Shown piece by piece: positions 1 through 64,000 of a stretch of DNA of 64,000 bases. The position numbers and the translations under genes were made by a program. A model generated the notes under the pieces. That model saw only the letters and a list, made by a program, of their open reading frames with translations. It did not search any database and was not told where the DNA came from. Numbering within the stretch: the first letter of the stretch is position 1; each line of letters begins with the position of its first letter. This stretch comes from an uncultured SAR86 cluster bacterium (lineage in GTDB: Bacteria; Pseudomonadota; Gammaproteobacteria; Magnimaribacterales; D2472): contig CABXUO010000002.1 of assembly GCA_902515455.1 (NCBI GenBank), positions 3,961 through 67,960 of the forward strand. The letters are read 5' to 3'.

Positions 1-791
1 GCAAGCATCCTCTGAATAAAGGATTACTTTTCACTGGAAGCTACAAAGTGGGCAAACAAATCAATAAAATCATGGCTGATTATCCAGAGAAAATAATTGC
101 TTTAGAATTAGGTGGAAATAATCCATTGGTTGTTTGGTCTACTCAAAAAATTAATGCCGCAGTAAATCTTATTTTTGAATCTGCATTTATTTCTTCAGGT
201 CAACGTTGTACTTGTGCTCGTCGTTTGATTCTTCCTAATACTACTAGTGGTAAGAAAATTTTAGCGAAATTGAAACAGAGGGCTCAATCACTTTCCTTTT
301 CAAATAAATCAGACCTTTACTATGGCCCATTAATTTCACCTAAAGCGACCGAGAGATTTTTAAGATTTCAAGATAAGCTTATTACCAAGGGAGCTAAGTT
401 TATTCTAAAGGCAAGAAAAGTTAGAGGGTCATATAATTTAGTGACACCTAGTCTGATTAATATCACAGGTATGAAAAAGTCATTTGATGAAGAAAATTTT
501 GGTCCCATGCTGCAGGTATATTTTGCAGACACTTTTGATGATGCTCTCGCAGAAGCAAATAATACTAAATATGGATTGGCAGCAGGACTTATTTCGGATA
601 ATAAGAAATTGTTCGAAATGTTTACACAAAGAATTAATGCAGGTGTGATCAATTTTAATTCGACTACAACGGGCGCATCTGGAGCCTTCCCATTTGGGGG
701 AATAGGGAGAAGTGGCAACCTCAGACCTGCAGGTTTTTATGCTGCAGACTATTGTGCATGGCCGAAGGCATCAATTATCAAGAAACTATAG
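1..791 (+). CDS. astD: Aldehyde dehydrogenase, C-terminal part (5' end off-window); best read as succinylglutamate-semialdehyde dehydrogenase
   Basis: The frame is open from base 3 (..KHPLNKGLLFTGSYKVGKQ..), so the track's start at 48 is internal. ALDH motifs ELGGNNP and the catalytic-Cys stretch SGQRCTCARR are present. The gene abuts astB. Confidence 0.7.
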   Translation, partial: KHPLNKGLLFTGSYKVGKQINKIMADYPEKIIALELGGNNPLVVWSTQKINAAVNLIFESAFISSGQRCTCARRLILPNTTSGKKILAKLKQRAQSLSFSNKSDLYYGPLISPKATERFLRFQDKLITKGAKFILKARKVRGSYNLVTPSLINITGMKKSFDEENFGPMLQVYFADTFDDALAEANNTKYGLAAGLISDNKKLFEMFTQRINAGVINFNSTTTGASGAFPFGGIGRSGNLRPAGFYAADYCAWPKASIIKKL

Positions 792-2117
792 ATGACTTTT
801 TCAGGAGAGATAAATTTTGATGGTCTAATTGGACCAACTCACAACTATGCTGGCTTATCTCAAGGTAATTTAGCATCACAAAAACATTTCAATAAAACAT
901 CAAATCCTCAAGCTGCAGCATTGCAGGGCCTAGATAAAATGCGACTTATTATGGATCAAGGGATTCCACAGGGATTTTTCTTGCCTCATGAGCGTCCGCA
1001 CTTAAAAACTCTTAGAGTCCTTGGTTTTGACGGAACAGATGAAGAGATAATTAATAGAGCAGCGAAACAAAATCCTATTTTATTAAAAAATGTTTATTCT
1101 GCCTCATCAATGTGGGCAGCTAATGCAGCAACATTTTCTCCCAGTATTGATAGCTTTGATCAAAATATTCATATTACTCCAGCTAATTTAAATACTATGT
1201 TCCACCGTTCCATTGAGCATGAATTTACAAAGGCTCAATTAGAACTTATTTTTGGAGATGTTGCTGAAGTGCATGATCCATTTATAAATATTTCAGGGTA
1301 TGGTGACGAGGGTGCTGCAAATCATCTGAGGTTATGTGAGCAGCATCTCAAACCAGGCTTTCAGATTTTTGTCTATGGAAGCTCTGCATTCGAAGTTCAC
1401 CAAGGCATGATCGCTCGTCAAGCAGAAGAAATTTCTAAAGCAATTTCAGTCACGCATCAACTTGATCCTGATAGAGCACTATTTTTAAAACAAAATGAAC
1501 AAGCTATTAGTGCAGGCAGTTTTCATAATGACATTGTTAGCCTTGCCAATGAAGAGGTTTTTATTTTTCATCAAGAAGCATTTGCAGACAGGATTGAATT
1601 AGAAAGAATATTGCATCATCTTAAGGACCATGTGAAAGGCTTTCATCCCATTGAAATTTTCTCTGAAGATATTTCTCTCGATGATCTTGTATCCAGTTAT
1701 TTACTTAACTCGCAATTAATTACCGTAAAGAATAACGAGATGATGATGTTGCTACCAAAAGAAGTTCAAAATCACTCTAACTGTATGCGATGGCTAGAAG
1801 AAATAAAATCTTCCTCACCCATAAAGCATATTGAATTTGTTGATATCCTACAAAGCATGATGAATGGAGGAGGGCCAGCATGCTTACGGTTTAAAATCAC
1901 AGTCAATAATGATGAGTTGAACCAGATCAATGAAAAATTTTTGCTTACACCAAAAAAACTTATGGATTTAAGAGCGCTTGTGACCAAACATTATCGGGAC
2001 AAACTCAATCCAGCAGACTTGCTAGATAATAATCTAGTTCAAGAGTCTTATAGATTTTTGGATGAGTTAACTCAATTATTAGATCTGGGTAATGTCTATG
2101 ATTTTCAAAAGCTTTAA
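792..2117 (+). CDS. astB: N-succinylarginine dihydrolase
   Basis: 441 aa. The N-terminus EINFDGLIGPTHNYAGLSQGNLAS is the characteristic AstB opening, and the length is typical. It directly follows astD. Confidence 0.9.
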   Translation: MTFSGEINFDGLIGPTHNYAGLSQGNLASQKHFNKTSNPQAAALQGLDKMRLIMDQGIPQGFFLPHERPHLKTLRVLGFDGTDEEIINRAAKQNPILLKNVYSASSMWAANAATFSPSIDSFDQNIHITPANLNTMFHRSIEHEFTKAQLELIFGDVAEVHDPFINISGYGDEGAANHLRLCEQHLKPGFQIFVYGSSAFEVHQGMIARQAEEISKAISVTHQLDPDRALFLKQNEQAISAGSFHNDIVSLANEEVFIFHQEAFADRIELERILHHLKDHVKGFHPIEIFSEDISLDDLVSSYLLNSQLITVKNNEMMMLLPKEVQNHSNCMRWLEEIKSSSPIKHIEFVDILQSMMNGGGPACLRFKITVNNDELNQINEKFLLTPKKLMDLRALVTKHYRDKLNPADLLDNNLVQESYRFLDELTQLLDLGNVYDFQKL

Positions 2118-2118
2118 T

Positions 2119-2967
2119 CTAGTTTGCAGATGGAAAGCTTTGATTTTTGCGGGGGACTCTTCGCATTAGGAATATCATAAAAGGAATTGTTACTGGAGCT
2201 GCCAATAAAATTGAAAATACCCCTAAAAAAAAGATTAATTGCTGAATAATATCAGTAGATTTGGGAGGTGACTTATGGGGTTCAAAAAATTTACCAGAGT
2301 ATAAATGAGGATAATCCTCAAATCTTTTTTGCATTATCCCAATCCAATTTCTTATACTTTCTAATCTGTCATCATTTTCAAGAGAAAATAGGGGCGGCAC
2401 AGGAATGCTAGAGTGACATTGGATAACTCCAAATAAAAGCATATCCCTGATACCAGGTTCTTCTCCGTCAATGAATTGTTCTTTTGAGGTTTTGAGTTTT
2501 TCCTCCCAACATATGAATTGATCACCATGATTTTTTGGATCTTTTGGATTTAGTTTAAATTTTACAAAATTTATTAATAAAAACATGTAACAAGCTATAA
2601 AACTTAAAATGAAATTATTTGCAGAACGTAACATTAAAGATGATGATGAATCTCCAGCTTTTGAAAAGGCTGAAAAAAAACGCATTGGATTATTTGGTCT
2701 GTGTTGAACACCCAACCAGGTATCCTGAATTGCCTTTAGGTCATTTGAAGAAATTGGCTTAAGGCCAATTTTTACCATGATCTCTGATGATTCGGTTTCC
2801 CATGCCTCATCATTTATAGAAACCGCTGGCATGTATACTCCCCACTTTTTGAAAATCTCAAGCGGGGGGCTTCTGTATAAAGTATGCTCAATTTTTTTAT
2901 CATGCAGTGCAAGTAAAACAGCTTGAACCCAGGGTGAGTGATTGAAGCCATAAACTTTTACATTCAT
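2119..2967 (-). CDS. GST-like protein with hydrophobic insertion and C-terminal membrane tail (hypothetical)
   Basis: 282 aa. GST_N-like start VYGFNHSPWVQAVLLAL, an internal hydrophobic helix FILSFIACYMFLLINFV, and a C-terminal hydrophobic tail LIFFLGVFSILLAAPVTIPFMIFLM. The family call is by eye only. Confidence 0.4.
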   Translation of the reverse strand: MNVKVYGFNHSPWVQAVLLALHDKKIEHTLYRSPPLEIFKKWGVYMPAVSINDEAWETESSEIMVKIGLKPISSNDLKAIQDTWLGVQHRPNNPMRFFSAFSKAGDSSSSLMLRSANNFILSFIACYMFLLINFVKFKLNPKDPKNHGDQFICWEEKLKTSKEQFIDGEEPGIRDMLLFGVIQCHSSIPVPPLFSLENDDRLESIRNWIGIMQKRFEDYPHLYSGKFFEPHKSPPKSTDIIQQLIFFLGVFSILLAAPVTIPFMIFLMRRVPRKNQSFPSAN

Positions 2968-3063
2968 TTGATTTGAGAAATAATTTCAAAGTTGAATTTG
3001 ATAATAAGAATACCTTTATATTAAATCAATATATTTCTGCACTCCGATAAGTTTTTTAGCAAG

Positions 3064-3096
3064 TTAGTCATAAGTAAATTCTTAATTTATGACTAA
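3064..3096. promoter_or_regulatory. Perfect 10-bp inverted repeat (TTAGTCATAA-N13-TTATGACTAA), candidate operator in a divergent promoter region
   Basis: Arms at 3064-3073 and 3087-3096 are exact reverse complements. The repeat lies 56 nt upstream of the ATG at 3152, inside the 184-nt divergent intergenic region. Confidence 0.3.
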
Positions 3097-3151
3097 TAAT
3101 CTTCTTATTTGATAGAATCTTAGTTCTGATTTTATCTAACTTATAGATTGA

Positions 3152-4981
3152 ATGTTTAGGGGAGGGATAATTTTGTTTAAAAGAGTTATAGAGTTTTTTC
3201 GAGTTTTAGGCGAACTGAGATATCTAATCCCAGTTATGCGTTACAAATTCCCAGATCCAGATGACCCAGCCTCCCTAGCTCATACTTTTCAAGACACAAC
3301 AAATAGATTTGCTGAAAGACCATTTTTATATTTTGAAGATGAAATGTGGACTTATGCTGATACTAATAAAGCAGCAAACATTTTAGCAACTTATCTCACT
3401 TCAACTGGAGTAAAGCATGGCGAAAGAATTGTTCTATTTATGGAAAATCGTCCCAGTTTTGTTATTTCTTTATTGGCACTAAATAAGATTGGTGCAATAG
3501 CTGTGCTAATTAATACAAGCTTAACCGGAGACCCATTAATTCACTGTATCAATTCATCAGATTCTGTTAAATGTATTGTAGGAGCAGAGCAAGCTGATGC
3601 ATTAGAGGATGTGTTAGACCAAATTAATATAACAAAACAAGAGGATTTTTTATGGTCAAAGGATACTGATCAGTATTCTCTTCCAGATTGGGCTATTGAT
3701 TTGCAAGCTCAGCTTGATAATTCTAATGATAAAAACTTAGATGAGACTAATTCAGTTAAAGCTAAGGATGTCGCTTGCTATATTTTTACATCTGGAACTA
3801 CAGGTGTTCCTAAGGCAGCAATATGTCCCAATCAGAAGCTAATAGCGGCTTCAATTAATATAAAGATGGCAGGATATAGAATTAATGAAAAAGATTGTAT
3901 GCATAATAGCCTTCCCTTATATCACTCAACTGGATTAATGCTTGGTCTTTGTGCTGTAGTTCAAGCCGGAGCTTCTACCTTTATTAAAAGAAAATTTTCA
4001 GCAACTTCTTTCTGGGATGAAGTGCAGAAATATAATACTACTGCACTTGTTTATATTGGCGAACTTTGCAGATATTTAGCCAACTCAGAGTCGAGACAGG
4101 CTGAGCAAAATAATCCTTTAAAAGTAATGGTTGGTAATGGCTTGAGGCCAGATGTATGGGATACATTTAAAGATAGATTTCAGGTCAATAGAATTGTCGA
4201 AATATATGGCGCGAGTGAGGGCAATGCTCTATTTATGAATTTGTTAAATAAAAACAAAACAATTGGCATGACAAATGCTGATGTCGCTCTCATTGAGTAT
4301 GATGTTGCTGAGGATGAAGTTTTAAAAACTGATGATGGCTTTTGTAAGAGAATATTGAATCATGATCCAGGTCTTTTGATTGTTAGAATTGGTCCGAATG
4401 CCGTTTTTAATGGATACACTGATGCGCAAGCTACAGAAAAGAAGATTTTAAGGAATGTTTTTGATGAGGGAGACGCATGGTTTAACACTGGAGATTTAAT
4501 CAAAACAGTTGATGTGGGCTATTCTCTTGGTAAAACGCACTATCAATTTGTTGACCGAATAGGAGATACGTTTAGATGGAAATCAGAAAATGTTTCAACC
4601 AATGAGATTGGTGAAATATTAAATGGATATAAAGATGTAAATATGTCAAATGTATATGGTGTTCAAATTCCAGGTTGTGAGGGTAGAGCGGGAATGGCTG
4701 CATTTAGCCTGGAAGATGCCGAGACTTTTGATTGGCAAGCTTTCTCTGATTATGTTGAAAATAGTCTTCCTAAATATGCTCGTCCTTTGTTCATTAGAAT
4801 TATCCAAGAGATGGACACTACCGGAACCTTTAAGTTAAAGAAAAATGATCTTAGAAACGAAGCATTTGATATTGGCAAGGTTTCTGATCCAATTTATTGT
4901 CTAAAACCTAACTCTAGTAATTATGTAGCTCTAGATAATGAATGGCTCCAAACTATAAATTCAGAGCAAGCAGGTTATTAG
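3152..4981 (+). CDS. FATP / very-long-chain-type acyl-CoA synthetase (FadD6-like)
   Basis: 609 aa. AMP-binding signature YIFTSGTTGVPKAA, and the later block GDLIKTVDVGY..YQFVDRIGDTFRWKSENVST typical of the FATP subfamily. Confidence 0.8.
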   Translation: MFRGGIILFKRVIEFFRVLGELRYLIPVMRYKFPDPDDPASLAHTFQDTTNRFAERPFLYFEDEMWTYADTNKAANILATYLTSTGVKHGERIVLFMENRPSFVISLLALNKIGAIAVLINTSLTGDPLIHCINSSDSVKCIVGAEQADALEDVLDQINITKQEDFLWSKDTDQYSLPDWAIDLQAQLDNSNDKNLDETNSVKAKDVACYIFTSGTTGVPKAAICPNQKLIAASINIKMAGYRINEKDCMHNSLPLYHSTGLMLGLCAVVQAGASTFIKRKFSATSFWDEVQKYNTTALVYIGELCRYLANSESRQAEQNNPLKVMVGNGLRPDVWDTFKDRFQVNRIVEIYGASEGNALFMNLLNKNKTIGMTNADVALIEYDVAEDEVLKTDDGFCKRILNHDPGLLIVRIGPNAVFNGYTDAQATEKKILRNVFDEGDAWFNTGDLIKTVDVGYSLGKTHYQFVDRIGDTFRWKSENVSTNEIGEILNGYKDVNMSNVYGVQIPGCEGRAGMAAFSLEDAETFDWQAFSDYVENSLPKYARPLFIRIIQEMDTTGTFKLKKNDLRNEAFDIGKVSDPIYCLKPNSSNYVALDNEWLQTINSEQAGY

Positions 4982-5003
4982 ATAAATATTTTGTGGAGAT
5001 CTT

Positions 5004-6179
5004 ATGAGTGATAAGAATTTTGATGTTGTTGTCTATGGTGCTTCAGGTTTTACAGGAAAACTAGTGGTTGAGTATTTGCATCAGCGATACGGAGATGATC
5101 AAAGTTTTTCTTGGGCTTTAGCTGGAAGAAGTCAGGAAAAACTTACCTCAGTTAGAGATGAACTCGGTATATCAAAAGATGTCCCAGTGTTAATAGTGGA
5201 CAGTAACGATGAAAGCAGTGTAATTGAAATGATAAGTCAAACTAAATGTGTCCTAACAACTGTAGGCCCTTATCAGCTCTATGGCCAAAATATTATCAAA
5301 CAATGCGCTCAACATGGCACTGATTATGTTGATTTATGTGGTGAACCTGGTTGGATGCATGAGATGATCAATGAATATTCCAAACAAGCTGAAGAAATGG
5401 GAGCAAGAATTGTTTTTTCATGTGGTTTTGACAGCATTCCTTTTGACCTGGGTGTCTTTTTTCTGCAAAAAGAAGTCATAGCTAAGCATGGCAAACCTGC
5501 TTCTAGTATCAGGGGAAGAGTGCGGGCGATGAATGGTGAGTTCTCTGGAGGAACCGCAGCCTCTCTTGGCGCCACCATGGCTTCACTCAAAAAGAAGCCA
5601 GAATTATTTGAAGTGCTAGCAAATCCATTTGCGTTATCTAACGGATTCGTGGGACCTGGACAACCTAGAGACCATAAGCCTATTTTTGATGAAAAATTAG
5701 AAACCTGGGTAGCACCTTTTTTTATGGCTCCAATTAACACAAAGAATGTTCACAGATCAAATATGCTTATGGATCATATGTATGGAGAAGATTTCTGTTA
5801 TAACGAGATGTGGATTCAGGGTCCAGGCGAAGAAGGCAAAGCGGCTGCAGAATTTGTTAGCAAAATTAATCCTTTGGCTGATGCACCTGAGCCAGGAGAG
5901 GGACCATCAAGAGAGTCCAGAGAAAATGGTAATTATGATGTTTTATTTTGTGCAGATTTGGATGATGGCTCAGAAGTGCATGCATCAGTTGCAGGAGATC
6001 TAGACCCTGGCTACGGATCCACTTCTAAGATGATTGCTGAAAGTGCAATTTGTTTAGTCAAAGAGTGCTTTGATCTTAAAGGAGGCATATATACGCCAGC
6101 ACCTTCAATGGGTGAAAACTTAATAACAAGATTAGAAGCAAATGCTGGACTTATATTTAAAATAGAAAAAAATGCATGA
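5004..6179 (+). CDS. Saccharopine-dehydrogenase-like NAD(P) oxidoreductase (trans-acting enoyl-reductase-like family)
   Basis: 391 aa. N-terminal Rossmann motif VVVYGASGFTGKLVVEYL. Length and the overall pattern match this family as I remember it. Confidence 0.65.
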   Translation: MSDKNFDVVVYGASGFTGKLVVEYLHQRYGDDQSFSWALAGRSQEKLTSVRDELGISKDVPVLIVDSNDESSVIEMISQTKCVLTTVGPYQLYGQNIIKQCAQHGTDYVDLCGEPGWMHEMINEYSKQAEEMGARIVFSCGFDSIPFDLGVFFLQKEVIAKHGKPASSIRGRVRAMNGEFSGGTAASLGATMASLKKKPELFEVLANPFALSNGFVGPGQPRDHKPIFDEKLETWVAPFFMAPINTKNVHRSNMLMDHMYGEDFCYNEMWIQGPGEEGKAAAEFVSKINPLADAPEPGEGPSRESRENGNYDVLFCADLDDGSEVHASVAGDLDPGYGSTSKMIAESAICLVKECFDLKGGIYTPAPSMGENLITRLEANAGLIFKIEKNA

Positions 6180-7099
6180 ATAGAGTTTCTGAAATCTTGG
6201 GTGTTAAATATCCAATTATTCAAGCTCCCATGGGCTGGATTGCAAGAAGTCAGTTAGCTGCTGCTGTTTCCAATGCTGGAGGATTTGGAATAATAGAAAC
6301 ATCATCGGGAGAGACTGAAAACTGTAAAGCTGAAATTCTTGCAATGGCAGAGCTAACTGATAAACCATTTGGAGTGAACTTACCTTTAATGTTTCTGAGA
6401 GATGAAAGCATGATTGAGTTAGTTCTTGAACAAGGAATTAAGTTTGTTACAACTTCTGCTGGAGATCCTGGAAAATACATTCATATTTTAAAAGATGCTG
6501 GAATAAAAGTTTTTCATGCTGTGCCGAGCGTTGCTGGAGCAATAAAAGCGGTGGATGCAGGAGTAGATGGCCTGGTTATTGAAGGAACCGAGGGCGGTGG
6601 ATTTAAGAGTCCAGAGGAAGTCGGCTTAATAGTCTTAATTCAGGCGATAAGAAAACATACAAATTTACCAATTGTTGCAGCAGGTGGGATAGTTGATGGA
6701 ATAGGAATGGCAGCTGCATTTGCTGCAGGAGCCGAGGGCATTCAAATGGGAACAAGATTTGTATCTTCAAAAGAAAGCCCAGTTCATGACAACTTTAAGA
6801 ACTCAATTCTTGCTTCAAATGAGCAGGGAACATGGATACTAAATAAAAAATCTAAGCCATGTATTCGAGCGTTAAAAACTGATTTTACTTCAAAAATTCA
6901 TGAATCAGGGATTATGGAAATGACAGATATGATGAGGATTCAAGATCTTTATTTTGATGGTGATATGAACGCAGCACCAGCCCTTACTGGACAATCAGCT
7001 GGTTTAATTGATCAAGTGAAATCAGTATCAAACATCATCGAAGAAACCATACTAGAATTTAATGAGACATGTAAAAAAATGTCTTCGCAACAATTTTAG
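6176..7099 (+). CDS. Nitronate monooxygenase / FabK-like FMN oxidoreductase (NMO family), copy 1
   Basis: 307 aa. Motifs YPIIQAPMGWIA, AAVSNAGGFG, EGTEGGGF and AAGGIVDG. ATGA overlap with the upstream gene. Confidence 0.8.
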   Translation: MNRVSEILGVKYPIIQAPMGWIARSQLAAAVSNAGGFGIIETSSGETENCKAEILAMAELTDKPFGVNLPLMFLRDESMIELVLEQGIKFVTTSAGDPGKYIHILKDAGIKVFHAVPSVAGAIKAVDAGVDGLVIEGTEGGGFKSPEEVGLIVLIQAIRKHTNLPIVAAGGIVDGIGMAAAFAAGAEGIQMGTRFVSSKESPVHDNFKNSILASNEQGTWILNKKSKPCIRALKTDFTSKIHESGIMEMTDMMRIQDLYFDGDMNAAPALTGQSAGLIDQVKSVSNIIEETILEFNETCKKMSSQQF

Positions 7100-7101
7100 T
7101 T

Positions 7102-8148
7102 ATGAAAAGTTTGAATCCGATTCCAATAGTTGGCAACCCTGCGTCACCATATACCAGAAAAATGTTGGCACTAATGAGGTATCGAAGGATTCCTTATGCA
7201 GTTGAGTGGGGAGATCCAAGAGCCTTGATAAAGAAGATGGGCTTGGAAGAACCAAAACCAATACTGCTTCCAGTTCTTGTATTTAATATTGATGGAAAGA
7301 ACAGAGCAATAACAGATTCAACACCCATTATTCGCAATTTAGAGAACGAATTTTCTGTAAGAAGGGTTATACCTTCTGATCCAAAATTAAATTTTTTAAA
7401 TTATGTGCTTGAAGATTTTGGCGATGAATGGGTAACTAAATATATGTTTCACTATAGATGGCATTTTGAAGATGATATTGAAAAGGCTGGGACTGTTTTA
7501 CCTCTTATGCACGATGTAAGTCTTGAAAATAAAAGTCATTTAGAATTTAAAAAATATTTTTCTGAATTACAGACAAGCCGTTTATGGGTTGTTGGCTCAA
7601 ATAATAAGACTGCTCCTATCATTGAAGAGAGTTACAAAAGATTTCTTAACCAACTTGAGACTTGTCTATCTATAAATCCTTTTTTATTCGGAAAGCGTCC
7701 ATCTTCCTCTGACTTCGCAATTTATGGTCAGCTGACTCAGTTAATTGGTTTTGATCCTACATCTAGTGCTATCGCGCACAATATTTCTCCTCGAGCTATA
7801 TCTTGGATAGACCAAATGGAGGACTTAAGTGGACTGAATGTTCATGAAGAGGATTGGATAACTTTTGAACAGGCAGAAAGAAATCTTTCTAATATTTTTG
7901 AAGAAATTGGTACAGTTTATATGCCTGCATTATTAGCTAATTCAAATGCTATTAATCAAAATGAAAAAACTTGGACAGCTAACATTGACGGAGCTGAATG
8001 GAATCAGAAAAGTTTTCCATATCAAGCAAAATGCTTGCAATGGATAAATAATGAGTTTGAAGTTTTGGGTAAAGATGATCAGGAGGATATCCTAAACTTT
8101 TTAAGAAATACTGGATGTAGCGATTTAATTTTAGGGAGGAAAAAATGA
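7102..8148 (+). CDS. Glutathione S-transferase-like protein (long, 348 aa)
   Basis: GST_N-like [22 protein letters not shown] and GST_C-like [14 protein letters not shown]. Starts 2 nt after the upstream stop. Confidence 0.55.
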
Positions 8149-8828
8149 TTGATTTTTATACTGCACCAACACCAAATGGTCATAAAGTGTCATGTACCTT
8201 AGAGGCTATGGAATTAGAATATGAGACACATGTCATTAATTTAATGGAAAATGAGCAAAAAAAACCAGAGTTTTTGGCGATCAGCCCAAATGGAAGAATC
8301 CCTGCCATCGTAGATAGAGATGCAGACAATCTTTCAATTTTTGAGTCAGGTGCAATTATGATCTATCTCGCTGAAAAAACAGGCAAACTTATGCCCAAAA
8401 ATCTTAATGAAAAAGCTAAAGTGCTTGAATGGGTGATGTTCCAAATGGGAGGAGTTGGTCCAATGATGGGACAAGCCAATGTTTTTTTTAGATATTTCCC
8501 TGAAAAAATTCAACCGGCAATAGATCGTTATCAAAATGAAGGTAGAAGACTGTTTGAGGTTTTGGACACTCACTTAGCTAAACAAGATTGGCTGGCAAAG
8601 GACTACTCGATAGCAGATATTGCTAATTGGTGTTGGGTAAGGACTTATAAATGGTCAGGAATCTCTATTGAGGGTCTTAATAACTTAGAGAGGTGGATGA
8701 AGGCCATGTATGATCAACCGGGAATGAGTAAAGGTCTAGAAGTTCCTATAAAAATGGAACGTTTGTTAGACGATGACAAAAAGGCTAAAGAATTTGCAAA
8801 AAATGCAGAGAAAATGGTTAAAAAATAA
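8145..8828 (+). CDS. Nu-class glutathione S-transferase (YfcG-like)
   Basis: 227 aa. [46 protein letters not shown] closely follows E. coli YfcG as I recall it. ATGA overlap with the upstream gene. Confidence 0.8.
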
Positions 8829-8840
8829 AGAGGATAAATT

Positions 8841-9455
8841 ATGTTGAAAGTTCATTTTGTTGCCGGCACTAGGGCAGGTCGAGTTGTTTGGCTGCTAGAA
8901 GAGTTGGGATTGGAGTATGAAGTAAATATTATGCCTTTCACCAAAGAGGGTCTTAAATCTTCAGAGCACAGGGCAAGACATGCATTAGGGAGAGTTCCAG
9001 TATTAGAAGACGGAGATATTTCAATTTTTGAATCTGGTGCCATAATTGATTATGTTCTTGAGAGACATAAAAATGGAGGGTTGAAGCCTAGTTCTGATGC
9101 TCCCGAGTTCCCTTTTTATCTTCAGTGGTATCACTACTGTGAGGGCATGGTAATGCCCCCAATGAATCAGATTGTTGTTCAAACAATCTTATTGCCTCCT
9201 GATAGAAGAGATGAGACTGTCTTAAATCAAGCAAAAAATCTTCTTACAAAATCCTTAGCTCCAGTGAATGAGAATTTAGCTAATAAAGATTATCTGATCG
9301 GAGATTTTTCGGCCGCAGATATAATGCTTGGGCATTCATGCTTTATGGCTAATAGGCTGGGATGTGTAAATGATGAAATGTTAAATATAAAAGATTATGT
9401 TGCGAGGATTGCTGACAGATCAGCATTTCAAAAAGCAATTACCATGGGAGAGTAA
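8841..9455 (+). CDS. Glutathione S-transferase
   Basis: 204 aa. G-site pattern [24 protein letters not shown], followed by a GST_C-like C-terminal half. Confidence 0.75.
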   Translation: MLKVHFVAGTRAGRVVWLLEELGLEYEVNIMPFTKEGLKSSEHRARHALGRVPVLEDGDISIFESGAIIDYVLERHKNGGLKPSSDAPEFPFYLQWYHYCEGMVMPPMNQIVVQTILLPPDRRDETVLNQAKNLLTKSLAPVNENLANKDYLIGDFSAADIMLGHSCFMANRLGCVNDEMLNIKDYVARIADRSAFQKAITMGE

Positions 9456-9456
9456 T

Positions 9457-9870
9457 ATGGAAGTTAAAAATATGCTTATACCCAATCAAACACAAATGGA
9501 TGAATTTCTTGAGGAAGCAACAGATGCTCCAATATCAATGGTAAATCTTCTTAAGTTTAAAGATAAAGCAGAGTATGAAGATGGAAGGAAAACAGATTTG
9601 ACAGGCAAAGAAGCTTACTCAATTTATGCAATCGAAGTGGTCAATCATTTAAATAAAGTAGGAGCTGAAATTATTTTTGGTGGAGAGGTCAGTCGATTGA
9701 TGCTTGGAGAGGTCGAAGATCTCTGGGATAGCGTTGCTATTGCAAGATATCCAAGCAGAAAAGCCATGCTTGAAATGATGATGGATAAAGATTATCAAGA
9801 GAGTGAAAAACATCGATCGGCTGGTCTTGAGGGCCAACTGAATATTGAAACCATTGAGGCGGGCCTTTGA
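9457..9870 (+). CDS. DUF1330-like small protein (dimeric alpha/beta-barrel type), cytoplasmic copy
   Basis: ATG at 9457 lies 1 nt after the GST stop and is preceded by GGGAGAG. The track's start at 9397 would overlap the GST. VNLLKFKDKAEYEDG..ARYPSRKAMLEM resembles DUF1330 from memory. Confidence 0.6.
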   Translation: MEVKNMLIPNQTQMDEFLEEATDAPISMVNLLKFKDKAEYEDGRKTDLTGKEAYSIYAIEVVNHLNKVGAEIIFGGEVSRLMLGEVEDLWDSVAIARYPSRKAMLEMMMDKDYQESEKHRSAGLEGQLNIETIEAGL

Positions 9871-10373
9871 AAAAATATTTATTGGTATGTTTGACCATAA
9901 TGACAATAGCTTTTTTGCTATTAAGATATTTTAGTTTCAATGAAAATGAATACAAAGTTTTTAAAAATGCAGTTTCTCCAACTCCAACAAATCTCATAGG
10001 ATTTGCTTTGGGAGAAGATGGCCCATTCTTAGCAGTAAATCTTCTAAAATTTAAAGAAAAAGCAGAATATGAAGATGGAAGATTGACTACTCTTTCAGGA
10101 CAAGAAGCATATTCTATTTACGCAAATGAAGTGCAAAATCATTTAGCTAAAGTTGGAGCAAAAGTAATTTTAGGTGGGGAAGTCAACAGACTCATCCTCG
10201 GAGAGGTCGAAGAGCTTTGGGACGTAGTTGCTGTTGCATGGTATCCGAGTAGAAAAGCCATGATTGATATGGCAACAAGCAAGGATTACATTGAAAGTGA
10301 GAAACATCGCAAAGCAGGTCTTGCCGGACAATTGAATATTGAGGTGATAGAAAGTGAATTTAATTTTCAATAA
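9867..10373 (+). CDS. DUF1330-like protein with N-terminal hydrophobic anchor/signal (tandem paralog)
   Basis: TTG at 9867 overlaps the upstream TGA (alternative ATG at 9900). N-terminus is KKYLLVCLTIMTIAFLLL. The following domain is 80/108 identical to the preceding gene by hand count. Confidence 0.6.
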   Translation: MKKYLLVCLTIMTIAFLLLRYFSFNENEYKVFKNAVSPTPTNLIGFALGEDGPFLAVNLLKFKEKAEYEDGRLTTLSGQEAYSIYANEVQNHLAKVGAKVILGGEVNRLILGEVEELWDVVAVAWYPSRKAMIDMATSKDYIESEKHRKAGLAGQLNIEVIESEFNFQ

Positions 10374-10419
10374 TTTTTAAAGCTCTCTCTTTCTTAATCA
10401 AAATTACTAGGACATTAGC

Positions 10420-11526
10420 ATGAATCAATTTCAAACTTTAAAATCAGATTTGTCTCAATCACGAATTATTGACATTGATTCTCTATCTATCGCTGATGGT
10501 GAAATACAAGTTAAGGTGGAGAGTTATGCTTTTACAGCAAACAACGTAACCTATGGAGTAGCAGGTGACACCATTGGCTATTGGAATTTTTTCCCTGCAG
10601 GTAATAATCAAAATGATGAATGGGGCTGTATACCCATGTGGGGGTTTGCAAGAATTATTCACTCAGAAAACAAAGATTTAAAAATTGGAGAGCGACTTTT
10701 TGGTTATTTTCCAGCAGCTGATTCATTAATTCTGAATCCGATTAAAGTTTCTGATCAAAGTTTTGTTGATGGTAAGGAGCATCGCAGAGAGCTTCCGCCC
10801 GTTTACAATAATTATGTCAGACTTGCAGGAGAGCTAAATTATGATTCATCCATGGATGCAGAAAGAGCTCTTTTATTTCCACTTCATATTACAGCCTTCT
10901 GTTTATGCGACTCTTTAGCTGATGATTCGTATCATGAAGCGTCTCAAATAATTATTGTAAGTGCCTCAAGCAAAACGGCTATAGGTTTAGCGCAAGGTTT
11001 ATCCGACGTAGAGCATTCACGAAAAATAGTTGGATTAACGTCAAAAGCTAATTCTGAGTTTGTTGAAAATCTAGGTTGTTATGATGAGGTTATTTCTTAT
11101 GAAGGTCTTGATAAAGTAGATTACTCAGCAGGCTCTGTAATGGTTGATATGGCAGGCAATCGTGAAATTTTAGGCACTCTTCATGGTGAGCTTGGAGATA
11201 ATATGCTGAAATGTCTCACTGTCGGCATGACCCATTGGGATAATGAGACCACCGCAGAAGATGCTTTAGGTCAAGCAATGCTCAGAGATAGAACTGAATT
11301 CTTTTTTGCCCCAGCCCATATTCAAAAACGAATTGGAGATTGGGGGCACGATGGTTATGCTAAAAAAACAAATTTATTTATGGCCAAAAGAGCGCAACAA
11401 AGTAAAGATTGGATGGAGGTAAAAGAAATAGTTGGGTTAGAGAATTTTACTTCAATATATCAAGATGTTGTTTCAGGAAAAATTAATCCAAAAGAGGGAA
11501 TTATTGTAAGTCTTAACAATGATTAA
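10420..11526 (+). CDS. DUF2855-like protein (MDR/ADH-like fold, function unknown)
   Basis: 368 aa. VKVESYAFTANNVTYGVAGDTIGYWNFFPA..WGCIPMWGFARIIHS..GERLFGYFP matches my memory of DUF2855 proteins. Confidence 0.55.
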   Translation: MNQFQTLKSDLSQSRIIDIDSLSIADGEIQVKVESYAFTANNVTYGVAGDTIGYWNFFPAGNNQNDEWGCIPMWGFARIIHSENKDLKIGERLFGYFPAADSLILNPIKVSDQSFVDGKEHRRELPPVYNNYVRLAGELNYDSSMDAERALLFPLHITAFCLCDSLADDSYHEASQIIIVSASSKTAIGLAQGLSDVEHSRKIVGLTSKANSEFVENLGCYDEVISYEGLDKVDYSAGSVMVDMAGNREILGTLHGELGDNMLKCLTVGMTHWDNETTAEDALGQAMLRDRTEFFFAPAHIQKRIGDWGHDGYAKKTNLFMAKRAQQSKDWMEVKEIVGLENFTSIYQDVVSGKINPKEGIIVSLNND

Positions 11527-13171
11527 AAAAGCACCTTATTTTTTTTTAATAATTTTAATCGCTGGTTTTTTGCTATGGAAATTTAAGGTCAATATAATTA
11601 TTTGGGCTTTACCAACAGTCGTTAATTTTATAAATCCTGTTCAAGATAACATTCCAACAAATTGGCCAGAGGGACCCTTAGAGAGACTAGATCAAAATGA
11701 TTCAAGGCCAAATATTATTTTGATTTTGGCAGATGATATGGGTTATAACGATATCTCTTTGCATAATGGTGGCGCAGCAGACGGAACCTTAAAAACTCCC
11801 CATATAGATTCGTTAGCCAAAAATGGTGTTTGGTTCAATAAGGGTTATGCGGCAAATGCTACTTGTGCTCCATCTCGAGCTTCTATTATGACTGGCAGAT
11901 ATGCAACAAGATTTGGATTTGAGTTCACGCCAGTACCTGATTTAGGTCAATTAGTTGTTCGCTGGCTGGCAGAAGAGGATGATGACGATCTAAGAGCAAG
12001 AATAGATAATGAAATAGCAAGAAATTTGCCCTCATTTATGGATCAGGGCATGCCCTCAGATCAGATAACTATTGCAGAAATATTAAAATCGCAAGGCTAC
12101 TATACAGCTCATATTGGAAAGTGGCATCTAGGACATTCATCTGGAATGTCGCCTCTTGATCAGGGTTTTGATGATTCATTGTCATTAGCAGGTGCTTATT
12201 ATCTTCCAGAGGACCATCCAGATGTTGTGAATGCAAAATTTGAAACAAGTATAGATAAGATGGTTTGGTCTGGAAGTCAGTATGCAGCGCGATTTAATGG
12301 CGGTGATTATTTTGCTCCAGATAAATATGTTACAGATTACTATACTGATGAGGCAATTAAAGTTATTGAAAAAAATAAAAATAGACCTTTTTTTCTATAT
12401 TTGAGTCATTGGGCAATTCACAATCCTCTCCAAGCTATCAGAAGTGATGTAGAGCAAATGAGTTATATGTCAGGTCACAATTTAAAAGTTTATTCTGGAA
12501 TGATAAGGGCGCTTGATAGAAGTGTAGGGCAGATAATTCGGACATTAAAAGAATTAAATATTTATGGAAGGACTTTAATTTTTTTCACCAGTGATAATGG
12601 AGGGGCTAATTACATTGAGTTAGAAGATATCAATAAACCATTTCGTGGTTGGAAAATTAGTTTCTTTGAGGGTGGAATTAGAGTTCCATTTATTTTGAGT
12701 TGGCCAGATCAAATTGATCCTGGATTAAAATTTGATAAACCAGTTCATCATTTTGATATCTTCTCAACTATTGCTTCTGCTGCTAATGTACCCATACCAA
12801 TGGACAGAAAAATAGATGGAGTGGATTTAATGCCCTATATAAAAGGAGAGAAAATTACTGATCCTCATCAAACTCTTTTTTGGCGATCAGGAAATCATCA
12901 AGCAGTTTTGCATGAGAATTGGAAATATTTAGTAAGCAAAAAAGAAGGCACGAAATGGTTATTCAATACCGAGCTAGATCCATTAGAAAAAAATAATTTA
13001 ATTAACATCAATCCAAAAAAAACCTCGCAAATCGAGAACCTTTTAGTAACATTTAATTCCGAACAAGCAAACCCTTTATATCCTTCAAGTACCGAGTTAC
13101 CAGTTTTAATAGATAAGTATGATGGGCAAGTCATAGAAGATGCAGATGAATATATCTATTGGTCAAATTAA
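11519..13171 (+). CDS. Cys-type (formylglycine) sulfatase, membrane-anchored or secreted
   Basis: 550 aa. N-terminal hydrophobic segment YFFLIILIAGFLLW, DDMGYND, sulfatase signature CAPSRASIMTGRY, and GKWHLG. 8-nt overlap with the upstream gene. Confidence 0.85.
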   Translation: MIKKAPYFFLIILIAGFLLWKFKVNIIIWALPTVVNFINPVQDNIPTNWPEGPLERLDQNDSRPNIILILADDMGYNDISLHNGGAADGTLKTPHIDSLAKNGVWFNKGYAANATCAPSRASIMTGRYATRFGFEFTPVPDLGQLVVRWLAEEDDDDLRARIDNEIARNLPSFMDQGMPSDQITIAEILKSQGYYTAHIGKWHLGHSSGMSPLDQGFDDSLSLAGAYYLPEDHPDVVNAKFETSIDKMVWSGSQYAARFNGGDYFAPDKYVTDYYTDEAIKVIEKNKNRPFFLYLSHWAIHNPLQAIRSDVEQMSYMSGHNLKVYSGMIRALDRSVGQIIRTLKELNIYGRTLIFFTSDNGGANYIELEDINKPFRGWKISFFEGGIRVPFILSWPDQIDPGLKFDKPVHHFDIFSTIASAANVPIPMDRKIDGVDLMPYIKGEKITDPHQTLFWRSGNHQAVLHENWKYLVSKKEGTKWLFNTELDPLEKNNLININPKKTSQIENLLVTFNSEQANPLYPSSTELPVLIDKYDGQVIEDADEYIYWSN

Positions 13172-13561
13172 ATGGAGAATAAAATGAAAAATGTATTAAG
13201 AGTCATAGCAGGTGTTGCCGGAACTTTATTTTTTTTAAACGGATTGCAATGGATTATAAATCCTGCAAGTATAGCTGACTCATTGGGTATGCCCTTATTA
13301 GAGGGAGTGGGGCTTAGTACTCAAATAGGGGATCTTGGAAGTTTCTTTATCACTGTAGGTGCCATGACATTAATTGGAGCGATTACAACAACACGTCATT
13401 GGTTTTATGCACCATCTATGCTTTTGTTAGTTGCAGCTTTATATAGAACCCTTTCAACTATTTTATATGGTGCTCCATTTGTAATGTCTGCGATTGTTGT
13501 TGAAATTAGCGTAGGCCTCTTTTTAATATTTGCTGGATCAAGGATCGCGACCAAGGATTAA
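13172..13561 (+). CDS. Small integral membrane protein (hypothetical)
   Basis: 129 aa with about four hydrophobic segments. It starts immediately after the sulfatase stop. I recognise no motif. Confidence 0.5.
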   Translation: MENKMKNVLRVIAGVAGTLFFLNGLQWIINPASIADSLGMPLLEGVGLSTQIGDLGSFFITVGAMTLIGAITTTRHWFYAPSMLLLVAALYRTLSTILYGAPFVMSAIVVEISVGLFLIFAGSRIATKD

Positions 13562-13562
13562 A

Positions 13563-14618
13563 ATGATGAAACTGCTTAAATATATCTTAATTGTTGCTGT
13601 AATTGGCATTATCTTAGTGTCGGTTTTGACAAGGGTTCCAGATGTTCAAGATCGGCTTATGTTTAGATTTGTTCAAACTCTTGGCGGCACCAATGCTGAT
13701 CTAAATGACAATTCATTATCAGCTGTTGTATGTGGATCTAGATCTCCACTTCCATCTCCAGGAAGGGCACAAACGTGTGTCTTAGTAAATGCAGGCGGTA
13801 ATTATTACGTTGTAGATATTGGAGACGGTAGCGCAGTAAATCTTAATAATTGGAGAATAGACGCGAACAAGATTCGAGCAACTTTGTTAACTCATCTTCA
13901 CTCAGATCATATTTCAGACCTTGCAGATTTGCATTTAATGACTTGGATTAATACCTCGCATTCAAAGCCTATGGATGTTTATGGTCCTGCAGGAGTTGAG
14001 TTAGTAACTCAAGGTTTTGAGGACGCGTATCAGTTGGACTATCAATATAGACATGAGCATCATGGTGATGAAATAGCGCCAAAAGATATTGCTGGGTTTA
14101 ATCCTTTTCCGATAGATTTATCTAACCCAGTAATTATTGATGAAGATGGCTTGAAGGTGACAGCCTTCAAGGTAACTCATGATCCGATTGTTCCCGCTTT
14201 AGGATTTCGTTTTGACTATAAAGGGAGATCAATTGTTATTAGTGGAGATACTATTTACGACGAGAATTTAATCAAACATGCAAAAGATGCTGATGTTTTA
14301 TTTCATGAAGCACAAGCAAACCATCAATTGGATATTATGAGAAAAGCTTTAGCAAATAATGAGGGGCTAGTCACAATTCTAAATGACATTGAGACTTATC
14401 ATACAACACCTGTAGAAGCCGCTAAGGTAGCAAATTTGGCAAATGTAGATCATTTATTTTTTTATCATTTAACTCCAGCACCAAGAAATAATTTAACAGA
14501 AAGAATGTTTTTTCGAGGAGTTAATGACATTAGGAAAGAATGGAGCTCTACAAAAGATGGCACTATGGTTGTTTTACCATTAGACTCAGATGAAATAATA
14601 GTTACTGAGATAAATTAA
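13563..14618 (+). CDS. MBL-fold metallo-hydrolase (RNase Z/ElaC-like) with N-terminal membrane anchor
   Basis: HxHxDH motif in LLTHLHSDHISD. N-terminal helix LLKYILIVAVIGIILVSVL. ATG at 13563 lies 1 nt after the upstream stop with AAGGA upstream, so the track's start at 13530 is rejected. Confidence 0.75.
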   Translation: MMKLLKYILIVAVIGIILVSVLTRVPDVQDRLMFRFVQTLGGTNADLNDNSLSAVVCGSRSPLPSPGRAQTCVLVNAGGNYYVVDIGDGSAVNLNNWRIDANKIRATLLTHLHSDHISDLADLHLMTWINTSHSKPMDVYGPAGVELVTQGFEDAYQLDYQYRHEHHGDEIAPKDIAGFNPFPIDLSNPVIIDEDGLKVTAFKVTHDPIVPALGFRFDYKGRSIVISGDTIYDENLIKHAKDADVLFHEAQANHQLDIMRKALANNEGLVTILNDIETYHTTPVEAAKVANLANVDHLFFYHLTPAPRNNLTERMFFRGVNDIRKEWSSTKDGTMVVLPLDSDEIIVTEIN

Positions 14619-15406
14619 TGGATGTAAAAAATAAAAGAGTTGTTGTCACTGGTGCAGCTAGTGGTATTGGTAAGGCTCTATGTGAAGCTTTTTATCAAGC
14701 AGGAGCTCAATCACTTATTGCTGTAGATATGAATCTAGATGGTGCGCAAGAAACAGCTGATTCAGTTAATGGTATTGCCATTCAGGCGAATGTTGGAAAT
14801 GAAAAAGACATTATCAATGTGATCAAAAAAGCAGATGAGCACGTTGATGGCACAGACATTTTTTGTTCTAACGCAGGGATTGGTGGCGTGCCAGGATTTT
14901 TTGAAGTTGAAGCATCAGATTGGCAGAATATCTGGGATGTGAATGTTCAATCTCATATCTTCGCAGCCAAACATGTTTTACCTCAAATGATTGAAAGAGG
15001 GGAAGGCTATCTAGTTAATACATCATCAGCAGCCGGGCTTTTGACTCAGTTAGGAGCAGCAGGTTATTCAGTTACCAAAGCAGCTGCAGTAAGTTTCGCA
15101 GAATGGCTCAAGATTACTTATGGAGAAAAGGGGATTGGTGTTTCTTGTCTTTGTCCTCAAGCAGTAAGAACAGCAATGACTGCTCAAGGTCCCGGTGTTG
15201 CTGGTGTAGATGGAATGATGGAGCCAGATGTGGTTGCAAAAGAAGTTTTAAAGTGCATTGAAGAGGAAAAATTTTTAGTATTACCTCATATAGAAGTAGC
15301 TGAGTATGTTTCTAGAAAGGGTAATGACAGGGATAGATGGATTTCCGGAATGCAGAGACTGCAAAAGCAATATGAAGATTTTTTAACCCCAGTTGATATG
15401 AAGTAA
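14618..15406 (+). CDS. Short-chain dehydrogenase/reductase (SDR)
   Basis: Motifs TGAASGIGKA, NAGIG and YSVTK (YxxxK). 1-nt stop/start overlap with the MBL gene. Confidence 0.85.
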   Translation: MDVKNKRVVVTGAASGIGKALCEAFYQAGAQSLIAVDMNLDGAQETADSVNGIAIQANVGNEKDIINVIKKADEHVDGTDIFCSNAGIGGVPGFFEVEASDWQNIWDVNVQSHIFAAKHVLPQMIERGEGYLVNTSSAAGLLTQLGAAGYSVTKAAAVSFAEWLKITYGEKGIGVSCLCPQAVRTAMTAQGPGVAGVDGMMEPDVVAKEVLKCIEEEKFLVLPHIEVAEYVSRKGNDRDRWISGMQRLQKQYEDFLTPVDMK

Positions 15407-15419
15407 ACAAGGAGAAAAC

Positions 15420-16388
15420 ATGAAAACAAAAATTACAGAATTATTTGGTATAGAGCATCCTATTATTCAGGGTGGAATGCATCATGTAGGGTTTGCTGAA
15501 CTAGCTGCAGCAGTATCAAATGCAGGTGGCCTTGGAACTATAACTGGTCTGACACAAGGAACTCCTGAAAAGCTTGCAAATGAGATTGCTCGTTGCAAGG
15601 AGATGACTGACAAACCTTTTGCTGTAAATCTTACATTTTTGCCTTCATTAACTCCTCCAGATTATCCTGGATTGGTCGATGTAATTATTGGTGGAGATGT
15701 TCCAATCGTTGAAACAGCTGGAAGAAATCCTGCTGAATATTTGCCTGCTTTAAAGGAGGCTGGAATTAAAATTATTCACAAGTGCACATCGGTCAGGCAT
15801 TCATTAAAAGCGCAATCAATTGGATGCGATGCCGTCTCAGTTGATGGTTTTGAGTGTGGAGGCCATCCAGGTGAAGATGATATTCCTAATTTTATTCTTT
15901 TGCCAAGAGCAGCTGATGAACTAGAAATTCCATTTGTTGCCTCAGGTGGTATGGCTGACGCAAGAAGTTTAGTTGCTGCAATGGCTCTTGGAGCAGAGGG
16001 TATGAATATGGGTACTAGATTTATCGCAACTCAAGAAGCGCCAGTTCATCAAAATGTTAAAGATTCAATTGTTAATGCTTCTGAATTAGATACTAGATTA
16101 ATTATGCGCTCCCTAAGAAACACTGAAAGGGTTCTTAACAATGAAGCAGTTGAGCGTCTTATGGAAAAGGAGAGTGCTTTAGGGGATCAACTTACCTTCC
16201 AAGATATCGCTGACGAGGTTGCCGGAGTTTATCCAAAGATTATGCATGAGGGAACTATGGAGGCTGGTGCTTGGTCATGTGGGATGGTTGCGGGGCTGGT
16301 AAATGATATACCAACTGTTAAAGAGCTTATCGACGGAATTATGAATGAAGCTGATAGTATTATTGAAAAGAGATTAAGTAATTTTTAA
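15420..16388 (+). CDS. Nitronate monooxygenase / FabK-like FMN oxidoreductase (NMO family), copy 2
   Basis: 322 aa. Motifs HPIIQGGM, AAVSNAGGLG, GFECGGHPG and ASGGMADA. Clearly paralogous to 6176-7099. Confidence 0.85.
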   Translation: MKTKITELFGIEHPIIQGGMHHVGFAELAAAVSNAGGLGTITGLTQGTPEKLANEIARCKEMTDKPFAVNLTFLPSLTPPDYPGLVDVIIGGDVPIVETAGRNPAEYLPALKEAGIKIIHKCTSVRHSLKAQSIGCDAVSVDGFECGGHPGEDDIPNFILLPRAADELEIPFVASGGMADARSLVAAMALGAEGMNMGTRFIATQEAPVHQNVKDSIVNASELDTRLIMRSLRNTERVLNNEAVERLMEKESALGDQLTFQDIADEVAGVYPKIMHEGTMEAGAWSCGMVAGLVNDIPTVKELIDGIMNEADSIIEKRLSNF

Positions 16389-16404
16389 TTCTTAAATTCT
16401 GATC

Positions 16405-17358
16405 TTATATTAATATTCCACTTACTCTATCGATCAACCAGAAAAAGCCCATGCCACCTAAAATTAATGAGGTAAAAGTGGCTGATTGTTTGTAAAAGTT
16501 AAATTTTTGCGAAAGCCATATAACTGATCCAAATATAGGGACTAACAAAAGCTGACCTGCTTCAATACCCAGGTTAAAGAATAGTAAAGAGAGTAGCAGC
16601 TGCTCATTACCGATACCAATACCCGTCAAAGCATTAGCGAACCCCAGTCCATGCAATAATCCAAAGCCAAAAGCAACAATCCAAGGCGTAGATTGATATT
16701 TTTTACTTTCACTGACCTCTAAACCCAGGTAAATAATAGTAAGTGCAATTATTGCCTCTACAGTTGCTTGTGGAAGTGAGACTAGCTCGAATACTGATAG
16801 ACCTAAAGTAATGCTGTGTGCGAGGGTAAATGCAGTAATTGTTTTTACAGCATTGAAAAAACCTGAAATTAAAAAAAGCAGTCCTAAGATGAAAAGAATA
16901 TGGTCATTTCCACTCATCAGATGATCAATGCCTAGGGTGAAGTATCCAATAGGATAAACCTGCTCTTGAAAGGGAATCTCTATCGATGATCTCTTAAGGT
17001 TCATAAGGCCTTCAAACACCTCTCCGTTGGAATGGGTAATTGTTATCAAGGCATCTGTGAGCAAGCTTAAATTGTTTACTGAAATTATTTGACCTTTTAA
17101 AGAGCTCTCACAAATTAAGGATATTCTTTCAACTAAATATTTCCCCTTTTGACTGGGAAGTTGACTATTTCTCTCACAATTATCAGGGAAAAAAACTTCT
17201 GCTCTTGCACCAATGTTTTTTATTGGATACATCCAGCTAACTTGATATTCATTATTAGCAAGCTCATCTACAACCAAGTGGGCCGGATTAAACTCATGAG
17301 AGAATAATGCAGTTGAATAAAAAAGAATGACTAATGATTTAGCAAGTTTGTAAATCAT
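16405..17358 (-). CDS. HupE/UreJ-family metal permease with extended N-terminal extracytoplasmic domain
   Basis: 317 aa. Signal-like N-terminus, then an approximately 140-aa soluble region, then GIDHLMSGNDHILFILGLLFL plus several hydrophobic helices typical of HupE/UreJ. TAATG stop/start overlap with the upstream PPIase-like gene. Confidence 0.6.
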   Translation of the reverse strand: MIYKLAKSLVILFYSTALFSHEFNPAHLVVDELANNEYQVSWMYPIKNIGARAEVFFPDNCERNSQLPSQKGKYLVERISLICESSLKGQIISVNNLSLLTDALITITHSNGEVFEGLMNLKRSSIEIPFQEQVYPIGYFTLGIDHLMSGNDHILFILGLLFLISGFFNAVKTITAFTLAHSITLGLSVFELVSLPQATVEAIIALTIIYLGLEVSESKKYQSTPWIVAFGFGLLHGLGFANALTGIGIGNEQLLLSLLFFNLGIEAGQLLLVPIFGSVIWLSQKFNFYKQSATFTSLILGGMGFFWLIDRVSGILI

Positions 17359-18158
17359 TAGAACTTATAATTTGGATTGATAATAACCCTATATTGAGAT
17401 TTTATTTCATTAATATATTGAGCAATAGCTTTATCTTGAGCCTCTGAAAGATAGTCTTGCTGTACCTTTATTAGAACTTTTTCTAGAGGGGGAGAAAATC
17501 CACTTTTAACTTCTTTCAACAATACTATGTGATATCCAAAAGCAGATTCATGAGGCCCAGACCACTCATTTACAGGAAGATTTTTAATCGTAGAGAAAAA
17601 TAATTCTCCAAAATTTTTTTTAATTTCATTTGCGCTATTTTGATAAAAGTTTTTTCCTAAAAAATATGGATCTCCCTTTAATTCCACTCCATTGGTTTGA
17701 TAATTGTTGAAAGCTTTAGTCGCTCTTTCTTTTGCGCTAGATTCTTTTGAAAAATAATGATGAGAAAACGAATATGTTGCAGGAACATAGTAGCTGCTTT
17801 TATTTTGATCAAAAAATTTTTCTAATTCTTCTTGAGAGGGGTCATCTGGTACAGTTTCTTGTTTTAAGAAAGTAATTTTTTGAGCTAATCTTCTTTTAAT
17901 GATTCTATCTTCCTCATCTAAATTTAAGAGCAGAGCTTCCCTATATAAAATCTCCTCTTGAACAAAGTTATTGATAATGTTGACGATCTCTTCATCATTT
18001 GGAGGCCTGCCAACTTGGGACTTCCAAGCCGACAGCAGACTGGTTAACTCTTGATCTGAAATATAAATATCTTTTGAGTCTTGTTCAGAATTAAATCCAA
18101 TATCAAGAACAAAGATTAATAAACCAATTAAAAAAAATACAATTATCCTAAGGCTCAC
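17358..18158 (-). CDS. Membrane-anchored parvulin (PpiC)-type peptidyl-prolyl isomerase-like protein
   Basis: 266 aa. N-terminal helix IIVFFLIGLLIFVL and C-terminal parvulin-like SGPHESAFGYHIVLLKEV. It starts 15 nt downstream of the DUF3604 gene. Confidence 0.6.
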   Translation of the reverse strand: MSLRIIVFFLIGLLIFVLDIGFNSEQDSKDIYISDQELTSLLSAWKSQVGRPPNDEEIVNIINNFVQEEILYREALLLNLDEEDRIIKRRLAQKITFLKQETVPDDPSQEELEKFFDQNKSSYYVPATYSFSHHYFSKESSAKERATKAFNNYQTNGVELKGDPYFLGKNFYQNSANEIKKNFGELFFSTIKNLPVNEWSGPHESAFGYHIVLLKEVKSGFSPPLEKVLIKVQQDYLSEAQDKAIAQYINEIKSQYRVIINPNYKF

Positions 18159-18173
18159 TACAAATCCTAAACT

Positions 18174-20264
18174 TTATAATGGAATAATATCTAAATCTTT
18201 TGATTCAGGTATATACCAAATCGGAGATGACCACGCTCGCTCTTGAATAGTTTCATGCAGGTCAGGCCTGGGCTTTTCTCCTGCCCTCAATGCGTCCCAT
18301 GTAGACCATCTGCAAGTCGGATTTTCTAGAACTCGAACATAATAAAAAGCTTTTACAGCAGGATCAAAATCTGGATCTATCCATTTAGTTTTGAGCTCTC
18401 CTGCTCCAACATCATTTGAAATGGAGCAATCATTGATATTTACGCGCGCACCATTATCAGGACAGCGATTAGTTAAAGGATCCACGGTTAGACCATCTGA
18501 GCATGCAACATCATAAACTTTTTCCTTTGGAGTTCCTGATGCAGTTTCAACCCATCCTTTAATAATTTGAACTCTTTGAAGAGGTGCTCCTAATTTATCC
18601 CGTTGAGCCCACACTAAAAATTGTGGTGTTTGATTACCTTGACTAAATAAATCAGCTCCCATAGTAACTCCTTTTGCATATGCATCTTCAACCATATCTT
18701 CAGAGTTCAAATCAATTGATTCCATATCAAAGCCGGCAAAAAACCTAACTGCCATCCTAGTTCCTGTTGTTGCGAATGTTTCTTTTCTTTTGAAGGCTTG
18801 AAAAATAGAATCCCGAGTATTTTCTTCAGCCCAAGCAACTGCCAATCCAGATGCACTCCATTGATCAAATCCTACATCAGCATAAGTCTTACCTTCAATC
18901 TGTTTTGTGCTCACTGGTTGATTGAAGTCTATTGAATATTGTGTAAGTTGGTCAATTCTATCTTGTGAAAGAGGCACACTTCCTCTTCCCATATCTGTGC
19001 CATCTAGGACACCAACTTTTGACCAATAATTATTTTCATCATAAGCACCTGCTCCAGTATGAGTATCACTGGATCCTATGAGACCAAATTTATAGGGATT
19101 GCCTCGGCCTTCCCAATCTAAAGTAAGTCCTCTTAAATATGCATCTCTCACATAGCCCCCTTGAGGCATGCTATAAGTAGGTGGTCTGCTGCCAACTCTT
19201 TTATCCATGATTTCAAAATCTGCCCATTCGTCATCTGGAGAGAGGAGTGGATGCGTATCAGATGTACCTTTAACTTGAGTCATTTCAACAACTGGCTCAT
19301 TTCTCATTCGCTTTTCAGCATATTCTTCGTTAATTGGATTACCTCTAAATGTTTCAACTTCAAACATTTGACCATTTGAGCCATTGCTGTTGTGAGGCAT
19401 CGCCAAAGAATCGACACCTTTATCTCTTAAATTATCCATCCATGTCCAAAGATCCTCTGGATTAATGGAATCAATTCTAGTCCAAGGTCTGATTGGCGCA
19501 TTTGAGGAGTTAAAAATAACATTTCTATGTAAATTACCTCCCTCTACATCTGTTGAGGTGGTAAATTCATACCCTATAAAAGTAGTAAATTTTCCAGGAT
19601 CATTGAATTCCTCAGCAGCATTTGCAACATCAGCCCATGCAGATCTATGCACATCATAATCAAAAGACTTCAGGGCTAATTGAATATTATTAGTTAACCA
19701 GGCACCAATATAATTTGGATTCCACCAAGGATGAGGTATTACTATTGCTTGTCTAACAACTGAACTAAAAAGGTCTGCTCTCTCACCAGTTGATTCGACC
19801 GTAACATTTTCAGGCCTATTCAAATTATGCATTGGTATAGTCCATTCATTTTTCGACATTTTTGATGAAGTATCAGCATAGTTTTCTATCATGCCCATGT
19901 AGAAACCATGATCAGTAACTGCGTAAAAATCTAATGGCTCTCTTAATTTCATATCAAAACCCAAGGGATGTTTAATTGCCCGACCAGTAGCAAACTTGTA
20001 TGCGTCATATGGAGTTGCAGTTACACCAAAAATATAAGCATCAAATGAATACTTTGTATGAACGTGCAGATCACCATAGTATGGATTTCTGAAGGGATTG
20101 GATGGAATATCAGTCTTATTTGATGAACTTTCGATTGAGAAATCTACTATCTCTAGGGCTGAATTACTCTGGAATATACTGAAGGAGTTAGTTGCATATA
20201 GATAAAATACAAGGGAGACAATAATCAATCCAATAAAAGATTTGCTTAATTTCATTTTTTCCAC
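18174..20264 (-). CDS. DUF3604-type protein (PHP-like metal-dependent hydrolase fold), exported; copy 1
   Basis: 696 aa with an N-terminal hydrophobic segment. Motifs YYGDLHVHT, DFYAVTDH, GYEFT, HRNVIF, PHNSN, GSSDTH, and C-terminal ERAWSSPIW. The family is recalled from memory. Confidence 0.65.
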   Translation of the reverse strand: MEKMKLSKSFIGLIIVSLVFYLYATNSFSIFQSNSALEIVDFSIESSSNKTDIPSNPFRNPYYGDLHVHTKYSFDAYIFGVTATPYDAYKFATGRAIKHPLGFDMKLREPLDFYAVTDHGFYMGMIENYADTSSKMSKNEWTIPMHNLNRPENVTVESTGERADLFSSVVRQAIVIPHPWWNPNYIGAWLTNNIQLALKSFDYDVHRSAWADVANAAEEFNDPGKFTTFIGYEFTTSTDVEGGNLHRNVIFNSSNAPIRPWTRIDSINPEDLWTWMDNLRDKGVDSLAMPHNSNGSNGQMFEVETFRGNPINEEYAEKRMRNEPVVEMTQVKGTSDTHPLLSPDDEWADFEIMDKRVGSRPPTYSMPQGGYVRDAYLRGLTLDWEGRGNPYKFGLIGSSDTHTGAGAYDENNYWSKVGVLDGTDMGRGSVPLSQDRIDQLTQYSIDFNQPVSTKQIEGKTYADVGFDQWSASGLAVAWAEENTRDSIFQAFKRKETFATTGTRMAVRFFAGFDMESIDLNSEDMVEDAYAKGVTMGADLFSQGNQTPQFLVWAQRDKLGAPLQRVQIIKGWVETASGTPKEKVYDVACSDGLTVDPLTNRCPDNGARVNINDCSISNDVGAGELKTKWIDPDFDPAVKAFYYVRVLENPTCRWSTWDALRAGEKPRPDLHETIQERAWSSPIWYIPESKDLDIIPL

Positions 20265-20363
20265 CCCTAAAGTTGTTGAAGACCAATTAATATGTCAATT
20301 GTAAGACTAAAAATGCAAGAATGCTTATACTATGTTTCTAAAAATTAAGAGCTAAATCTTAAA

Positions 20364-21725
20364 ATGATTAAATACTTCAAAAATTTTATGAGTAGGCGAA
20401 CAATATCTGCCAATATTCGAAATAAATTGATGAATACATTTTCCAGTTACGAAATTTTTAAAGATACTAGATTACAATCAGAAGCTTCAAGGCAAAATGA
20501 TCAAAGACCACATGAAGTTTTTTATTTTCATAAAGTTGACGATCCTTATTCACATTTAACCATTCAATCCGTTAAAAAACTTCAAACATCCTATGATATT
20601 AAGCTAAGGCCTGTTTTGGTGGGTAGTGAAAGTTTAGAGGCATTGCATGAACCAACTTTATACAATCATTATTGTCTTCAAGATGTGCAGCGAATTGCAC
20701 CATTCTATGGCATTGAATTTCAAGCAAAATCTTATCCAACTAAAGAGCTTGTCAGCCTGGCTAACTCAATTCTTTCTGCAGTTAATGATCAGAATTTTGT
20801 GGACATAGCTACCCAAGTAAGCTCAGCCTTGTGGCGAGGAGATTCTGTAACACTTGATGAGATTTCTTCCTCCTACTTCGCGACAACTAGCCAAGTTAAA
20901 GAGAAGTTAAAAATTGGGAACGAAATTAGAAATGGTAAAGGTTATTATTTTGGCTCAGCTTATTACTATGAAAAAGAACTTTATTGGGGCCTAGATAGAC
21001 TTCCATATTTAGAGGAAAGACTTACTGAGCTTGGAGCAAGAAAGAAATCTGAAAATAATGAAATATGCTCATTAAATCTTAAGGCTCCTAAAACTTTAGT
21101 TTCTGAGAAAAAAGTTAACCTTTATTACTATCCTTCATTAAACAGTCCTTATACCTTTGTCAGCACAAAAAGAATACGAGAGATTCGAGACGAGTACCCA
21201 ATTAACTTATTCATGAAACCAGTTTTGCCTATGCTCATGAGAAAGATGAATATACCAACTAACAAAGCAAAATATATTCTCTCAGATGCAGCTAGGGAGG
21301 GAAGAAGATATGGAAATGAAATGAAAATCATTCATTCTCCAATTGGAAATCCAGCAAGAAAGTCATATTCTTTGTTTCCTGCAATTGATAAGGCTGGAAA
21401 AGGCTTTGAATATATTGAAGCTTTGCTAAAAGCTTCCTTTCAAGATGGGATAAATATTGGCGATGATAATTTTTTAGAAAATCTGGTAACCAATTTAGAG
21501 CTCGACTGGGAATTGATTAAGAAAGATCTTTATTCAAAGCACTGGCAAAAAATACTTAAAGATAATGTTGAGGACATGTACTCTGGTAATTGCTGGGGTG
21601 TTCCAAGTTTTAAAATTACCGATGAGGACGGCTCAAACTCCTTCTTTACTTGGGGGCAAGATAGGATATGGTTACTTAAAGAAGAGATTTACAAACGTTT
21701 AGAGAAAAGCCATGAAAAATTATAA
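20364..21725 (+). CDS. Fused tandem DsbA-like / 2-hydroxychromene-2-carboxylate isomerase (kappa-GST-like) protein
   Basis: 453 aa. Two halves, each with an N-terminal beta-strand plus (D/S)PY(S/T) (VFYFHKVDDPYSHL; VNLYYYPSLNSPYTFV) and a C-terminal WG.DR motif (LYWGLDRL; FTWGQDRI). No CxxC and no signal peptide. Confidence 0.55.
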   Translation: MIKYFKNFMSRRTISANIRNKLMNTFSSYEIFKDTRLQSEASRQNDQRPHEVFYFHKVDDPYSHLTIQSVKKLQTSYDIKLRPVLVGSESLEALHEPTLYNHYCLQDVQRIAPFYGIEFQAKSYPTKELVSLANSILSAVNDQNFVDIATQVSSALWRGDSVTLDEISSSYFATTSQVKEKLKIGNEIRNGKGYYFGSAYYYEKELYWGLDRLPYLEERLTELGARKKSENNEICSLNLKAPKTLVSEKKVNLYYYPSLNSPYTFVSTKRIREIRDEYPINLFMKPVLPMLMRKMNIPTNKAKYILSDAAREGRRYGNEMKIIHSPIGNPARKSYSLFPAIDKAGKGFEYIEALLKASFQDGINIGDDNFLENLVTNLELDWELIKKDLYSKHWQKILKDNVEDMYSGNCWGVPSFKITDEDGSNSFFTWGQDRIWLLKEEIYKRLEKSHEKL

Positions 21726-23679
21726 TTATTTTTTTTTAGTAATTGTTCTTAGTTTTGTTGCATGTTCAGATCCCAATAATCTTGATCACTTTGCAGACGT
21801 CATTAAAGACCAGTCTTATGAGGATTTTCAGCTTCAATCAAGACCGCCTGCCAATCCTGACAAAAATGCGTATTTTGGTGATTTGCACGTTCATACTGCC
21901 AATTCTCTTGATGCATATACATTCGGAACAATTACATCTCCAACAGATGCATACCGATATGCTCAAGGAGATGCAATTTTACATCCATCAGGTTATCAAA
22001 TTCAGCTATCAAGACCTTTAGATTTTTATGCTGTTACTGATCATGCATATTTTCTGGGCCTTCTTAATGAAGCAGCCGATACCGCTTCAGAGTTTTCGAG
22101 ATATGAGGTTTCACAGCCGCTGCATGACTTAAATAATCCAGCTGGCACAGGCTTTATATCTCTTATGAAAAGAGCCAATCTTTTTAGACCTTTAGCTCGA
22201 TCAATTGTTGAAGGTATTGAAAATGAGGAAATTGACAGATCTCTTGTATCTAAAATTGGAAGAAGTGTATGGCAGGAAACAATTGAAGCTGCAGATAATG
22301 CATATAGACCAGGACTTTTTACTACTTTTGCTGGCTATGAATATACTTCTGGTACTGGTATATATGATAATTATTTACATCGAAATGTTATCTTTCGTAG
22401 CACTCAAAATTTACCCTTAAATCTTTTTTCTAGGGATGATCCTGATCCTGAAAAGCTTTGGGATTGGATGGATAGACTAAGAGAGAATGGAATTGAAAGT
22501 TTAGCGATACCTCATAACACAAACCTTTCTGGAGGGGCTGCATTTTCACTTTATGATTTTAATGGCGGCCCAATAGATCAAGAGTATGTTAAAAAAAGAT
22601 CTTTGAATGAGCCGTTGGTTGAAATTACCCAAACAAAAGGAACTTCTGAAACACATCCTTTCTTATCGAAGAATGATGAGTGGGCAGCTTTTGAAACAAA
22701 ATCTGGTGTTAAAGATGAGGAGCTTGTAAGTAATATTAAAGGTAGCTATGTAAGGGATGCATATTTACGTGGCTTGACTTTAGAGGAAAAAGGCATAGGT
22801 AACCCTTTTAAATTTGGCCTGATTGGATCAAGTGATACCCATGTTTCAGGCTCTTCTGAAAGTGAAGAATTCTTTTTTTCAAAAGCAGGACTATTGGATG
22901 GAGAGCCAGACTTAAGGGGCTCAATTCCTTTCAGTCGATTCTATGGAACATTTCTCAAAATTGCTCAGCCAGAAATGTTTAAAGAAGTAGATGGAAGAAA
23001 CTATTTTGCGGCAAGCACTCGTTTGATTCATTTTTCATCTTCTGGTCTAGCTGGAGTTTGGGCTGAGGAAAATACACGTGAAGCTATTTATGACGCTTTG
23101 CGTCGAAAAGAGACCTTTGCTACAAGCGGCCCACGAATGAAAGTTAGGTTTTTTGCAGGATATAATTTTGAAAATTTTCAGCTTAATGATCTATCTCTGA
23201 TTCAAGATGCTTACAAAACAAGTATGCCCATGGGCGGAACGTTAAATATTGATTCAAATAAAAATCCAACTTTTTTAGTTTGGGCAATAGCCGATCCTCT
23301 GGGTGCTCCATTACAAAGGACTCAAATTGTAAAAGGATGGCTGGAAGATGGAGAGCATAAAGAAAAAGTTTTTGATGTGGCTTGCTCTGATGAAATGAAT
23401 GTTGATCCCAGTAATCATCGTTGTCCTGATAATAATGCATGGGTAGATTTAACTGATTGTTCAATTAGTGCAGATTCAGGATCTAGAGAGATGAAGGTTT
23501 TTTGGCAAGATCCCGAATTTAAAATTAATCAAAAAGCATTTTATTACGCTAGAGTTATTGAAAATCCAGTTTGCAGGTGGTCAACATGGGATTCGATCAG
23601 AAATGGTCAGAAACCAAGATCCGATATATCTTCAACAATACAAGAAAGAGCCTGGTCTTCGCCTATTTGGTTAAAGTGA
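21712..23679 (+). CDS. DUF3604-type protein (PHP-like), probable lipoprotein; copy 2
   Basis: 655 aa. N-terminus FFLVIVLSFVAC is lipobox-like. It carries the same motif set as copy 1 (YFGDLHVHT, DFYAVTDH, GYEYT, HRNVIF, PHNTN, GSSDTH, ERAWSSPIW). 14-nt overlap with the upstream gene. Confidence 0.65.
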   Translation: MKNYNYFFLVIVLSFVACSDPNNLDHFADVIKDQSYEDFQLQSRPPANPDKNAYFGDLHVHTANSLDAYTFGTITSPTDAYRYAQGDAILHPSGYQIQLSRPLDFYAVTDHAYFLGLLNEAADTASEFSRYEVSQPLHDLNNPAGTGFISLMKRANLFRPLARSIVEGIENEEIDRSLVSKIGRSVWQETIEAADNAYRPGLFTTFAGYEYTSGTGIYDNYLHRNVIFRSTQNLPLNLFSRDDPDPEKLWDWMDRLRENGIESLAIPHNTNLSGGAAFSLYDFNGGPIDQEYVKKRSLNEPLVEITQTKGTSETHPFLSKNDEWAAFETKSGVKDEELVSNIKGSYVRDAYLRGLTLEEKGIGNPFKFGLIGSSDTHVSGSSESEEFFFSKAGLLDGEPDLRGSIPFSRFYGTFLKIAQPEMFKEVDGRNYFAASTRLIHFSSSGLAGVWAEENTREAIYDALRRKETFATSGPRMKVRFFAGYNFENFQLNDLSLIQDAYKTSMPMGGTLNIDSNKNPTFLVWAIADPLGAPLQRTQIVKGWLEDGEHKEKVFDVACSDEMNVDPSNHRCPDNNAWVDLTDCSISADSGSREMKVFWQDPEFKINQKAFYYARVIENPVCRWSTWDSIRNGQKPRSDISSTIQERAWSSPIWLK

Positions 23680-23692
23680 AATTATTAACACA

Positions 23693-24496
23693 ATGAGTAA
23701 GTCAAAAAATAATCTTGCACTTGTCACAGGCGCCTCTGACGGAATAGGAGCTGAATTCGTAAAAATTTTAGCAAGTCGAGGATATGATTTAGTTCTTGTT
23801 GCTCGTCGTGAAGAGAAACTTAAGGAGTTAGCAGTTAAATTGACCGATGAATTTGGGATCAGTTGTACTGTTATGGCAACAGATTTATCAGAGCCTAAGG
23901 CAGCTCAAAGTTTGTTCACTCGAGTCGAAGAAAGAGGCTTACAAGTAAATTTTTTAATCAATAATGCAGGACTTCTTCACAATGGATTTTTTACAAAAAT
24001 TAGCCTTGAAGCTCAAGAAAAAATGATTCAAGTTAATGTCATGGCGCTGACCACTTTAACTCATTTATATGCAGACAATATGTCCTCTAATGGAGGCGGG
24101 CATATACTTAATGTCGCTTCACTGGCAGGTTGGATGGCTATTCCAAATCAGAATGTTTACGCTGCATCAAAAGCTTATGTTGTATCTTTTTCTCAAGCAT
24201 TATCAAATGAAATGATTGCTTCAAATAGTGGGGTTAAAGTAACAGCATTATGCCCTGGTTATACAGCTACAAAAATGATGGATAATCCTGACCAAGGTGC
24301 CACTCTTCGCATTCCATCAAGTATGATGATGTCGGCTAAAGATGTTGCTGAGATTGGCATAAAAGCATGTTTTGCAGGCAAAGATATTGTAGTTCCAGGT
24401 CTTGCTAATAAGTTCACCACTATCATCACTCGTCTCTTTTCAAAATCGTTAATAACAAAGATTTTTGGTTCTTTCTACCGTAAGAATATGCACTGA
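23693..24496 (+). CDS. Short-chain dehydrogenase/reductase (classical SDR)
   Basis: Motifs TGASDGIGAE, NNAG and YAASK. Confidence 0.85.
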   Translation: MSKSKNNLALVTGASDGIGAEFVKILASRGYDLVLVARREEKLKELAVKLTDEFGISCTVMATDLSEPKAAQSLFTRVEERGLQVNFLINNAGLLHNGFFTKISLEAQEKMIQVNVMALTTLTHLYADNMSSNGGGHILNVASLAGWMAIPNQNVYAASKAYVVSFSQALSNEMIASNSGVKVTALCPGYTATKMMDNPDQGATLRIPSSMMMSAKDVAEIGIKACFAGKDIVVPGLANKFTTIITRLFSKSLITKIFGSFYRKNMH

Positions 24497-24527
24497 AAAG
24501 TTAGAATTATTTTGCTAAGGTTTTCAT

Positions 24528-25508
24528 ATGAGCGAACAAGCTATTAAAAAAATACTTATAACTGGAGCTAATGGATTCATTGGTGGATCATTGATGAGTT
24601 ATTATCAAAATAATGGTCAAGATGTTGTTGGCGTTGATCTTATTGGTAATGGTGACAATATTATAGAGGGTGATATATCTCAGCCAGAAACAATTAATCA
24701 GCAGCTACAAGAATGCGATGTGATTATTCACACAGCTGCTTTGGTCTCTAATGCAATGCAAGATTCCGATATGTGGCGAGTTAATGTCTTAGCAACCCGT
24801 AACTTAATTCAAGCAGCAAAAGAGCATAAAGTTAGACGTTTCGTTCAAATTTCATCAATAGTCGCTTACGGAAATTCTGCAGAAGGTGAGTTAGATGAAA
24901 CACATCCTGTGCATGCCGATGGTGGAAGCTATGTACTGACAAAACTAGCCTCAGAGCATGTTGTCTTAAGCGAGCAGGCTAATGATGATATAGAAGTAGT
25001 AATCATTCGACCAGGAGATGCATATGGTCCAGGTAGTCGTCCTTGGATTATTGCTCCATTGGAAGCAATTGCTAAAAATCAGTTTATGTTGCCCGAAAAA
25101 GGAGCGGGATTTTTTAGACCTATATATATTGATGATTTAGTTAGAGGTATCGCAATGGCATCGAGCCATCCAGATGCTGATGGCGAAATTTTTAATTTAT
25201 CTTGCGAGGGTTATATGTTTACCAAAGACTATTTCACCCCTCACTACCAATGGTTAGGTAAAAAGCGACCCATGGTAGTTTCGACCAACCTAGCTTTAAA
25301 AATCTCAGCCATAGCATCAAAATTAGCCGATCTTATGGGCAATCTGAATGAAGCCTCGCCATCAACAGTCAAACAGCTTTCAACTAAGAGTTGGTTTTCA
25401 ATTAAAAAAGCAGAACGAGTCCTTGGATGGAGGCCTGAAATTTCATTTGAGGAGGGCATGAAAGTAACTCATGAGTGGGCTCAGAAGGAAGGATTAGTAG
25501 GCAAATAA
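24528..25508 (+). CDS. NAD-dependent epimerase/dehydratase-family (extended SDR, 3-beta-HSD-like) protein
   Basis: 326 aa. Motifs ITGANGFIGGSL and YVLTK (YxxxK). Confidence 0.8.
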   Translation: MSEQAIKKILITGANGFIGGSLMSYYQNNGQDVVGVDLIGNGDNIIEGDISQPETINQQLQECDVIIHTAALVSNAMQDSDMWRVNVLATRNLIQAAKEHKVRRFVQISSIVAYGNSAEGELDETHPVHADGGSYVLTKLASEHVVLSEQANDDIEVVIIRPGDAYGPGSRPWIIAPLEAIAKNQFMLPEKGAGFFRPIYIDDLVRGIAMASSHPDADGEIFNLSCEGYMFTKDYFTPHYQWLGKKRPMVVSTNLALKISAIASKLADLMGNLNEASPSTVKQLSTKSWFSIKKAERVLGWRPEISFEEGMKVTHEWAQKEGLVGK

Positions 25509-25632
25509 TTTACGTAATTACTTTATAAACCTCAATTTATCATTGATTTTTTGATCACGAAAAAGGCTATACTTATGTATATAAGTAGATCTTTATGCGT
25601 TATTAAATTTTAATTATGACTTGGTGAAATCA

Positions 25633-27249
25633 ATGCGTCTGTGGAATGGATGGGGAAATGAAAATAGTGAGCTAACTATGGAGCTTAATGACGGTCTTCG
25701 AGCGTTATTAGAAGCTTTAGTAGGGCCAGGAACTTCACTTAATCAAGCAACCTTAAAAGAGGTAATTTCTAACGTACCCACTTCTCGTCTCGATGACCAT
25801 ACTCTAATTAAAACTGATCCGGAAACACGAGTACGACATGCGCGAGGTCAGAGTTTGCCAGATTGGTTAGATATGCATAGCGGCAATATTGATACATTTC
25901 CTGATGGCGTTGCATTTCCAGAATCTACAGAGCATGTAAGAGAACTTCTTGCTTATGCTAGAGAGAATGACTTAGTTGTGATTCCTTATGGTGGAGGAAC
26001 ATCAGTTGTTGGTCATATAAATCCTATGAAGAGCGACAGACCAATATTAACCATAGATATGGGAAATATGAGTTCTTTATTGAGCATTGATACTGAAAGT
26101 CAACTGGCTACTTTTGGAGCTGGAACTCCAGGTCCTGTCGTGGAAGAAGCTCTGAAAGAACATGGCTATACATTAGGTCACTTTCCACAATCCTGGGAGC
26201 TATCTACTTTAGGGGGATGGGTGGCAAGTCGATCAAGCGGTCAACAATCTCTTCATTATGGCCGCATAGAAAACATGTTTGCTGGGGGAATTATCGAAAC
26301 TATGAATGGCACCATGACAATTCCCACCATCCCAGCATCTTCAGCTGGTCCTGATATTCGTGAGATGATTCTTGGCTCTGAGGGCCGCATTGGTATTATT
26401 ACCGAAGTAACTGTACGGATAACACCTTTGCCTGAGGAAGAAAAATTCCAAGTGATCTTTTTTCCTTCTTGGCAAATTGGTATTAACGCTGCAAGAGAAT
26501 TGATTCAACAGCGAGTTGCATTGTCTATGGTTCGATTAAGTAATCCACTTGAGACAACGAGTCTATTATATATGGGTGCAGGAAGTGATACTAGTGGAGT
26601 GGTTGCACTGGAGAAATCCTTATCTGAAAAGGGTATTGGTGAAGGAAAAGTGATGATGACATTTGGAGTTACTGGCTCAGCTCGTCATTGCGAAACTGCA
26701 TATCAACTTGCAATTGATCATTGTGCTGCCCTCGGTGGTTTTGTAGATCAGTCTGGTCTTGGAGAGAACTGGGCTCATGGTCGATTCCGTGCTCCATATC
26801 TTCGTGACCCCCTTGGTGCAGAGGGATATATAGTAGATACCATGGAGACGGCAGTTGATTGGTCAAAAGTTTCTGAAGCTGCAGAAAATATAGAAGAAGC
26901 AATTCGAACTGCATTAGATGACGAGGGTGAAAGAGTTCATGCTTATACGCATTTATCTCATGTCTATGGCCAGGGATCGAGTATTTACACTACTTATTTG
27001 TTTCGCATAGGTGAAAGTTATGAGTTAGGAAAGAATAGATGGATGAAATTAAAAAAAGCTGGTGCTGATCAGATTGTCGCCCATGGTGGTACCATTAGTC
27101 ATCAGCATGGTGTTGGAAGCGATCACAAGAACTATCTTGCTGAAGAAAAGGGTGAGTTTGGCATCGCTGCAATTCATAGCTTATGCAAGCAATTTGACCC
27201 CTATGGACAAATGAATCCTGGGAAATTACTCCCTGACAATGAGCAGTAA
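25633..27249 (+). CDS. FAD-linked oxidase of the alkyl-dihydroxyacetone-phosphate synthase (AGPS)-like subfamily
   Basis: ATG at 25633; the track's TTG at 25621 is less likely. RLWNGWG opening, [53 protein letters not shown] and [11 protein letters not shown] parallel human AGPS blocks ([71 protein letters not shown]) as I recall them. Confidence 0.7.
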   Translation: [538 protein letters not shown]

Positions 27250-27255
27250 GCTATC

Positions 27256-28848
27256 ATGAATGGATTTACTAATCGTGCGCAACTTCTATCTAAAATGCGC
27301 AATGGTGAGCATTTAGATTGGGATATTATTGTTATTGGTGGGGGTATAACAGGAGCAGGTATTCTTCGTGAAGCACGACGTCAAGGTTACAGGGCGTTGT
27401 TACTAGAGCAACAAGACTTCTCATGGGGTACCTCTAGTCGCTCATCAAAAATGGTTCATGGAGGTTTGAGATATCTTGCTTCAGGCGATATAAAACTTAC
27501 CAAAGAGTCGGTGCAAGAAAGACAGCGCCTATTGAAAGAGGCTCCTGGATTAGTCGATCCAATCTCTTTTTATTTCACTTTTAGAAAGGGTAAATTTCCA
27601 GGTCGCATAGCTATGAAGATTATTTTAACTATTTATGATTTTTTTGCTGGAGCTCAAGATAATAGATTCTGTAACAATGAGGAATTACTAGAGCGTTTTA
27701 AAGGCCTGGATGATAACAAACTTCAGGGAGCAAGCTGTTATACAGATGCTATGGTGGATGATTCGAGATTAGTTCTCCGTGTATTGCAAGACAGTATTGA
27801 TGATGGCGGATATGCGCTAAATTATACTAAAGTAGAAGATCTCTTATTAACAGATGGCCGTGTTTCTGGAGTAAGCATTCAAGATAGAGTTCATTCTGGC
27901 TCAATTCATTTAAATGCCCCAGTTGTTATTAACGCTACTGGAGCTTGGGCAGATAGACTTCGAAATGTTGTTAATAACGAGACTCGAATTAGACCGTTGC
28001 GTGGCAGTCACATTATTATTGCTAAATCTTTATTTCCAATATCCGATGTTATGACTTTTTTGCACGTTGATGACAAGCGAGGTGTTTTTGTTTACCCATG
28101 GGAGGGCACAACAGTTATTGGAACCACAGATATAGATCATAATGAAGATATAGACATTGAGGCTGGCATCTCCGATCAAGAAGTGGATTACTTGCTAAAA
28201 GCTTTTAATAGTCAATTTCCAAGTAATTCACTTAAACGAAGTGATGTGCTATCAACTTGGTCCGGTGTTCGGCCTGTTATTGGTGCAGAAAAAAGTAAAG
28301 ATCCTTCAAAGGAACGACGAGATCATGCTGTTTGGTCTGATAATGGATTAATCACTGTAAGCGGTGGCAAACTTACAACTTTTCGGTTGATCGCATTAGA
28401 TGCTCTGGCTGCGGCTAAGGATAATCTTCCTGCAGCCAAAGAAATTACAGATGACCGTGTATTTTTGACTCCAAAAGTTTCTGCCGAGACCCTATCACCA
28501 AAAAATATTAGCTGGGCTCAACGATTACTTGGAAGATATGGTGAAAAAGCAATTGAACTTTTAAATGAAAGTTCAAAGGAGGAACATGACAATCTTGATG
28601 CAACTGAATTTTCATTAGCTGAATGTAGGTGGGCAATAAAGTATGAGGCAGTAGAACATTTAGATGATTTGATGCTGCGAAGAACTCGTTTAGGCATGTG
28701 TCTACCAAATGGTGGCAGCACTCTTTATCCAGCTTTAAAAGAATTATTTTTATCCAATCACAGCTGGGACGAAGAACGGTGGCAAAAAGAGGTAACTCGT
28801 TATGAAAAAATTTGGAAACAGTATTACAGTCTTCCAAGCAATACTTAA
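27256..28848 (+). CDS. FAD-dependent glycerol-3-phosphate dehydrogenase/oxidase-like protein
   Basis: 530 aa. Motifs VIGGGITGAGILREA and SSRSSKMVHGGLRYL are typical of the GlpD family. Confidence 0.8.
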   Translation: MNGFTNRAQLLSKMRNGEHLDWDIIVIGGGITGAGILREARRQGYRALLLEQQDFSWGTSSRSSKMVHGGLRYLASGDIKLTKESVQERQRLLKEAPGLVDPISFYFTFRKGKFPGRIAMKIILTIYDFFAGAQDNRFCNNEELLERFKGLDDNKLQGASCYTDAMVDDSRLVLRVLQDSIDDGGYALNYTKVEDLLLTDGRVSGVSIQDRVHSGSIHLNAPVVINATGAWADRLRNVVNNETRIRPLRGSHIIIAKSLFPISDVMTFLHVDDKRGVFVYPWEGTTVIGTTDIDHNEDIDIEAGISDQEVDYLLKAFNSQFPSNSLKRSDVLSTWSGVRPVIGAEKSKDPSKERRDHAVWSDNGLITVSGGKLTTFRLIALDALAAAKDNLPAAKEITDDRVFLTPKVSAETLSPKNISWAQRLLGRYGEKAIELLNESSKEEHDNLDATEFSLAECRWAIKYEAVEHLDDLMLRRTRLGMCLPNGGSTLYPALKELFLSNHSWDEERWQKEVTRYEKIWKQYYSLPSNT

Positions 28849-28860
28849 AATGAGGTTATC

Positions 28861-30411
28861 TTGAACGAAAAGTATTTTTTGAGTATTGATAACGGAACTC
28901 AGAGTGTGCGGGCTATAGTTTTTGATATGAATGGTCAGCTTATTGCAAAAAGCAAAGTTGAAATTGAGCCTTATTTTTCTTCTCAGAAAGGATGGGCAGA
29001 ACAGCATGCAGATTATTTTTGGAATTCCCTTTGTCAGGCTTGCCAAGAACTATGGCCAAAATTATCTATCTCAAAAGAATTGATTGCTGCTGTCTCTGTA
29101 ACCACTCAGCGTGCGACGGTAGTAACCATGGGAGAGGATAACCAACCTTTGCGACCTGCTATTAGCTGGTTGGATCAGCGAAAAGTAGATACTAAGCCTA
29201 AATTAGGAAAAGTAGAATCAGCCATAATGAGCCTAGTTAGAGCCAAGTCATTGGTAGATTTGATGCATGCAGAGGCCGAAGCCAATTGGATTGAGCAAAA
29301 TGAGCCTGAAATCTGGAAGCAAGTTCATAAATTTTTACTTCTTTCTGGTTATCACAACTATAAACTTACAGGCCAATATAATGATGCTATTGCAAGTACT
29401 GTCGGATTTTTTCCATTTGAATACAAGACACAACAATGGGCAGATCAAAATGATTGGAAATGGCGAGCTATGCCAATTAGATCAGAAATGTTATCCGAGG
29501 TCTTTCCAGCAGGATCTGTCCTTGGTGAGATTACCGAAGTAGCGGCTGAACAAACTGGAATACCACAAGGACTACCTTTGATTGCTAGTGGCTCAGATAA
29601 AGCATGCGAGGTTTTGGGAACTGGATGCATTAATGATGAGACAGGCAGCTTGAGCTATGGCAGCCTTGCTACATTGAATATCACTTCTGATAAATATCTT
29701 GAAGCGATACCTTTTTATCCTGCATATCCGGGAGTAATACCCAATACATTTAATATTGAGATGATGATTCAAAGAGGGTATTGGATGGTGAGCTGGTTTA
29801 AAAAAGAATTTGGACTTCAAGAAGATCAACTAGCAAAAGAAAAAAATGTCCAACCTGAAACTCTATTTGATAAATTACTAGCCAAAGTCCCACCAGGTTC
29901 TGATGGATTAATGCTGCAACCTTATTGGTCGCCTTCTAATGGAGATGGTCCTGAAACAAGAGGGGCAATTATTGGATTTAATGAAGAGCACACTAGGGCA
30001 CACCTTTATCGCGCAATGATCGAGGGGTTAACTTATGCACTAAGGGAGAGCAAAGAACTTTTGGAAAAACGAAGTAAAAAAATTATTTCTCGCATAGTTG
30101 TATCAGGCGGAGGCTCTCAAAGTGATGAAGTCATGCAGATAACCGCTGATATTTTTGGTATGACCGTTTTTCGTCCACATACATTCGAAACATCATCCCT
30201 TGGAGCTGCTATTGCAAGTGCTGTTGGAATTGGTCTATACCCAAATTTTACTTCCGCAGTTGAAAAAATGACTCACGAAGGAGACAGGTTTGATCCTATA
30301 GCAGCCAATTCAGAAATTTATAATGATCTATACCATAAGGTTTATAAAAAAATGTATGGCAACCTTAAACCAAGCTATGAGGCAATATGGTCAATCACAA
30401 ACAGAACTTAA
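28861..30411 (+). CDS. FGGY-family carbohydrate/polyol kinase
   Basis: 516 aa with a TTG start. N-terminal LSIDNGTQSVRAIVFD and C-terminal VSGGGSQSDEVMQITADIFG. Confidence 0.8.
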   Translation: MNEKYFLSIDNGTQSVRAIVFDMNGQLIAKSKVEIEPYFSSQKGWAEQHADYFWNSLCQACQELWPKLSISKELIAAVSVTTQRATVVTMGEDNQPLRPAISWLDQRKVDTKPKLGKVESAIMSLVRAKSLVDLMHAEAEANWIEQNEPEIWKQVHKFLLLSGYHNYKLTGQYNDAIASTVGFFPFEYKTQQWADQNDWKWRAMPIRSEMLSEVFPAGSVLGEITEVAAEQTGIPQGLPLIASGSDKACEVLGTGCINDETGSLSYGSLATLNITSDKYLEAIPFYPAYPGVIPNTFNIEMMIQRGYWMVSWFKKEFGLQEDQLAKEKNVQPETLFDKLLAKVPPGSDGLMLQPYWSPSNGDGPETRGAIIGFNEEHTRAHLYRAMIEGLTYALRESKELLEKRSKKIISRIVVSGGGSQSDEVMQITADIFGMTVFRPHTFETSSLGAAIASAVGIGLYPNFTSAVEKMTHEGDRFDPIAANSEIYNDLYHKVYKKMYGNLKPSYEAIWSITNRT

Positions 30412-30431
30412 CTTTATTTGTGGAGCAATTG

Positions 30432-31256
30432 ATGGATACCTTTAAAAACAAAAAAGCGCTTGTAACTGGTGCGTCTATTGGAATCGGTAAAGCCATAGCT
30501 ATTGATCTTGCAACAAAAGGTGCTGAATTAATTTTGACTGCTCGGTCTCAAGAGCAATTAGAATCTTTGGCAAATGCAATAGAAGAAAAGGGTGGTAAAG
30601 CGCATGTCTTTTTAGAGGATTTAGCTCAACCGGGCTCAGCGGCGAGGCTACATCAGCAGATCACAGCTGCAAATCTTCAAGTTGATTTGTTAATTAATAA
30701 TGCAGGTTATGGGAGATGGGGTCAATTTAGAGATTTTCAAAGAGATGATTACGCAAATATGATTCAATTGAATATTACATCGCTGACAGATCTTTGCCAT
30801 TTATTTTTACCTGCTATGGTTGAAAAAGGTGAAGGAGGAGTTATCAATATTGGTTCATCTGCATCATTTTTACCAGTTCCCTATGCAAGTGTTTATTCTT
30901 CAACAAAAGCATACGTTTTAATGTTTTCTGAAGCTTTACGATATGAGTATTCTGACAGTAACGTTCGAATTATGGCCTCTTGCCCTGGAGCAACCGATTC
31001 AAATTTTAGAAATGTCGCAACGGAGAAATCATCTGATCGACTCAAACAAAGAATAAGTAAATTAAAAGGTGAGGGTCAAGTTGGAGATACTTGTGAAAGA
31101 GTTTCCAAAGAGACTTTAGATGCTTTTTTAAAAAATAAGCATTATGTAGTGCCTGGTAAAGGAAATTTTAAGTTCGCATTTTTACCAAGAATTTTATCCA
31201 GAGCAAAGGTATTAAAATTTACAGGCGACGCTTTCAAAAAGCACACCTTGAGTTAG
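30432..31256 (+). CDS. Short-chain dehydrogenase/reductase (classical SDR)
   Basis: ATG at 30432 (MDTFKNKKALVTGASIGIGKA). The track's start at 30387 overlaps the kinase. NNAG and YSSTK are present. Confidence 0.8.
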   Translation: MDTFKNKKALVTGASIGIGKAIAIDLATKGAELILTARSQEQLESLANAIEEKGGKAHVFLEDLAQPGSAARLHQQITAANLQVDLLINNAGYGRWGQFRDFQRDDYANMIQLNITSLTDLCHLFLPAMVEKGEGGVINIGSSASFLPVPYASVYSSTKAYVLMFSEALRYEYSDSNVRIMASCPGATDSNFRNVATEKSSDRLKQRISKLKGEGQVGDTCERVSKETLDAFLKNKHYVVPGKGNFKFAFLPRILSRAKVLKFTGDAFKKHTLS

Positions 31257-31295
31257 TTTTACCTGAATAGATTTTTTTTAGTAGCATAGGATCTA

Positions 31296-32828
31296 ATGGC
31301 AATTAAAAACAGACCAGAATTTGAAAAATTTCTTCAACGATTAGAAAAAAGCTCTGACGAATTTCGCGCATCTTCAAAAGAAAAAAGGCATGCTAAAAAA
31401 TATAGAACTGCTCGAGAAAACCTTGCTCACTTAATAGATAAAGATAGTTTTTTGGAGTTTGGTCAATTTGCGGTTGCTGCTCAAAGAAGTCGAAGGGATT
31501 ACGAAGAGCTTCAAGATAAAACTAACGCTGATGGAATCATTACAGGCTTTTGTTCTGTTAATTCAGAATTAGTTGGTCCAGAAAACTCTCAAGCTGTTGC
31601 TATTGTTTATGATTACTCTGTTTTAGCTGGTACCCAAGGGGCCTTTCATCATATGAAATTAGATCGAATATGTGATCAGGCTAAAAAGTTTGAACTACCA
31701 ATTATAATTTTTACTGAAGGCGGTGGTGGCAGACCTGGAGATACTGATGTGCTTATTCAGATAGCAGGATTACACATACCTTCTTTTTCCTCATGGGCTC
31801 AATTAAGTGGCACCTCATTAAAAATTGCTGTAAATAATGGTTATTGTTTTGCTGGTAATGCTGCATTATTTGGATGTTCTGATTTTCGAATTGCAACAAA
31901 GACCTCATGGATTGGTATGGCCGGCCCTGCAATGATTGAAGGAGGCGGTCTTGGTGTATTTGAACCAACTGACATTGGTCCTGTTTCGGTTCATGAACAG
32001 AATGGAGTGGTAGATTATGTTGCTGAAAATGAAGAGGAAGCAACTGAAATTGCAAAACAAATCCTTTCTTATTTTCAAGGTCCTGTAAGCAAGTTCTCTA
32101 TTAATGATCAAGAAATTCTTCGAAACATCATGCCAGAAGACAGACGATATACCTATGAGGTGCGGGACATAATTAAAACGGTTGCTGACATTGATAGTTT
32201 TTTAGAACTTAAAAGAAATTTTGGTCAAAGCATTGTTACCGGATTTATTAGAATAGAGGGTAAGCCTTTTGCTCTTCTTGCAAGTGATTGTCAAAAACTT
32301 GGTGGTGCAATTGACTCAGAGTCTGCAGAAAAAGCCGCAGATTTTATTTCTATTTGTAATGATCATGATCTTCCAATTCTTGTTCTTGCTGACACTCCAG
32401 GATTTATGGTTGGCCCAGCAAGCGAGGAAGGAGGGGCAGTTAGAAGAATGGCCTCTTTATTTAAACAAGGAGCAAATATTGAGGTTCCACTTGTAGCAAT
32501 TTTTCTTCGAAAAGGATATGGATTAGGAGCCCAGGCTTTGGTTGGAGGAAGTCTGCATAATCCTGTCTATACTGCAGCATGGCCAACTGGTGAATTTGGA
32601 GGCATGGGAATAGAGGGTGCTGTAAAACTTGGATATAGAAAGGAGCTAGAAAGTATAGAAGATCCTAATGAGCGAAAGGAACTATTTGAAAAGCTAGTTT
32701 CGAAAATGTATGAAGTTGGTCAAGCAATTGAAGCTGCATCTTTTTTAGAAATCGATGCTGTTATTGATCCTGCAGAAACAAGAACGATAGTGCTAAAAGC
32801 TTTTAAATCTGCATTAGGAAATTTGTGA
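31296..32828 (+). CDS. Acyl-CoA carboxylase carboxyltransferase-domain protein (PccB/MccB-like), no partner subunits in window
   Basis: 510 aa. Two carboxyltransferase halves with IIFTEGGGGRPGD and LADTPGFMVGP blocks. Confidence 0.75.
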   Translation: MAIKNRPEFEKFLQRLEKSSDEFRASSKEKRHAKKYRTARENLAHLIDKDSFLEFGQFAVAAQRSRRDYEELQDKTNADGIITGFCSVNSELVGPENSQAVAIVYDYSVLAGTQGAFHHMKLDRICDQAKKFELPIIIFTEGGGGRPGDTDVLIQIAGLHIPSFSSWAQLSGTSLKIAVNNGYCFAGNAALFGCSDFRIATKTSWIGMAGPAMIEGGGLGVFEPTDIGPVSVHEQNGVVDYVAENEEEATEIAKQILSYFQGPVSKFSINDQEILRNIMPEDRRYTYEVRDIIKTVADIDSFLELKRNFGQSIVTGFIRIEGKPFALLASDCQKLGGAIDSESAEKAADFISICNDHDLPILVLADTPGFMVGPASEEGGAVRRMASLFKQGANIEVPLVAIFLRKGYGLGAQALVGGSLHNPVYTAAWPTGEFGGMGIEGAVKLGYRKELESIEDPNERKELFEKLVSKMYEVGQAIEAASFLEIDAVIDPAETRTIVLKAFKSALGNL

Positions 32829-33796
32829 AAAAAATTCTAATAACTCTTTTGATTATTTTTTTGCTTATATGGCTTCCATATTTTACTCAAACATACAAAC
32901 TTAAAACATTAGCAGCGTCTGACCTTCCCTCAAAGGGCGCATGGGTATCTTTGGAAAAAGGTAATCTTTATTATCGTTGGTATTATCCTGACGCAAAAGT
33001 AATGAACAATGAAACAGTTGTTCTTGTGCATGGGTTTTCAACCCCTCATTTTGTATGGGATGGAATGAAAGGATTTTTATTAGATGCGGGATACTCGGTC
33101 CTTGTGTTTGATCATTATGGTCGCGGATATTCTGAGAGACCAAAAATTAAATATACCAAGGATGTTTTTGTTCAATCCCTTAGAGGATTGCTTGATTCAC
33201 AAAAAATTCCCGGGCAAGTGCATCTAGTTGGTTACTCAATGGGTGGACCCATAGTAGGTCACTTTGCTAGCGAATTTCCTGACATGGTTAAAAGTATTTC
33301 TTTGATTGCTCCTGCAGGTTTTATGGCTGAAAACCCAACAAAGGATTGGTGGATTATGAAACCTCTGATAGGAGAGTGGTTCCTAAATGTTTTTGGCTCA
33401 AGACTGGTCTTTCAGGGCAATGAGAATAAAAATGAGCCTCCAAGAGAAGATCCTCTAGCATTATCAAAAAAAGAGTTTATTGAAAAAGCAGGAGTGCAAA
33501 TGCAATATAAAGGCTTCATTGATGCTTTATTATCAACTGCTCGCAATTTTAATTTATTTAGTACTCAGGAAATGTTTGTTGATGTAGGAAATTTAAACAA
33601 GCCAATCCTGACTATTTGGGGAACTGAGGATGAAGTTGTTCCATTTATAGGAAGTAAAGAGCTGATGATTTATATTCCTCAATCTGAGTTACTAGTGTTG
33701 GAAGGAGGCAAGCATGATATTACTTATGCTGAACCTTCAATAGTTGGTGCAGCTATTAGAGATTTTCTAATGAGTCAGTCTAAGGCTGAAGCTTAG
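32825..33796 (+). CDS. Alpha/beta-fold hydrolase with N-terminal membrane anchor
   Basis: GTG start overlapping the upstream stop. N-terminal ILITLLIIFLLIWL, VLVHGF, the nucleophile elbow GYSMGG, and late GGKHD. Confidence 0.75.
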   Translation: MKKILITLLIIFLLIWLPYFTQTYKLKTLAASDLPSKGAWVSLEKGNLYYRWYYPDAKVMNNETVVLVHGFSTPHFVWDGMKGFLLDAGYSVLVFDHYGRGYSERPKIKYTKDVFVQSLRGLLDSQKIPGQVHLVGYSMGGPIVGHFASEFPDMVKSISLIAPAGFMAENPTKDWWIMKPLIGEWFLNVFGSRLVFQGNENKNEPPREDPLALSKKEFIEKAGVQMQYKGFIDALLSTARNFNLFSTQEMFVDVGNLNKPILTIWGTEDEVVPFIGSKELMIYIPQSELLVLEGGKHDITYAEPSIVGAAIRDFLMSQSKAEA

Positions 33797-36572
33797 CAAT
33801 ACTTTTTTCTAACATTGTTTTTTTACTTTCAGCATCTGAGATTTTTACTTTTTCTTTTTTCACAACCTCTGCTGGTGCTTTATCGACAAATTGTTTGTTA
33901 GCTAGTTTAGCGTTAATAATTTTAATATCATTCTCTACATCAGCGAGCTCCTTTTGCAGTCTTGCAATTTCTTCCTCTGGATCAATCAATCCCTCCAATG
34001 GAATGATTATTTTGTATCCATCCATAGTTTTTTCAATTGATTCGGCTGGCACCTGATCAGAAAATTCAATTTTGCCTAATTTTGCTATACCCGAGATCAC
34101 CCCCTCATTTTCACTAATAATTGATTGTGTGTCTGAGTTTAGATCATTTGAAATAATGAGATTTAACGTTTCATTTTTAATGTTTTGATTTTCTGCCCTT
34201 ATGACTCTGAGGGCAGAAATAATATTTATTATCTTATCTAATTGTATTTCATTGCTTTGATTGGATGCTTTAGTATGATTAAAGCCATTTTCAACCAAAT
34301 ATCCTGACTTTTCTAACTTTGACAAATCAGCCAATTTAGAAGAGAGCTCCTCAGTGATAAACGGCATAAAAGGATGCAACAATTCAAGGATGCTATAGAA
34401 GTTTGTAATTAAATTTTTTATTAAACTGTTTGTTTGGCCAGCATTATCAGACTTTTGTATGGCAACTTTGCAAAATTCAATATACCAGTCACAGAAATTT
34501 GACCATACTAATTCATAAATCTCTGCTGAGGCCAAATCAAACCGATATTGTTTTATGTGCGTTTGGCAATTCTTAGCAGTTTGATAAATTTTGGATGCCA
34601 TCCAGTCGGAAAAAATATCTTTTGAGCCTTCGCTAGATTGATAGCTATGATTAGTAATTTGCATTTCAATAAATCTAAAAGCATTCCAAATTTTATTACA
34701 AAAGTTTCTGTAGCCTTTAATTCTGCCTATATCAAAATTAATATCTCTACCAGGAGAGGCAAGAGAGTAAAAGGTGTATCGTAATGCATCCGTGCCATAA
34801 CTTTCGATGCCCTCAGGAAACTGATTTTTTGTTTGTTGGATAATTTTCTCTTTGAGTTGTGGCTGCATCATGCCCTCAGTTCTTTTGGCCAGAAGCTCCT
34901 CTAAAGAAACTCCATCTATGAGATCAATTGGATCAAGGATGTTTCCTTTTGATTTAGACATTTTCTGTCCATTTTCATCTTTAATAAGACCGGTTATGTA
35001 GACTTCTTTAAACGGAACCTCTTTCATGAAGTGCTTGGTCATCATGATCATTCTTGCCACCCAAAAAAATATGATATCAAAGCCAGTAACCAATGTTGTT
35101 GTTGGATGAAATAGGCTTAATTTTTCATTTTTTTCAGGCCATCCCATTGTTGCAAATGTCCAAAGACTAGAAGAGAACCAAGTATCTAAGACATCTTCTT
35201 CTTGGCGCAGTTTGCCTTTTAAATTATGCTTTTCTCTAACATCTTTCTCAGAAAAGCCTGCATGTGGTTTATTAGATTCATCGTACCAAATTGGAATTCT
35301 ATGTCCCCACCATAATTGTCTGCTGATGCACCAATCTTGAATATTATCCATCCATTGAAAATAAGTTTTTTCCCAATTAGCCGGTACAAATTGTATTTCT
35401 CCAGACTTGACAGCATCAATAGCAGGTTTTGCAAGTGTTTTTGCATCTACATACCATTGATCTGTTAGCAGAGGTTCAAGAATTTGATCTGATCTATCTC
35501 CGTAGGGCAAAGTGCTTTCATATTCTTTTTCAGACATAAGAAGCTTTTCTTTTTTTAAATCCTCGAGAATTACTTTGCGGGCTTCAAATCTATCCATGCC
35601 ATGGAATTTTTTCGGAGCTACACCAATAATTGCAACAGTTTTATTAAAGATAGAAATAGGAACAAAATCATCTTCAGCACCGGAATGACACTGAAAATCT
35701 TCATCCATATGAAGACCATGTCTCTTCCCTAAATCGTAATCATTAAAATCATGACCGGGAGTAATTTTAACGACCCCGGTTCCAAATTCTGGGTCTACAT
35801 AACTATCTGCAACAATGGGTATAAGCCTATTACATAATGGCAATGAAGCTTTCTTACCAATGAGATGCGAAAATCTCTTATCAGAGGGATTTACTGCTAG
35901 TGCCATATCTCCAAGCAGCGTTTCTGGTCTTGTTGTTGCAACAGTCACAAATTTATCAGTTGCTTCAAGTTGATATTTTATTTCCCAAATTTTAATTGTG
36001 AGATCTTTATTCACCACCTCAAGGTCAGAAAGAGAAGTTTCTAATACAGGGTCCCAATTCACAAGCCTCTTACCCTGGTAAATAAGGCCTTCTTCAAACA
36101 ATTGAATAAATGCACTTAAAACGGCATGCTGATATTCTTCATCTAAGGTGAATCGTTCAGAACTCCAATCTAGACTTGATCCTAATCGTCTAAGTTGAGA
36201 TGTAATTTTATTACCTGAGACTTTCTTCCAATTCCAAACTTCTTCTTCAAAAGCCTCTCTACCGATATCACTTTTTGTTTTTCCTTCAGCATTGAGTCGC
36301 CTTTCGACAACCATCTCAGTTGCAATGCCAGCATGGTCTGTTCCAACTTGCCATAAAGTATTTTTACCAGACATTCGATAGTATCGAATTAAACAATCCA
36401 TGATGGCATTCTGAAATCCATGGCCCATGTGCAATGTTCCAGTCACATTTGGAGGGGGTATAGCAAGTGAATAAGCTTCAGGATTATCTCCTGGTGCAAA
36501 GAGGCCAGAATCTTCCCATGCTTTATAAAGCTTTTGCTCTATATCAGATGGATCATATGGCTTCTTATCCAT
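33780..36572 (-). CDS. valS: Valine--tRNA ligase
   Basis: 930 aa. HIGH-type PPPNVTGTLHMGHG, KMSKS as KMSKSKGN, and a C-terminal coiled coil. Confidence 0.97.
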   Translation of the reverse strand: MDKKPYDPSDIEQKLYKAWEDSGLFAPGDNPEAYSLAIPPPNVTGTLHMGHGFQNAIMDCLIRYYRMSGKNTLWQVGTDHAGIATEMVVERRLNAEGKTKSDIGREAFEEEVWNWKKVSGNKITSQLRRLGSSLDWSSERFTLDEEYQHAVLSAFIQLFEEGLIYQGKRLVNWDPVLETSLSDLEVVNKDLTIKIWEIKYQLEATDKFVTVATTRPETLLGDMALAVNPSDKRFSHLIGKKASLPLCNRLIPIVADSYVDPEFGTGVVKITPGHDFNDYDLGKRHGLHMDEDFQCHSGAEDDFVPISIFNKTVAIIGVAPKKFHGMDRFEARKVILEDLKKEKLLMSEKEYESTLPYGDRSDQILEPLLTDQWYVDAKTLAKPAIDAVKSGEIQFVPANWEKTYFQWMDNIQDWCISRQLWWGHRIPIWYDESNKPHAGFSEKDVREKHNLKGKLRQEEDVLDTWFSSSLWTFATMGWPEKNEKLSLFHPTTTLVTGFDIIFFWVARMIMMTKHFMKEVPFKEVYITGLIKDENGQKMSKSKGNILDPIDLIDGVSLEELLAKRTEGMMQPQLKEKIIQQTKNQFPEGIESYGTDALRYTFYSLASPGRDINFDIGRIKGYRNFCNKIWNAFRFIEMQITNHSYQSSEGSKDIFSDWMASKIYQTAKNCQTHIKQYRFDLASAEIYELVWSNFCDWYIEFCKVAIQKSDNAGQTNSLIKNLITNFYSILELLHPFMPFITEELSSKLADLSKLEKSGYLVENGFNHTKASNQSNEIQLDKIINIISALRVIRAENQNIKNETLNLIISNDLNSDTQSIISENEGVISGIAKLGKIEFSDQVPAESIEKTMDGYKIIIPLEGLIDPEEEIARLQKELADVENDIKIINAKLANKQFVDKAPAEVVKKEKVKISDAESKKTMLEKSIAKLQP

Positions 36573-36596
36573 TAATTCTTAAGATCTAATAAGTTC

Positions 36597-38111
36597 TTAT
36601 AAATTTCCATTTAAAATTAATTCGGCTAATAAAGGTACCGGTCTACCAGTGCCACCCTTTTTCGCACCACCATTCCATGCACTCGCTGCAATGTCCATGT
36701 GGGCCCATTTAAAATCTTTAGTAAAGTTAGATAAGAAAGATGCAGCATGAATGGTACCAGCTTCCCTTCCACCCCCAATGTTTGCGAGATCAGCAAAATT
36801 TGTTTTGGTGCAGTGTGCATACTCTTCCCACAGTGGAAGTTGCCAAGCTCTATCACCAGATTTTTCACCAGCAGCTAAGATTTTATCTGCAAGAGGTTGA
36901 TTGTTGGCCATAACACCAGTAGCAGGGCTTCCAAGCGCAATCACTACAGCACCTGTTAGGGTTGCCATATCAATAACATGGCTAGGTTTGAATTTCTTTG
37001 AGTAAGTTAACGCATCACATAGAACCAGCCTACCTTCGGCATCAGTATTTAAAATTTCAATGGTTTGTCCTGACATTGAAGTTACAACATCACCAGGTTT
37101 AGTAGCATGAGCAGAAGGCATATTTTCTGCGCAAACCAGCAAACCTACAACATTAACTTTAGCTTTAAGCCTAGCAAGTGTTTGCATAATTCCAAATACA
37201 GAAGCTGCTCCACACATATCCCATTTCATTTCATCCATCGCTGGACTAGGCTTAATAGAGATTCCACCTGTATCAAATGTAATTCCTTTTCCGACTAATA
37301 CAATGGGCTGCTTATTTTTGGCACCACCTTTGTACTCAATGGTCATCATTCTTGATGGCTCATCACTACCTCTTCCAACTGATAAATACGATCCCATTTT
37401 TAATCGTTCCATATCTTTTTCATTAAGACTAGATATCTTGAGGGCTGGAAAATCTTTCTTGAGTGCTTTTGTTTTGCGTTCAATTATCCTTGGGGTGCAA
37501 TGATTTGCTGGTAAGTCACCAAGGTGCTTAGTTGCATTCATACCCTCGCCAACAGCATGACCAAGCTTGACAGCAGCTTTAACAGCTTTAAGTTTAGCTG
37601 ACGTTAAGCCCCCAATTAAAATAGTTCCTTTCTTAACAGTTACTGGCTTCGCAGTTTTATTTTTAGTTGCATTGAAAGTATAAGCTGCAGATTCAAATGT
37701 TCGAGCTGCAACTTCAGCTGCCCAAACTAAATCAAAGTCTTTTGAAGTGGTCGAGCTCATCAGGTAAGCAAAATCTTTTGCTTTAGCTGATTTAACTAGG
37801 CTCATGATTTCTTCGTAATATCGAAGAACTAAAAAACTGGCCGCTTTTGAGTCTGGCTCTTTAATTAACAAAATATTTTTAGCAGCTACCTTCACTGGAG
37901 CAGGCAGAAAAATAGATTTTCTCGATCCACTATTAATTTCTTTGATTGACTCTTTCATCAAAGATTGTGGATTAGATTGCAGTGCCTTGAGTTCACTTGC
38001 TGACGATGTTTTTTTATTAACAGCAATAATTAAGAGATCTGTTTTCACTTTTAGTAGATCTGCAGAATTAATATTGTTTGCTGTTAGACTTGATAAGACT
38101 TTGTAAGCCAT
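36597..38111 (-). CDS. pepA: Leucyl aminopeptidase (M17)
   Basis: 504 aa. M17 signature NTDAEGRLVLCDAL and VGKGITFDTGG. Divergent from lptF, as in other Gammaproteobacteria. Confidence 0.93.
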   Translation of the reverse strand: MAYKVLSSLTANNINSADLLKVKTDLLIIAVNKKTSSASELKALQSNPQSLMKESIKEINSGSRKSIFLPAPVKVAAKNILLIKEPDSKAASFLVLRYYEEIMSLVKSAKAKDFAYLMSSTTSKDFDLVWAAEVAARTFESAAYTFNATKNKTAKPVTVKKGTILIGGLTSAKLKAVKAAVKLGHAVGEGMNATKHLGDLPANHCTPRIIERKTKALKKDFPALKISSLNEKDMERLKMGSYLSVGRGSDEPSRMMTIEYKGGAKNKQPIVLVGKGITFDTGGISIKPSPAMDEMKWDMCGAASVFGIMQTLARLKAKVNVVGLLVCAENMPSAHATKPGDVVTSMSGQTIEILNTDAEGRLVLCDALTYSKKFKPSHVIDMATLTGAVVIALGSPATGVMANNQPLADKILAAGEKSGDRAWQLPLWEEYAHCTKTNFADLANIGGGREAGTIHAASFLSNFTKDFKWAHMDIAASAWNGGAKKGGTGRPVPLLAELILNGNL

Positions 38112-38177
38112 AAACCATACTCCTAATAAAAATTACTGATAAGATAATTATTGTAATGCATCAAGATCGCTAAAGGC

Positions 38178-39308
38178 ATGTATAAAAAGAATATTCTTGC
38201 AATTCATTTAAATTCTCAGATTTTTAAGAGTTTTTCTGTAATCTTAATTATCCTTACTGCTTTAATCTTTTCATCTAGACTTGTTGGATATTTTGAACAA
38301 GCTGCAGCAGGAACCCTGAATCCAGATATTATTTTTACAGTGATTTTATTTAGATTGCCTGATTTTTTAGGATTGCTAATTCCATTTGCATTTTTTTTGA
38401 GTCTCTTGTTAGTTATATCAGAGCTTTATAACTCCAATGGAATCTATGCTTATTTTTCTGCAGGAGCATCTCGATTAAAACTTATCAAACACATCACACC
38501 ATTTTTTGTAATTGCTTTGATTACATGTTCGATAATAAGTATTTTTTTAGCTCCATACGGAAAGGCACTATCGAAAAGCTTGATAGCTGAACAATCCTAT
38601 GAAGATAAGCTTTCGATGCTCAAGCCTCAAACGTTGGTAAATCTAGATGAAAGGGGAAGTTATCTTTTCTTTGAATCATATGATGGAGGTCGAATGACGG
38701 ATGTCACATTTTTTGTTCAAGATGATCCGAGTTTGTCACTCATTAAAGCTGAATTACTCTTAATTTCAAATCAGAATGAAAAAATGATTTTGAATTTTCA
38801 AAATGGATATATTTATCCAGATATAAATAGTGCTAATAAAATAGATGCTTCTTTTAAAAAATTAACTCACTCAATTGAAGTGGAACAACCCTCAAGTAAT
38901 TCACTTTCTCTCTCAAAATTGCTTGATTACAAGAATCGATCTAATTTTATACAGAATCAATGGAATGCCAGCATACCATTGATGCTCATAGCATTAATGT
39001 TGCTTAGCTTTGTTTTTGGTAAAGAAAATCCACGATCAGGAAGAGAAGGCAGTCTTGTGACCGGCATATTAATTTACATATTTTATCTAAGTACATTGGT
39101 TGGATTTAGGGAGAGTTACTCAGATAACTTTGATATATTTTATTACTTCCTTTGGCCTGTTCATCTGATATTTTTAACTTTTGGAGGCCTGCTATTTATG
39201 TTAGATGGAAGAATTTCATTTAAGAATCTTCTTTTTAATTCAAGAATAAAAATCATTGTAATAATCTTTTTAATATTTTTTCTTTTAGTTTGGCTTAGCT
39301 CACCATGA
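38178..39308 (+). CDS. lptF: LPS export ABC permease LptF
   Basis: 376 aa YjgP/YjgQ-type membrane protein. It sits in the classical pepA/lptF-lptG arrangement and has an ATGA overlap with lptG. Confidence 0.8.
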   Translation: MYKKNILAIHLNSQIFKSFSVILIILTALIFSSRLVGYFEQAAAGTLNPDIIFTVILFRLPDFLGLLIPFAFFLSLLLVISELYNSNGIYAYFSAGASRLKLIKHITPFFVIALITCSIISIFLAPYGKALSKSLIAEQSYEDKLSMLKPQTLVNLDERGSYLFFESYDGGRMTDVTFFVQDDPSLSLIKAELLLISNQNEKMILNFQNGYIYPDINSANKIDASFKKLTHSIEVEQPSSNSLSLSKLLDYKNRSNFIQNQWNASIPLMLIALMLLSFVFGKENPRSGREGSLVTGILIYIFYLSTLVGFRESYSDNFDIFYYFLWPVHLIFLTFGGLLFMLDGRISFKNLLFNSRIKIIVIIFLIFFLLVWLSSP

Positions 39309-40300
39309 AAAATATATTTAATACTTACTCTAGGCATCTTATAAAGAAGAGTTTTGTAATTTCAGCCATGGTATGGACTGTAATGCTTTTTCTTGATTTT
39401 TCAGTAACTCTTGTCCTTGAGCTTGAAAACATATCTGCTGAGAAAGATTTTTTTACAATTTTTAGTGTCTTGCTTTATGAACAACCTAATAAAGGTATGC
39501 AATACTTGGAGAGTTCAATGTTGATTGGTACCTTGATTGCACTCTCCATATTTAATAAGCAGGGAAATCTAGTATTTTTAAGATCAGCAGGATTTTCCCC
39601 TATAAAAATTGTTCTTGTATCAGGATTAGGACCAATAATTTTTTCTTTTATGTTGATATTTTTTGATGAGACAGTGTTTTTAGATCTGTCAAAAAAATCT
39701 AAATTACTCAATCAACCTTTTCAGTCCAGCGAGGAAGTTCAATGGGAAATAACAGATAAAAATTTGATTGGTCTCAAGCGAATAAATGATTCAGAAGTTC
39801 GAGCAATTCAAGTAGTAGAATTTGATAATCAGCAACGAATTAGCTCCTCTGACAATTACTTAGAGGGTAATTTAGAAAATGGCGAATTATATATAACTGA
39901 TAAAACTACCCAAAAAATTTTTGATTTTCCTAGTTCTTTTTTTCTATCAAGTAATACTTTAGAAAATTCTTCTTTGTATTCTTTGTTGTCTTTAAGGAAA
40001 GCATATCTTTCCGGTGATGATCTGCAAAAAATCGATTCATTAATATACGCAAAACTATTCTTACCAATATCAATTATTGCGATAATCTTTTTGGCAGGTA
40101 GTTTGATGTTTGACAGTACACGATCTAGTGGAGTTGGTAGTCAAATCGTTCTTGGTATCTCAATCGGATTTATTTATGACTTGGTAAAAGATTTAAGTAT
40201 TGCATCATTTCTAACTTACCAACTGCCTATGGCAATAGCATATCTTTTGCCAATAACAATTTTATTTGGTATTGGAACCTATAGATTTCAAAAAATTTAA
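39305..40300 (+). CDS. lptG: LPS export ABC permease LptG
   Basis: 331 aa YjgP/YjgQ-type paralog directly following lptF. Confidence 0.8.
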   Translation: MKNIFNTYSRHLIKKSFVISAMVWTVMLFLDFSVTLVLELENISAEKDFFTIFSVLLYEQPNKGMQYLESSMLIGTLIALSIFNKQGNLVFLRSAGFSPIKIVLVSGLGPIIFSFMLIFFDETVFLDLSKKSKLLNQPFQSSEEVQWEITDKNLIGLKRINDSEVRAIQVVEFDNQQRISSSDNYLEGNLENGELYITDKTTQKIFDFPSSFFLSSNTLENSSLYSLLSLRKAYLSGDDLQKIDSLIYAKLFLPISIIAIIFLAGSLMFDSTRSSGVGSQIVLGISIGFIYDLVKDLSIASFLTYQLPMAIAYLLPITILFGIGTYRFQKI

Positions 40301-40311
40301 TTAAATTTTTT
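40290..40311. repeat. 22-nt perfect A/T palindrome spanning two abutting convergent stop codons
   Basis: AAAAAATTTAATTAAATTTTTT equals its own reverse complement. The lptG TAA ends at 40300 and the RDD gene's stop starts at 40301. Confidence 0.9.
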
Positions 40312-40714
40312 CTAGCTTCGTCATAGATAGGATATCGTTTACAGCAAGTTTTTTTGAGTTTACATATATCAGAAATAGCGGTATCCCCAGAAGAGCCAAT
40401 ATTCCACAGTTGACTGTATATCTAAGAAAGGTTTGCTTTAGAGTAATTTTGTCTTGGCTAGTATCAGTATTAATAATTCTGAATTTCCAAACTTGCATCC
40501 CAAGTGTCTGCCCGCTCTTTATCCAAAAATATGCATAAAAAGCCCATCCGCTTAAAAAGACTAATAGCATTCCAAGAGCAGGATTAAGGGTTTTTCCTCC
40601 ATTAAGCCATAGTGCAATTGAGCCTACAAGAAACCAAACACCTAGTAATAAAAAGAAATCATAAACTGAGGCTACGATTCTTAGAAGGGGCCCAACGTAA
40701 GGTGTTTTTTCCAT
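40301..40714 (-). CDS. RDD-family small membrane protein
   Basis: Start moved to the ATG at 40714 (MEKTPYVGPLLRIVASVYDFFLL..), because the track's 40855 start overlaps the divergent transporter gene. Three hydrophobic helices, with R/D residues spaced as in RDD proteins. Confidence 0.55.
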   Translation of the reverse strand: MEKTPYVGPLLRIVASVYDFFLLLGVWFLVGSIALWLNGGKTLNPALGMLLVFLSGWAFYAYFWIKSGQTLGMQVWKFRIINTDTSQDKITLKQTFLRYTVNCGILALLGIPLFLIYVNSKKLAVNDILSMTKLEKI

Positions 40715-40755
40715 TAGTTTGATATAGTATTTGTCTAAATCATAACTCAAATAAT

Positions 40756-42222
40756 ATGAATACAAGTAATACTTTTTTTGGTCACCCAATTGGATTGAGA
40801 ACTCTGTTTTTAACTGAAATGTGGGAGCGTATGTCTTACTACGGCATGAGGGCATTACTAGTTTTGTATATGACAGGAGCTGCTACTGGTTTTAATCCAG
40901 GACTTGGTTGGTCACAAGTTGAATCACAGGCTATTTATGGTATTTATTCTGGCATGGTTTACTTTATGGTCGTTCCAGGTGGATGGATTGCAGATAATAT
41001 TTTAGGGCATCAAAAGGCGGTATTAATTGGCGCTTTAATTATTGCTTTAGGGCACTTTACTCTAGCAATTCCTCTTGAACAGACATTTTTCCTAGGTCTC
41101 ATCTTTGTAGTTTTGGGTACCGGCCTACTCAAAGGAAATATATCAACGATTGTTGGTCAACTTTATGAAGGTCAGGATGATAAAAGAGATTCCGGTTATA
41201 CAATTTTTTATATGTCTATCAATATAGGCTCAACCCTTGGATTTTTAATATGCTCATGGCTAGGGGAAAAAATAGGTTGGCATTGGGGTTTCGGCGCCGC
41301 AGGGATTGGAATGACATTTGGCGTTATACAATATATCAAACATAGAAATTTATTAGGTGACGCAGGCATGCATCCTAATGAAATGTCAGATGAAAAGCGT
41401 AAAAAGTATACAAATTACTTGAAAGTTTCCCTGATAGGAATGTTTGCAGTTATTGGAGCAGGCCTGCTAGGGTTTTTTGCTATCGACCCGAGATTTTTTG
41501 CAGAACAATTTGCATATTTTCTTACGATTATTGCTGGTTTATATTTTTTATATCTTTTTATTTTTGCAGGACTAAATGCTAAGGAAAGAAAAAACTTAAT
41601 TTTGTTATTTTTACTTTTTATAGGTGCTGCGGCCTTTTGGTCTGGTTTCGATCAATCTGCAGGCTCATTGAATATTTTTGCCAGAGACTACACAAATTTA
41701 GCAATTTTAGGATATGAGATTCCGGTAGGGTGGTTGCAATTTGCAAATCCAGTAATCGTGGTGCTTTTTGCACCTATTTTTGCTGGAATTTGGGCTCAAT
41801 TAGCAAGAAGAAATTTAGATCCGTCATTGCCATTAAAATTTGCAATTGGACTTTTGTTTATGGCGCTTAGTTTTTTTGTGATGATTATTGCAGTAAAAAT
41901 TGCACTTGAGTCATCTCCAGTTGGCATGCAGTGGCTTTTATTAACATATCTTTTGCAAACATGGGGTGAATTAGCCTTATCTCCAATTGGTTTATCAGCT
42001 TTTTCTCGATATGGTCCCAAGCGATATATGGGTCAAATGTTTGGCCTTTGGTTCCTAGCAAGCGCAATAGGTGGGGTTCTTGCCGGACTACTTGGTGGAG
42101 AGGCACTTGATGGAGGTCTAGAGACAATCTCACCAATTTTTGAATTTATGATTCAATATTATTTGATCATAGCTTTTGCATTGATTGTCTTATCTTTTGT
42201 TATAAAAACCGCAAAAGAGTAG
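40756..42222 (+). CDS. Proton-dependent oligopeptide transporter (POT/PTR2, DtpA-like)
   Basis: 488 aa. PTR2 signature FLTEMWERMSYYGMRALLVLYM and multiple TM helices. Confidence 0.9.
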   Translation: MNTSNTFFGHPIGLRTLFLTEMWERMSYYGMRALLVLYMTGAATGFNPGLGWSQVESQAIYGIYSGMVYFMVVPGGWIADNILGHQKAVLIGALIIALGHFTLAIPLEQTFFLGLIFVVLGTGLLKGNISTIVGQLYEGQDDKRDSGYTIFYMSINIGSTLGFLICSWLGEKIGWHWGFGAAGIGMTFGVIQYIKHRNLLGDAGMHPNEMSDEKRKKYTNYLKVSLIGMFAVIGAGLLGFFAIDPRFFAEQFAYFLTIIAGLYFLYLFIFAGLNAKERKNLILLFLLFIGAAAFWSGFDQSAGSLNIFARDYTNLAILGYEIPVGWLQFANPVIVVLFAPIFAGIWAQLARRNLDPSLPLKFAIGLLFMALSFFVMIIAVKIALESSPVGMQWLLLTYLLQTWGELALSPIGLSAFSRYGPKRYMGQMFGLWFLASAIGGVLAGLLGGEALDGGLETISPIFEFMIQYYLIIAFALIVLSFVIKTAKE

Positions 42223-42227
42223 AGCAA

Positions 42228-43364
42228 CTAATTAATTGTATTGTTAGTTTCAATAAGAATTTGTTGATAAATTTCTTGAAGTTTATCTAAATCTTTTAAA
42301 GATATTCTTTCATCAATTTGATGAATGGTTGAGTTTTTAGGTCCGAGCTCAATCACTTCTGCGCCAGAAGGCGCAACCCATCTTCCATCTGATGTACCGC
42401 CTCCATTATTAACCTCAGCTTCCTTCCCATTAATTTTTTTTAAAGCCGTTTGTATAATTGAGAGAAGGTGAGTTTTTTCTGTTAAATAAGGATTTGCATT
42501 TAATGTCCACTCAATTTCAAATTTACATTTTGATTTGCTAAGAATCTTAGTAAATCTATCTTTTAAAGATTCCGCTGTTGATTCTGGAGAAAATCTAAAA
42601 TTGAACAACATTTTTAAATTTCCTGGCACAACATTTGAAGCACCAGTTCCAGATTCTATGTTTGAAATTTGAAAAGAAGTTGGGTCAAAAAATTTATTGC
42701 CATCATCCCATACGGTTTGATTGAGTTCATTGATAATTGGACCTGCTTCAAGGATTGGACTCAATACTTTTTGTGGATATGCAACATGGCCTTGTTTGCC
42801 AATTAACTTAAGATTTCCGCTTAAAGATCCTCTCCTACCAATCCTAAGAACATCTCCAACACTTTCAGAGGAACTTGCCTCACCTACCAAACAATAATCA
42901 ATAAATTTATTTTGAGCAGTTAATGAATTAATTAAGGTATCAATTTTTCCATCTTCGGGCTCACCTTCTTCATTACTTGTTAACATTATCCAAATTTGAA
43001 AATTAGGCTTAGGATGATCTTTTAAAAAATTTTTTACTGATTCAATAAATACAGCAACACTACCTTTCATGTCAGCTGCGCCTCTCCCTATAAGCTCTCC
43101 ATTAATAATTTTTGCTTCAAATGGAGGAGACATCCATTCTTCCTCAGGCCCTGAAGGAACTATGTCTGTATGTCCTAGGAAGCAAAACACTTTTCCAGAA
43201 TCTCCAAATTTTGCTAATAATGTTTCACAGTTAAGCTCTGGTATTCTCTCAATTTCAAACCCCATCGGCACTAGCGCTGTCTCAATTAGATCAAAACAGC
43301 CTTCATCATAGGGCGATACAGATTTTATCTGAATGAGTGATTGAGCTAGTTTTAAAGCGGACAT
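42228..43364 (-). CDS. dapE: Succinyl-diaminopimelate desuccinylase
   Basis: 378 aa M20 peptidase. Motifs LIQIKSVSP, GHTDIVP and GRGAADMKG. Adjacent to dapD. Confidence 0.85.
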   Translation of the reverse strand: MSALKLAQSLIQIKSVSPYDEGCFDLIETALVPMGFEIERIPELNCETLLAKFGDSGKVFCFLGHTDIVPSGPEEEWMSPPFEAKIINGELIGRGAADMKGSVAVFIESVKNFLKDHPKPNFQIWIMLTSNEEGEPEDGKIDTLINSLTAQNKFIDYCLVGEASSSESVGDVLRIGRRGSLSGNLKLIGKQGHVAYPQKVLSPILEAGPIINELNQTVWDDGNKFFDPTSFQISNIESGTGASNVVPGNLKMLFNFRFSPESTAESLKDRFTKILSKSKCKFEIEWTLNANPYLTEKTHLLSIIQTALKKINGKEAEVNNGGGTSDGRWVAPSGAEVIELGPKNSTIHQIDERISLKDLDKLQEIYQQILIETNNTIN

Positions 43365-43370
43365 AAATTT

Positions 43371-44378
43371 TTAATTTTTGTGAAGCGTTTCATTTAAAGC
43401 AATAGATTTTGGATTAATTCTCGCTTCAATGGCTCCACTTTGAGAATTTCTTATAAATAATAGGTTGTCCTCACCAGCCAGCTGTGATGCTTTTACAACA
43501 GATTCAAGTTCATTATTTTTAGAAAATTTAGTAACTTTTGAACCGCCAGTAATGTAAAGCCCAGCTTCTACAATGCAGTTATCTCCTATTGGAATTCCTA
43601 AACCTGAATTGGCACCTAAGAGACAATTCTCACCAATAGAGATTTTAATATTATTGCCTCCCGAAAGAGTTCCCATGGTACTGCATCCACCGCCTAAATC
43701 AGAATTTTTTCCTACAAGAACTCCTGCAGAAATTCTTCCCTCTATCATTGCAGCCCCCAAGGTGCCAGCATTAAAATTGACAAAACCTTCATGCATTACG
43801 GTTGTGCCCTCGCTAAGATATGCCCCTAGTCTAACTCTACTTGTATCAGCAATCCTAACACCGGGTGGAATAATGTAATCGGTTAGAGGAGGGAACTTAT
43901 CTAATGATTTGATCTCAAGAGATCGATTAGTGCTCTTAGCAAGAAGAATTTCTTTTTCAATCCCCTCAATCTCAATTGGTCCTTGATTTGTCCAAGCAAC
44001 ATTTTCTAAATTTTCAAATAAATTCTCAAGATTTAAAGAATTTGGAAGGAAAAATTTATAAGAAATTAGATGTAGTTTTAAGTATGCCTCTTCAATACTT
44101 TTTATCGGTTTGTCCTCTGAAATTCTAAATAGTACGATGATTTTATTCTTTGCTAAGTTAGAAAAAGAGTTATTAAATTCTTCGTCATCAATATCTAGCA
44201 AACTAATGTTTTCTATTTGTATCAGATCATTTTTAATTAAGTCATTACATTGCTGAAAATGCTTATCAAGCTTATTTTTACCATTTTTGAACAAAATAAA
44301 TGGAAAATAAGCATCCAGCGTCTTACCAGATTTGCCTTTGGTTGCAATACCAACACCAATTAAAGGAAAATTATTCAT
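43371..44378 (-). CDS. dapD: Tetrahydrodipicolinate N-succinyltransferase (long, Pseudomonas-type form)
   Basis: 335 aa with C-terminal hexapeptide-repeat (left-handed beta-helix) sequence. It sits in the conserved dapD-glnD-map block. Confidence 0.8.
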   Translation of the reverse strand: MNNFPLIGVGIATKGKSGKTLDAYFPFILFKNGKNKLDKHFQQCNDLIKNDLIQIENISLLDIDDEEFNNSFSNLAKNKIIVLFRISEDKPIKSIEEAYLKLHLISYKFFLPNSLNLENLFENLENVAWTNQGPIEIEGIEKEILLAKSTNRSLEIKSLDKFPPLTDYIIPPGVRIADTSRVRLGAYLSEGTTVMHEGFVNFNAGTLGAAMIEGRISAGVLVGKNSDLGGGCSTMGTLSGGNNIKISIGENCLLGANSGLGIPIGDNCIVEAGLYITGGSKVTKFSKNNELESVVKASQLAGEDNLLFIRNSQSGAIEARINPKSIALNETLHKN

Positions 44379-44415
44379 AGGCCTATTATATTAGGTCTCA
44401 ATTTATATTGAAGTT

Positions 44416-46935
44416 TTAGAGACTTTTTAATTTTTTTTGTATCTCCTGTGCTTTATTTTTACTAATTGCTGATTTTGTCTTTTCGTCACTCACTGTAAAG
44501 TTATCTTCTACTTTTTCACCAAGTGTTGTAATTCTAGCAGAATCAATACTAACACCATGATCTAAGAATATTTTTGCAACCTCTGAAAGTAAATTCGGTT
44601 TATCTAATGTTTCTAATGTTATGAGGCTAATATTTTTTATTGAAGAATTAGTTATATGAACTTTAGTTTGATACTCAAAGACTTTTTTAGTTTTAGGTTT
44701 AGCTTTGGTAACTGATTTTGAATTTTCAGAGTCAATCGCAGCTATAATTTTTTTCTGAATATTTTGTATGTCCCTTTGTATTAAGTTGCCACCAAGAATT
44801 TTGTGCCTACATATAAAAGTGTTCAATGCATACAATCCATCATCCGTTGTGTGAATATCTGAATCTATCGTTTCAATAGATAGATGTTCAAAGCTCTGAA
44901 CAGTTTTGAAAAATAGACCTGGTTGATTTGAAGTAAAGATAAAAATCTCGATTAAGTTTTTTCTGCTTTTGATAAGTATCGATGTTTTTCCTTCTGAGTT
45001 TGCAATTGTCTTTGCTTGATCTGAAAGTTGCTGAATCTGATATTTTGAGAAATAGGCATCTGACAATTGATTCCAAACTTTTATTAAAAATTCATTTTTA
45101 GCCTCAAGTATTGATTCAATTGAACTTAATTTTCTCTCTTTAATTATTGAATCATTAGATTGTCTTTCGTCTAAATTTAATTTTTTTCTAGATGACATGA
45201 AGAGTTGCTTTAACAAGTCATGTTTCCATGAATTCCATAAATTCGGATTGGTTCCACGAATATCATTAATTGTGAGCATATAGATGTAATTAAGTTTTTC
45301 AGTTGTGTCTACTTGCTTGATGAAATTCTTTATGGTTTCAGGATCATGAACATCGGCTTTCTGAGAAACAGAGGACATTAATAGATGATTTTTCACTAGC
45401 CAACATAACAATTCAGTATCATGAATAGAAAAGTTAAGCCTTTCACAAAATTGATTTACTATTTTTTTACCTATCTCAGAATGATTGCCTCCCTTTCCTT
45501 TGCCCAAGTCGTGAAATATGCCAGCAAGATATAAAAGTTCAATTTTTGGCAATTTATTTATAAGCTCATGTTCGATTTTTAGAGCCTCATCCACTTTCCC
45601 AATCTGCATTTGCCTCATGCTACGAACCACCTTAAAGGTATGTTCATCTACTGTGTATATATGAAACATATCAAATTGCATCTGACCTTCGATTTCTCCA
45701 AATTCAGGAATGAGAAGTCTTAGTAGGCCTAACTGCTTGAGTTTTTTTAGAATCGTGGAAAGATTTGTTGTTGATTTTAAAATCTCAATGAATTGGTTTC
45801 CAGCTTGAGGAGAAAGAAAATAATTTGGATTAATCTTAGTTAGAGCAGATTGAATTTTCTTGATAGATTTAAAATCTAAACCATTGATTTTTTTCAACTT
45901 TCCTACTTTTATTAAGCTCTCCAAAATAAATTCTGGCTTATCAACTAGATCAATTCGATCAGAAATCCCTAATCGGTCTTTGAAAACATAGAAATCCCTA
46001 GAATATGGTCTTTTAAGAATAGTTAACTGATCTTCATAGGCTTGAAAAACTAATTCATTGAAATCTGACAGATTAGATGCATGCAAAAAAAAGGCCCTCA
46101 TAAACTTTTCAACAGCTGAAGATTGTTTTGAGGACTCCAGTTTTGATTTTTTTGCTAGCAAAAGTTGATTCTCAAAACTTATTCGATTGGAGTTGCCGTT
46201 TAAGTTCAATATAAATCTTAAAGATTTAATATGGCTATAGGATCTTTTGACATTTTCAATTTCTTTCTTATTAAATAGCTTAGTTCTTATACAATCCTCT
46301 AGTTTTTCTATTTCAAAGCAATGTTCGAGTATCCAGAAAGCAGTTTGAAAGTCCCTTAAGCATCCCGGCGATTCTTTTAAATCTGGCTCAAGGCTAAATT
46401 CTGTTGAGTCAAAAGATTGATATCTTCTCTGTTGCTCTAATTTCTTTGCTTTAAAAAATTTAGCTTTGTTCCAATTAGAAGAGATTTTTTTTAAATTGTG
46501 CCTTAAATAATTAATCTTATTCTTATTGCAGTAGATGATTCGATTGGAAAGGTACGAGGTAAACTCTTTTAAATCAGATTTAGTAATTGCATCAATATCT
46601 TTAATGGTCCTGACTGAATGACCTATTTTTACGTTTAGGGTCCAAAGCCATCCAATAAAATCTTTAATATCATCAATTTTTTCAGTTTTTTTAATTAACT
46701 GGATTATTGACAGGTCTATATCAGAAGAGGGAAATAGTTCTTTTCGACCATAGCCTCCTAGGGCAACTATTGCAAAATCCTTCTCAAGTTTTCTTTTTAA
46801 GAATTCATCAATAATTAACTCATCGAATATATCAGATCTTTTATTTAAGTATTTTTGAGCTAATTTAGGCGCGTTAAAAATATCTTGATAATTATTTTCA
46901 AATTCAAGATTTATTTTTTCTAATGACTCTATCAA
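44416..46935 (-). CDS. glnD: Bifunctional [protein-PII] uridylyltransferase/uridylyl-removing enzyme
   Basis: 839 aa. Nucleotidyltransferase motif GGYGRKELFPSSDIDL, HD domain FHDLGKG, and ACT-like C-terminal region. ATGA overlap with map. Confidence 0.85.
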   Translation of the reverse strand: MIESLEKINLEFENNYQDIFNAPKLAQKYLNKRSDIFDELIIDEFLKRKLEKDFAIVALGGYGRKELFPSSDIDLSIIQLIKKTEKIDDIKDFIGWLWTLNVKIGHSVRTIKDIDAITKSDLKEFTSYLSNRIIYCNKNKINYLRHNLKKISSNWNKAKFFKAKKLEQQRRYQSFDSTEFSLEPDLKESPGCLRDFQTAFWILEHCFEIEKLEDCIRTKLFNKKEIENVKRSYSHIKSLRFILNLNGNSNRISFENQLLLAKKSKLESSKQSSAVEKFMRAFFLHASNLSDFNELVFQAYEDQLTILKRPYSRDFYVFKDRLGISDRIDLVDKPEFILESLIKVGKLKKINGLDFKSIKKIQSALTKINPNYFLSPQAGNQFIEILKSTTNLSTILKKLKQLGLLRLLIPEFGEIEGQMQFDMFHIYTVDEHTFKVVRSMRQMQIGKVDEALKIEHELINKLPKIELLYLAGIFHDLGKGKGGNHSEIGKKIVNQFCERLNFSIHDTELLCWLVKNHLLMSSVSQKADVHDPETIKNFIKQVDTTEKLNYIYMLTINDIRGTNPNLWNSWKHDLLKQLFMSSRKKLNLDERQSNDSIIKERKLSSIESILEAKNEFLIKVWNQLSDAYFSKYQIQQLSDQAKTIANSEGKTSILIKSRKNLIEIFIFTSNQPGLFFKTVQSFEHLSIETIDSDIHTTDDGLYALNTFICRHKILGGNLIQRDIQNIQKKIIAAIDSENSKSVTKAKPKTKKVFEYQTKVHITNSSIKNISLITLETLDKPNLLSEVAKIFLDHGVSIDSARITTLGEKVEDNFTVSDEKTKSAISKNKAQEIQKKLKSL

Positions 46936-47702
46936 AAGGATTCTTCACGCCGCTTAGTAAGAACCTCTACGCCAGATGAAGTCACCGCAAGAGTATGTTC
47001 CCATTGAGCAGAATTTCTTCCATCTTTTGTTTCTACAGTCCAGCCATCGCTAAGTATTTTTGTATATTTTGATCCCTGATTGATCATAGGCTCAATTGTA
47101 AAACACATGCCTTCTTGAATCTCAATTCCTCTCCCAAATTTTCCATAATGCAGGATTTGGGGATCTTCATGATATACCTTTCCAATACCATGGCCACAAT
47201 AGTCTTCAACTACTGAATAGTGATTTTTCTCAGCATGCTCTTGAATCACTGCACCTATATCACCTAAATGAGCGCCTGGCTTGACGATATCAATTGCCTT
47301 ATACAAGCATTCTTGGGCTACTTTTACTAATCTTTCATTATGAGGCTGCGTCTTTCCAACTAAGAACATCTTTGATGTGTCGCCATGCCATCCATCACGA
47401 ATAACCGTTACATCAATGTTGATGATATCTCCATTTTTTAGAATTTTCTTCTCAGATGGAATACCATGACAAATAACCTGATTAATACTTGAGCAAATAG
47501 TTTTTTCAAATCCGTTGTATCCGATATTTGCTGGGGTTGCCTTTTGTTGATTTACAATGAATTCGTAACATATTTTATCTAATTCTTCAGTGCTTACTCC
47601 AGGCACCACGAAAGGTTCAATCATTTCGATCACTTCAGCTGCCAATTGGCCTGCAATCTGCATCTTTGATATTTGATCAGTATTTTTTAAATTTATGCTC
47701 AT
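46932..47702 (-). CDS. map: Methionine aminopeptidase, type I
   Basis: 256 aa. Motifs VCHGIP, DVTV..GWHGD, GHGIG, FTIEP and EHT. Confidence 0.95.
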   Translation of the reverse strand: MSINLKNTDQISKMQIAGQLAAEVIEMIEPFVVPGVSTEELDKICYEFIVNQQKATPANIGYNGFEKTICSSINQVICHGIPSEKKILKNGDIINIDVTVIRDGWHGDTSKMFLVGKTQPHNERLVKVAQECLYKAIDIVKPGAHLGDIGAVIQEHAEKNHYSVVEDYCGHGIGKVYHEDPQILHYGKFGRGIEIQEGMCFTIEPMINQGSKYTKILSDGWTVETKDGRNSAQWEHTLAVTSSGVEVLTKRREESF

Positions 47703-47842
47703 TTTTTTAAAAATTTTATGGACCTTAGGAACATATCAATATAAAGTATCCTTTTAATGTTAGCGCATAATTTTAGCTCATTAAATTCAAAATTTTCACA
47801 ATTATTTACTTTCTTTTCTCCCTTTCATAAGGAGAAAAATTA

Positions 47843-48967
47843 GTGTCTTTTCAAGCTATTTTAGTCCTTGAGGATGGTTCTGTTATTGAAGGCACCGGCT
47901 TTGGTGCAAAGGAGATATCAGTTGGAGAAATTGTTTTTAATACCTCTATGTCAGGTTATCAAGAGATTATTACAGATCCTTCATATGCCAAGCAGATTAT
48001 AGCTTTTACCCATCCTCATATTGGCAACACTGGAATTAATGATGAAGATAATGAATCTGATAGTATTTTCGCTTCGGGAATTGTCATAAAAGATTTGCCA
48101 GATCATTATAGTAATTGGCGAGCAACACAATCTCTGGAGAGCTTTCTTAAATCAAAAAAAACTATTGGAATTTCAAACATAAATACAAGAGCATTAACTG
48201 CAAAGCTCAGAGATCACGGTTCATTGAAAGCATGTATAGCACCAGGAGATAAAAGTTCCTTGTCCATAGCTAAGGAGGCTCTGAACGACTTTGGTGGATT
48301 GGAGGGCCTCGATCTTGCTAAAAAAGTCTCAACTAAAAATACCTTCACTTGGGATGAGGGAACTTGGCCTAATTATCAAGAAGTAAAAGATGACAAACTT
48401 ATCGTTGCTATTGATTTTGGAGTTAAGAAAAATATCTTAAGGCTATTAAGAAAACATGTTGGAAAAGTACAAGTAGTAAATGCTCAAATTAGTTTTGATG
48501 AACTTCTGAAGCATAAACCTGATGGAGTATTTTTATCTAATGGACCAGGAGATCCTGAGCCATGCGATTATGCCATCCACTTAATTCAACAACTGCTTAA
48601 TATTAATATGCCAATTTTTGGAATCTGTTTAGGCCATCAACTGTTAGCTCTTTCTGGGGGATGCAAAACATACAAGATGAAATTTGGCCATCATGGCGCC
48701 AATCATCCTGTGCAAGATCTTCAGTCAAAGATAGTTCATATAACCAGCCAAAATCACGGCTTTGCAGTTGACATATCAAGCTTGCCTACAAATATTGAAC
48801 CCAGTCACATCTCACTTTTTGATGAGAGTTTGCAAGGTATTGCTTTCAAGGATAAGCCTGCATTTAGCTTCCAAGGCCATCCAGAAGCTAGCCCAGGACC
48901 GCATGAACTAGAAGAGCTTTTTATTAAATTTAACTTAATGATTGAAAATCATGCCAAAAAGAACTGA
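47843..48967 (+). CDS. carA: Carbamoyl-phosphate synthase small (glutaminase) subunit
   Basis: 374 aa with a GTG start preceded by AAGGAG. Motifs [16 protein letters not shown], the GATase block GICLGHQLL, and HHGANHPV. Confidence 0.95.
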
Positions 48968-51900
48968 TATTAAATCTGTTTTGATCATCGGCGCTGGACC
49001 AATAATAATAGGTCAAGCATGCGAGTTTGATTACTCTGGTGCACAGGCTTGTAAAGCACTTAAAGCTGAGGGCTTTAGGGTAATTTTAGTTAATTCTAAT
49101 CCTGCAACAATTATGACTGATCCTCTCCTTGCAGATGCAACTTACATTGAACCAATTCACTGGAAATCAATTGAAAAAATAATAGCAAAAGAGCGTCCTG
49201 ATGCATTATTGCCCACTATGGGAGGACAAACTGGTCTTAATACAGCTTTAACCTTGGCGAAAGAGGGGGTTCTAAAAAAATATAATGTTGAGTTAATCGG
49301 GGCATCAAGAGAAGCCATTGATAAAGCAGAAGATAGAGAACTATTTGATAAAACTATGAAAGGTATAGGTATTGAGACTCCCAGATCTGGAATTGCCCAT
49401 TCAATGGAGGAGGCTTTAACTGTTCAAGAAGATCTTGGGTTTCCATGCATTATTCGCCCATCATTTACGCTCGGTGGATCAGGAGGAGGAGTAGCTTACA
49501 ATATTCAGGAATTCAAAGAAATTTGTGAAAAAGGACTAGATCTTTCTCCAACAACAGAGCTGTTAATTGATGAATCTTTACTAGGATGGAAAGAATATGA
49601 GTTAGAGGTGGTCAGAGATAAAAATGATAACTGCATAATTATATGCTCCATAGAAAACCTTGATCCCATGGGAGTTCATACTGGTGATTCAATCACTGTA
49701 GCTCCAGCACAAACGTTAACTGATAAGGAGTATCAGATTTTACGAGATCAATCATTCAAAATCTTAAGAGAAATAGGGGTAGAGACAGGTGGGAGTAATG
49801 TTCAGTTTGGCATTAATCCCGAAAATGGAAGAGTTGTTGTTATTGAAATGAATCCAAGAGTAAGCAGATCATCTGCACTGGCCTCAAAAGCAACAGGTTT
49901 TCCAATTGCTAAGGTAGCTGCCTTGCTATCAGTAGGATTTACATTAGATGAATTAAAGAACGATATTACTAATGGTCTTACACCAGCATCATTTGAACCC
50001 TCTATTGATTATATAGTTACCAAAATCCCTAAGTTTGCCTTTGAAAAATTCCCTCAAGCGAATGATAGGCTCACGACTCAAATGAAATCTGTTGGTGAAG
50101 TTATGGGAATTGGAAGAACTTTTAAAGAATCTCTTCAAAAAGCCATTCAGAGTCTGGAAGAGGATTTACATGGTTTTGAAAACATTTTAGAAAATTCTTC
50201 TAATCAAATTGAAACCCTGCGTTATCAACTTACTTTTGCTGGATCAAAAAGAATTTTATATGTTGCGGAGGCAATAAGACTTGGTTGGGATGCTTACAAA
50301 ATTAATCAATTGACCGGAATTGACTTTTGGTTCTTACATCAAATCATTGATCTTATTGATGAAGAAAATATCTTACAGGGCATTAATTTAAATGAGATTG
50401 ATTTTGATAAAATGCTTAATCTTAAAAAAAAGGGTTTTGCTGATAGAAGAATTGCTGACTTAACAAATTCGTCTACAAAAGAAGTAAGAGATTTTAGAAA
50501 AAAATTAGGGGTTACTCCTACCTTCAAAAGAGTCGATACATGTGCTGCAGAATTTGCTACCGAAACTGCATACATGTATTCAGCATATGAGGGAGAATGT
50601 GAATCTCGACCAACGAATAATAAAAAAGTTATTGTTTTAGGTAGCGGCCCCAATAGGATCGGGCAGGGAATAGAGTTTGATTATTGCTGCGTTCATGCTT
50701 CTTTTGCACTTCAGGAAGAGGGATACGAATCCATTATGATTAACTGCAATCCGGAGACTGTTTCTACAGATTACGATACATCCAATAGACTATATTTTGA
50801 GCCTATAACTGAAGAGAAAGTTCTGGATATTATTGATTTAGAAAAACCTGAGGGAGTAATTATTCAATTTGGAGGGCAGACACCTCTTAAACTATCAGAA
50901 GTATTATTGTCTAATAATGTAAAAATTCTTGGTACAGATGTAGATGCTATTGATAGATCAGAGGACCGAAAACGTTTTCAAGCTCTTGCTCATAAATTAA
51001 ATCTCAAACAGCCTCCCAACAGTACCGTAAAAAATCTAAAAGAAGCTATAAAGGTGTCGGAGGAAATTGGATTTCCAATTGTTGTTCGACCATCATATGT
51101 TCTGGGTGGCAGAGCAATGGAGCTTGTTCATACTCAAGTTGAACTTGAAAAGTATTTAAAAGAAGCCGTTGAAGTATCTGATAAAAAACCAATTCTACTG
51201 GATGGATATTTAACTGATGCAATTGAAGTTGATGTGGATGTAATTTCCGATGGAAAGGATATTGAGATTGGAGGTATTTTGCAGCATATTGAGCAAGCTG
51301 GAATTCATTCAGGAGATTCAGCTTGTTCCTTGCCGCCATATAGTCTCTCGGAAATAATTATTAAGGAAATTGAAAAGCAGGCAAAAATGATTGCTAAAGA
51401 GCTTAATGTGATTGGATTGATGAATATTCAGTTTGCGGTTCAAGATAATCATGTCTTCATTATTGAGGTAAATCCTAGGGCCTCGAGAACCGTTCCATTT
51501 ATATCAAAATGTCTGGGAGAATCTTTAGTGAAATCCGCTACAAAAACGATGATTGGAAAAACCTTGAAGGATATTAGTTTCTCTAATTTATTGCCAAAAA
51601 ATTATTTTTTTGTAAAAGAAGCCGTTTTGCCATTTGATAAATTTCCAGCAGTTGATCCTATTCTTGGTCCAGAAATGAAGTCTACAGGAGAGGTTATGGG
51701 CATTGGCTCAAGTTTTGGTGAAGCATATGCAAAAGCTCAAAGAGCAGCAAATAAGATATTTCCTGATTCAGGACTAGCATTTGTAAGCGTTAAAGAATCT
51801 GATAAAAAATATCTCCCAAATTTAGTTCCCTTACTTTTAGACCAAGGTTTTTCATTAATTGCTACCAAAGGAACTGCTAATGCAATTAAAAAACTCGGGC

Positions 51901-52157
51901 ATGATGCTCAAATCATTAACAAAGTCACAGAGGGAAGACCTCATATTGTTGATGAATTATTAAATAATAGAGTCAATATTTTAATTAACACTACTGAAGG
52001 AAGACAATCTATAGAGGATTCAGCCTCTATAAGAAGAACAGCATTACAAAATAAATTATTTTGTGTTACAACAATTTTTGGTGCATTTGCAATTTTAGAA
52101 GCAATGGGTTCAAGTTCAGATGACTGGATTTACAATTCTCTTCAAGAAATAAATTAA
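48951..52157 (+). CDS. carB: Carbamoyl-phosphate synthase large subunit
   Basis: Canonical [30 protein letters not shown] start at ATG 48951; the track's 48942 start is 3 codons upstream. Duplicated ATP-grasp halves. Confidence 0.97.
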
Positions 52158-52168
52158 TTTCTTTCATT

Positions 52169-52177
52169 TGTTATAAT
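52169..52177 (+). promoter_or_regulatory. Candidate extended -10 element (TGTTATAAT) upstream of greA
   Basis: TG at 52169-52170 and TATAAT at 52172-52177. No good -35 element. The greA ATG at 52184 is 7 nt downstream, and no Shine-Dalgarno sequence lies between them. Confidence 0.3.
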
Positions 52178-52183
52178 GGTTTG

Positions 52184-52660
52184 ATGGAGAAATTGCCTAT
52201 AACTAAATCAGGAGAGCAAAAGCTTGCCGAAAAACTTCGTCAGTTAAAGACTAAAGATAGACCTGAAATATCTAAAGCTATTGCAGAAGCAAGAGCTCAT
52301 GGCGATTTAAAAGAAAATGCTGAGTACCATGCCGCAAAAGAGCAACAAGGGTTTATCGAGGCAAAAATTCAAGAAATTGAGCACGCGCTTGCTAATGCAC
52401 AGGTTATAGATGTCAAAGATATACCTGAAACAGGTAGGGTGGTATTTGGTGCGACTATTGATGTGTATGATCTAACAAATGATGAATCCATAACTTATAA
52501 AATAGTTGGTAATTTAGAATCAGATCCAGAAGCAGGTTTGATTTCCATTCAAACACCAATTGCACAAGGGCTGATGGGAAAAAATGTAGGTGATGAGGTT
52601 TCAATTTCTACCCCTTCTGGATCAATCGATCTAGAAATTGAGAAAGTAAAACATCTGTAA
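52184..52660 (+). CDS. greA: Transcription elongation factor GreA
   Basis: 158 aa from ATG 52184. Contains ..[21 protein letters not shown].. (the acidic coiled-coil tip). Confidence 0.93.
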
Positions 52661-52665
52661 AATAT

Positions 52666-53238
52666 ATGCATACAGATTCCTGGGCTATAAAAGCAAAAAA
52701 ACTTGGCTTTCGTTCTCGAGCAGTATTTAAGTTAGAAGAAATATTAATTAAAACAAAAGCACTTAAAGGTAACGGTTTAGTTCTTGATATCGGTTCATCT
52801 CCTGGAGGTTGGTCTCAGCTTATAAAAACCTTAGAACCCAAATCAAACGTATATGCAGTTGATCTTTTACCCATGGACCCAGTCAAAGGCGTTTATTTTT
52901 TTCAAGAGGATATTGTAAATATCGACGCAATAAAAGAAATTTCATTACTAAAAACAAAATTTGACCTTGTTATTTCTGATTTAGCCCCAAATTTAACAGG
53001 TATAAGTGCTGTTGATAAAGAAAACATATACGAGCTAAATTCAATTACTCTTAAAACGGCTGTAAACTATCTTGATAAAAGTTATGGAGCATTTATTCTT
53101 AAAACTTTTCAAAATAGTTTCTTAAAAAAATTAAGATTAGAAATGGAAAAGAGCTTTAATATGGTTCAAACTTATAAACCTGCTGCATCAAAGAGTAAGT
53201 CAGGCGAAATTTATTTATACGGAGAAAGACCACTATGA
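52666..53238 (+). CDS. rlmE: 23S rRNA (U2552-2'-O)-methyltransferase RlmE/FtsJ
   Basis: 190 aa. Motifs [22 protein letters not shown] and SDLAPN. The N-terminus is about 20 aa shorter than E. coli RlmE as I recall it. Upstream of ftsH as usual. Confidence 0.85.
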
Positions 53239-55148
53239 ATTCAGTTTTTAAAAATGCTTTAGTTTGGGTTTTGTTAGGCTCCGCCTTGATTTTTATTTTT
53301 AACAATGTGGAAAATGCTTCTTCCTCAAAGAGAGAAATGATTTCCTATAGCCAGTTTAAGCAAGAGGTTCTTTCTGACAGAGTGGCAAAGGTAATTTATA
53401 AGGGCGACCAAATGACTATTTTTGGTGACCGCCTTGATGGTACCCGATTTGAAACACGTCATCCCATCTATAAAAAAGATGAATCAGTTGATAATGCAAT
53501 TGAAGAGCATGGTGTTATTACTGTTTTTGAGAGTGTAGAGCAGCCTTCAATATGGTCGCAACTTTTGGTGGGAGCTTTCCCCATTCTTTTACTTTTAGGA
53601 ATTTTCTTTTTCTTCATGCGGCAAATGCAAGGCGGCATGTCGGGAAGGGGTGGCCCAATGGCATTTGGTAAAAGTAAGGCAAAGTTAATGGAAGGAGGAA
53701 AAGTCACCACAACTTTTGAAGATGTTGCTGGGTGTGAAGAAGCAAAGCAAGATGTTCAAGAATTAGTAGATTTTTTAAGAGATCCTACAAAATTTCAAAA
53801 ACTAGGCGGTAAAATTCCAAGAGGTGTTCTTATGGTTGGTCCTCCTGGTACTGGAAAAACACTCTTAGCCAGAGCGATTGCTGGAGAAGCTAAAGTTCCA
53901 TTTTTTTCAATTTCTGGATCAGACTTTGTGGAGATGTTTGTTGGTGTAGGCGCTTCAAGGGTCAGAGATATGTTTGAGCAAGCGCAAAAAAACTCTCCAT
54001 GCATTGTTTTTATTGATGAGATCGACGCTGTTGGAAGACATAGAGGAGCTGGAATGGGCGGTGGACATGACGAAAGAGAACAAACACTTAATCAATTGTT
54101 AGTTGAGATGGATGGTTTTGATGGCAATGATGGCGTTATTGTAGTTGCAGCAACTAATAGACCTGATGTTCTAGATCCTGCTTTGCTCCGACCTGGGCGT
54201 TTTGATAGACAAGTTGTTGTTGATTTGCCTGATTTAAGAGGAAGAGAGCAAATTTTAAAAGTTCATATGAAAAAGGTCCCTCTTTCAAAAGATGTGGATG
54301 CTTTAGTAATAGCTAGAGGAACTCCTGGTTTTTCTGGTGCTGACCTTGCTAATCTTATTAATGAGGCCGCTTTATTTGCAGCTAGATATGGAGATAAAAA
54401 AGTTGACCAAAGCCATTTAGATCTAGCAAAAGATAAAATTATGATGGGGCCTGAAAGAAAGTCAATGATTATGACAGAGGAACAGAAAACAATAACTGCT
54501 TATCATGAAGCAGGTCACGCAATAGTAGGTCGCTTAAGTCCAGAACATGATCCAGTCTACAAAGTTACTATCATTCCGAGGGGCCGAGCGCTTGGCGTAA
54601 CAATGTTTTTACCCGAGGAAGATAAATACATGCAAAGCAAGCAATATCTTCACAGTAGAATTGCAGCACTTTTTGGTGGCAGAATAGCAGAAGAGATTAT
54701 TAATGGTAAAGATGCAATAACAACTGGGGCATCAAATGATATTGAAGTTGCAACAGGTATAGCTACAAACATGGTCACTAAATGGGGAATGTCGGATTTA
54801 GGGCCATTAAAATATGGAGAAGATGACTCAAGTCCTTTTTTAGGAAGATCTGCATCAATGGCTCCAAAAGGCATTGGTGGTGAAACTTCTAATAGTATTG
54901 ATATTGAAGTTAAAAAAATTATTAATACTAATTATAAAAAAGCCACAAAGATCCTTAAAGATAATATCGATAAATTACATACTATGGCTGAGTCGCTACT
55001 TACCTATGAAACAATAGATGCTGATCAAATTGATGATATTATGGCTGGAGCTAAACCAAGAGCTCCTAAAGATTGGGATGAGCCAAAAACGCCAAAAAAT
55101 AAAACTTCCAAAAAAACTTCAATAAAGGGTCCCGCGGAAGAGTTATAA
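53235..55148 (+). CDS. ftsH: ATP-dependent zinc metalloprotease FtsH
   Basis: 637 aa. Walker A GPPGTGKT, second region of homology, and the zinc site HEAGHA. Confidence 0.97.
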
Positions 55149-55157
55149 TCTTTCTCC

Positions 55158-56474
55158 ATGATTATAAAATTTGGCACTGATGGGATTCGTGGTCCAGTTG
55201 AATCTAAAATTACGCCCGAGGTATGCTTAAAAATAGGCCATGCCTCTGGATTAGTTTTAAAAGATATGGGCTGGGAAACAGTTCTTATTGGTAAAGATAC
55301 TCGAGTATCCGGCTATATGCTTGAATCGGCTCTTCAAGCTGGATTTATAGCCGCTGGTGTCAATGTGAGGTTGCTTGGACCATTACCTACTCCTGGAGTT
55401 GCATATTTAACTAGATCACTGCGTAACCAGTTTGGGCTTGTTATAAGTGCATCCCATAATAATTACTTAGACAACGGGATTAAACTTTTTGATGGGAATG
55501 GAGAAAAAATTCCTAAAGATGCTGAAAGAAAAATTGAAAAGTTACTTGCGGGCGAACTTAAACCAGTCAAAACTGCTGAGCTTGGCAAGGCACAAAGATT
55601 TGATGAATCTGGTGACAGATATATAGAGTTTTGCAAATCAACGGTTCCTCCAGATGTTTCCTTTGATTCATTAAGAATAGTATTAGATTGTGCCAATGGA
55701 GCATGCTATAAAGTCAGTCCTTCAATTTTTAGAGAGCTTGGCGCAGAAGTTATTTCAATAGGTACTGAACCAGATGGATATAACATAAACAACGAATGTG
55801 GCTCTACTCATCCAAGAAAAGTTCAAGAAGAAGTAATAAAACAGAGAGCAGATTTTGGAATTGCCCTAGATGGCGATGGCGATAGGGTAGTTTTAATTGA
55901 CAGAAAAGGCCGTCTATTAGATGGCGATGACATTATGTATATCCTAGCATACGCTAATCCTAATAGAACTGGGCCTTGGTCAGGCATAATTGGAACAGCA
56001 ATGTCTAACTTAGGGTTTGAAGAGGCAGTAAAAAAATTAGGTTATAAGTTTAAAAGAGCAGATGTTGGCGATAAGCACGTTAACCAAATGCTTAAAAAAG
56101 AGGGATGGATGTTAGGCGGAGAACCCTCAGGTCACATTATTTGCAGAGATCTAGTAAGCACTGGTGATGGAACAATAGCAGCATTGAAAGTAATATCTTC
56201 TTTATTGATTTTAGAAAAAGATCCAGAAGATATTTTGCAAAATTATAAAAAAATGCCTCAAATTAACATTAATGTTGATGTTGCTAATAAAGATATCCTG
56301 TCTGATGCTGAGATCCAACAAAAAATAAAGGAGATTGAATCGGACCTCACTATAGGAAGAATTCTTGTGAGAGCCTCTGGCACTGAAAGTAAAATTAGAA
56401 TAATGATTGAGTCAGATGACGAAGCAACTGCAACCAAATATGCAAAAGATATTGAAAAAATTCTTAAAAGATAA
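55158..56474 (+). CDS. glmM: Phosphoglucosamine mutase
   Basis: 438 aa. FGTDGIRG, active-site SASHNNYLDNG (usual P replaced by N), and DGDGDR. Confidence 0.92.
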   Translation: MIIKFGTDGIRGPVESKITPEVCLKIGHASGLVLKDMGWETVLIGKDTRVSGYMLESALQAGFIAAGVNVRLLGPLPTPGVAYLTRSLRNQFGLVISASHNNYLDNGIKLFDGNGEKIPKDAERKIEKLLAGELKPVKTAELGKAQRFDESGDRYIEFCKSTVPPDVSFDSLRIVLDCANGACYKVSPSIFRELGAEVISIGTEPDGYNINNECGSTHPRKVQEEVIKQRADFGIALDGDGDRVVLIDRKGRLLDGDDIMYILAYANPNRTGPWSGIIGTAMSNLGFEEAVKKLGYKFKRADVGDKHVNQMLKKEGWMLGGEPSGHIICRDLVSTGDGTIAALKVISSLLILEKDPEDILQNYKKMPQININVDVANKDILSDAEIQQKIKEIESDLTIGRILVRASGTESKIRIMIESDDEATATKYAKDIEKILKR

Positions 56475-56477
56475 GAA

Positions 56478-57227
56478 ATGCCATTGAGATTAATAGCAAA
56501 CTGGAAACTAAATGGTTCATTAGAATTTAATGATCAATGGGCTGAGAATTTTTTTAAAAATTTCTCAAATTCAAACCTTAAATCAATTGGGATTGCGCCA
56601 GCTTCTTTATACATAGATCATATTAGAAAAGTGATTGGAGATTCCGGGATTGAGATAGGTGTTCAGAATATTTGTGATGTGGAATCTGGGGCGAGAACAG
56701 GTGAAATTTCTGCCACGATGATCAAGGATTTAGGATGTAAATTTAGTTTAATTGGCCACTCTGAGAGACGTATTTTTTTTAATGAGTCTAATCAAACAAT
56801 TTCAAAAAAGTTAATTCTGGCAAATAATAATTCTGTAATGCCTATTTTATGCATTGGGGAGTCTGCTGAAGAAAATGAAAGAAACGATACTCATGATGTC
56901 CTTAAATTTCAGATTGATGAAGCTTTAAAAGATCTTTTTGAGGCTAGCTCCTTGATAATTGCATATGAGCCTGTTTGGGCAATTGGTTCTGGCAAAATTC
57001 CGAACCCAGAAGAAATAAATTCCGTTCATAAAATGATCAAAGATGTAGTACAATCTCGTTTCCCAAAAATTGATTTAAAATCAGTTTTGTATGGAGGAAG
57101 TGTAAGCTCTGAGAATGCATCATCTTTATTTGCTCAAGAGCATATTGATGGAGCCTTGATAGGAGGCGCTTCACTTGATGGAAAAGAATTTGCTCAAATA
57201 GCAAATGTTTTTAATGAGTTAAAGTAA
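56478..57227 (+). CDS. tpiA: Triosephosphate isomerase
   Basis: 249 aa. Motifs NWKLNGS, IGHSERR and YEPVWAIGSG. Confidence 0.9.
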   Translation: MPLRLIANWKLNGSLEFNDQWAENFFKNFSNSNLKSIGIAPASLYIDHIRKVIGDSGIEIGVQNICDVESGARTGEISATMIKDLGCKFSLIGHSERRIFFNESNQTISKKLILANNNSVMPILCIGESAEENERNDTHDVLKFQIDEALKDLFEASSLIIAYEPVWAIGSGKIPNPEEINSVHKMIKDVVQSRFPKIDLKSVLYGGSVSSENASSLFAQEHIDGALIGGASLDGKEFAQIANVFNELK

Positions 57228-57231
57228 AAAA

Positions 57232-57537
57232 ATGATTATTACAATTACAAAAATCATCTGTATTATACTAGCCATTTTATTAATTGCTTTAGTTATATTG
57301 CAGCAGGGAAAGGGCTCTGATCTTGGCTCAGCTTTTGGAGGCGGATCCTCAAATTCAATGTTTGGAGCAGTTGGACCTTCTAATTTTCTCGGAAAAGTTA
57401 CAGCAATAATTGCAGCACTTTTTCTAATCTTAAATTTAGCCCAAGCAGTGCTATTAAAAAATGCCAATACTGAAGTACTATTTACTGATGAGGAAATTCA
57501 GGAAGCAACAAAAACTGCTGAAATTCCTGTAGATTAA
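57232..57537 (+). CDS. secG: Preprotein translocase subunit SecG
   Basis: 101 aa. The LQQGKGSDLGSAFGGGSSNSMFG motif sits between two hydrophobic helices. Confidence 0.85.
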   Translation: MIITITKIICIILAILLIALVILQQGKGSDLGSAFGGGSSNSMFGAVGPSNFLGKVTAIIAALFLILNLAQAVLLKNANTEVLFTDEEIQEATKTAEIPVD

Positions 57538-57539
57538 GT

Positions 57540-57626
57540 TGGTGCCGAAAGCGGGACTTGAACCCGCACGAGCTTTCGCTCACTAACCCCTCAAGCTAGC
57601 GTGTCTACCAATTCCACCACTTCGGC
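57540..57626 (-). tRNA. leuU: tRNA-Leu (anticodon GAG)
   Basis: The reverse complement reads GCCGAAGTGGTGGAATTGGTAGACACGCTAGCTTGAGGGGTTAGTGAGCGAAAGCTCGTGCGGGTTCAAGTCCCGCTTTCGGCACCA. It is 87 nt with a long variable arm and encoded CCA, and is nearly identical in its arms to E. coli leuU. Confidence 0.95.
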
Positions 57627-57636
57627 AAAGCAAAGA

Positions 57637-57645
57637 ATTATAACA
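57637..57645 (-). promoter_or_regulatory. Candidate extended -10 promoter (TGTTATAAT on minus strand) for tRNA-Leu
   Basis: The reverse complement of 57637-57645 is TGTTATAAT. 10 nt separate the hexamer from the mature tRNA 5' end at 57626. The -35 element is weak. Confidence 0.4.
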
Positions 57646-57682
57646 AGATAATTTTTTAATACCGAAATAAATTTGAATTAAC

Positions 57683-57710
57683 TTGACCTTAAGTACTTGC
57701 TTTCTATACA
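57683..57710 (+). promoter_or_regulatory. Candidate sigma70 promoter for the initiator tRNA / rimP-nusA-infB operon
   Basis: TTGACC (57683-57688), a 16-nt spacer, then TATACA (57705-57710), 16 nt upstream of the tRNA 5' end. Confidence 0.4.
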
Positions 57711-57726
57711 CTCTAATCCTCTGCGA

Positions 57727-57803
<77 letters not shown>

Positions 57804-57820
57804 GTAAATGAGATACGAAC

Positions 57821-57847
57821 TGGGGCATTTGCCCCATTTTTATTTTT
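57821..57847 (+). terminator. Rho-independent terminator/attenuator hairpin between tRNA-fMet and rimP
   Basis: TGGGGC-ATTT-GCCCCA stem-loop (57821-57836), followed by TTTTTATTTTT. Confidence 0.5.
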
Positions 57848-57854
57848 AAGAGAT

Positions 57855-58331
57855 ATGAGAATTGAAGAACTAGAAATTGCGATTGAACCTGTTGTCACAA
57901 GCCACGGTTGTGATCTATGGGGTATAGAGTTAGTCAGAGGCAAAAAAAGACCTACGATAAGAGTATTTATCGATGCTATTGCAGGAGCAACAATAGATGA
58001 TTGTGAAAAGGTAGCTAAAGACCTTAATTATGAACTTGCTTTAAATGATACTTTTTTTGATCAAGATTATGTGTTGGAGGTTTCTACACCTGGTATAGAT
58101 AGAAAGATATTCAAAGTAGAGCAGCTTTCTGCATTTCTCAAAGAGGATTTTGATTTAAAGTTACGAGAGATGAAAGATGGTAAGAGAAGTCTTGTAGCTA
58201 AGCTTATAAATATTAGCAACGATGAGATTTTATTTCAGTGCGGAGATGAAAAAATGATCTTAAACTTCGTAGATCTTGATTTGTGTCGTTTAAAACCTAA
58301 TTTTGAAGAACTTATGAGGGCGAATAAATAA
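57855..58331 (+). CDS. rimP: Ribosome maturation factor RimP
   Basis: Start set at ATG 57855 (MRIEELEIAIEPVV..), because the track's 57777 start lies inside the tRNA gene. About 158 aa, with the EVSTPGIDR motif. Upstream of nusA. Confidence 0.85.
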   Translation: MRIEELEIAIEPVVTSHGCDLWGIELVRGKKRPTIRVFIDAIAGATIDDCEKVAKDLNYELALNDTFFDQDYVLEVSTPGIDRKIFKVEQLSAFLKEDFDLKLREMKDGKRSLVAKLINISNDEILFQCGDEKMILNFVDLDLCRLKPNFEELMRANK

Positions 58332-59794
58332 TGGAAAGTATTGAAATTTTAGCAGTTGTTGAATCTGTTTCTAATGAGAAAGGTATCGAAGAAGAAATAA
58401 TATTTAGAGCACTAGAAATAGCCATTGCTAGCGCATCTCTTAGGCATTTCCATGAAGATGCAGATATATCTGTTTCTATTGATCAATCAACAGGAAAATA
58501 CAACACACATAGACATTGGATTGTAGAAAATGAAGATTCTGAAGACTTTCATAAGGAAACTCATATTTCAGAATTAGATTCTAAAATGAGTGTTGGTGAA
58601 ATATTTTCAAAGGATGTAGACAATGTTGTTTTTGGGCGAATTGAAACTCAAGCTGCCCGTCAGGTAATGATGCAGAAAGTGAGGGAAGCTGAAAGGGACA
58701 CAATTGTGGCAATGTTCAAATCTCAAGATAATTCTTTAATGAATGGAACAGTTAAAAGAGTTACAAGGGACAATATTATTGTTGGTATCGGAAATGACGT
58801 CGAAGCAATTCTTCCAAGAGATCAATTGCTCCCAGGCGAGATATATAAAATTAACGATAGGATGAGAGCTATTTTACAGATTAAAGAAATTGAAGGAAGA
58901 GGCTCTCAATTAATGCTTAGTAGAACCTGTCCTGAAATGGTAACAGAGCTATTTAGAATTGAAGTCCCTGAAATTAATGAAGATATTATTGAAATAAGAG
59001 GAATCGCTCGAGATGCAGGCTCTAGATCAAAGATTACTGTTAAAACAAATGATGGACGGATAGATCCTGTTGGAGCTTGCGTTGGAATGCGTGGTTCAAG
59101 AGTGCAATCAGTTTCTGGTGAATTGGGAAATGAAAGAATAGACATTATTATTTTTGACGATAATCCTGCACAAATGGTGATAAATTCTCTCGCTCCTGCA
59201 AAAGTTGAATCAATTGTCATGGATGAAGATTCCCGCTCTATGGAATTAGCCGTGAATGAAGAAAATTTAGCTTTGGCAATTGGCTCAAGAGGTCAAAATA
59301 TTAGACTAGCATCAAGACTTGTTGGTTGGGAGTTAAATATTATAAGTAGCAATGAGGCTGAGGCGAAAGAAAGAGTTGTAGAGGCAGAATTTCAAGCTAA
59401 GCTAATGGATAATTTGAGCATCGACGAAAAAGAAGCTGAAGCATTAATCAGAGGAGGGTTTTTAACTTTTGATGATGTTGCTTATGCTGAGGATGGAAAG
59501 TTATCTTCTACCATGCAAATTGATGAGGCTAGAGCTGAAGAAATAAAAGCCTCAGCAGCAGATGCTGCTTTGATGGAAGCTATGGGTGAGATTACTCTAG
59601 AAGAATCAAATTTGGAGTCACTTACAGAATTAGGCTTTAGTGAGGAGGAAGTAGAAACTCTTGTTTCCAAAGCTCTTAAAAGTAAAGATGATATTGCAGA
59701 ATTAGCTGTAGATGAACTTCAAGATGTAATTGAGATAAACGAAAAGAAAGCAGCAGATATTATTATGAAAGCAAGAGAAAGTTGGTTTAATTAA
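58331..59794 (+). CDS. nusA: Transcription termination/antitermination factor NusA
   Basis: 487 aa. N-terminal ILAVVESVSNEKGI, an S1 domain, two KH domains (GACVGMRGSRVQ; AIGSRGQNIRLA), and an acidic C-terminal repeat region. Confidence 0.95.
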   Translation: MESIEILAVVESVSNEKGIEEEIIFRALEIAIASASLRHFHEDADISVSIDQSTGKYNTHRHWIVENEDSEDFHKETHISELDSKMSVGEIFSKDVDNVVFGRIETQAARQVMMQKVREAERDTIVAMFKSQDNSLMNGTVKRVTRDNIIVGIGNDVEAILPRDQLLPGEIYKINDRMRAILQIKEIEGRGSQLMLSRTCPEMVTELFRIEVPEINEDIIEIRGIARDAGSRSKITVKTNDGRIDPVGACVGMRGSRVQSVSGELGNERIDIIIFDDNPAQMVINSLAPAKVESIVMDEDSRSMELAVNEENLALAIGSRGQNIRLASRLVGWELNIISSNEAEAKERVVEAEFQAKLMDNLSIDEKEAEALIRGGFLTFDDVAYAEDGKLSSTMQIDEARAEEIKASAADAALMEAMGEITLEESNLESLTELGFSEEEVETLVSKALKSKDDIAELAVDELQDVIEINEKKAADIIMKARESWFN

Positions 59795-59812
59795 TAAAAG
59801 GAAGTTATTGAT

Positions 59813-62116
59813 TTGGGACTTACTGTAAAAGATTTCGCAAAAACCTTAAAAATTAAGGATGAAGCCTTATTAGAGAGGATGAAGGCTGCTGGGCTGTCTC
59901 ATAGTAAATCCTCAGATGAAATTACTCCTGCTGATAAATTAGCAATACTCAAATCTTTAAAAGAACGAAAAGGTTCTTCAGCCTCTCCTGTTACTTCATC
60001 ATCAAGCAGTGGAGGAGTAAAAGTTAAATCAAAAGGAACTCTTTCTCAACCTACCTCGCCTTCTCCAAGTTCTTCAGATGGCCTTAATGACAATATTGAA
60101 GCAAAAAGGCAAGCAGCTGCTGAAAATTTAAAGGAACAGCAGCAAAAAAGGGAAGATCAGATTAAAGAGGCTATTCGCATCAAACAAGAACAGCAACAAG
60201 CAGCTAAGAAAGCTCAACAGCCAAAGCCTGCCTCTCAGCAAAAACCTCAGCCGCGGGTCAATGTTAAAGACCAATTATCAAGAGCAGCAAAGGATTACTC
60301 CAGACGTGAAACAAGTTTTAATGAAGGAACTGAACATCAATTTGCAAAACCTATTGAATTCATAAAGCGTGATATAGAAGTTCCAGATATGATTCAGGTT
60401 GGCGAACTTGCTAAGCTTATGTTCATAAAGGGTGGAGAAGTTGTAAAAGTTTTGATGAGCATGGGAGTTGCTGCATCTATAAATGACTCAATAGATCAAG
60501 AGACAGGAATTCTAGTTGCCGAAGAGCTTGGTCATAACGGAATCGCACTAAGTGATTCGTCAGTAGAAGATGAGATTATTGGTAACATAAATTATACGGA
60601 CACACCAAAAGCAAGAGCACCAGTTATTACGGTTATGGGTCATGTTGATCATGGCAAGACAACTTTACTTGATTTTATTCGAAAGACTAAAGTTGTAGAT
60701 GGGGAAGCTGGAGGAATTACACAGCATATCGGGGCATATCAAGTTCCAGTTGATGACTCTGTTATTACATTTATAGATACTCCCGGTCATGCTGCATTTT
60801 CATCTATGAGAGCAAGGGGAGCTAATACTACTGATATTGTCATTTTAGTTGTAGCTGCAAATGATGGAGTCATGCCTCAAACTGAGGAGGCTATTAATCA
60901 TGCCAAAGCAGCTGGCGTTTCTATTGTTGTCGCGATAAACAAAATGGATCTTCAGGGAGCAGATGTAGAGAGAATAAAAGGAGATTTAGCAGCAAAAGAC
61001 TTAACTCCAGAGGATTGGGGTGGGAATATCCAGATGGTTCCTGTTTCTGCCCTTCAAGGTGATGGAGTCGATAAACTTTTAGAAGCCGTTGTTTTAGAAT
61101 CTGAGCTTTTAGAGCTCAAAGCTCACTATGAAGGCCAAGCTCAGGGAGTTGTAATTGAATCTGAATTAGATAAATTTAGAGGTGCTGTAGCAACTTTGCT
61201 AGTACAAAATGGTACCTTGAAAGTTGGAGACATGGTGGTCTGTGGCTCTGCTATTGGAAAAGTAAAAAGTATTATTAGCTCTGATGGAAATAAATTAAAA
61301 AGTGCTGCTCCATCATTTGCGGTAGAGATATTAGGTCTTAGCAGTGTTCCTGATGCAGGTGAGACTTTCCAAGTTGTCAAGAATGATAAAGAAGCACGTG
61401 AAATTGCAGAATTTAGAGAAAATAAAATCAAAGATCGAAAAGTATTAAAACAAAGAGATGAAAGCCTCGGCAATATATTCGAATCCATGGGTCAATCTGA
61501 TAAAAAAGTTCTCAATGTTATCTTAAAATCTGATGTTGCTGGCACCTCAGAGGCTATTGTTGGTGCTTTGTCTGATATTGGAAATGATGATGCATCCATA
61601 AAAGTTGTTGCATCAGGAGTTGGAGGAATTTCAGAATCTGATGCGAATCTGGCCTTAGCTACAGAATCAATTATTTTAGGTTTTAATGTTCGATCAGATA
61701 GCGCTGCAAAGAAGATTGTTGAAAGCGAAGAGATTATTTTGTCTTATCATAGTATTATTTATGAACTTATTGATGAAGTTAAAGCTAGACTAAGTGGCCT
61801 ATTAGATCCTATTGTTAAAGAAGAAATTGTTGGAATAGCAGAAGTATTAGAAGTATTTAACTCTCCAAAGTTTGGACAAGTCGCAGGCTGTGTGGTCGAA
61901 GAAGGATCTATCTTTAAAAATAAACCTGTAAGAGTCTTAAGGGATGATGTTGTTATCCATCAAGGCGAGTTAGATTCACTTAGAAGATTCAAAGATGACG
62001 TTGGTGAAGTTAAATCTGGAACAGAATGTGGTGTTGGCATTAAGAACTACAAAGATATTAGAACAGGCGACAAGATAGAAGTTTTTGACAGAAAAGAAGA
62101 GGCTCAAAGCATTTAA
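59813..62116 (+). CDS. infB: Translation initiation factor IF-2
   Basis: 767 aa. TTG start 8 nt after AAAGGAAG. GTPase motifs GHVDHGKTT, DTPGH and NKMD. Low-complexity S- and Q-rich N-terminal region. Confidence 0.95.
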   Translation: MGLTVKDFAKTLKIKDEALLERMKAAGLSHSKSSDEITPADKLAILKSLKERKGSSASPVTSSSSSGGVKVKSKGTLSQPTSPSPSSSDGLNDNIEAKRQAAAENLKEQQQKREDQIKEAIRIKQEQQQAAKKAQQPKPASQQKPQPRVNVKDQLSRAAKDYSRRETSFNEGTEHQFAKPIEFIKRDIEVPDMIQVGELAKLMFIKGGEVVKVLMSMGVAASINDSIDQETGILVAEELGHNGIALSDSSVEDEIIGNINYTDTPKARAPVITVMGHVDHGKTTLLDFIRKTKVVDGEAGGITQHIGAYQVPVDDSVITFIDTPGHAAFSSMRARGANTTDIVILVVAANDGVMPQTEEAINHAKAAGVSIVVAINKMDLQGADVERIKGDLAAKDLTPEDWGGNIQMVPVSALQGDGVDKLLEAVVLESELLELKAHYEGQAQGVVIESELDKFRGAVATLLVQNGTLKVGDMVVCGSAIGKVKSIISSDGNKLKSAAPSFAVEILGLSSVPDAGETFQVVKNDKEAREIAEFRENKIKDRKVLKQRDESLGNIFESMGQSDKKVLNVILKSDVAGTSEAIVGALSDIGNDDASIKVVASGVGGISESDANLALATESIILGFNVRSDSAAKKIVESEEIILSYHSIIYELIDEVKARLSGLLDPIVKEEIVGIAEVLEVFNSPKFGQVAGCVVEEGSIFKNKPVRVLRDDVVIHQGELDSLRRFKDDVGEVKSGTECGVGIKNYKDIRTGDKIEVFDRKEEAQSI

Positions 62117-62120
62117 CAGC

Positions 62121-62462
62121 ATGTCCTCAACAAGAGTCCCGAAGGTTGAAGATTTTTTAAAAAAAGAAATATCTCAAATTATTTCCTCGCAAGTCAGAGA
62201 TCCCCGGTATAAATTTCTAAATATTGTTGATGTAAAATGTTCAACCGACCTTGGCGTTGCAACAGTTTTTTATACCATTATTGATGGTGATATTTCTGAC
62301 GCACCTGATTTCAAATCCCTTGAAAAATTTGCGTCAATGGTAAGATCTAAGCTTTCAAAATTTATGCAAATTAGAAGAGTCCCAAAACTTACATTTAAAT
62401 ATGATAAGAGTCTTGAGAGATACAACAATATTGATGCCTTATTAAACTCATTAAGTGATTAG
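62121..62462 (+). CDS. rbfA: Ribosome-binding factor A
   Basis: ATG at 62121 (MSSTRVPKVEDFLKKEISQII..); the track's start at 62085 overlaps the end of infB. About 113 aa, in the conserved position. Confidence 0.85.
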   Translation: MSSTRVPKVEDFLKKEISQIISSQVRDPRYKFLNIVDVKCSTDLGVATVFYTIIDGDISDAPDFKSLEKFASMVRSKLSKFMQIRRVPKLTFKYDKSLERYNNIDALLNSLSD

Positions 62463-63297
62463 CGGATTTCTTTTAGTTAACAAAGAGCCTGGCATAACTT
62501 CGTCAAGGGTTGTGCAAATAATAAAAAAAAAATTTAATCTTAATAGGGTTGGACATTTAGGAACTTTAGATCCAATGGCGACTGGTCTTTTGATAATTGC
62601 AATAAACAGAGCAACAAAATTTGCATCTCTTTTTTTGCAAAGTGAAAAGTCATATCGAGCTGAGGTTACTCTTGGTATTCAAACAGATACTGATGATATT
62701 GAAGGAGAGGTTATTTCTTGCAAAGATGTAAATATAAATCATTTGCAAGCTAAAAAAACCTTATTAAGTTTTTTGGGTGAGAGCGTTCAATTCCCTCCAG
62801 ATTATTCAGCTCTGAAGCATAAAGGAAAACCTTTGTATAAGTATGCAAGAGATGGAATTAAGATTAAAAAAGCTGCAAGAAAGATATTTATTAAAAGTAT
62901 AAACAATATTTCGATAGAACTGCCTAAAGTTTCATTTGATATCAATTGCTCAAAGGGAACTTACATTAGATCTATCGCAAGAGATTTTGGTTTGAAGCTT
63001 GGTTGTGGTGCTAATTTATCAAAATTAATTAGAACAAGTCAGGAAAAATTTTTACTTTCCGATGCCTTCTCAATAGATCAGTTAAGCCTAGAAAACCTTA
63101 TATCATTGGAAAATGCTTTTGAGGATTTAGATTTTATCCAATTAAATGAAAAAGATAGCAGGGCATTTCTTCACGGCAGACCAGTTGAAACAACCCACAA
63201 TCATGAAAATTTGTTAAGAGTATATGATGCCTCAAATCAATTTATTGCAATAGGAAAAAATACCAGCAAGGGCTTCAAGCATGAATACCTTGTTTAA
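62455..63297 (+). CDS. truB: tRNA pseudouridine-55 synthase
   Basis: 280 aa with a GTG start. GFLLVNKEPGITSS and the catalytic HLGTLDPMATGLL. Confidence 0.9.
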   Translation: MISGFLLVNKEPGITSSRVVQIIKKKFNLNRVGHLGTLDPMATGLLIIAINRATKFASLFLQSEKSYRAEVTLGIQTDTDDIEGEVISCKDVNINHLQAKKTLLSFLGESVQFPPDYSALKHKGKPLYKYARDGIKIKKAARKIFIKSINNISIELPKVSFDINCSKGTYIRSIARDFGLKLGCGANLSKLIRTSQEKFLLSDAFSIDQLSLENLISLENAFEDLDFIQLNEKDSRAFLHGRPVETTHNHENLLRVYDASNQFIAIGKNTSKGFKHEYLV

Positions 63298-63387
63298 TAA
63301 GTAAATAAGTAATAAGCTACATCATCTTAAACTTTAGATATGCGAGGTTTGAGAGGATTTGGGAGCATATCCAAGGAGAATATATTT

Positions 63388-63657
63388 ATGGCTTTATTAA
63401 AAGAAGAAAAAAATAAAATTGTTAAAGAGTTTCAGAATAGTGACGCTGATACTGGCTCGCCCGAAGTGCAAATAGCCCTTCTCACAGAAAATATTAATAA
63501 ATTACAATCTCATTTTAAAATTCATAAAAAAGACCATCATTCAAGAACAGGTCTTATCAGAATGGTTAACTTAAGAAGAAAACTTTTAGCTTATTTAAAA
63601 AGAAAAAATCCGGAAAGCTATCAAGACATAATCAAATCTCTTAAATTAAGGGGATAA
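63388..63657 (+). CDS. rpsO: 30S ribosomal protein S15
   Basis: 89 aa from ATG 63388, preceded by AAGGAG. Contains [36 protein letters not shown]. The track's 63340 start is an upstream extension. Confidence 0.95.
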
Positions 63658-63669
63658 ACAAGGAAAATC

Positions 63670-64000
63670 GTGGAAGAAAATAAATTAAACACTCAATCTG
63701 TAGAATTTGAATACGGAAATAAAACTGTCAAAATCGAAACTGGAAAAATTGCAAGACAAGCTACTTCGAGCATTATTGTTACTATTGATAATTTGGTTGT
63801 ATTAACAACTATGGTTGCTAGAAAGGAAGCAGACCCATACAAAGATTTCTTTCCATTGGCTGTTTTTTATCAAGAAAAATTTTATGCTGCCGGAAAAATT
63901 CCTGGTGGATATTTTAAAAGGGAGGCGAGACCAACTGAGCAAGAAACCTTAACCTCGAGATTAATTGATAGACCCATTAGGCCTCTATTCCCAGAAGATT
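63670..64000 (+). CDS. pnp: Polyribonucleotide nucleotidyltransferase (PNPase), N-terminal part, 3' end off-window
   Basis: GTG at 63670. My own translation reads [86 protein letters not shown], the typical PNPase N-terminus. It is absent from the ORF track because it runs off the end. Confidence 0.9.

Follow-up and report, generated by a model that had tools for sequence, protein, structure and literature searches.

The characterised permeases of the HupE/UreJ type are importers that bring Ni or Co to the cytoplasm (PMC2667541), and in marine bacteria the neighbourhoods of their genes are highly variable (PMC4771312). A related architecture, the "anglerase", was published in 2025 (PMC12537917): Cu/Ni binding was shown for its Ang-1 domain, a membrane metal site (His194/201/229) was predicted in its HupE/UreJ-2 part, and its authors also propose uptake. 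The genes reported around anglerases are those for DUF4198, indigoidine-A-like and PfkB proteins, while Rotamase_2 was encountered three times only and DUF3604 never (PMC12537917). Two systems are relevant on the side of the PHP-type metallohydrolases: the E. coli PHP enzyme YcdX, described as needing a dedicated chaperone, YcdY, for maturation of its Zn cofactor (PMC4464133), and Sb-PDE of Sphingobium TCM1, a thiol-reagent-sensitive PHP phosphodiesterase that is secreted through Sec and has Zn as its main metal (PMC5460133).

Here we analyse three adjacent genes of an uncultured SAR86 cluster bacterium, which encode a DUF3604 protein, a parvulin-like chaperone and a HupE/UreJ-type permease. 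A literature search found no description of such a three-gene module, which lends itself to testing how enzymes that work outside the cytoplasm acquire their metals.

Organization of the locus

The window, a stretch of 64,000 nt of contig CABXUO010000002.1, carries the three genes head to tail on its minus strand: DUF3604 protein A (ORF 18174-20264; 696 aa), the parvulin-like protein (17358-18158; 266 aa) and the permease (16405-17358; 317 aa). The tight spacing noted in a preliminary description of this DNA is evident from the sequence itself, with 15 nt between the DUF3604 stop and the GTG start of the parvulin gene at 18158, which has an AGGA ribosome-binding site, and a TAATG at 17358-17360 in which the parvulin stop and the permease start overlap. 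For protein A, the ATG at 20255 (MKLSK..., with AGGGG before it) is a likelier start than the GTG at 20264, because MKLSK is also where homologs begin and the cluster representative at 99% identity has 693 aa, the length encoded by 18174-20255. As part of the best explanation given below, we propose that the three genes form one operon. Its promoter presumably lies in the 108-nt intergenic region (20256-20363) common to the trio and a divergent DsbA-like gene, where a TTGACA hexamer is visible and no Fur, Zur, NikR, MntR or Pho operator could be recognised upstream of the trio.

Genes for urease, hydrogenase or B12 biosynthesis are absent from the entire window, in agreement with the preliminary description as regards the first two. 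Given the variable neighbourhoods of marine HupE/UreJ genes (PMC4771312), this is not unusual in itself.

The divergent gene (20364-21725, plus strand; 453 aa) encodes a DsbA-like, HCCA-isomerase-type protein that matches PF01323 (E=2.1e-16, residues 256-442) and carries no export signal. It overlaps by 14 nt the start of a second DUF3604 gene, paralog B (21712-23679, plus strand; 655 aa; E=1.6e-220). Since this adjacency is conserved in close SAR86 relatives only (6 loci), the DsbA-like gene is lineage-specific and probably outside the core module. Paralog B, which lies 1.4 kb from A, is 49% identical to it and has a lipoprotein-type N-terminus (...LSFVAC), probably represents a second client. 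The preliminary description had not tied it to the trio.

The DUF3604 protein

Profile searches placed all three proteins far above the family cut-offs, in line with the families first named for them. Protein A matched DUF3604 (PF12228) with 745.9 bits against a cut-off of 20.4 (E=3.9e-224). The six PHP-like motifs that had been pointed out (GDLHVHT, AVTDH, GYEFT, HRNVIF, PHNSN and GSSDTH) are all present in its translation, and their His, Asp and Glu residues (H67/H69, D118-H119, E233, H246, H291 and D400/H402, in the numbering of the 696-aa ORF) are invariant in an alignment of 33 diverse homologs. In the AF2 model (pTM 0.81) a PHP-like barrel is followed by a C-terminal Ig-like β-sandwich, and the invariant residues map at or just past seven barrel strands, with low confidence near two ligand segments (pLDDT ~57 for residues 291-300 and ~38 for 401-410). 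A Foldseek search returned a single significant solved match, the PHP-like phosphoesterase 3e38 (E=1.2e-5, prob 1.0). At the profile level, a model of the CehA/McbA PHP-type metallohydrolases was weakly matched by 29 of the 33 DUF3604 members and every other model by at most one, and the Pfam PHP model (PF02811) gave no match even at E<=10. Predicted structure and conservation pattern together fit a PHP-like protein with a predicted multi-metal site, so that the metal centre suspected earlier remains plausible.

All DUF3604 proteins examined carry an export signal, be it a lipobox, a Sec signal or a hydrophobic anchor, while Tat motifs are rare among them; protein A itself begins with a hydrophobic export signal or anchor. 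The four Cys of the C-terminal β-sandwich that are conserved in the homolog alignment would likewise fit a periplasmic location. Because of these export signals, the enzyme must acquire its metal in the periplasm. In the literature that could be searched, no function is assigned to DUF3604, as the preliminary description had stated.

The chaperone and the permease

The second protein matches Rotamase_2 (54.4 bits against a cut-off of 27, E=2.9e-14) and is, as first proposed, a membrane-anchored PpiC-type protein, beginning with a TM helix, continuing through a SurA-N-like helical region (EEILYREA...IIKRRLAQK) and carrying its parvulin-like domain at residues ~107-228. Its best solved relatives in a profile search of the PDB are the periplasmic chaperones PEB4 (3rfw, 1.2e-9), HP0175 (5ez1, 1.9e-8), Cj1289 (3rgc) and SurA (3e-7), making it a SurA/PEB4/PrsA-like protein. 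The family to which it belongs and the linkage of its gene are the basis for its putative role as a folding helper.

The third protein was matched by HupE_UreJ_2 (PF13795) over residues 139-284, with 146.3 bits against a cut-off of 24.5 (E=7.5e-43), and also, above the cut-off of 23, by PF04955 (31.8 bits, E=1.3e-7). The earlier designation as HupE/UreJ-type thus holds at the level of the family, but by its profile matches the protein belongs to PF13795 and is not a canonical hydrogenase/urease HupE. The additional N-terminal domain of about 140 aa that had been described corresponds to the ~138 residues before the HupE_UreJ_2 match and has a precedent in the anglerases (PMC12537917). It comprises a signal peptide (residues 1-20; 17299-17358) and a periplasmic β-sandwich domain (residues 21-135; 16954-17298) with conserved Cys61/Cys83, of which the predicted mature first residue is His21. 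Across the family the domain always starts at residue ~19-26. Its +1 residue is His in 69 members, Asp in 34 and Asn in one, Asp thus replacing His in one third of the family, and in 104/118 members an acidic residue comes right after the initial His or Asp. No sequence similarity to Ang-1 was detectable, and in fold comparison the match to the Ang-1 domain 9gce had a prob of 0.96 but was weak (TMt 0.37, E=0.088). In the AF2 model of the permease (pLDDT 81) the membrane domain has six helices (residues ~137-316); it contains the invariant residues H146-x3-G150-x-D152-H153, H181, E201, H236, N262, E266 and Q269. Here too, a role in metal supply is suggested by the family and by the linkage of the genes.

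Conservation of the module

The complete trio was found in 80 fetched loci with a GC content of 31-69%, and the module was seen in ocean bacteria as well as, up to 69% GC, in soil and rhizosphere metagenomes. The co-occurrence of the three families is strong from both sides. Starting from DUF3604, in species-level genome loci (L001-L050, >=53% identity), the parvulin gene was present in 29/32 and the HupE-like gene in 26/32 testable loci. For the reverse test, starting from the partners, 80 metagenome loci were fetched using HupE-like sequences from outside SAR86. The parvulin gene lay directly upstream of the HupE-like gene in 60/64 testable loci, and 21/23 loci with a sufficiently long flank contained DUF3604. 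Parvulin stop and HupE start share 4 nt in 38 loci and 1 nt in 26, and the median gap between DUF3604 and parvulin genes is 21 nt.

Gene order varies (D-P-H, P-H-D, D-P and D-x-H, for DUF3604, parvulin and HupE-like genes), and so do the flanks, which are catabolic genes here, tRNA-Arg in another SAR86 clade and the isc operon in others. The trio spans at least three deep DUF3604 clusters, and no fourth recurring family was found among the loci examined. It is a conserved, self-contained module that moves as a unit. A single chaperone/permease pair accompanies one to three DUF3604 paralogs, two or three copies being common elsewhere (D D P H in 14 loci, D- D+ P H in 3). Many DUF3604 genes have neither partner nearby: DUF3604 occurs on its own, as in Halieaceae, and in L051-L080 the partner counts were 0/17 and 2/17. 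As DUF3604 thus occurs alone, whereas the parvulin/permease pair is almost never found without it, the pair looks accessory to DUF3604.

Proposed function and alternatives

The best explanation, to which we would give an even chance, is that a periplasmic metallohydrolase is encoded together with its own folding helper and a metal-delivery protein. DUF3604 would be the catalytic part, a Sec-exported, membrane-tethered or lipoprotein enzyme whose PHP-type barrel probably coordinates a cluster of up to three metals and cleaves an ester-type bond in the periplasm by hydrolysis, most plausibly a phosphoester. The SurA/PEB4-like parvulin would receive unfolded DUF3604 at the exit of the Sec translocon and keep it foldable. 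The β-sandwich domain of the permease could capture a metal ion through its N-terminal His (Asp in some lineages), the His/Asp/Glu site of the membrane domain either feeding it from the cytoplasm or buffering a local metal pool, and the ion might then be handed to the folding PHP site. What we infer in this scheme are the chaperone-client relation, the hand-over of metal and the way in which it runs, which metal is involved and what the substrate is.

A comparable arrangement of enzyme, folding helper and metal supply had been put forward in the preliminary description. Linkage, export and the PHP pattern support it in part, but the import direction known for Ni/Co permeases opposes a supply to the periplasm, since uptake as in HupE and the anglerases would remove metal from a periplasmic enzyme. 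The topology of an exported enzyme beside cytoplasm-directed HupE import had not been addressed there. With DUF3604 in the periplasm, and with the characterised HupE proteins being importers, supply needs either direct hand-over by the periplasmic N-terminal domain or outward transport. Furthermore, since many DUF3604 genes lack nearby partners, the enzyme can mature in their absence or aided by partners whose genes lie at another place.

The direction of transport is better accommodated if the module serves metal acquisition, an alternative that we consider rather unlikely. DUF3604 would then hydrolyse an organic metal ligand or metallophore, or a metal-phosphoester complex, the His/Asp of the N-terminal domain would catch the released ion, HupE_UreJ_2 would import it, and the parvulin would assist assembly. 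The uptake direction of those HupE/UreJ proteins that have been characterised, like the one proposed for the anglerases, agrees with this, the trio is confined to periplasm and inner membrane, and several hydrolase paralogs per importer would fit. The module is also abundant in SAR86, an oligotroph of the open ocean, where trace metals are mostly bound to organic ligands. However, the distribution of the genes is the opposite of what would be expected of an accessory hydrolase, DUF3604 often occurring without the permease and the pair almost never without DUF3604; TonB-dependent receptors or other uptake components are not consistently linked, no Fur/Zur/NikR-type operator was found upstream, and occurrence in soil and rhizosphere at up to 69% GC makes a logic of scarcity less compelling.

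It seems quite unlikely that HupE_UreJ_2 is instead a membrane anchor for DUF3604 or imports a non-metal product, with the parvulin as assembly factor. PF13795 members have no demonstrated transport substrate, and the translational coupling of parvulin and permease suggests a stoichiometric membrane complex; yet the invariant membrane residues (three His with Asp, Glu, Asn and Gln) are typical metal ligands that match the site predicted for anglerases, the His/Asp plus acidic residue in 104/118 N-terminal domains is a metal-chelating arrangement, and most DUF3604 proteins have a lipid or TM anchor of their own and need no partner. That the genes act independently, held together by shared regulation or chance synteny in a few lineages, is already disfavoured and very improbable: although chaperones of the parvulin type and permeases of the HupE family serve general purposes and the compact SAR86 genomes have many short intergenic gaps, the adjacency persists despite several gene orders and unrelated flanks, over a GC range of 31-69% and at least three deep DUF3604 clusters, the partner-side counts are 60/64 and 21/23, and the stop/start overlap recurs in 64 loci.

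Comparison with known systems

The permease resembles the anglerases in its signal peptide, predicted mature N-terminal His, periplasmic Ig-like β-sandwich and PF13795 membrane domain, and its H146/H153/H181 share the +7/+28 spacing of His194/201/229. It differs in a shorter N-terminal domain (~115 aa) with a weak fold match to 9gce, and in its gene partners, DUF3604 and a parvulin-like chaperone in practically every case. With the HupE/UreJ Ni/Co permeases of hydrogenase and urease clusters, such as HupE of Rhizobium leguminosarum (PF04955), it has in common a permease gene placed inside the cluster of the metalloenzyme that it serves, and its first membrane helix carries H-x3-G-x-D-H, where the canonical HupE/UreJ form is HPxxGxDH. 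Unlike in those systems, the presumed client here is periplasmic and Sec-exported rather than cytoplasmic, hydrogenase, urease and B12 genes are missing, and the permease is nearer to the sister family PF13795 and has an extra periplasmic domain.

The pairing of enzyme and chaperone recalls YcdX/YcdY, in which a PHP-type multi-metal hydrolase (YcdX is a trinuclear Zn phosphatase) adjoins the gene of a dedicated chaperone. YcdX and YcdY are, however, cytoplasmic, and their operon has no transporter; YcdY is of the TorD/NarJ family, compared to the parvulin/SurA type here, and DUF3604 is ~2.5 times larger than YcdX, with large insertions and a C-terminal β-sandwich. A membrane-anchored maturation protein of the parvulin family beside the exported hydrolase that depends on it is also known from the lactococcal PrtP/PrtM system and PrsA-type foldases, although these systems are Gram-positive, with a serine proteinase as client and without a metal component. 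As for the enzyme, BVU_3505 (PDB 3e38), a metal-dependent PHP-like phosphoesterase itself without an assigned function, shows the same two-domain layout of PHP barrel and β-sandwich as DUF3604 at ~10% identity (TM-score 0.28 by query, 0.50 by target). Sb-PDE is smaller (441 aa, compared to ~690 aa for DUF3604) and matches PF02811, which DUF3604 does not, but it provides a precedent for PHP enzymes that are exported via Sec, contain Zn and have cysteines of functional importance.

The three-gene module in the window

Three genes run head to tail on the minus strand of the window, at exactly the positions proposed in the preliminary description, and encode a DUF3604 protein (here A; 18174-20264), a parvulin-like protein (17358-18158) and a HupE-like permease (16405-17358). 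The sequence itself shows the 15-nt gap behind the DUF3604 gene, in which an AGGA ribosome-binding site is located, as well as the TAATG overlap between the two downstream genes. For the first gene the ATG at 20255 is a likelier start than the GTG at 20264. The family assignments initially proposed were borne out by Pfam: PF12228 for DUF3604 (E = 3.9e-224, 745.9 bits against a cut-off of 20.4, profile positions 3-591 of 591), Rotamase_2 PF13145 for the parvulin-like protein (E = 2.9e-14, 54.4 bits, cut-off 27) and HupE_UreJ_2 PF13795 for the permease (E = 7.5e-43, 146.3 bits, cut-off 24.5), which is also matched by PF04955 HupE_UreJ (31.8 bits, cut-off 23). The additional N-terminal part noticed in the permease is likewise real, as PF13795 spans residues 139-284 and the ~138 residues before it have no Pfam assignment. 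Urease and hydrogenase genes are absent from the 64-kb window, as had been stated, B12 genes are absent too, and no genes for these Ni/Co enzymes were found among the recurrent neighbours of 160 homologous loci.

The window is AT-rich (GC ~36%) and its nearest relatives are SAR86-clade gammaproteobacteria. A second DUF3604 paralog (B; 21712-23679, plus strand; 734 bits to PF12228) lies on the opposite strand, is 49% identical to A and has a lipoprotein-type N-terminus. Its start overlaps by 14 nt a gene for a DsbA-like (HCCA-isomerase-type) protein of 453 aa (20364-21725, plus strand; the two genes together span 20364-23679), in which the DSBA model matches residues 256-442 only, the N-terminal half having no match. 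This gene pair was found only in close SAR86 relatives (L001-L003 and L020; nearby in L043 and L044). The DsbA-like protein was considered as a periplasmic disulfide helper belonging to the module, and was rejected as a core part because it has no export signal and is narrowly conserved.

The module sits within dense catabolic or detoxification genes (window 6176-16388 and 23693-33796): three GSTs, two nitronate-monooxygenase paralogs, three SDRs, a DUF2855 protein, an N-terminally anchored sulfatase, an exported MBL-fold hydrolase, an FAD-linked oxidase, a glycerol-3-phosphate dehydrogenase, an FGGY kinase, a carboxyltransferase and an alpha/beta hydrolase. Synteny of this region extends to the close SAR86 relatives L082 and L083, and not beyond. 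Catabolic and housekeeping genes make up the remainder of the window.

Conservation of the module

Co-localisation of the three families across genomes, on which the preliminary description had made its proposal depend, was strong from the DUF3604 side as well as from the partner side. For the forward test one genome per species was scanned with DUF3604, giving 80 loci of 92-50% identity, the ORFs of which were searched with iterated HMMs made from the window proteins. Among the 50 closest loci (mostly SAR86, at least 53% identity), a parvulin-like gene was present in 29 of 32 testable loci and a HupE-like gene in 26 of 32, nearly always arranged DUF3604-parvulin-HupE on one strand; the corresponding numbers for the 30 remoter loci, from Halieaceae and relatives, were 0 of 17 and 2 of 17. 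For the reverse test metagenome contigs were scanned with an alignment of non-SAR86 HupE-like proteins only, again giving 80 loci; the parvulin-like gene lay immediately 5' of the HupE-like gene in 60 of 64 testable loci, and DUF3604 was present in 21 of the 23 loci with sufficient flank on both sides. Pfam-annotated contexts agreed with these results and comprised the trio in SAR86, DUF3604 followed by Rotamase_2 on a Myxococcota-labelled contig, DUF3604-methyltransferase-HupE_UreJ_2 in Oceanicoccus, and DUF3604 only in other Pseudomonadales.

When both sets were pooled, the full trio was found in 80 loci with a GC content of 31-69%. With D, P and H denoting the DUF3604, parvulin-like and HupE-like genes, the architectures were D-P-H (53), D-D-P-H (14), P-H-D (4), D-P (7) and D-H (3). 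In 38 loci the end of the parvulin-like gene shares 4 nt with the beginning of the HupE-like gene, and in another 26 loci the two share 1 nt, which indicates translational coupling. Apparent parvulin-HupE fusions in high-GC loci (e.g. L157) were rejected as long spurious ORFs in another frame. A fourth conserved partner was sought by clustering 1,719 neighbouring ORFs, and none recurs across lineages; the next families (acyl-CoA dehydrogenase-like, SDR, ABC, TonB receptor and isc genes) represent lineage-specific synteny. The flanks vary accordingly, from catabolic genes in the window to two tRNA-Arg genes in another SAR86 clade and the isc operon in other gammaproteobacteria. Partnered DUF3604 proteins are spread over at least three deep sequence clusters, one of which also contains all orphans, i.e. 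DUF3604 proteins without the parvulin/HupE pair nearby. Given the linkage in both directions, the GC range, the architectures, the changing flanks and these clusters, the trio is a real, widespread and self-contained module that is mobile as a unit. Moreover, a pair lacking DUF3604 is hardly ever found, DUF3604 lacking the pair is frequent, and a single pair accompanies 1-3 DUF3604 paralogs, so that the pair appears accessory to DUF3604.

Several loci depart from the common arrangement. In one SAR86 subclade (L005, L006, L007, L012, L013 and L016) the module lies directly 3' of tRNA-Arg(TCG), with tRNA-Arg(ACG) a few kb past it and tRNA-Ser(GGA) upstream (locus coordinates about 9750-9890 and 14-21 kb); this setting is unlike that in the window, which suggests relocation of the module as a unit. 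In another SAR86 group (L033, L037, L038, L039, L045, L047 and L049) two tandem DUF3604 genes are separated from the pair by ~4.7 kb (e.g. 14240-18897 in L038, from the complete genome of SAR86 strain HIMB1674, presumably a cultured isolate) containing, on the same strand, a 417-aa ORF and a 1124-aa ORF whose beginning resembles biotin carboxylase. In Oceanicoccus, HTCC2143 and a related metagenome contig (L056/L084, L075 and L088) the gene that lies between those for DUF3604 and the HupE-like protein encodes, in place of the parvulin-like protein, a class-I methyltransferase of 240 aa (Methyltransf_11), and the HupE-like proteins have Asp-Asp instead of His-Glu at their predicted mature N-terminus. 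Finally, L089 and L117 are the two loci in which several kb on both sides of the pair are free of DUF3604; carboxylase-like ORFs precede the pair in L089, and the neighbours in these two loci could represent another client.

The module is nearly universal in sampled SAR86 genomes and recurs in sediment, soil and rhizosphere metagenomes. SAR86 ranks among the most abundant bacteria in the surface waters of the ocean, and the module is thus ecologically relevant.

The DUF3604 protein

DUF3604 homologs number in the thousands, forming at least about 8,000 clusters when grouped at 90% identity. The statement that DUF3604 has no assigned function agrees with the searchable literature, in which the single mention is the annotation of a Chlamydia transposon hit; queries of the literature by Pfam accession returned nothing on the family. 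The hit concerns the 622-aa C. trachomatis protein CT_425/CTL0684, annotated as DUF3604, for which a transposon insertion was recovered (PMC11925237). The reduced genome of this obligate intracellular bacterium thus keeps a DUF3604 gene, apparently without partners, and may inform on the core function of the family.

The PHP-like His/Asp motifs first seen in the window protein proved to be strictly conserved: H67, H69, D118-H119, E233, H246, H291, D400 and H402 are invariant in sets of 33 and 53 diverse sequences. PHP enzymes bind metal through nine His/Asp/Glu ligands (PMC5460133, PMC6616362), and the invariant residues come in the sequence typical of PHP proteins, with HxH after strand 1, His after strand 2, then Glu, His and His, and DxH after the last strand, which fits the order of the strands in the AlphaFold2 model. 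This model (pLDDT 75, pTM 0.81) has seven barrel strands and a C-terminal beta-sandwich; the ligand residues are located at, or just past, the ends of barrel strands, two ligand segments having low pLDDT, and the modelled fold agrees with the distorted (beta/alpha)7 barrel of the PHP superfamily. No meaningful PDB match to DUF3604 was obtained by sequence or profile search. The sole significant Foldseek match in the PDB was 3e38 (E = 1.2e-5, probability 1.0, TM 0.50 by target), a two-domain PHP-like metal-dependent phosphoesterase without assigned function. The NCBIfam CehA/McbA PHP-type metallohydrolase domain was matched weakly by 29 of 33 members (best E = 6e-4, far under the 80-bit cut-off), in the window protein across the HxH...DH region, and each other model by at most one of the 33. 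The Pfam PHP family PF02811 gave no match even at E ≤ 10, and the loci analysed contained no canonical PHP proteins for profile-profile comparison. Three independent lines, namely the invariant ligands, the model with its match to 3e38 and the CehA/McbA matches, therefore support DUF3604 as a PHP-type metallohydrolase, with a predicted trinuclear metal centre and a predicted metal-dependent (phospho)esterase activity.

Every DUF3604 protein examined has an export-type N-terminus: a lipobox in 45, a classic Sec signal in others, and a hydrophobic anchor in the A type of SAR86. The C-terminal domain contains four conserved Cys, compatible with a periplasmic protein. A division into Tat-exported orphans, which would be metallated in the cytoplasm, and Sec-exported partnered proteins was rejected, Tat-like motifs occurring in 2 of 20 orphans and 2 of 90 partnered proteins. 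The partner-less DUF3604 proteins of L076 and L077 (Halieaceae/Aequoribacter) start MILSPRRTLTL, followed by a lipobox, and possibly bear a Tat-lipoprotein signal that differs from other DUF3604.

The parvulin-like protein

A profile built from 16 diverse members aligns over positions 33-262 to PEB4 (1.2e-9), HP0175 (1.9e-8), Cj1289 and SurA, covering both the helical and the parvulin parts, so that a parvulin domain flanked by SurA-N-like helices was recognised. All members have a single hydrophobic N-terminal helix, and, judged by sequence, a membrane-anchored SurA/PEB4/PrsA-like chaperone is the most fitting description of the protein. Most members retain both parvulin His positions (F-x-H-x-Y-F-S and G-x-H, H210 being nearly invariant), which are lost in L068. 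The window protein scores 18.9 against the stricter Rotamase model (cut-off 21.7) and its Cys/Asp position has no clear assignment; any prolyl isomerase activity is putative.

The HupE-like permease and its N-terminal domain

The first membrane helix contains the motif H-x3-G-x-D-H (H146, G150, D152 and H153), invariant in 14 and in 24 sequences, and H181, E201, H236, N262, E266 and Q269 are kept in all aligned HupE-like sequences. Together with the HMM match this places the protein in the HupE/UreJ family, with putative Ni/Co transport. In the structural model a beta-sandwich (residues 26-127) is followed by six helices.

This layout recalls the anglerases, described in 2025, in which HupE/UreJ-2 is fused to an Ig-like domain that follows a signal peptide and starts, once mature, with His; the Ang-1 domain (PDB 9GCE) binds Cu with a measured Kd of 74 nM and Ni with 220 nM, and a membrane metal site was predicted at His194/His201/His229 of Ang-2 (PMC12537917). 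H146, H153 and H181 of the window protein show the identical +7/+28 spacing, and the protein shares the arrangement of signal peptide, His1 (after predicted cleavage), beta-sandwich and PF13795. The predicted mature sequence starts HEFNPAHL, after ALFS, and a small residue occupies -1 in all homologs. At the predicted +1 position, 69 of 104 family members have His, 34 have Asp and one has Asn; an acidic residue and x-(R/N)-P come next. However, the N-domain gave no sequence or profile match to 9GCE at E ≤ 10, and the fold match is weak (Foldseek E = 0.088, TMt 0.37, probability 0.96); searches of the PDB with the HupE-like profile and the N-domain found nothing meaningful either. The N-domain is therefore regarded as anglerase-like by architecture and not as an Ang-1 member, and its metal binding is putative. 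An exhaustive N-domain search returned 80 representative clusters only, always with the domain starting at residue ~19-26 of full-length proteins of ~314-339 aa, which points to a small, fast-evolving family fused to the permease.

Proposed mechanism and comparison with known systems

Metal acquisition by enzymes folded outside the cytoplasm is still poorly understood, and most known metalloenzyme maturation systems are cytoplasmic. In the proposed mechanism, the best supported of those considered, DUF3604 would be an exported multi-metal hydrolase and the other two genes would encode its maturation helpers: the parvulin-like protein would act as a holdase/foldase at the membrane, and the permease-tethered domain would capture metal and deliver the cofactor to DUF3604 in the periplasm. 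The interpretation in the preliminary description withstood all tests applied to it; we infer its functional core, folding helper plus metal supply, and give about an even chance to the reading that an exported multi-metal hydrolase is encoded together with a folding helper and a metal-delivery protein. The main weakness of metal supply is the direction of the metal, as the HupE proteins known so far are importers and the client resides in the periplasm, so that either a hand-over from the periplasmic domain or outward transport is needed. A more specific version, which we advance tentatively and hold to be rather doubtful, is a periplasm-metallating machine in which a SurA-like holdase anchored to the inner membrane and the permease-tethered "angling" domain together load the multi-metal PHP site after Sec export, the channel working outward or shuttling metal to its periplasmic domain and not importing. 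If true, Sec-exported hydrolases would thereby gain their first described system dedicated to metal insertion, and both DUF3604 and this PF13795 branch would have a function for the first time.

The chief rival, that DUF3604 frees metal from organic ligands for import by the permease, would keep the known direction of HupE transport; the asymmetric co-occurrence, with the pair accessory to DUF3604, counts against it, and we regard it as unlikely. Regulatory motifs gave no hint of a metal or nutrient: Fur, Zur, NikR, MntR and Pho-box consensus sequences (E. coli-type) matched 53 upstream regions no better than shuffled sequence, with a Pho-like box in 1 of 53 loci against about 2% expected.

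Each element of the preferred reading, a hydrolase with dedicated maturation helpers, has a precedent. In PrtM/PrtP a membrane-anchored parvulin foldase is encoded next to its exported client. YcdX/YcdY is a PHP enzyme with a dedicated maturation chaperone (PMC4464133), Sb-PDE is a Sec-secreted, Zn-containing PHP phosphodiesterase (PMC5460133), and HupE/UreJ permeases sit within metalloenzyme clusters (PMC2667541). The neighbourhood tables of the anglerases contain Rotamase_2 three times and DUF3604 never, hence the trio is not described there (PMC12537917). Both the families involved and the principle of a metalloenzyme served by accessory genes of its own are known; the searchable literature contains no description of their combination here, of its location in the periplasm or of the distinct family of N-terminal domains. 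A tightly coupled operon of a Sec-exported, predicted multi-metal enzyme, a membrane-anchored chaperone and a predicted metal-capturing permease makes periplasmic metallation directly testable and, through the linkage of DUF3604, offers a concrete experimental entry to a family without assigned function. For the anglerases, the module would broaden the concept by a new domain family and, with it, a defined client.

Follow-up and report, generated by a model that had tools for sequence, protein, structure and literature searches.

The window analysed here is a stretch of 64,000 nucleotides from an uncultured SAR86 cluster bacterium. It contains two DUF3604 genes, and we hold with moderate confidence that their products are exported, two-domain, PHP-like hydrolases, which represent old paralogs, are anchored in two different ways and are served by helpers encoded in a cassette. 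Copy 1 (18174..20264, minus strand; 696 aa as listed) and copy 2 (21712..23679, plus strand; 655 aa, a predicted lipoprotein) match PF12228 from end to end (E = 3.9e-224 and 1.6e-220; 745.9 and 734 bits against a gathering score of 20.4 bits; model positions 3-591 and 1-589), which confirms the family and the strands assigned to the two ORFs by an earlier reading of the sequence alone (the sequence-only reading). When compared with PF12228 as a whole, both copies are ordinary members, with nothing different in their length, export signals or conserved residues, all of which are typical. The family is large (8,465 clusters at 50% identity; E <= 1e-3) and abundant in ocean metagenomes, where one copy-1 ortholog sequence was found in 629 index blocks; in the literature searched, DUF3604 was named in a single paper, where Chlamydia trachomatis CT_425 is annotated with it. 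The analysis leads to a testable assignment of DUF3604 as a predicted metallo-phosphoesterase of the PHP type that is exported and has a conserved cassette for folding and metal handling.

The sequence-only reading had placed both paralogs around a common control region at 20265..20363, the 99 bp between divergent genes. Copy 1 does border this gap. Its start is likely to be the ATG at 20255 (M4), giving a protein of 693 aa instead of 696 aa and a gap of 108 bp rather than 99 bp; a 99%-identical ortholog (P0121) is called from the M4-equivalent ATG, also at 693 aa, and the upstream GTG of copy 1 is embedded in a Shine-Dalgarno-like GGGGTGG. Copy 2, however, does not reach the gap, as a 453-aa ORF coding for a tandem DsbA-like (HCCA-isomerase-like) protein (20364..21725, plus strand; PF01323 on aa 256-442) lies in between. 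The start of copy 2 overlaps the end of this ORF by 14 nt, and copy 2 comes second in an operon headed by the DsbA-like gene. The gap thus separates copy 1 from the DsbA-like gene, and a control region shared by the paralogs is not supported. When the gap was compared across relatives, it could be aligned with that of the closest one, L089, but with no other; in two close relatives (L005 and L090) it holds an inserted GST gene and unrelated intergenic sequence. No promoter-like site was scored inside 20265..20363, and the inverted repeats found there are short, AT-rich and no better than chance, none being notable.

In the segments aligned by eye, about half of the residues had been estimated to match between the two copies, and BLASTP gave 320/648 identities (49%; E = 0); the blocks ACSD..VDP....RCPDN, DCSIS, ENP.CRWSTWD and ERAWSSPIW were found in both. 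Yet a DUF3604 tree does not join them: the copy-1 clade and the copy-2 clade were each recovered in 60/60 bootstrap replicates and were sisters in 0/60, and each copy has closer matches in other phyla (55-62%) than in its partner (51%). On this evidence copies 1 and 2 are old DUF3604 paralogs, not recent duplicates. The proposal that they are isoforms born of a recent local duplication, differently anchored and co-regulated from a bidirectional region, draws on their divergent placement only 1.4 kb apart, a layout that recurs in the close SAR86 relatives L005-L008, L089 and L090, and on the difference in anchoring. We consider it very improbable, given the separate and old clades, the closer other-phylum proteins, the position of copy 2 behind the DsbA-like gene, the GST gene and unrelated DNA found in the gap of relatives, and the presence of one DUF3604 type only at each of the more distant SAR86 loci L001, L009, L011 and L036. 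A divergent pair of paralogs with shared cysteines is ordinary in itself; in many genomes, DUF3604 paralogs commonly lie in tandem or near each other. Relative to their syntenic counterparts, the dN/dS values are 0.06-0.07 for copy 1 and 0.10-0.12 for copy 2.

The two copies differ in their N-termini, as had been proposed, and the difference is conserved within each orthologous group. Copy 2 begins with MKNYNYFFLVIVLSFVA-C18, in which the lipobox LSFVA-C18 is followed by a Ser at position +2; a pattern scan found a lipobox in 112/119 copy-2 orthologs. With a signal peptide and a lipobox, copy 2 is a predicted lipoprotein, and because residue +2 is a Ser it would probably reside on the outer membrane. 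Copy 1 begins with MKLSKSFIGLIIVSLVFYLYA followed by T, that is, with a basic segment and then a hydrophobic h-region of about 15 residues, and no cysteine; a Cys-free hydrophobic N-terminus is present in 119/120 copy-1 orthologs. This N-terminus is predicted to be a Sec signal peptide or a signal anchor, by which copy 1 would be released from, or kept at, the inner membrane. Among 94 diverse DUF3604 representatives, 24 carry a lipobox and 53 a Sec-like signal, and only two have an RR motif. The family thus appears, from its N-termini, to be almost always Sec-exported, which makes an oxidising compartment plausible for its members.

The cysteines of the C-terminal region had been counted as five and taken as a sign of disulfides. 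The conserved block holds four, C588, C601, C613 and C651 in copy 1 (18312..18503, minus strand; codons checked) and C558, C571, C583 and C621 in copy 2 (23383..23574, plus strand), in both cases within a C-terminal beta-sandwich. Copy 2 owes its fifth cysteine to the lipobox (C18), and the mature forms of both copies have exactly four. All four are invariant in a deep subfamily (CCCC in 97/99 close relatives), but are absent from about half of 93 diverse representatives, among which the patterns were CCCC in 31, ..CC in 7 and none in 50. Mature proteins of the CCCC class have 4 or 14 cysteines, those of the Cys-less class mostly 0, and where C1 is absent the C1-C2 loop is lost too. The idea of disulfides in an oxidising compartment keeps its plausibility, since the proteins are predicted to be exported and the cysteines come and go in pairs or all together, but as a property of a subfamily and not of the family. 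The pattern, behind which stand few evolutionary transitions, fits two disulfides without proving them; in the subfamily of the two copies, these would probably join C1 to C2, across a short inserted loop, and C3 to C4.

The DsbA-like gene upstream of copy 2 was considered as a disulfide-forming partner of DUF3604 and rejected. The halves of the 453-aa protein are a diverged repeat (aligning at E = 2e-6), and its second half is related to DsbA and 2-hydroxychromene-2-carboxylate isomerase-type proteins through the PF01323 match; unlike DsbA thiol-disulfide oxidoreductases, however, it lacks both a CxxC and periplasmic export. No CxxC was found, the active-site positions being occupied by DDPYSH and NSPYTF, and neither a signal peptide nor a hydrophobic N-terminus was seen. 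This rules the protein out as a disulfide oxidase of the periplasm and hence as the maker of the putative disulfides. The gene is also found beside a copy-2-type gene at L001, L005-L009, L011, L089 and L090, and synthesis of copy 2 may be translationally coupled to that of this presumably cytoplasmic protein.

The remainder of the argument concerns the N-terminal domain, which in copy 1 spans aa 55-545 (18630..20102, minus strand) and was studied with an AlphaFold2 model, Foldseek and residue conservation. A full-length model of copy 2 (pLDDT 91.5, pTM 0.90) gave nothing at E <= 1e-3 in Foldseek, where the list was dominated by weak matches of the C-terminal domain to Ig-like beta-sandwiches (UNC119/RhoGDI; E about 1e-3), and for this reason the N-terminal domain was modelled separately (pLDDT 91.3, pTM 0.92). 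Searched against the PDB, its top six matches were all PHP-family structures (3e38, 7ug9, 3e0f, 3o0f, 2yb1 and 9etk), the best being 3e38 (E = 1.5e-4, prob 1.00; prob 0.96 for 7ug9), with low TM-scores to PHP structures (0.34-0.48). The relationship is a distant one at the level of sequence. PDB searches with a single sequence and with a 118-sequence profile returned 0 matches, the catalytic domain alone had no match to PHP in Pfam (PF02811 or PF13263) even at E = 10, and only one of 76 diverse DUF3604 members touched PHP_C, at E = 0.061. Comparison by hhalign of a DUF3604 profile with a YcdX/PolX PHP profile gave P = 1.1e-4, at a probability of only 56%, and P = 0.42 for the reversed control; since a third homolog search for the PHP profile brought in mostly near-identical YcdX orthologs, the probability had risen only from 38% to 56%.

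The hhalign alignment sets DUF3604 residues colinearly on eight of the nine metal ligands of YcdX: H59/H61, D67, H111, H223, H268 and D375/H377 of copy 2 fall on H7/H9, H15, H40, H101, H131 and D192/H194 of YcdX. The ninth ligand, a Glu (E73 in YcdX), would correspond to E210 in copy 2 and E233 in copy 1, a placement made by motif and strand position only. The putative ligands of copy 1 are H67, H69, D75, H119, E233, H246, H291, D400 and H402, and the ligand positions are 93-99% conserved among 95 diverse sequences. The trinuclear site thus keeps a putative counterpart for each of its nine ligands, eight by alignment and the Glu by motif. Many other residues are invariant in DUF3604 and have no counterpart in YcdX (among them R224, E304, D322, R348, N269, N271, K309 and Q307), and the total of about 100 near-invariant polar residues argues for an active site.

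Set against the PHP superfamily (BVU_3505, PDB 3e38; YcdX, 1m65; RNase AM, 7ug9; Cv1693, 2yb1), DUF3604 has the motifs HxH, D/H, TDH, H, PH and SDxH in colinear order and, as in 3e38, a second, C-terminal beta domain; it differs in being exported, in being missed by PF02811, in its C-terminal domain of a putative disulfide type and in its many added invariant residues. Its catalytic domain, at about 470 aa, is also far longer than that of YcdX, at about 245 aa, and carries large helical insertions. From models and sequences, the catalytic domain looks like a PHP phosphoesterase. That the likeness is spurious, with DUF3604 either adopting a new fold or serving the envelope, without catalysis, as a binding protein or scaffold, would accord with the failure of the full-length model to find anything but Ig-like beta-sandwiches at the head of its list and with TM-scores below 0.5; the six PHP structures heading the N-terminal domain's matches, the colinear motifs with a negative reversed control and the near-invariant polar residues make it improbable. 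We return to DUF3604 as a Sec-exported enzyme of two domains, in which a large, insertion-rich, PHP-like (beta/alpha) barrel would hold a trinuclear metal site with nine ligands and invariant Arg and Lys residues, and whose most likely activity in the cell envelope is the hydrolysis of phosphoesters or of some other anionic ester. A functional precedent is Sb-PDE of Sphingobium sp. TCM1, a PHP-domain phosphodiesterase with a Sec signal peptide that acts outside the cytoplasm and is inhibited by thiols, for which an essential disulfide was suggested (PMC5460133). Sb-PDE belongs to a different family, however: it has 441 aa, matches PF02811 directly, and no accessory cassette was reported for it (PMC5460133).

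Such a cassette accompanies copy 1. A gene whose PPIase-like product is of the parvulin (PpiC) type and carries a membrane anchor at its N-terminus (17358..18158, minus strand; PF13145, Rotamase_2, E = 3e-14) is second in the cassette, 15 nt past copy 1, and is followed, with a 1-nt overlap with its stop codon, by a third gene, for a HupE/UreJ-2 membrane protein (16405..17358, minus strand; PF13795, E = 7.5e-43). The latter has a signal peptide, His21, a periplasmic domain and a transmembrane domain with H146xxxG150xD152H153; across 25 DUF3604-linked homologs, conservation reaches 90% or more at H21, H146, G150, D152, H153, H181, E201, H236 and E266. The Pfam match, the HxxxGxDH motif and the His as first mature residue place the protein in the HupE/UreJ-2 family, with transport as its predicted activity. 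As described, HupE-type proteins import into the cytoplasm, a direction of no obvious use to an enzyme in the periplasm. In 80 genome loci, the most frequent neighbours of DUF3604 genes were the PPIase-like gene (23/80) and then the HupE-like gene (20/80). The cassette recurs in four phyla, with neighbours across Gamma- and Alphaproteobacteria, Acidobacteria and Acidimicrobiia, and roughly one locus in four, no more, carries it; a natural fusion of HupE_UreJ_2 to DUF3604 (P0268) supports a functional link between the two. TonB-dependent receptors, also considered as conserved partners, were found at 10/80 loci, probably the background for these taxa, and were set aside. Copy 1 would be co-transcribed with the membrane-anchored parvulin-like chaperone and the metal-handling membrane protein; once copy 1 has been exported by Sec, these two would, we infer, fold it and provide its metals.

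Cu and Ni are bound by those HupE/UreJ-2 proteins that have a capture domain with an N-terminal His (PMC12537917), and the cassette HupE has the same architecture, including the conserved first mature His, as the "anglerase" permeases (Ang-1/Ang-2; RbAng-1a, PDB 9GCE; PMC12537917). Neither 9GCE, the solved Ang-1 domain, nor any other PDB chain matched the periplasmic domain of the cassette protein by sequence. PMC12537917 and the parts of its supplements that were covered do not mention DUF3604 as linked to these permeases, and the DUF3604 cassette may explain part of the neighbours of "unknown function" reported around HupE/UreJ-2 permeases. We put forward only tentatively a wider proposal, that DUF3604, the parvulin-like protein and HupE/UreJ-2 form an undescribed, phylum-spanning periplasmic system, in which a Sec-exported, trinuclear PHP-type hydrolase relies for its metal loading on a dedicated foldase tethered to the membrane and on a metal-capturing permease with an N-terminal His; SAR86 would have two ancient versions of the enzyme, copy 1 at an inner-membrane-proximal layer and copy 2 as a lipoprotein at the outer membrane. 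If true, marine phosphoesterases that act outside the cytoplasm could gain a new class.

The choice of substrate, to which the analysis found no clue, is where a PHP- or amidohydrolase-like fold could part from PHP chemistry. The enzyme might act on something other than phosphate (an amide, a sulfate or carboxyl ester, a lactone) or in redox reactions, with the accessory genes as general envelope factors. DUF3604 is too diverged from PHP for a link by HMMER, has many invariant residues beyond those of YcdX, occurs in fusions to cytochrome c and SnoaL, and lies, in SAR86, in a neighbourhood rich in sulfatase, GST, SDR, MBL and NMO genes and not in phosphate genes. Nevertheless, the counterparts of the nine trinuclear-site ligands are kept, one of them by motif only, and to our knowledge the characterised PHP enzymes are all phosphoesterases, so that we regard another chemistry as a real but unlikely prospect. 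The activities of PHP enzymes are also discussed in PMC5460133. Phosphoester hydrolysis stays the preferred assignment for both copies. The fusions of DUF3604 to cytochrome c (P0249) and to SnoaL (P0246) hint at other chemistry.

The segment 16405-23679 of the window is formed by two operons lying back to back, as judged from its ORFs and their Pfam matches. On the minus strand, a DUF3604 gene (PF12228; copy 1, 18174..20264, 696 aa) is followed after 15 nt by a gene for a PpiC/parvulin-type Rotamase_2 protein (17358..18158), which overlaps by 1 nt the gene for a HupE_UreJ_2 membrane protein (16405..17358). The plus-strand operon opens with a DsbA-like gene (20364..21725, 453 aa), the end of which overlaps by 14 nt a second DUF3604 gene (copy 2, 21712..23679, 655 aa); downstream, likewise on the plus strand, come genes for an SDR, an epimerase, a FAD-linked oxidase and a DAO-type dehydrogenase. 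The sequence-only reading had seen a 99-bp control region shared by the two paralogs, having overlooked the DsbA-like gene; the gap (20265-20363) therefore parts copy 1 from the DsbA-like gene and not from copy 2. The start of copy 1 is most likely the ATG at 20255, because a 99%-identical ortholog has its start called there and the GTG is part of an SD-like GGGGTGG. The G+C content of the window is 36%, and its nearest homologs carry the name SAR86 cluster bacterium. A PHP-like assignment for DUF3604 and the three-gene cassette represented by the copy 1 operon are more useful results than the paralog pair.

No relative of DUF3604 was detected by HMMER in the PDB or in Pfam PHP. AlphaFold gave confident models of full-length copy 2 (pLDDT 91.5) and of the copy 1 catalytic domain (pLDDT 91.3). 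A structure search with the full-length model yielded nothing beyond weak matches of the C-terminal domain to beta-sandwiches; with the copy 1 catalytic domain alone, the six best PDB matches were all PHP proteins (3e38, with E 1.5e-4 and prob 1.00, then 7ug9, 3e0f, 3o0f, 2yb1 and 9etk), at low TM-scores of 0.34-0.48. The DUF3604 profile also matched a YcdX/PolX PHP profile (P 1.1e-4; reversed control, P 0.42), and in the profile-profile alignment, for which the YcdX sequence was checked against 1m65, eight of the nine metal ligands of YcdX line up with near-invariant residues of DUF3604; the ninth, a glutamate, has a counterpart by motif only. In copy 1 the putative ligands include H67, H69, D400 and H402. 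Together, the structure matches, the profile alignment and the placement of the ligands lead us to regard DUF3604 as a putative PHP-like domain, strongly diverged and rich in insertions, followed by a beta-sandwich. Which residues of YcdX bind metal is taken from background on PHP enzymes and the discussion of a PHP phosphodiesterase paper (PMC5460133), as is the view that all PHP enzymes known to be characterised are phosphoesterases. Structure-based databases may already class DUF3604 as PHP-like. A precedent for a Sec-exported PHP enzyme, to which DUF3604 may be likened, is a phosphodiesterase that is also thiol-sensitive (PMC5460133). DUF3604 annotation is carried by CT_425 of Chlamydia trachomatis (CTL0684, 622 aa), in which a transposon insertion at the last codon is tolerated (PMC11925237); this was the only mention of DUF3604 in the literature searched. 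Among the cluster representatives, DUF3604 is fused with two cytochrome c domains in P0249 (778 aa), which could hint at redox chemistry, and with SnoaL-like domains in P0246 (908 aa).

When all ORFs in 80 genome loci were clustered without prior bias, the top recurrent neighbours of DUF3604 were a PPIase-like protein (23 loci) and a HupE-like protein (20 loci), usually encoded directly downstream on the same strand. Loci with this cassette come from Gammaproteobacteria, Alphaproteobacteria, Acidobacteria and one Acidimicrobiaceae MAG, with Phenylobacterium, Blastomonas and Hyphomonas among its carriers, and the cluster representative P0268 (927 aa) is a natural HupE_UreJ_2+DUF3604 fusion. The HupE partners conserve the first mature histidine, an HxxxGxDH motif and additional His and Glu residues. 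Binding of Cu and Ni has been shown for HupE/UreJ-2 proteins whose periplasmic domain has an N-terminal His, and the commonest neighbours of their genes code for proteins whose function is unknown; the main text and those portions of the supplements that were consulted make no mention of DUF3604 (PMC12537917, 2025). For the HupE partner in the window, no sequence similarity could be detected between its periplasmic domain and the Ang-1 domain of solved structure. Mechanistically, the cassette partners would fold a Sec-exported DUF3604 metalloenzyme and supply its metals. We found no description of the cassette, or of the PHP-like assignment, in the literature searched.

Among 94 diverse DUF3604 representatives, a lipobox (24) or a Sec-type hydrophobic leader (53) dominates and an RR motif is found in only two, which points to the family crossing the membrane unfolded, via Sec; metals would then be inserted, and any disulfides formed, outside the cytoplasm. 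The differing anchors noticed earlier in the two copies are conserved, with a lipobox in 112/119 copy-2 orthologs and a Cys-free hydrophobic N-terminus in 119/120 copy-1 orthologs. The cysteines had been miscounted: four (C1-C4, in the C-terminal part), not five, are common to both copies; copy 1 has these only, and copy 2 has the same four plus that of the lipobox. Nor are they conserved across the family, a condition that the sequence-only reading had itself named as counting against it. Scored at the four positions, 31 of 95 diverse sequences have all four (CCCC), seven have the last two (..CC), seven show other patterns and 50 have none; when C1 is missing, a short loop with C2 is usually deleted. 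All four are present in 97/99 closer relatives (identity down to about 32%), and mature proteins have four or 14 cysteines in the CCCC class and mostly zero in the Cys-less class. This distribution fits a deep subfamily with two putative disulfides, C1-C2 (C588-C601 in copy 1, C558-C571 in copy 2) and C3-C4 (C613-C651 and C583-C621). The 14-cysteine subgroup has room for five further pairs in the mature protein.

The product of the DsbA-like gene (20364-21725, plus strand) is built of two DsbA-like halves in tandem, which align with each other at E 2e-6, and is also HCCA-isomerase-like. It has DDPYSH and NSPYTF where CxxC is expected and its sequence contains neither a CxxC nor a signal peptide, which rules it out as the oxidase that would form the putative disulfides in the periplasm. 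Several SAR86 genomes keep this gene tightly coupled to one of the copy-2 type, and the overlap with copy 2 suggests that the two are translationally coupled.

That the copies are paralogs is borne out by end-to-end PF12228 matches in both, by the C-terminal motifs, found in each, and by a pairwise alignment (49% identity over 648 residues). In a tree of 99 DUF3604 sequences built by neighbour joining (the window and 80 named genomes; 619 columns) they fall in different clades, each recovered in 60/60 bootstrap replicates; the two clades are exclusive sisters in 0/60. Copy 1 is 62% identical to a Rhodobiaceae protein and both are 55-56% identical to an Acidimicrobiaceae protein, vs 51% to each other in the same comparison. 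The separate clades and the higher identity to proteins of other taxa argue that they are old paralogs, or that one was gained laterally, and against isoforms of recent origin. Both are under purifying selection (dN/dS 0.06-0.12). The sequence-only reading was thus partly right in observation and partly supported in interpretation: the paralogy, motifs and anchors stand; the gap flanks, cysteine count and recent isoforms do not. DUF3604 paralogs in tandem or close together, of which one is often ~50% and the other ~35% identical to the window copies, also occur in other phyla (loci L015, L016, L017, L023, L025, L028, L041, L050, L052, L057, L071, L075 and L076). The multi-copy arrangement is a habit of the family, common in other phyla, and the window pair is an ordinary case.

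Divergent juxtaposition of the two types was found only in close SAR86 relatives (L005-L008, L089 and L090), some of which carry an additional GST gene at the junction, where their intergenic DNA is unrelated; SAR86 genomes farther off have a single DUF3604 type per locus. The GST gene (280 aa) lies between copy 1 and the DsbA-like gene in L005-L008 and L090 and is missing from the window and L089, and is therefore a presence/absence polymorphism in the supposed control region. No gene of the syntenic block has diverged more than copy 2 (21712-23679), which has 71-72% amino acid identity to L089:2574-4553 and L005:3689-5659 (dS about 1.7-2.0), vs 82-98% for its neighbours (dS 0.4-1.2). The dN/dS of copy 2 stays at 0.10-0.12 despite this divergence, which suggests that recombination has replaced the allele, rather than that the gene is decaying. 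Downstream, a plus-strand string (23693-30411) encodes an SDR, an NAD-epimerase, a FAD-linked oxidase (GlcD/alkyl-DHAP-synthase-like), a DAO+DAO_C glycerol-3-phosphate-dehydrogenase-like protein and an FGGY kinase; synteny in relatives holds for the first four, and the string may represent a pathway for lipids or polyols. On the other side, a conserved plus-strand block (7102-16388), in large part syntenic with L005 and L089, is SAR86 catabolic gene content of a typical kind: three GSTs, DUF1330, DUF2855, a sulfatase, an MBL-fold hydrolase (top NCBIfam match GntH-like, under cut-off), an SDR and an NMO/FabK-like protein.

What the first reader, a model, noticed from the sequence alone, without database searches (positions are those of the whole stretch)
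23693..31256. AGPS-like flavoenzyme clustered with GlpD-like dehydrogenase, FGGY kinase and SDRs: candidate bacterial ether-lipid (alkyl-DHAP) module
Seen: the 25633-27249 product aligns block by block with human alkyl-DHAP synthase as I recall it (WNGWG opening, GGGTSV, STLGGWV..R.SG, GPDI....GSEG..G.ITE). The HHH loop appears as HQH. It is followed at junctions of 6, 12 and 20 nt by a GlpD-like FAD dehydrogenase, an FGGY kinase and a classical SDR. It is preceded, across a 124-nt gap, by another SDR and an extended SDR. Established: eukaryotic ether-lipid synthesis uses DHAP, an acyltransferase, AGPS, a fatty-acyl-CoA reductase (extended-SDR fold) and an SDR-type acyl/alkyl-DHAP reductase. 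Inference: kinase plus GlpD could supply DHAP from glycerol, the AGPS-like enzyme would form alkyl-DHAP, and an SDR would reduce it. No DHAP acyltransferase is visible, and the two upstream SDRs may instead belong to the DUF3604 chain. Ether lipids are not an expected trait of a marine gammaproteobacterium.
Basis: partly seen in the sequence, partly recalled or inferred. Interest (0 to 1): 0.65.

Follow-up and report, generated by a model that had tools for sequence, protein, structure and literature searches.

The report
Conserved AGPS-like, GlpD-like, kinase operon
A marine SAR86-like bacterium carries a three-gene set found across many bacterial phyla (an ether-lipid-synthase-like flavoenzyme, a glycerol-3-phosphate-dehydrogenase-like enzyme and a sugar-type kinase); it is already described but uncharacterised in Pseudomonas aeruginosa, and it more likely processes ready-made glycerol ethers or esters than builds ether lipids from glycerol.

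Summary
The flavoenzyme (25633-27249) belongs to the AGPS group, not the GlcD/D-lactate group, by sequence and by predicted fold. It keeps Arg419, Arg515, Tyr578, His615 and His617; His616 is Gln.

Only three genes form a conserved unit: AGPS-like, GlpD-like, then FGGY kinase. The pair recurs in 64 of 80 loci, and with the kinase in 48, across at least ten phyla. It matches the published P. aeruginosa PA3026-PA3024 operon. That paper proposed the same glycerol-to-alkyl-DHAP route in silico and found no deletion phenotype, on glycerol or otherwise.

Several results weaken the de novo synthesis reading:
- The enzyme lies in a bacterial 'HQH' clade apart from characterised AGPS.
- No acyltransferase or fatty-acyl reductase lies nearby in any locus.
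- The kinase is not GlpK.
- AGPS-like::GlpD-like fusion proteins suggest the two enzymes act in consecutive steps.
- The recurring neighbours are FadR-type or AraC regulators, with occasional lipases.
- The SDRs are not conserved partners.

My best guess (0.35) is phosphorylation, C2 oxidation and flavin-dependent cleavage or exchange of a 1-O-substituted glycerol, most likely as catabolism. The function is unproven.

The parts
25633..27249 (+). AGPS-like FAD enzyme (538 aa) of the 'HQH' bacterial clade. First gene of the conserved triad.
   Evidence: Pfam FAD_binding_4 + FAD-oxidase_C. PDB phmmer gives AGPS 1e-68 and 3e-61 against D-LDH/GlcD at 1e-22. All top 37 Foldseek hits are AGPS. Arg419, Arg515, Tyr578, His615 and His617 are kept; His616 is Gln. 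Relatives of 45-88% identity occur in 76 genome loci.
27256..28848 (+). GlpD-like FAD dehydrogenase (530 aa), a dedicated paralogue. Second gene of the triad; starts 6 nt after the AGPS-like stop.
   Evidence: Pfam DAO + DAO_C. The best NCBIfam G3P dehydrogenase model scores 286 bits, below its cut-off of 360. E. coli GlpD residues R54, H233, T270, R317, R332 and K354 are kept in 61-66 of the 67 aligned triad-type sequences (66 loci plus the window). It has its own subfamily: 39-55% identity within it, about 30% to E. coli GlpD. It lies next to the AGPS-like gene in 64 loci.
28861..30411 (+). FGGY-family kinase (516 aa) that is not a GlpK orthologue. Third gene of the triad; starts 12 nt after the GlpD-like stop.
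   Evidence: Pfam FGGY_N + FGGY_C. It is below every NCBIfam cut-off: XylB 254 against 380, GlpK 172 against 590. GlpK residues D10, R83, W103 and D245 are kept; E84 becomes G/A/S, Y135 becomes F/L/M and F270 is deleted in 49/49. It follows the GlpD-like gene in 48 loci.
25509..25632 (.). AT-rich 124-nt spacer upstream of the triad. In related loci (L002-L004) a divergent AraC (GliR-type) regulator gene occupies this position; it is absent here.
   Evidence: Sequence read. The consensus scan shows no strong promoter or terminator. The AraC gene lies between the extended SDR and the AGPS-like gene in L002-L004.
23693..24496 (+). Classical SDR (SDR1). Lineage-level companion, not part of the conserved unit.
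   Evidence: Pfam adh_short. The best NCBIfam hit, mycolate-reductase-type SDR, is below its cut-off (197 against 380). It lies upstream of the triad only in L001-L004.
24528..25508 (+). Extended SDR (326 aa; HpnA/OleD/3-beta-HSD-like). Lineage-level companion. Too short for, and scoring far below, any curated reductase model.
   Evidence: Pfam Epimerase and a partial NAD_binding_4 hit. NCBIfam HpnA scores 105 against 368, OleD 91-94 against 580. Found only in L001-L004.
30432..31256 (+). Classical SDR (SDR2). Follows the kinase directly in this window only.
   Evidence: Pfam adh_short. ATG at 30432. In L001 a membrane protein, a MerR regulator and an aldo-keto reductase lie between the kinase and this gene. 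It is absent after the kinase in L003.
31296..32828 (+). Carboxyltransferase-domain protein (acyl-CoA carboxylase beta-like) with no biotin partner nearby. Context only.
   Evidence: Pfam Carboxyl_trans. A close relative (91% identity) occurs only in L001; L010 and L080 hold only distant carboxyltransferases, away from the triad.
32825..33796 (+). Alpha/beta-fold hydrolase (possible esterase or lipase). Context only.
   Evidence: Pfam Abhydrolase_1. Shared with L001 only. Unrelated alpha/beta hydrolases follow the triad in 3 other loci.
21712..23679 (+). DUF3604 lipoprotein, probably outside the cytoplasm, with a GDLHVHT motif. Context; found near the triad in a few marine lineages.
   Evidence: Pfam DUF3604, 734 bits. 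Lipoprotein-like N-terminus and motif. DUF3604 also lies next to the triad in L001, L004 and L005.
18174..20264 (-). Second DUF3604 protein, divergently transcribed. Context.
   Evidence: Pfam DUF3604, 746 bits. Signal-like N-terminus and GDLHVHT motif.

Best explanation
The core is a self-contained three-enzyme module of the P. aeruginosa PA3026-PA3024 type. I propose that it acts on a glycerol that already carries a substituent on O-1.

Proposed steps (all inferred):
1. The FGGY kinase phosphorylates the free primary hydroxyl.
2. The GlpD-like flavoenzyme oxidises C2 and passes the electrons to the quinone pool, giving a 1-O-substituted dihydroxyacetone phosphate.
3. The AGPS-like enzyme uses AGPS chemistry on that ketone: the Tyr578 equivalent removes a C1 proton, a covalent flavin N5 adduct forms, and the O-1 substituent is expelled.
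4. The intermediate is captured by water or another nucleophile, giving DHAP for glycolysis plus the released alcohol (or acid).

The most likely substrate is a 1-O-alkylglycerol or lyso-ether lipid left after phospholipases and lipases have stripped ether lipids. Lipases cannot cleave that ether bond. This would make the module a catabolic or salvage route. Where the kinase is missing (FadR-type loci), the input would already be phosphorylated.

Shown here: the family assignments, the retained catalytic residues, the conservation of the unit, the fusion proteins and the regulators. Inferred: the substrate, the direction of flow and every reaction step.
For: - Conservation: AGPS-like then GlpD-like, in the same order and on the same strand, in 64 loci, followed by the FGGY gene in 48. 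These span Gamma-, Beta- and Alphaproteobacteria, Chloroflexota, Vulcanimicrobiota, Bacillota, Desulfobacterota, Myxococcota, Actinomycetota and Verrucomicrobiota.
- Fusions: AGPS-like::GlpD-like proteins of about 1100 aa exist (P0170, P0192, P0198, P0208). For P0170 and P0198, the two tested by BLASTP, the C-terminal half aligns end to end with the window's GlpD-like protein (35%, 1e-80; 30%, 6e-68). A fusion suggests consecutive steps or a complex, which the canonical route with an acyltransferase in between does not predict.
- Direction of the GlpD step: GlpD-type enzymes are quinone-linked and run in the oxidising direction (established knowledge). The GlpD-like enzyme should therefore feed the AGPS-like enzyme rather than reduce its product. 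Its phosphate and substrate residues are conserved.
- AGPS catalytic residues are conserved in 63-66 of 66 clade members, so AGPS-type flavin chemistry is plausibly retained.
- The kinase is not GlpK. The GlpK residues E84, Y135 and F270 are replaced by small or hydrophobic residues or deleted.
- None of the 64 loci has an acyltransferase or fatty-acyl reductase nearby. The recurring neighbours are regulators: FadR-type (GntR + FadR_C, the acyl-CoA-sensing family) co-directional in 11 loci, and AraC in 10-11.
- Lipolytic and uptake hints: a GDSL lipase and an acyl-CoA thioesterase in Rhodoferax; alpha/beta hydrolases; YegS-type lipid kinases in Pseudomonas; a TonB receptor in L003.
- In P. aeruginosa the operon is co-activated with phospholipase C PlcA, and its deletion does not affect growth on glycerol (PMC8151288).
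- The carriers are mostly versatile heterotrophs (Pseudomonas, Marinobacter, Massilia, Psychrobacter, SAR86/SAR92). To my knowledge these are not known to make ether lipids.
- A myxobacterial MAG (Archangium, L053) has this type, and myxobacteria use a different AGPS operon for synthesis.
Against: - Nothing here is biochemical.
- To my knowledge no AGPS has been shown to run as an ether hydrolase.
- The retained residues are exactly those needed for the normal acyl-to-alkyl exchange.
- Characterised FGGY kinases act on soluble sugars and polyols, not lipids. Pseudomonas loci carry a separate lipid kinase.
- No alcohol or aldehyde dehydrogenase or transporter is consistently linked to the module.
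- BIOLOG plates gave no phenotype for the P. aeruginosa deletion, although alkylglycerols are, to my knowledge, not on those plates.
- Some carrier lineages (Desulfobacterota, Myxococcota, and possibly Chloroflexota) do contain ether lipids, which fits synthesis equally well.
- The tree is a rough neighbour-joining tree without support values. A published study found little phylogenetic signal in AGPS.
- The GlpD and GlpK contact residues were recalled from memory. One remembered GlpD position was wrong.
Confidence: 0.35

Rival explanations
1. De novo ether-lipid precursor synthesis from glycerol. The kinase makes G3P, the GlpD-like enzyme makes DHAP, an acyltransferase encoded elsewhere makes acyl-DHAP, the AGPS-like enzyme exchanges acyl for a fatty alcohol, and an SDR reduces alkyl-DHAP.
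For: - AGPS-group membership and retained catalytic residues.
- GlpD substrate residues are conserved.
- In this window SDRs of a lipid-ketoreductase-like type flank the triad.
- The same scheme is published in silico (PMC8151288). That paper reports that some carriers outside Pseudomonas lack other glpK/glpD homologues.
Against: - No acyltransferase or FAR lies in the scanned part of the window (1-47.7 kb) or in any of 64 loci. True AGPS systems link or fuse them (MXAN_1674-1676; the PlsC::AGPS fusion P0209).
- The kinase fails the GlpK model and lacks glycerol-contact residues.
- DHAP needs no dedicated supply.
- The AGPS-like::GlpD-like fusions skip the acylation step.
- The SDRs are not conserved with the triad.
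- The P. aeruginosa deletion has no glycerol phenotype.
- The enzyme's clade is separate from characterised AGPS.
Confidence: 0.15
2. Ether-lipid synthesis by editing an existing acyl lipid. Monoacylglycerol is phosphorylated (or lysophosphatidate is taken directly), the GlpD-like enzyme oxidises 1-acyl-G3P to 1-acyl-DHAP, and the AGPS-like enzyme swaps the acyl group for a fatty alcohol. This bypasses any DHAP acyltransferase.
For: - It explains the fusion proteins and the absence of an acyltransferase.
- It uses unchanged AGPS chemistry.
- FadR-type control by acyl-CoA fits lipid remodelling.
- To my knowledge, several carriers (Marinobacter, Psychrobacter and other Moraxellaceae) handle fatty alcohols for wax esters or alkane use.
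- Some carrier phyla contain ether lipids.
Against: - It needs an alkyl-DHAP reductase and a fatty-alcohol source, and neither is conserved nearby.
- To my knowledge ether lipids are not reported from well-studied carriers such as P. aeruginosa.
- Co-regulation with a secreted phospholipase C, and the lipases near some loci, look catabolic.
Confidence: 0.15
3. The same phosphorylate, oxidise and cleave logic applied to a water-soluble glyceryl ether or ester rather than a long-chain one. An example is the deacylated backbone of ether-linked betaine lipids (glyceryl-trimethylhomoserine from DGTS-type lipids of algae and phosphate-starved bacteria).
For: - FGGY kinases normally take soluble polyols, and this one keeps the R83/W103/D245 core.
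- The ocean-surface lineages that carry the triad (SAR86, SAR92, Porticoccaceae, Halieaceae) live among phytoplankton, which to my knowledge are rich in betaine lipids.
- A BCCT betaine/choline-type transporter lies directly upstream in one Psychrobacter locus.
Against: - The BCCT linkage is seen once and is absent from the sister Psychrobacter locus.
- FadR-type regulators point to acyl chains.
- The predicted fold matches AGPS over its whole length. In AGPS that fold includes a fatty-alcohol tunnel (to my knowledge), but tunnel residues could not be examined here.
Confidence: 0.1
4. The AGPS-like protein is an ordinary FAD dehydrogenase or oxidase of the VAO superfamily, for example acting on a hydroxy acid or alcohol produced downstream of DHAP. 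The triad would then be a variant polyol or glycerol catabolic operon unrelated to ether bonds.
For: - AGPS-like genes of about 30% identity on plasmids sit with acyl-CoA synthetase or CoA-transferase and gamma-carbonic anhydrase genes, so the wider family is functionally mixed.
- FGGY plus GlpD-like pairs serve polyol catabolism elsewhere (erythritol EryA/EryB, from my own knowledge).
- No member of the HQH clade has been assayed.
Against: - The residues specific to AGPS covalent catalysis are near-invariant in the clade.
- Sequence and fold are far closer to AGPS than to D-LDH or GlcD.
- Regulators and occasional neighbours point to lipids, not sugars, and no sugar transporter or isomerase is linked.
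Confidence: 0.15

Closest known systems
P. aeruginosa PA3026-PA3024 operon with the divergent AraC regulator GliR (PA3027) (Kotecka et al. 2021, PMC8151288)
   Same: The gene content and order are the same: AGPS-like FAD oxidoreductase, GlpD homologue, FGGY kinase. Pseudomonas loci in my set (L019-L025, L074) are 53-55%, 46-49% and 52-54% identical to the three window proteins. Most carry the divergent AraC gene and three carry a YegS-type lipid kinase downstream, as described for PA3027 and PA3023.
   Different: The window has no AraC regulator; a 124-nt spacer is in its place. It has no YegS-type kinase. It is embedded among SDR, carboxyltransferase, hydrolase and DUF3604 genes. The PAO1 sequences themselves were not compared here. 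The function of the Pseudomonas operon is also unknown: there is no deletion phenotype, and the proposed pathway is in silico only.
Eukaryotic and myxobacterial AGPS (EC 2.5.1.26), e.g. guinea-pig 4BBY, Dictyostelium 2UUU, M. xanthus MXAN_1676
   Same: The fold, including the N-terminal extension, is the same (TM 0.80-0.86). So is the WNGWG start, and Arg419, Arg515, Tyr578, His615 and His617 are kept.
   Different: Identity is about 30% over aligned columns. His616 is Gln in 59/63 clade members. The clade is separate in a rough tree. The partner gene is a GlpD-like dehydrogenase, not a FAR and DHAP acyltransferase as in MXAN_1674-1676 or fused as in P0209.
Alkylglycerol monooxygenase (AGMO), described as the only known enzyme that cleaves 1-O-alkylglycerols (PMC7911779, PMC9192799)
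   Same: Under my preferred reading the net outcome would be the same: removal of the alkyl chain from a glyceryl ether.
   Different: There is no relationship in sequence or chemistry. AGMO is a membrane-bound, tetrahydrobiopterin- and O2-dependent hydroxylase (to my knowledge). The route proposed here activates the ether by phosphorylation and C2 oxidation, then uses non-redox flavin chemistry. This is purely an analogy of outcome.
Erythritol catabolism EryA (FGGY kinase) plus EryB (GlpD-like polyol-phosphate dehydrogenase) of Brucella and rhizobia (from my own knowledge)
   Same: An FGGY kinase is followed by a GlpD-family FAD dehydrogenase acting on the phosphorylated polyol.
   Different: That pathway has no AGPS-like enzyme. 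Here the linked regulators are FadR- or AraC-type, and no sugar-phosphate isomerases are linked. No sequence comparison with EryA or EryB was made.

Membership tests
AGPS (alkylglycerone-phosphate synthase, EC 2.5.1.26) | VAO/PCMH-type FAD fold with the AGPS-specific N-terminal extension; closer to AGPS than to other FAD-linked oxidases | tested here: met
   phmmer gives 1e-68 and 3e-61 to AGPS against 1e-22 to D-LDH/GlcD. All top 37 Foldseek hits are AGPS, TM 0.74-0.86, against 0.69 for D-LDH.
AGPS (alkylglycerone-phosphate synthase, EC 2.5.1.26) | Catalytic and disease-linked residues Arg419, Arg515, Tyr578 and His617 (guinea-pig numbering; roles recalled from the AGPS structural literature) | tested here: met
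   All are present in the window protein. In the clade: R419 66/66, R515 64/64, Y578 63/63, H617 63/63.
AGPS (alkylglycerone-phosphate synthase, EC 2.5.1.26) | Intact HHH loop (His615-His616-His617) | tested here: not met
   The window has HQH. His616 is Gln in 59 of 63 clade members, whereas both eukaryotic AGPS, the fusion proteins and most other bacterial clades have HHH. The functional consequence is unknown.
AGPS (alkylglycerone-phosphate synthase, EC 2.5.1.26) | Groups with experimentally characterised AGPS in a phylogeny | tested here: not met
   In a neighbour-joining tree of 193 sequences, the window and all triad loci form one clade. Guinea-pig and Dictyostelium AGPS group elsewhere with the PlsC::AGPS fusion. 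The tree has no support values. M. xanthus AGPS was not available.
AGPS (alkylglycerone-phosphate synthase, EC 2.5.1.26) | Works with a DHAP acyltransferase and a fatty-acyl-CoA reductase (clustered or fused in bacteria and protists) | tested here: not met
   Neither was found among the window genes scanned, 1-47.7 kb. Neither appears among the neighbour families recurring within 10 kb, or among the two ORFs on each side (within 1.5 kb), of the triad in 64 loci. Genes elsewhere in the genomes could not be searched.
AGPS (alkylglycerone-phosphate synthase, EC 2.5.1.26) | Catalyses acyl-DHAP + fatty alcohol -> alkyl-DHAP + fatty acid; the organism contains 1-O-alkyl lipids | not testable with these tools
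   This needs an enzyme assay and lipidomics.
PA3026-PA3024 (GliR-regulated) operon type | AGPS-like, GlpD-like and FGGY genes in this order on one strand with short junctions | tested here: met
   Junctions are 6 and 12 nt. The pair has the same order in 64 loci, with the kinase in 48, including eight Pseudomonas loci.
PA3026-PA3024 (GliR-regulated) operon type | Divergent AraC-family regulator (GliR) upstream | tested here: not met
   No regulator lies in the 124-nt spacer. The AraC gene is present in 17 related loci (one of them downstream of the triad), including L002-L004. Other lineages use a FadR-type regulator instead.
GlpD (aerobic sn-glycerol-3-phosphate dehydrogenase) | Reaches the curated equivalog score | tested here: not met
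   The best G3P dehydrogenase model, NF008899, scores 285.9 bits against a cut-off of 360. Identity to E. coli GlpD is about 30%, against 39-55% within the triad subfamily.
GlpD (aerobic sn-glycerol-3-phosphate dehydrogenase) | Domain architecture and the substrate/phosphate-contact residues of E. coli GlpD (residue list recalled from memory) | tested here: met
   DAO + DAO_C. R54, H233, T270, R317, R332 and K354 are conserved in 61-66 of the 67 aligned sequences (66 loci plus the window). One remembered position (259) was wrong and is disregarded.
GlpK (glycerol kinase) | Reaches the curated equivalog score and keeps the six glycerol-contact residues (list recalled from memory) | tested here: not met
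   TIGR01311 scores 171.8 bits against a cut-off of 590. R83, W103 and D245 are kept, but E84 becomes G/A/S, Y135 becomes F/L/M and F270 is deleted in 49/49.
Acyl/alkyl-DHAP reductase (SDR type) as partner of the triad | An SDR consistently linked to the AGPS-like gene | tested here: not met
   SDR2 follows the kinase directly only in the window. In L001, the only other locus with a close SDR2, three genes lie between them. SDR1 accompanies the triad only in L001-L004. SDRs are found upstream in only 2 of the other 60 loci. The substrates of the SDRs were not tested.

The most novel reading that the evidence does not exclude
The triad is a bacterial pathway for breaking the ether bond of 1-O-alkylglycerols and lyso-ether lipids without oxygen or pterin. 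A kinase and a GlpD-like dehydrogenase convert the glyceryl ether into alkyl-DHAP. An AGPS-like flavoenzyme then runs AGPS chemistry towards cleavage, releasing fatty alcohol and DHAP. That would be a second, mechanistically unrelated answer to a reaction for which alkylglycerol monooxygenase is described as the only known enzyme. It would be present in abundant ocean bacteria (SAR86, SAR92) and in Pseudomonas.
Probability: 0.25. Interest if true: 0.8.

Novelty: new member of a known kind. Interest (0 to 1): 0.5.

Why it matters
AGPS-like genes in bacterial genomes and metagenomes are routinely read as a capacity to make ether lipids; JGI, for example, names these proteins 'alkyldihydroxyacetonephosphate synthase'. 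This analysis shows that a large, widespread clade of them is tied to a dedicated GlpD paralogue and an unusual FGGY kinase, not to the acyltransferase and reductase of ether-lipid synthesis. The clade is abundant in ocean surface bacteria. Such annotations should therefore not be taken as evidence of ether-lipid production.

If the module instead degrades glyceryl ethers, it would fill a gap in how bacteria recycle ether lipids from animals, protists and other microbes. It would also give the P. aeruginosa GliR regulon, which includes a secreted phospholipase C, a concrete role in using host lipids. Either way, the question can be tested with three soluble enzymes and existing Pseudomonas mutants.

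Tried and rejected
- Literature: nine searches found no experimental function for this gene set. The only direct paper is the GliR study. One search was wasted on the noisy term 'GliR'. Two incidental mentions of PA3025 and PA3026 in omics tables were uninformative. I could not retrieve the AGPS structure papers, so residue roles are from memory.
- D-lactate/glycolate oxidase identity for the flavoenzyme: rejected on sequence and fold.
- SDR2, the carboxyltransferase and the hydrolase as part of the unit: rejected, because L001 has three genes in between and other loci lack them.
They accompany the triad in L002 and L003 with no DUF3604 detected beside them, though a DUF3604-like gene precedes them in L004 and in the window.
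- Promoter and terminator scans of 20-34.2 kb gave fewer hits than shuffled sequence, and none was informative.
- The plasmid search returned only relatives of at most 37% identity; the two contexts opened (about 30% identity) were unrelated to the triad.
- Genes downstream of the pair in loci without a kinase are unrelated to one another.

Full report
**What is in the window.** The window has about 36% G+C. It comes from a marine gammaproteobacterium. The closest genome locus (L001, 88% protein identity) is a MAG labelled SAR86, and relatives of 73-81% identity are labelled Porticoccaceae.

A run of ten + strand genes spans 20364-33796:
- a DsbA-like protein
- a DUF3604 protein
- a classical SDR (SDR1)
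- an extended SDR
- a FAD-linked oxidase
- a GlpD-like dehydrogenase
- an FGGY kinase
- a second SDR (SDR2)
- a carboxyltransferase-domain protein
- an alpha/beta hydrolase

A second DUF3604 gene is transcribed divergently upstream. The valyl-tRNA synthetase gene converges downstream.

**The flavoenzyme is AGPS-like, but from a separate bacterial clade.** By sequence it matches Dictyostelium and guinea-pig AGPS at 1.3e-68 and 3.3e-61. D-lactate dehydrogenase, glycolate oxidase and D-2-hydroxyglutarate dehydrogenase score 1e-22 or worse. An AlphaFold model (pLDDT 86.5) finds only AGPS structures in the first 37 Foldseek hits (TM 0.74-0.86). There is then a clear step down to D-LDH (TM 0.69).

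In guinea-pig numbering, Arg419, Arg515, Tyr578, His615 and His617 are present, and they are near-invariant in 66 relatives. His616 is Gln in 59 of 63.

A neighbour-joining tree of 193 sequences gives a more qualified picture. The window protein and all its gene-cluster relatives form one clade marked by HQH. The two characterised eukaryotic AGPS group elsewhere, together with a PlsC-acyltransferase::AGPS fusion protein. The tree is rough and has no support values. A recent study also reported weak phylogenetic signal for AGPS.

The wider family is functionally mixed. Plasmid-borne relatives of about 30% identity sit with CoA-ligase or CoA-transferase and gamma-carbonic anhydrase genes.

**The conserved unit has three genes.** I scanned one genome per species with an alignment of the family and kept 80 loci.
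- The AGPS-like gene is followed directly by the GlpD-like gene, on the same strand, in 64 loci.
- The FGGY kinase follows in 48 loci.
- The carriers are Gamma-, Beta- and Alphaproteobacteria, Chloroflexota, Vulcanimicrobiota, Bacillota, Desulfobacterota, Myxococcota, Actinomycetota and Verrucomicrobiota; a Methylomirabilota contig was too short to show the neighbouring genes.
- Streptomyces and Mycolicibacter relatives at 37-39% identity have a GlpD-like gene in divergent orientation.

The other genes of the finding are not part of this unit. SDR2, the carboxyltransferase and the hydrolase recur only in L001. There a membrane protein, a MerR regulator and an aldo-keto reductase separate them from the kinase. 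In L003 the gene after the kinase is on the other strand. SDR1 and the extended SDR lie upstream of the triad only in the four SAR86/SAR92/Porticoccaceae loci. In three of these a divergent AraC gene lies between them and the triad.

**The unit is already in the literature.** The arrangement is a divergent AraC regulator, then an AGPS-like oxidoreductase, a GlpD homologue and an FGGY kinase, followed in Pseudomonas by a YegS-type lipid kinase. This matches the P. aeruginosa PA3027/PA3026-PA3024/PA3023 cluster (PMC8151288).

In that study GliR (PA3027) strongly activated the operon, together with the phospholipase C gene plcA and PA3342. Deleting the operon had no effect on growth in rich medium, on glycerol or citrate, or on BIOLOG plates. 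I found no later functional work.

**Why I doubt de novo synthesis from glycerol.**
1. The kinase is not a glycerol kinase by the curated model (172 bits against a cut-off of 590; its best hit, XylB, is also below cut-off). It keeps D10, R83, W103 and D245 of E. coli GlpK. In all 49 members, however, it has lost E84 (now G/A/S), Y135 (now F/L/M) and F270 (deleted).
2. The GlpD-like protein is a dedicated paralogue, about 30% identical to E. coli GlpD against 39-55% within its own subfamily. It keeps R54, H233, T270, R317, R332 and K354, so a phosphorylated glycerol-type substrate is likely.
3. The representative library contains AGPS-like::GlpD-like fusion proteins of about 1100 aa. For the two tested by BLASTP (P0170, P0198), the C-terminal half aligns end to end with the window's GlpD-like protein. 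Fusions usually join consecutive steps, yet the canonical route places an acyltransferase between these two enzymes.
4. No acyltransferase or fatty-acyl reductase occurs in the scanned part of the window (1-47.7 kb) or beside the triad in any locus. Biosynthetic AGPS is clustered or fused with them.
5. DHAP is a central metabolite and needs no private supply line (established knowledge).

**What the neighbours say.** A census of the two ORFs on each side (within 1.5 kb) of the triad in 60 loci found only regulators recurring. A FadR-type regulator (GntR + FadR_C, the acyl-CoA-sensing family) lies co-directionally upstream in 11 loci, often overlapping the AGPS-like start. These are mostly Chloroflexota, Bacillota, Myxococcota, Acidimicrobiia and Desulfobacterota, and most of them lack the kinase. 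An AraC regulator with an Arabinose_bd domain lies in 10-11 loci.

Occasional neighbours are lipid-related:
- YegS-type lipid kinases (3 loci) and alpha/beta hydrolases (3 loci, plus the window)
- a GDSL lipase and an acyl-CoA thioesterase in Rhodoferax
- a TonB-dependent receptor in L003
- DUF3604 proteins in the window, L001, L004 and L005

In the window the DUF3604 proteins have signal or lipoprotein N-termini and a GDLHVHT metal-site-like motif. The glycerolipid context is therefore well supported. The direction of flow is not.

**Most likely mechanism.** I propose that the module handles a glycerol that already carries a group on O-1. The kinase phosphorylates the free primary hydroxyl. 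The GlpD-like enzyme oxidises C2; this enzyme family is quinone-linked and runs in the oxidising direction. The AGPS-like enzyme then uses its conserved Tyr/His/Arg machinery and flavin N5 to expel the O-1 substituent from the resulting ketone.

With water as the incoming nucleophile, the products are DHAP and a free alcohol. That amounts to ether cleavage by the reverse of the second half-reaction of AGPS. The likeliest substrates are 1-O-alkylglycerols and lyso-ether lipids left after phospholipase C and lipases have acted on ether lipids. This would fit four observations:
- the co-regulation with plcA in P. aeruginosa
- the FadR-type control
- the catabolic lifestyle of most carriers
- the presence of this type in a myxobacterial MAG, when myxobacteria use a different AGPS operon for synthesis

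Every reaction step is an inference. I put this reading at 0.35.

The rivals are:
- ether synthesis by editing lysophosphatidate through acyl-DHAP (0.15)
- the same logic applied to soluble glyceryl ethers, such as deacylated betaine lipids (0.10)
- an ordinary dehydrogenase role (0.15)

**Verdict.** The locus is a new member of a known but functionally unassigned operon type. It is widespread and abundant in the ocean: single protein clusters hold hundreds to more than a thousand member sequences. It is commonly annotated as ether-lipid synthesis on thin grounds. Interest is moderate (0.5). The finding itself is not new. The comparative evidence, however, points to a different function that can be tested, and that function would be notable if confirmed.

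Noticed in passing
window 18174-20264 (-) and 21712-23679 (+); also L001, L004:122-2431, L005:119-865: Two DUF3604 proteins flank a DsbA-like gene. Both have signal or lipoprotein N-termini and a GDLHVHT motif that resembles a PHP-type metal site. DUF3604 genes recur next to the triad in four marine gammaproteobacterial lineages, but nowhere else in the 80 loci. No solved structure matches by sequence (best E 0.32).
   Followed up: partly
window 20364-21725 (+): In this 453-aa protein only residues 256-442 match a known domain (DSBA-like thioredoxin). The N-terminal 255 residues have no Pfam or NCBIfam match.
   Followed up: no
window 3152-16388 (+): A long co-directional run of genes that looks like an island for unusual or hydrophobic substrates: an AMP-binding acyl-CoA-synthetase-like protein, a saccharopine-dehydrogenase-like protein, two nitronate-monooxygenase-family proteins, three glutathione S-transferases, DUF2855, a sulfatase, a metallo-beta-lactamase-fold hydrolase and an SDR. 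A sulfatase also follows the triad in L005.
   Followed up: no
proteins P0170, P0192, P0198, P0208 and P0209 (representative library): Natural fusion proteins: AGPS-like::GlpD-like (about 1100 aa, all with an intact HHH loop) and PlsC-like acyltransferase::AGPS (801 aa). P0225 and P0263 appear to be tandem double FAD-oxidase proteins (about 950-990 aa).
   Followed up: partly
L084 (Moraxella osloensis plasmid p4) and L085 (Roseovarius sp. THAF8 plasmid): AGPS-like genes of about 30% identity on small mobilizable plasmids lie next to a gamma-carbonic anhydrase and an acyl-CoA synthetase or CaiB-type CoA-transferase. In Moraxella the set is bracketed by Tn3-family transposases. This is a different, also uncharacterised, use of the fold.
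   Followed up: partly
L001:14791-16611: In L001, the closest relative, a small membrane protein, a MerR-type regulator and an aldo-keto reductase lie between the kinase and SDR2. These three genes are absent from the window, so there has been a recent insertion or deletion at this junction.
   Followed up: yes
alignment A3 (ORFs downstream of the triad); probably L059:17696-18634 (-): One downstream neighbour matches the TMEM164 family (E 3.7e-57), whose mammalian member is, to my knowledge, linked to ether-phospholipid acyl remodelling. This is a single occurrence, and the locus was guessed from its nine hydrophobic segments, not confirmed.
   Followed up: no
window 31296-32828 (+): A stand-alone carboxyltransferase-domain protein (methylmalonyl-CoA decarboxylase alpha / acyl-CoA carboxylase beta-like, far below the curated cut-off) has no biotin carboxylase or carrier protein nearby. 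It overlaps the start of the alpha/beta hydrolase gene by 4 nt.
   Followed up: no
L028:7618-9468 (+): A BCCT betaine/carnitine/choline transporter lies directly upstream of the triad in one Psychrobacter locus. In the sister locus L034, guaA occupies that position.
   Followed up: no
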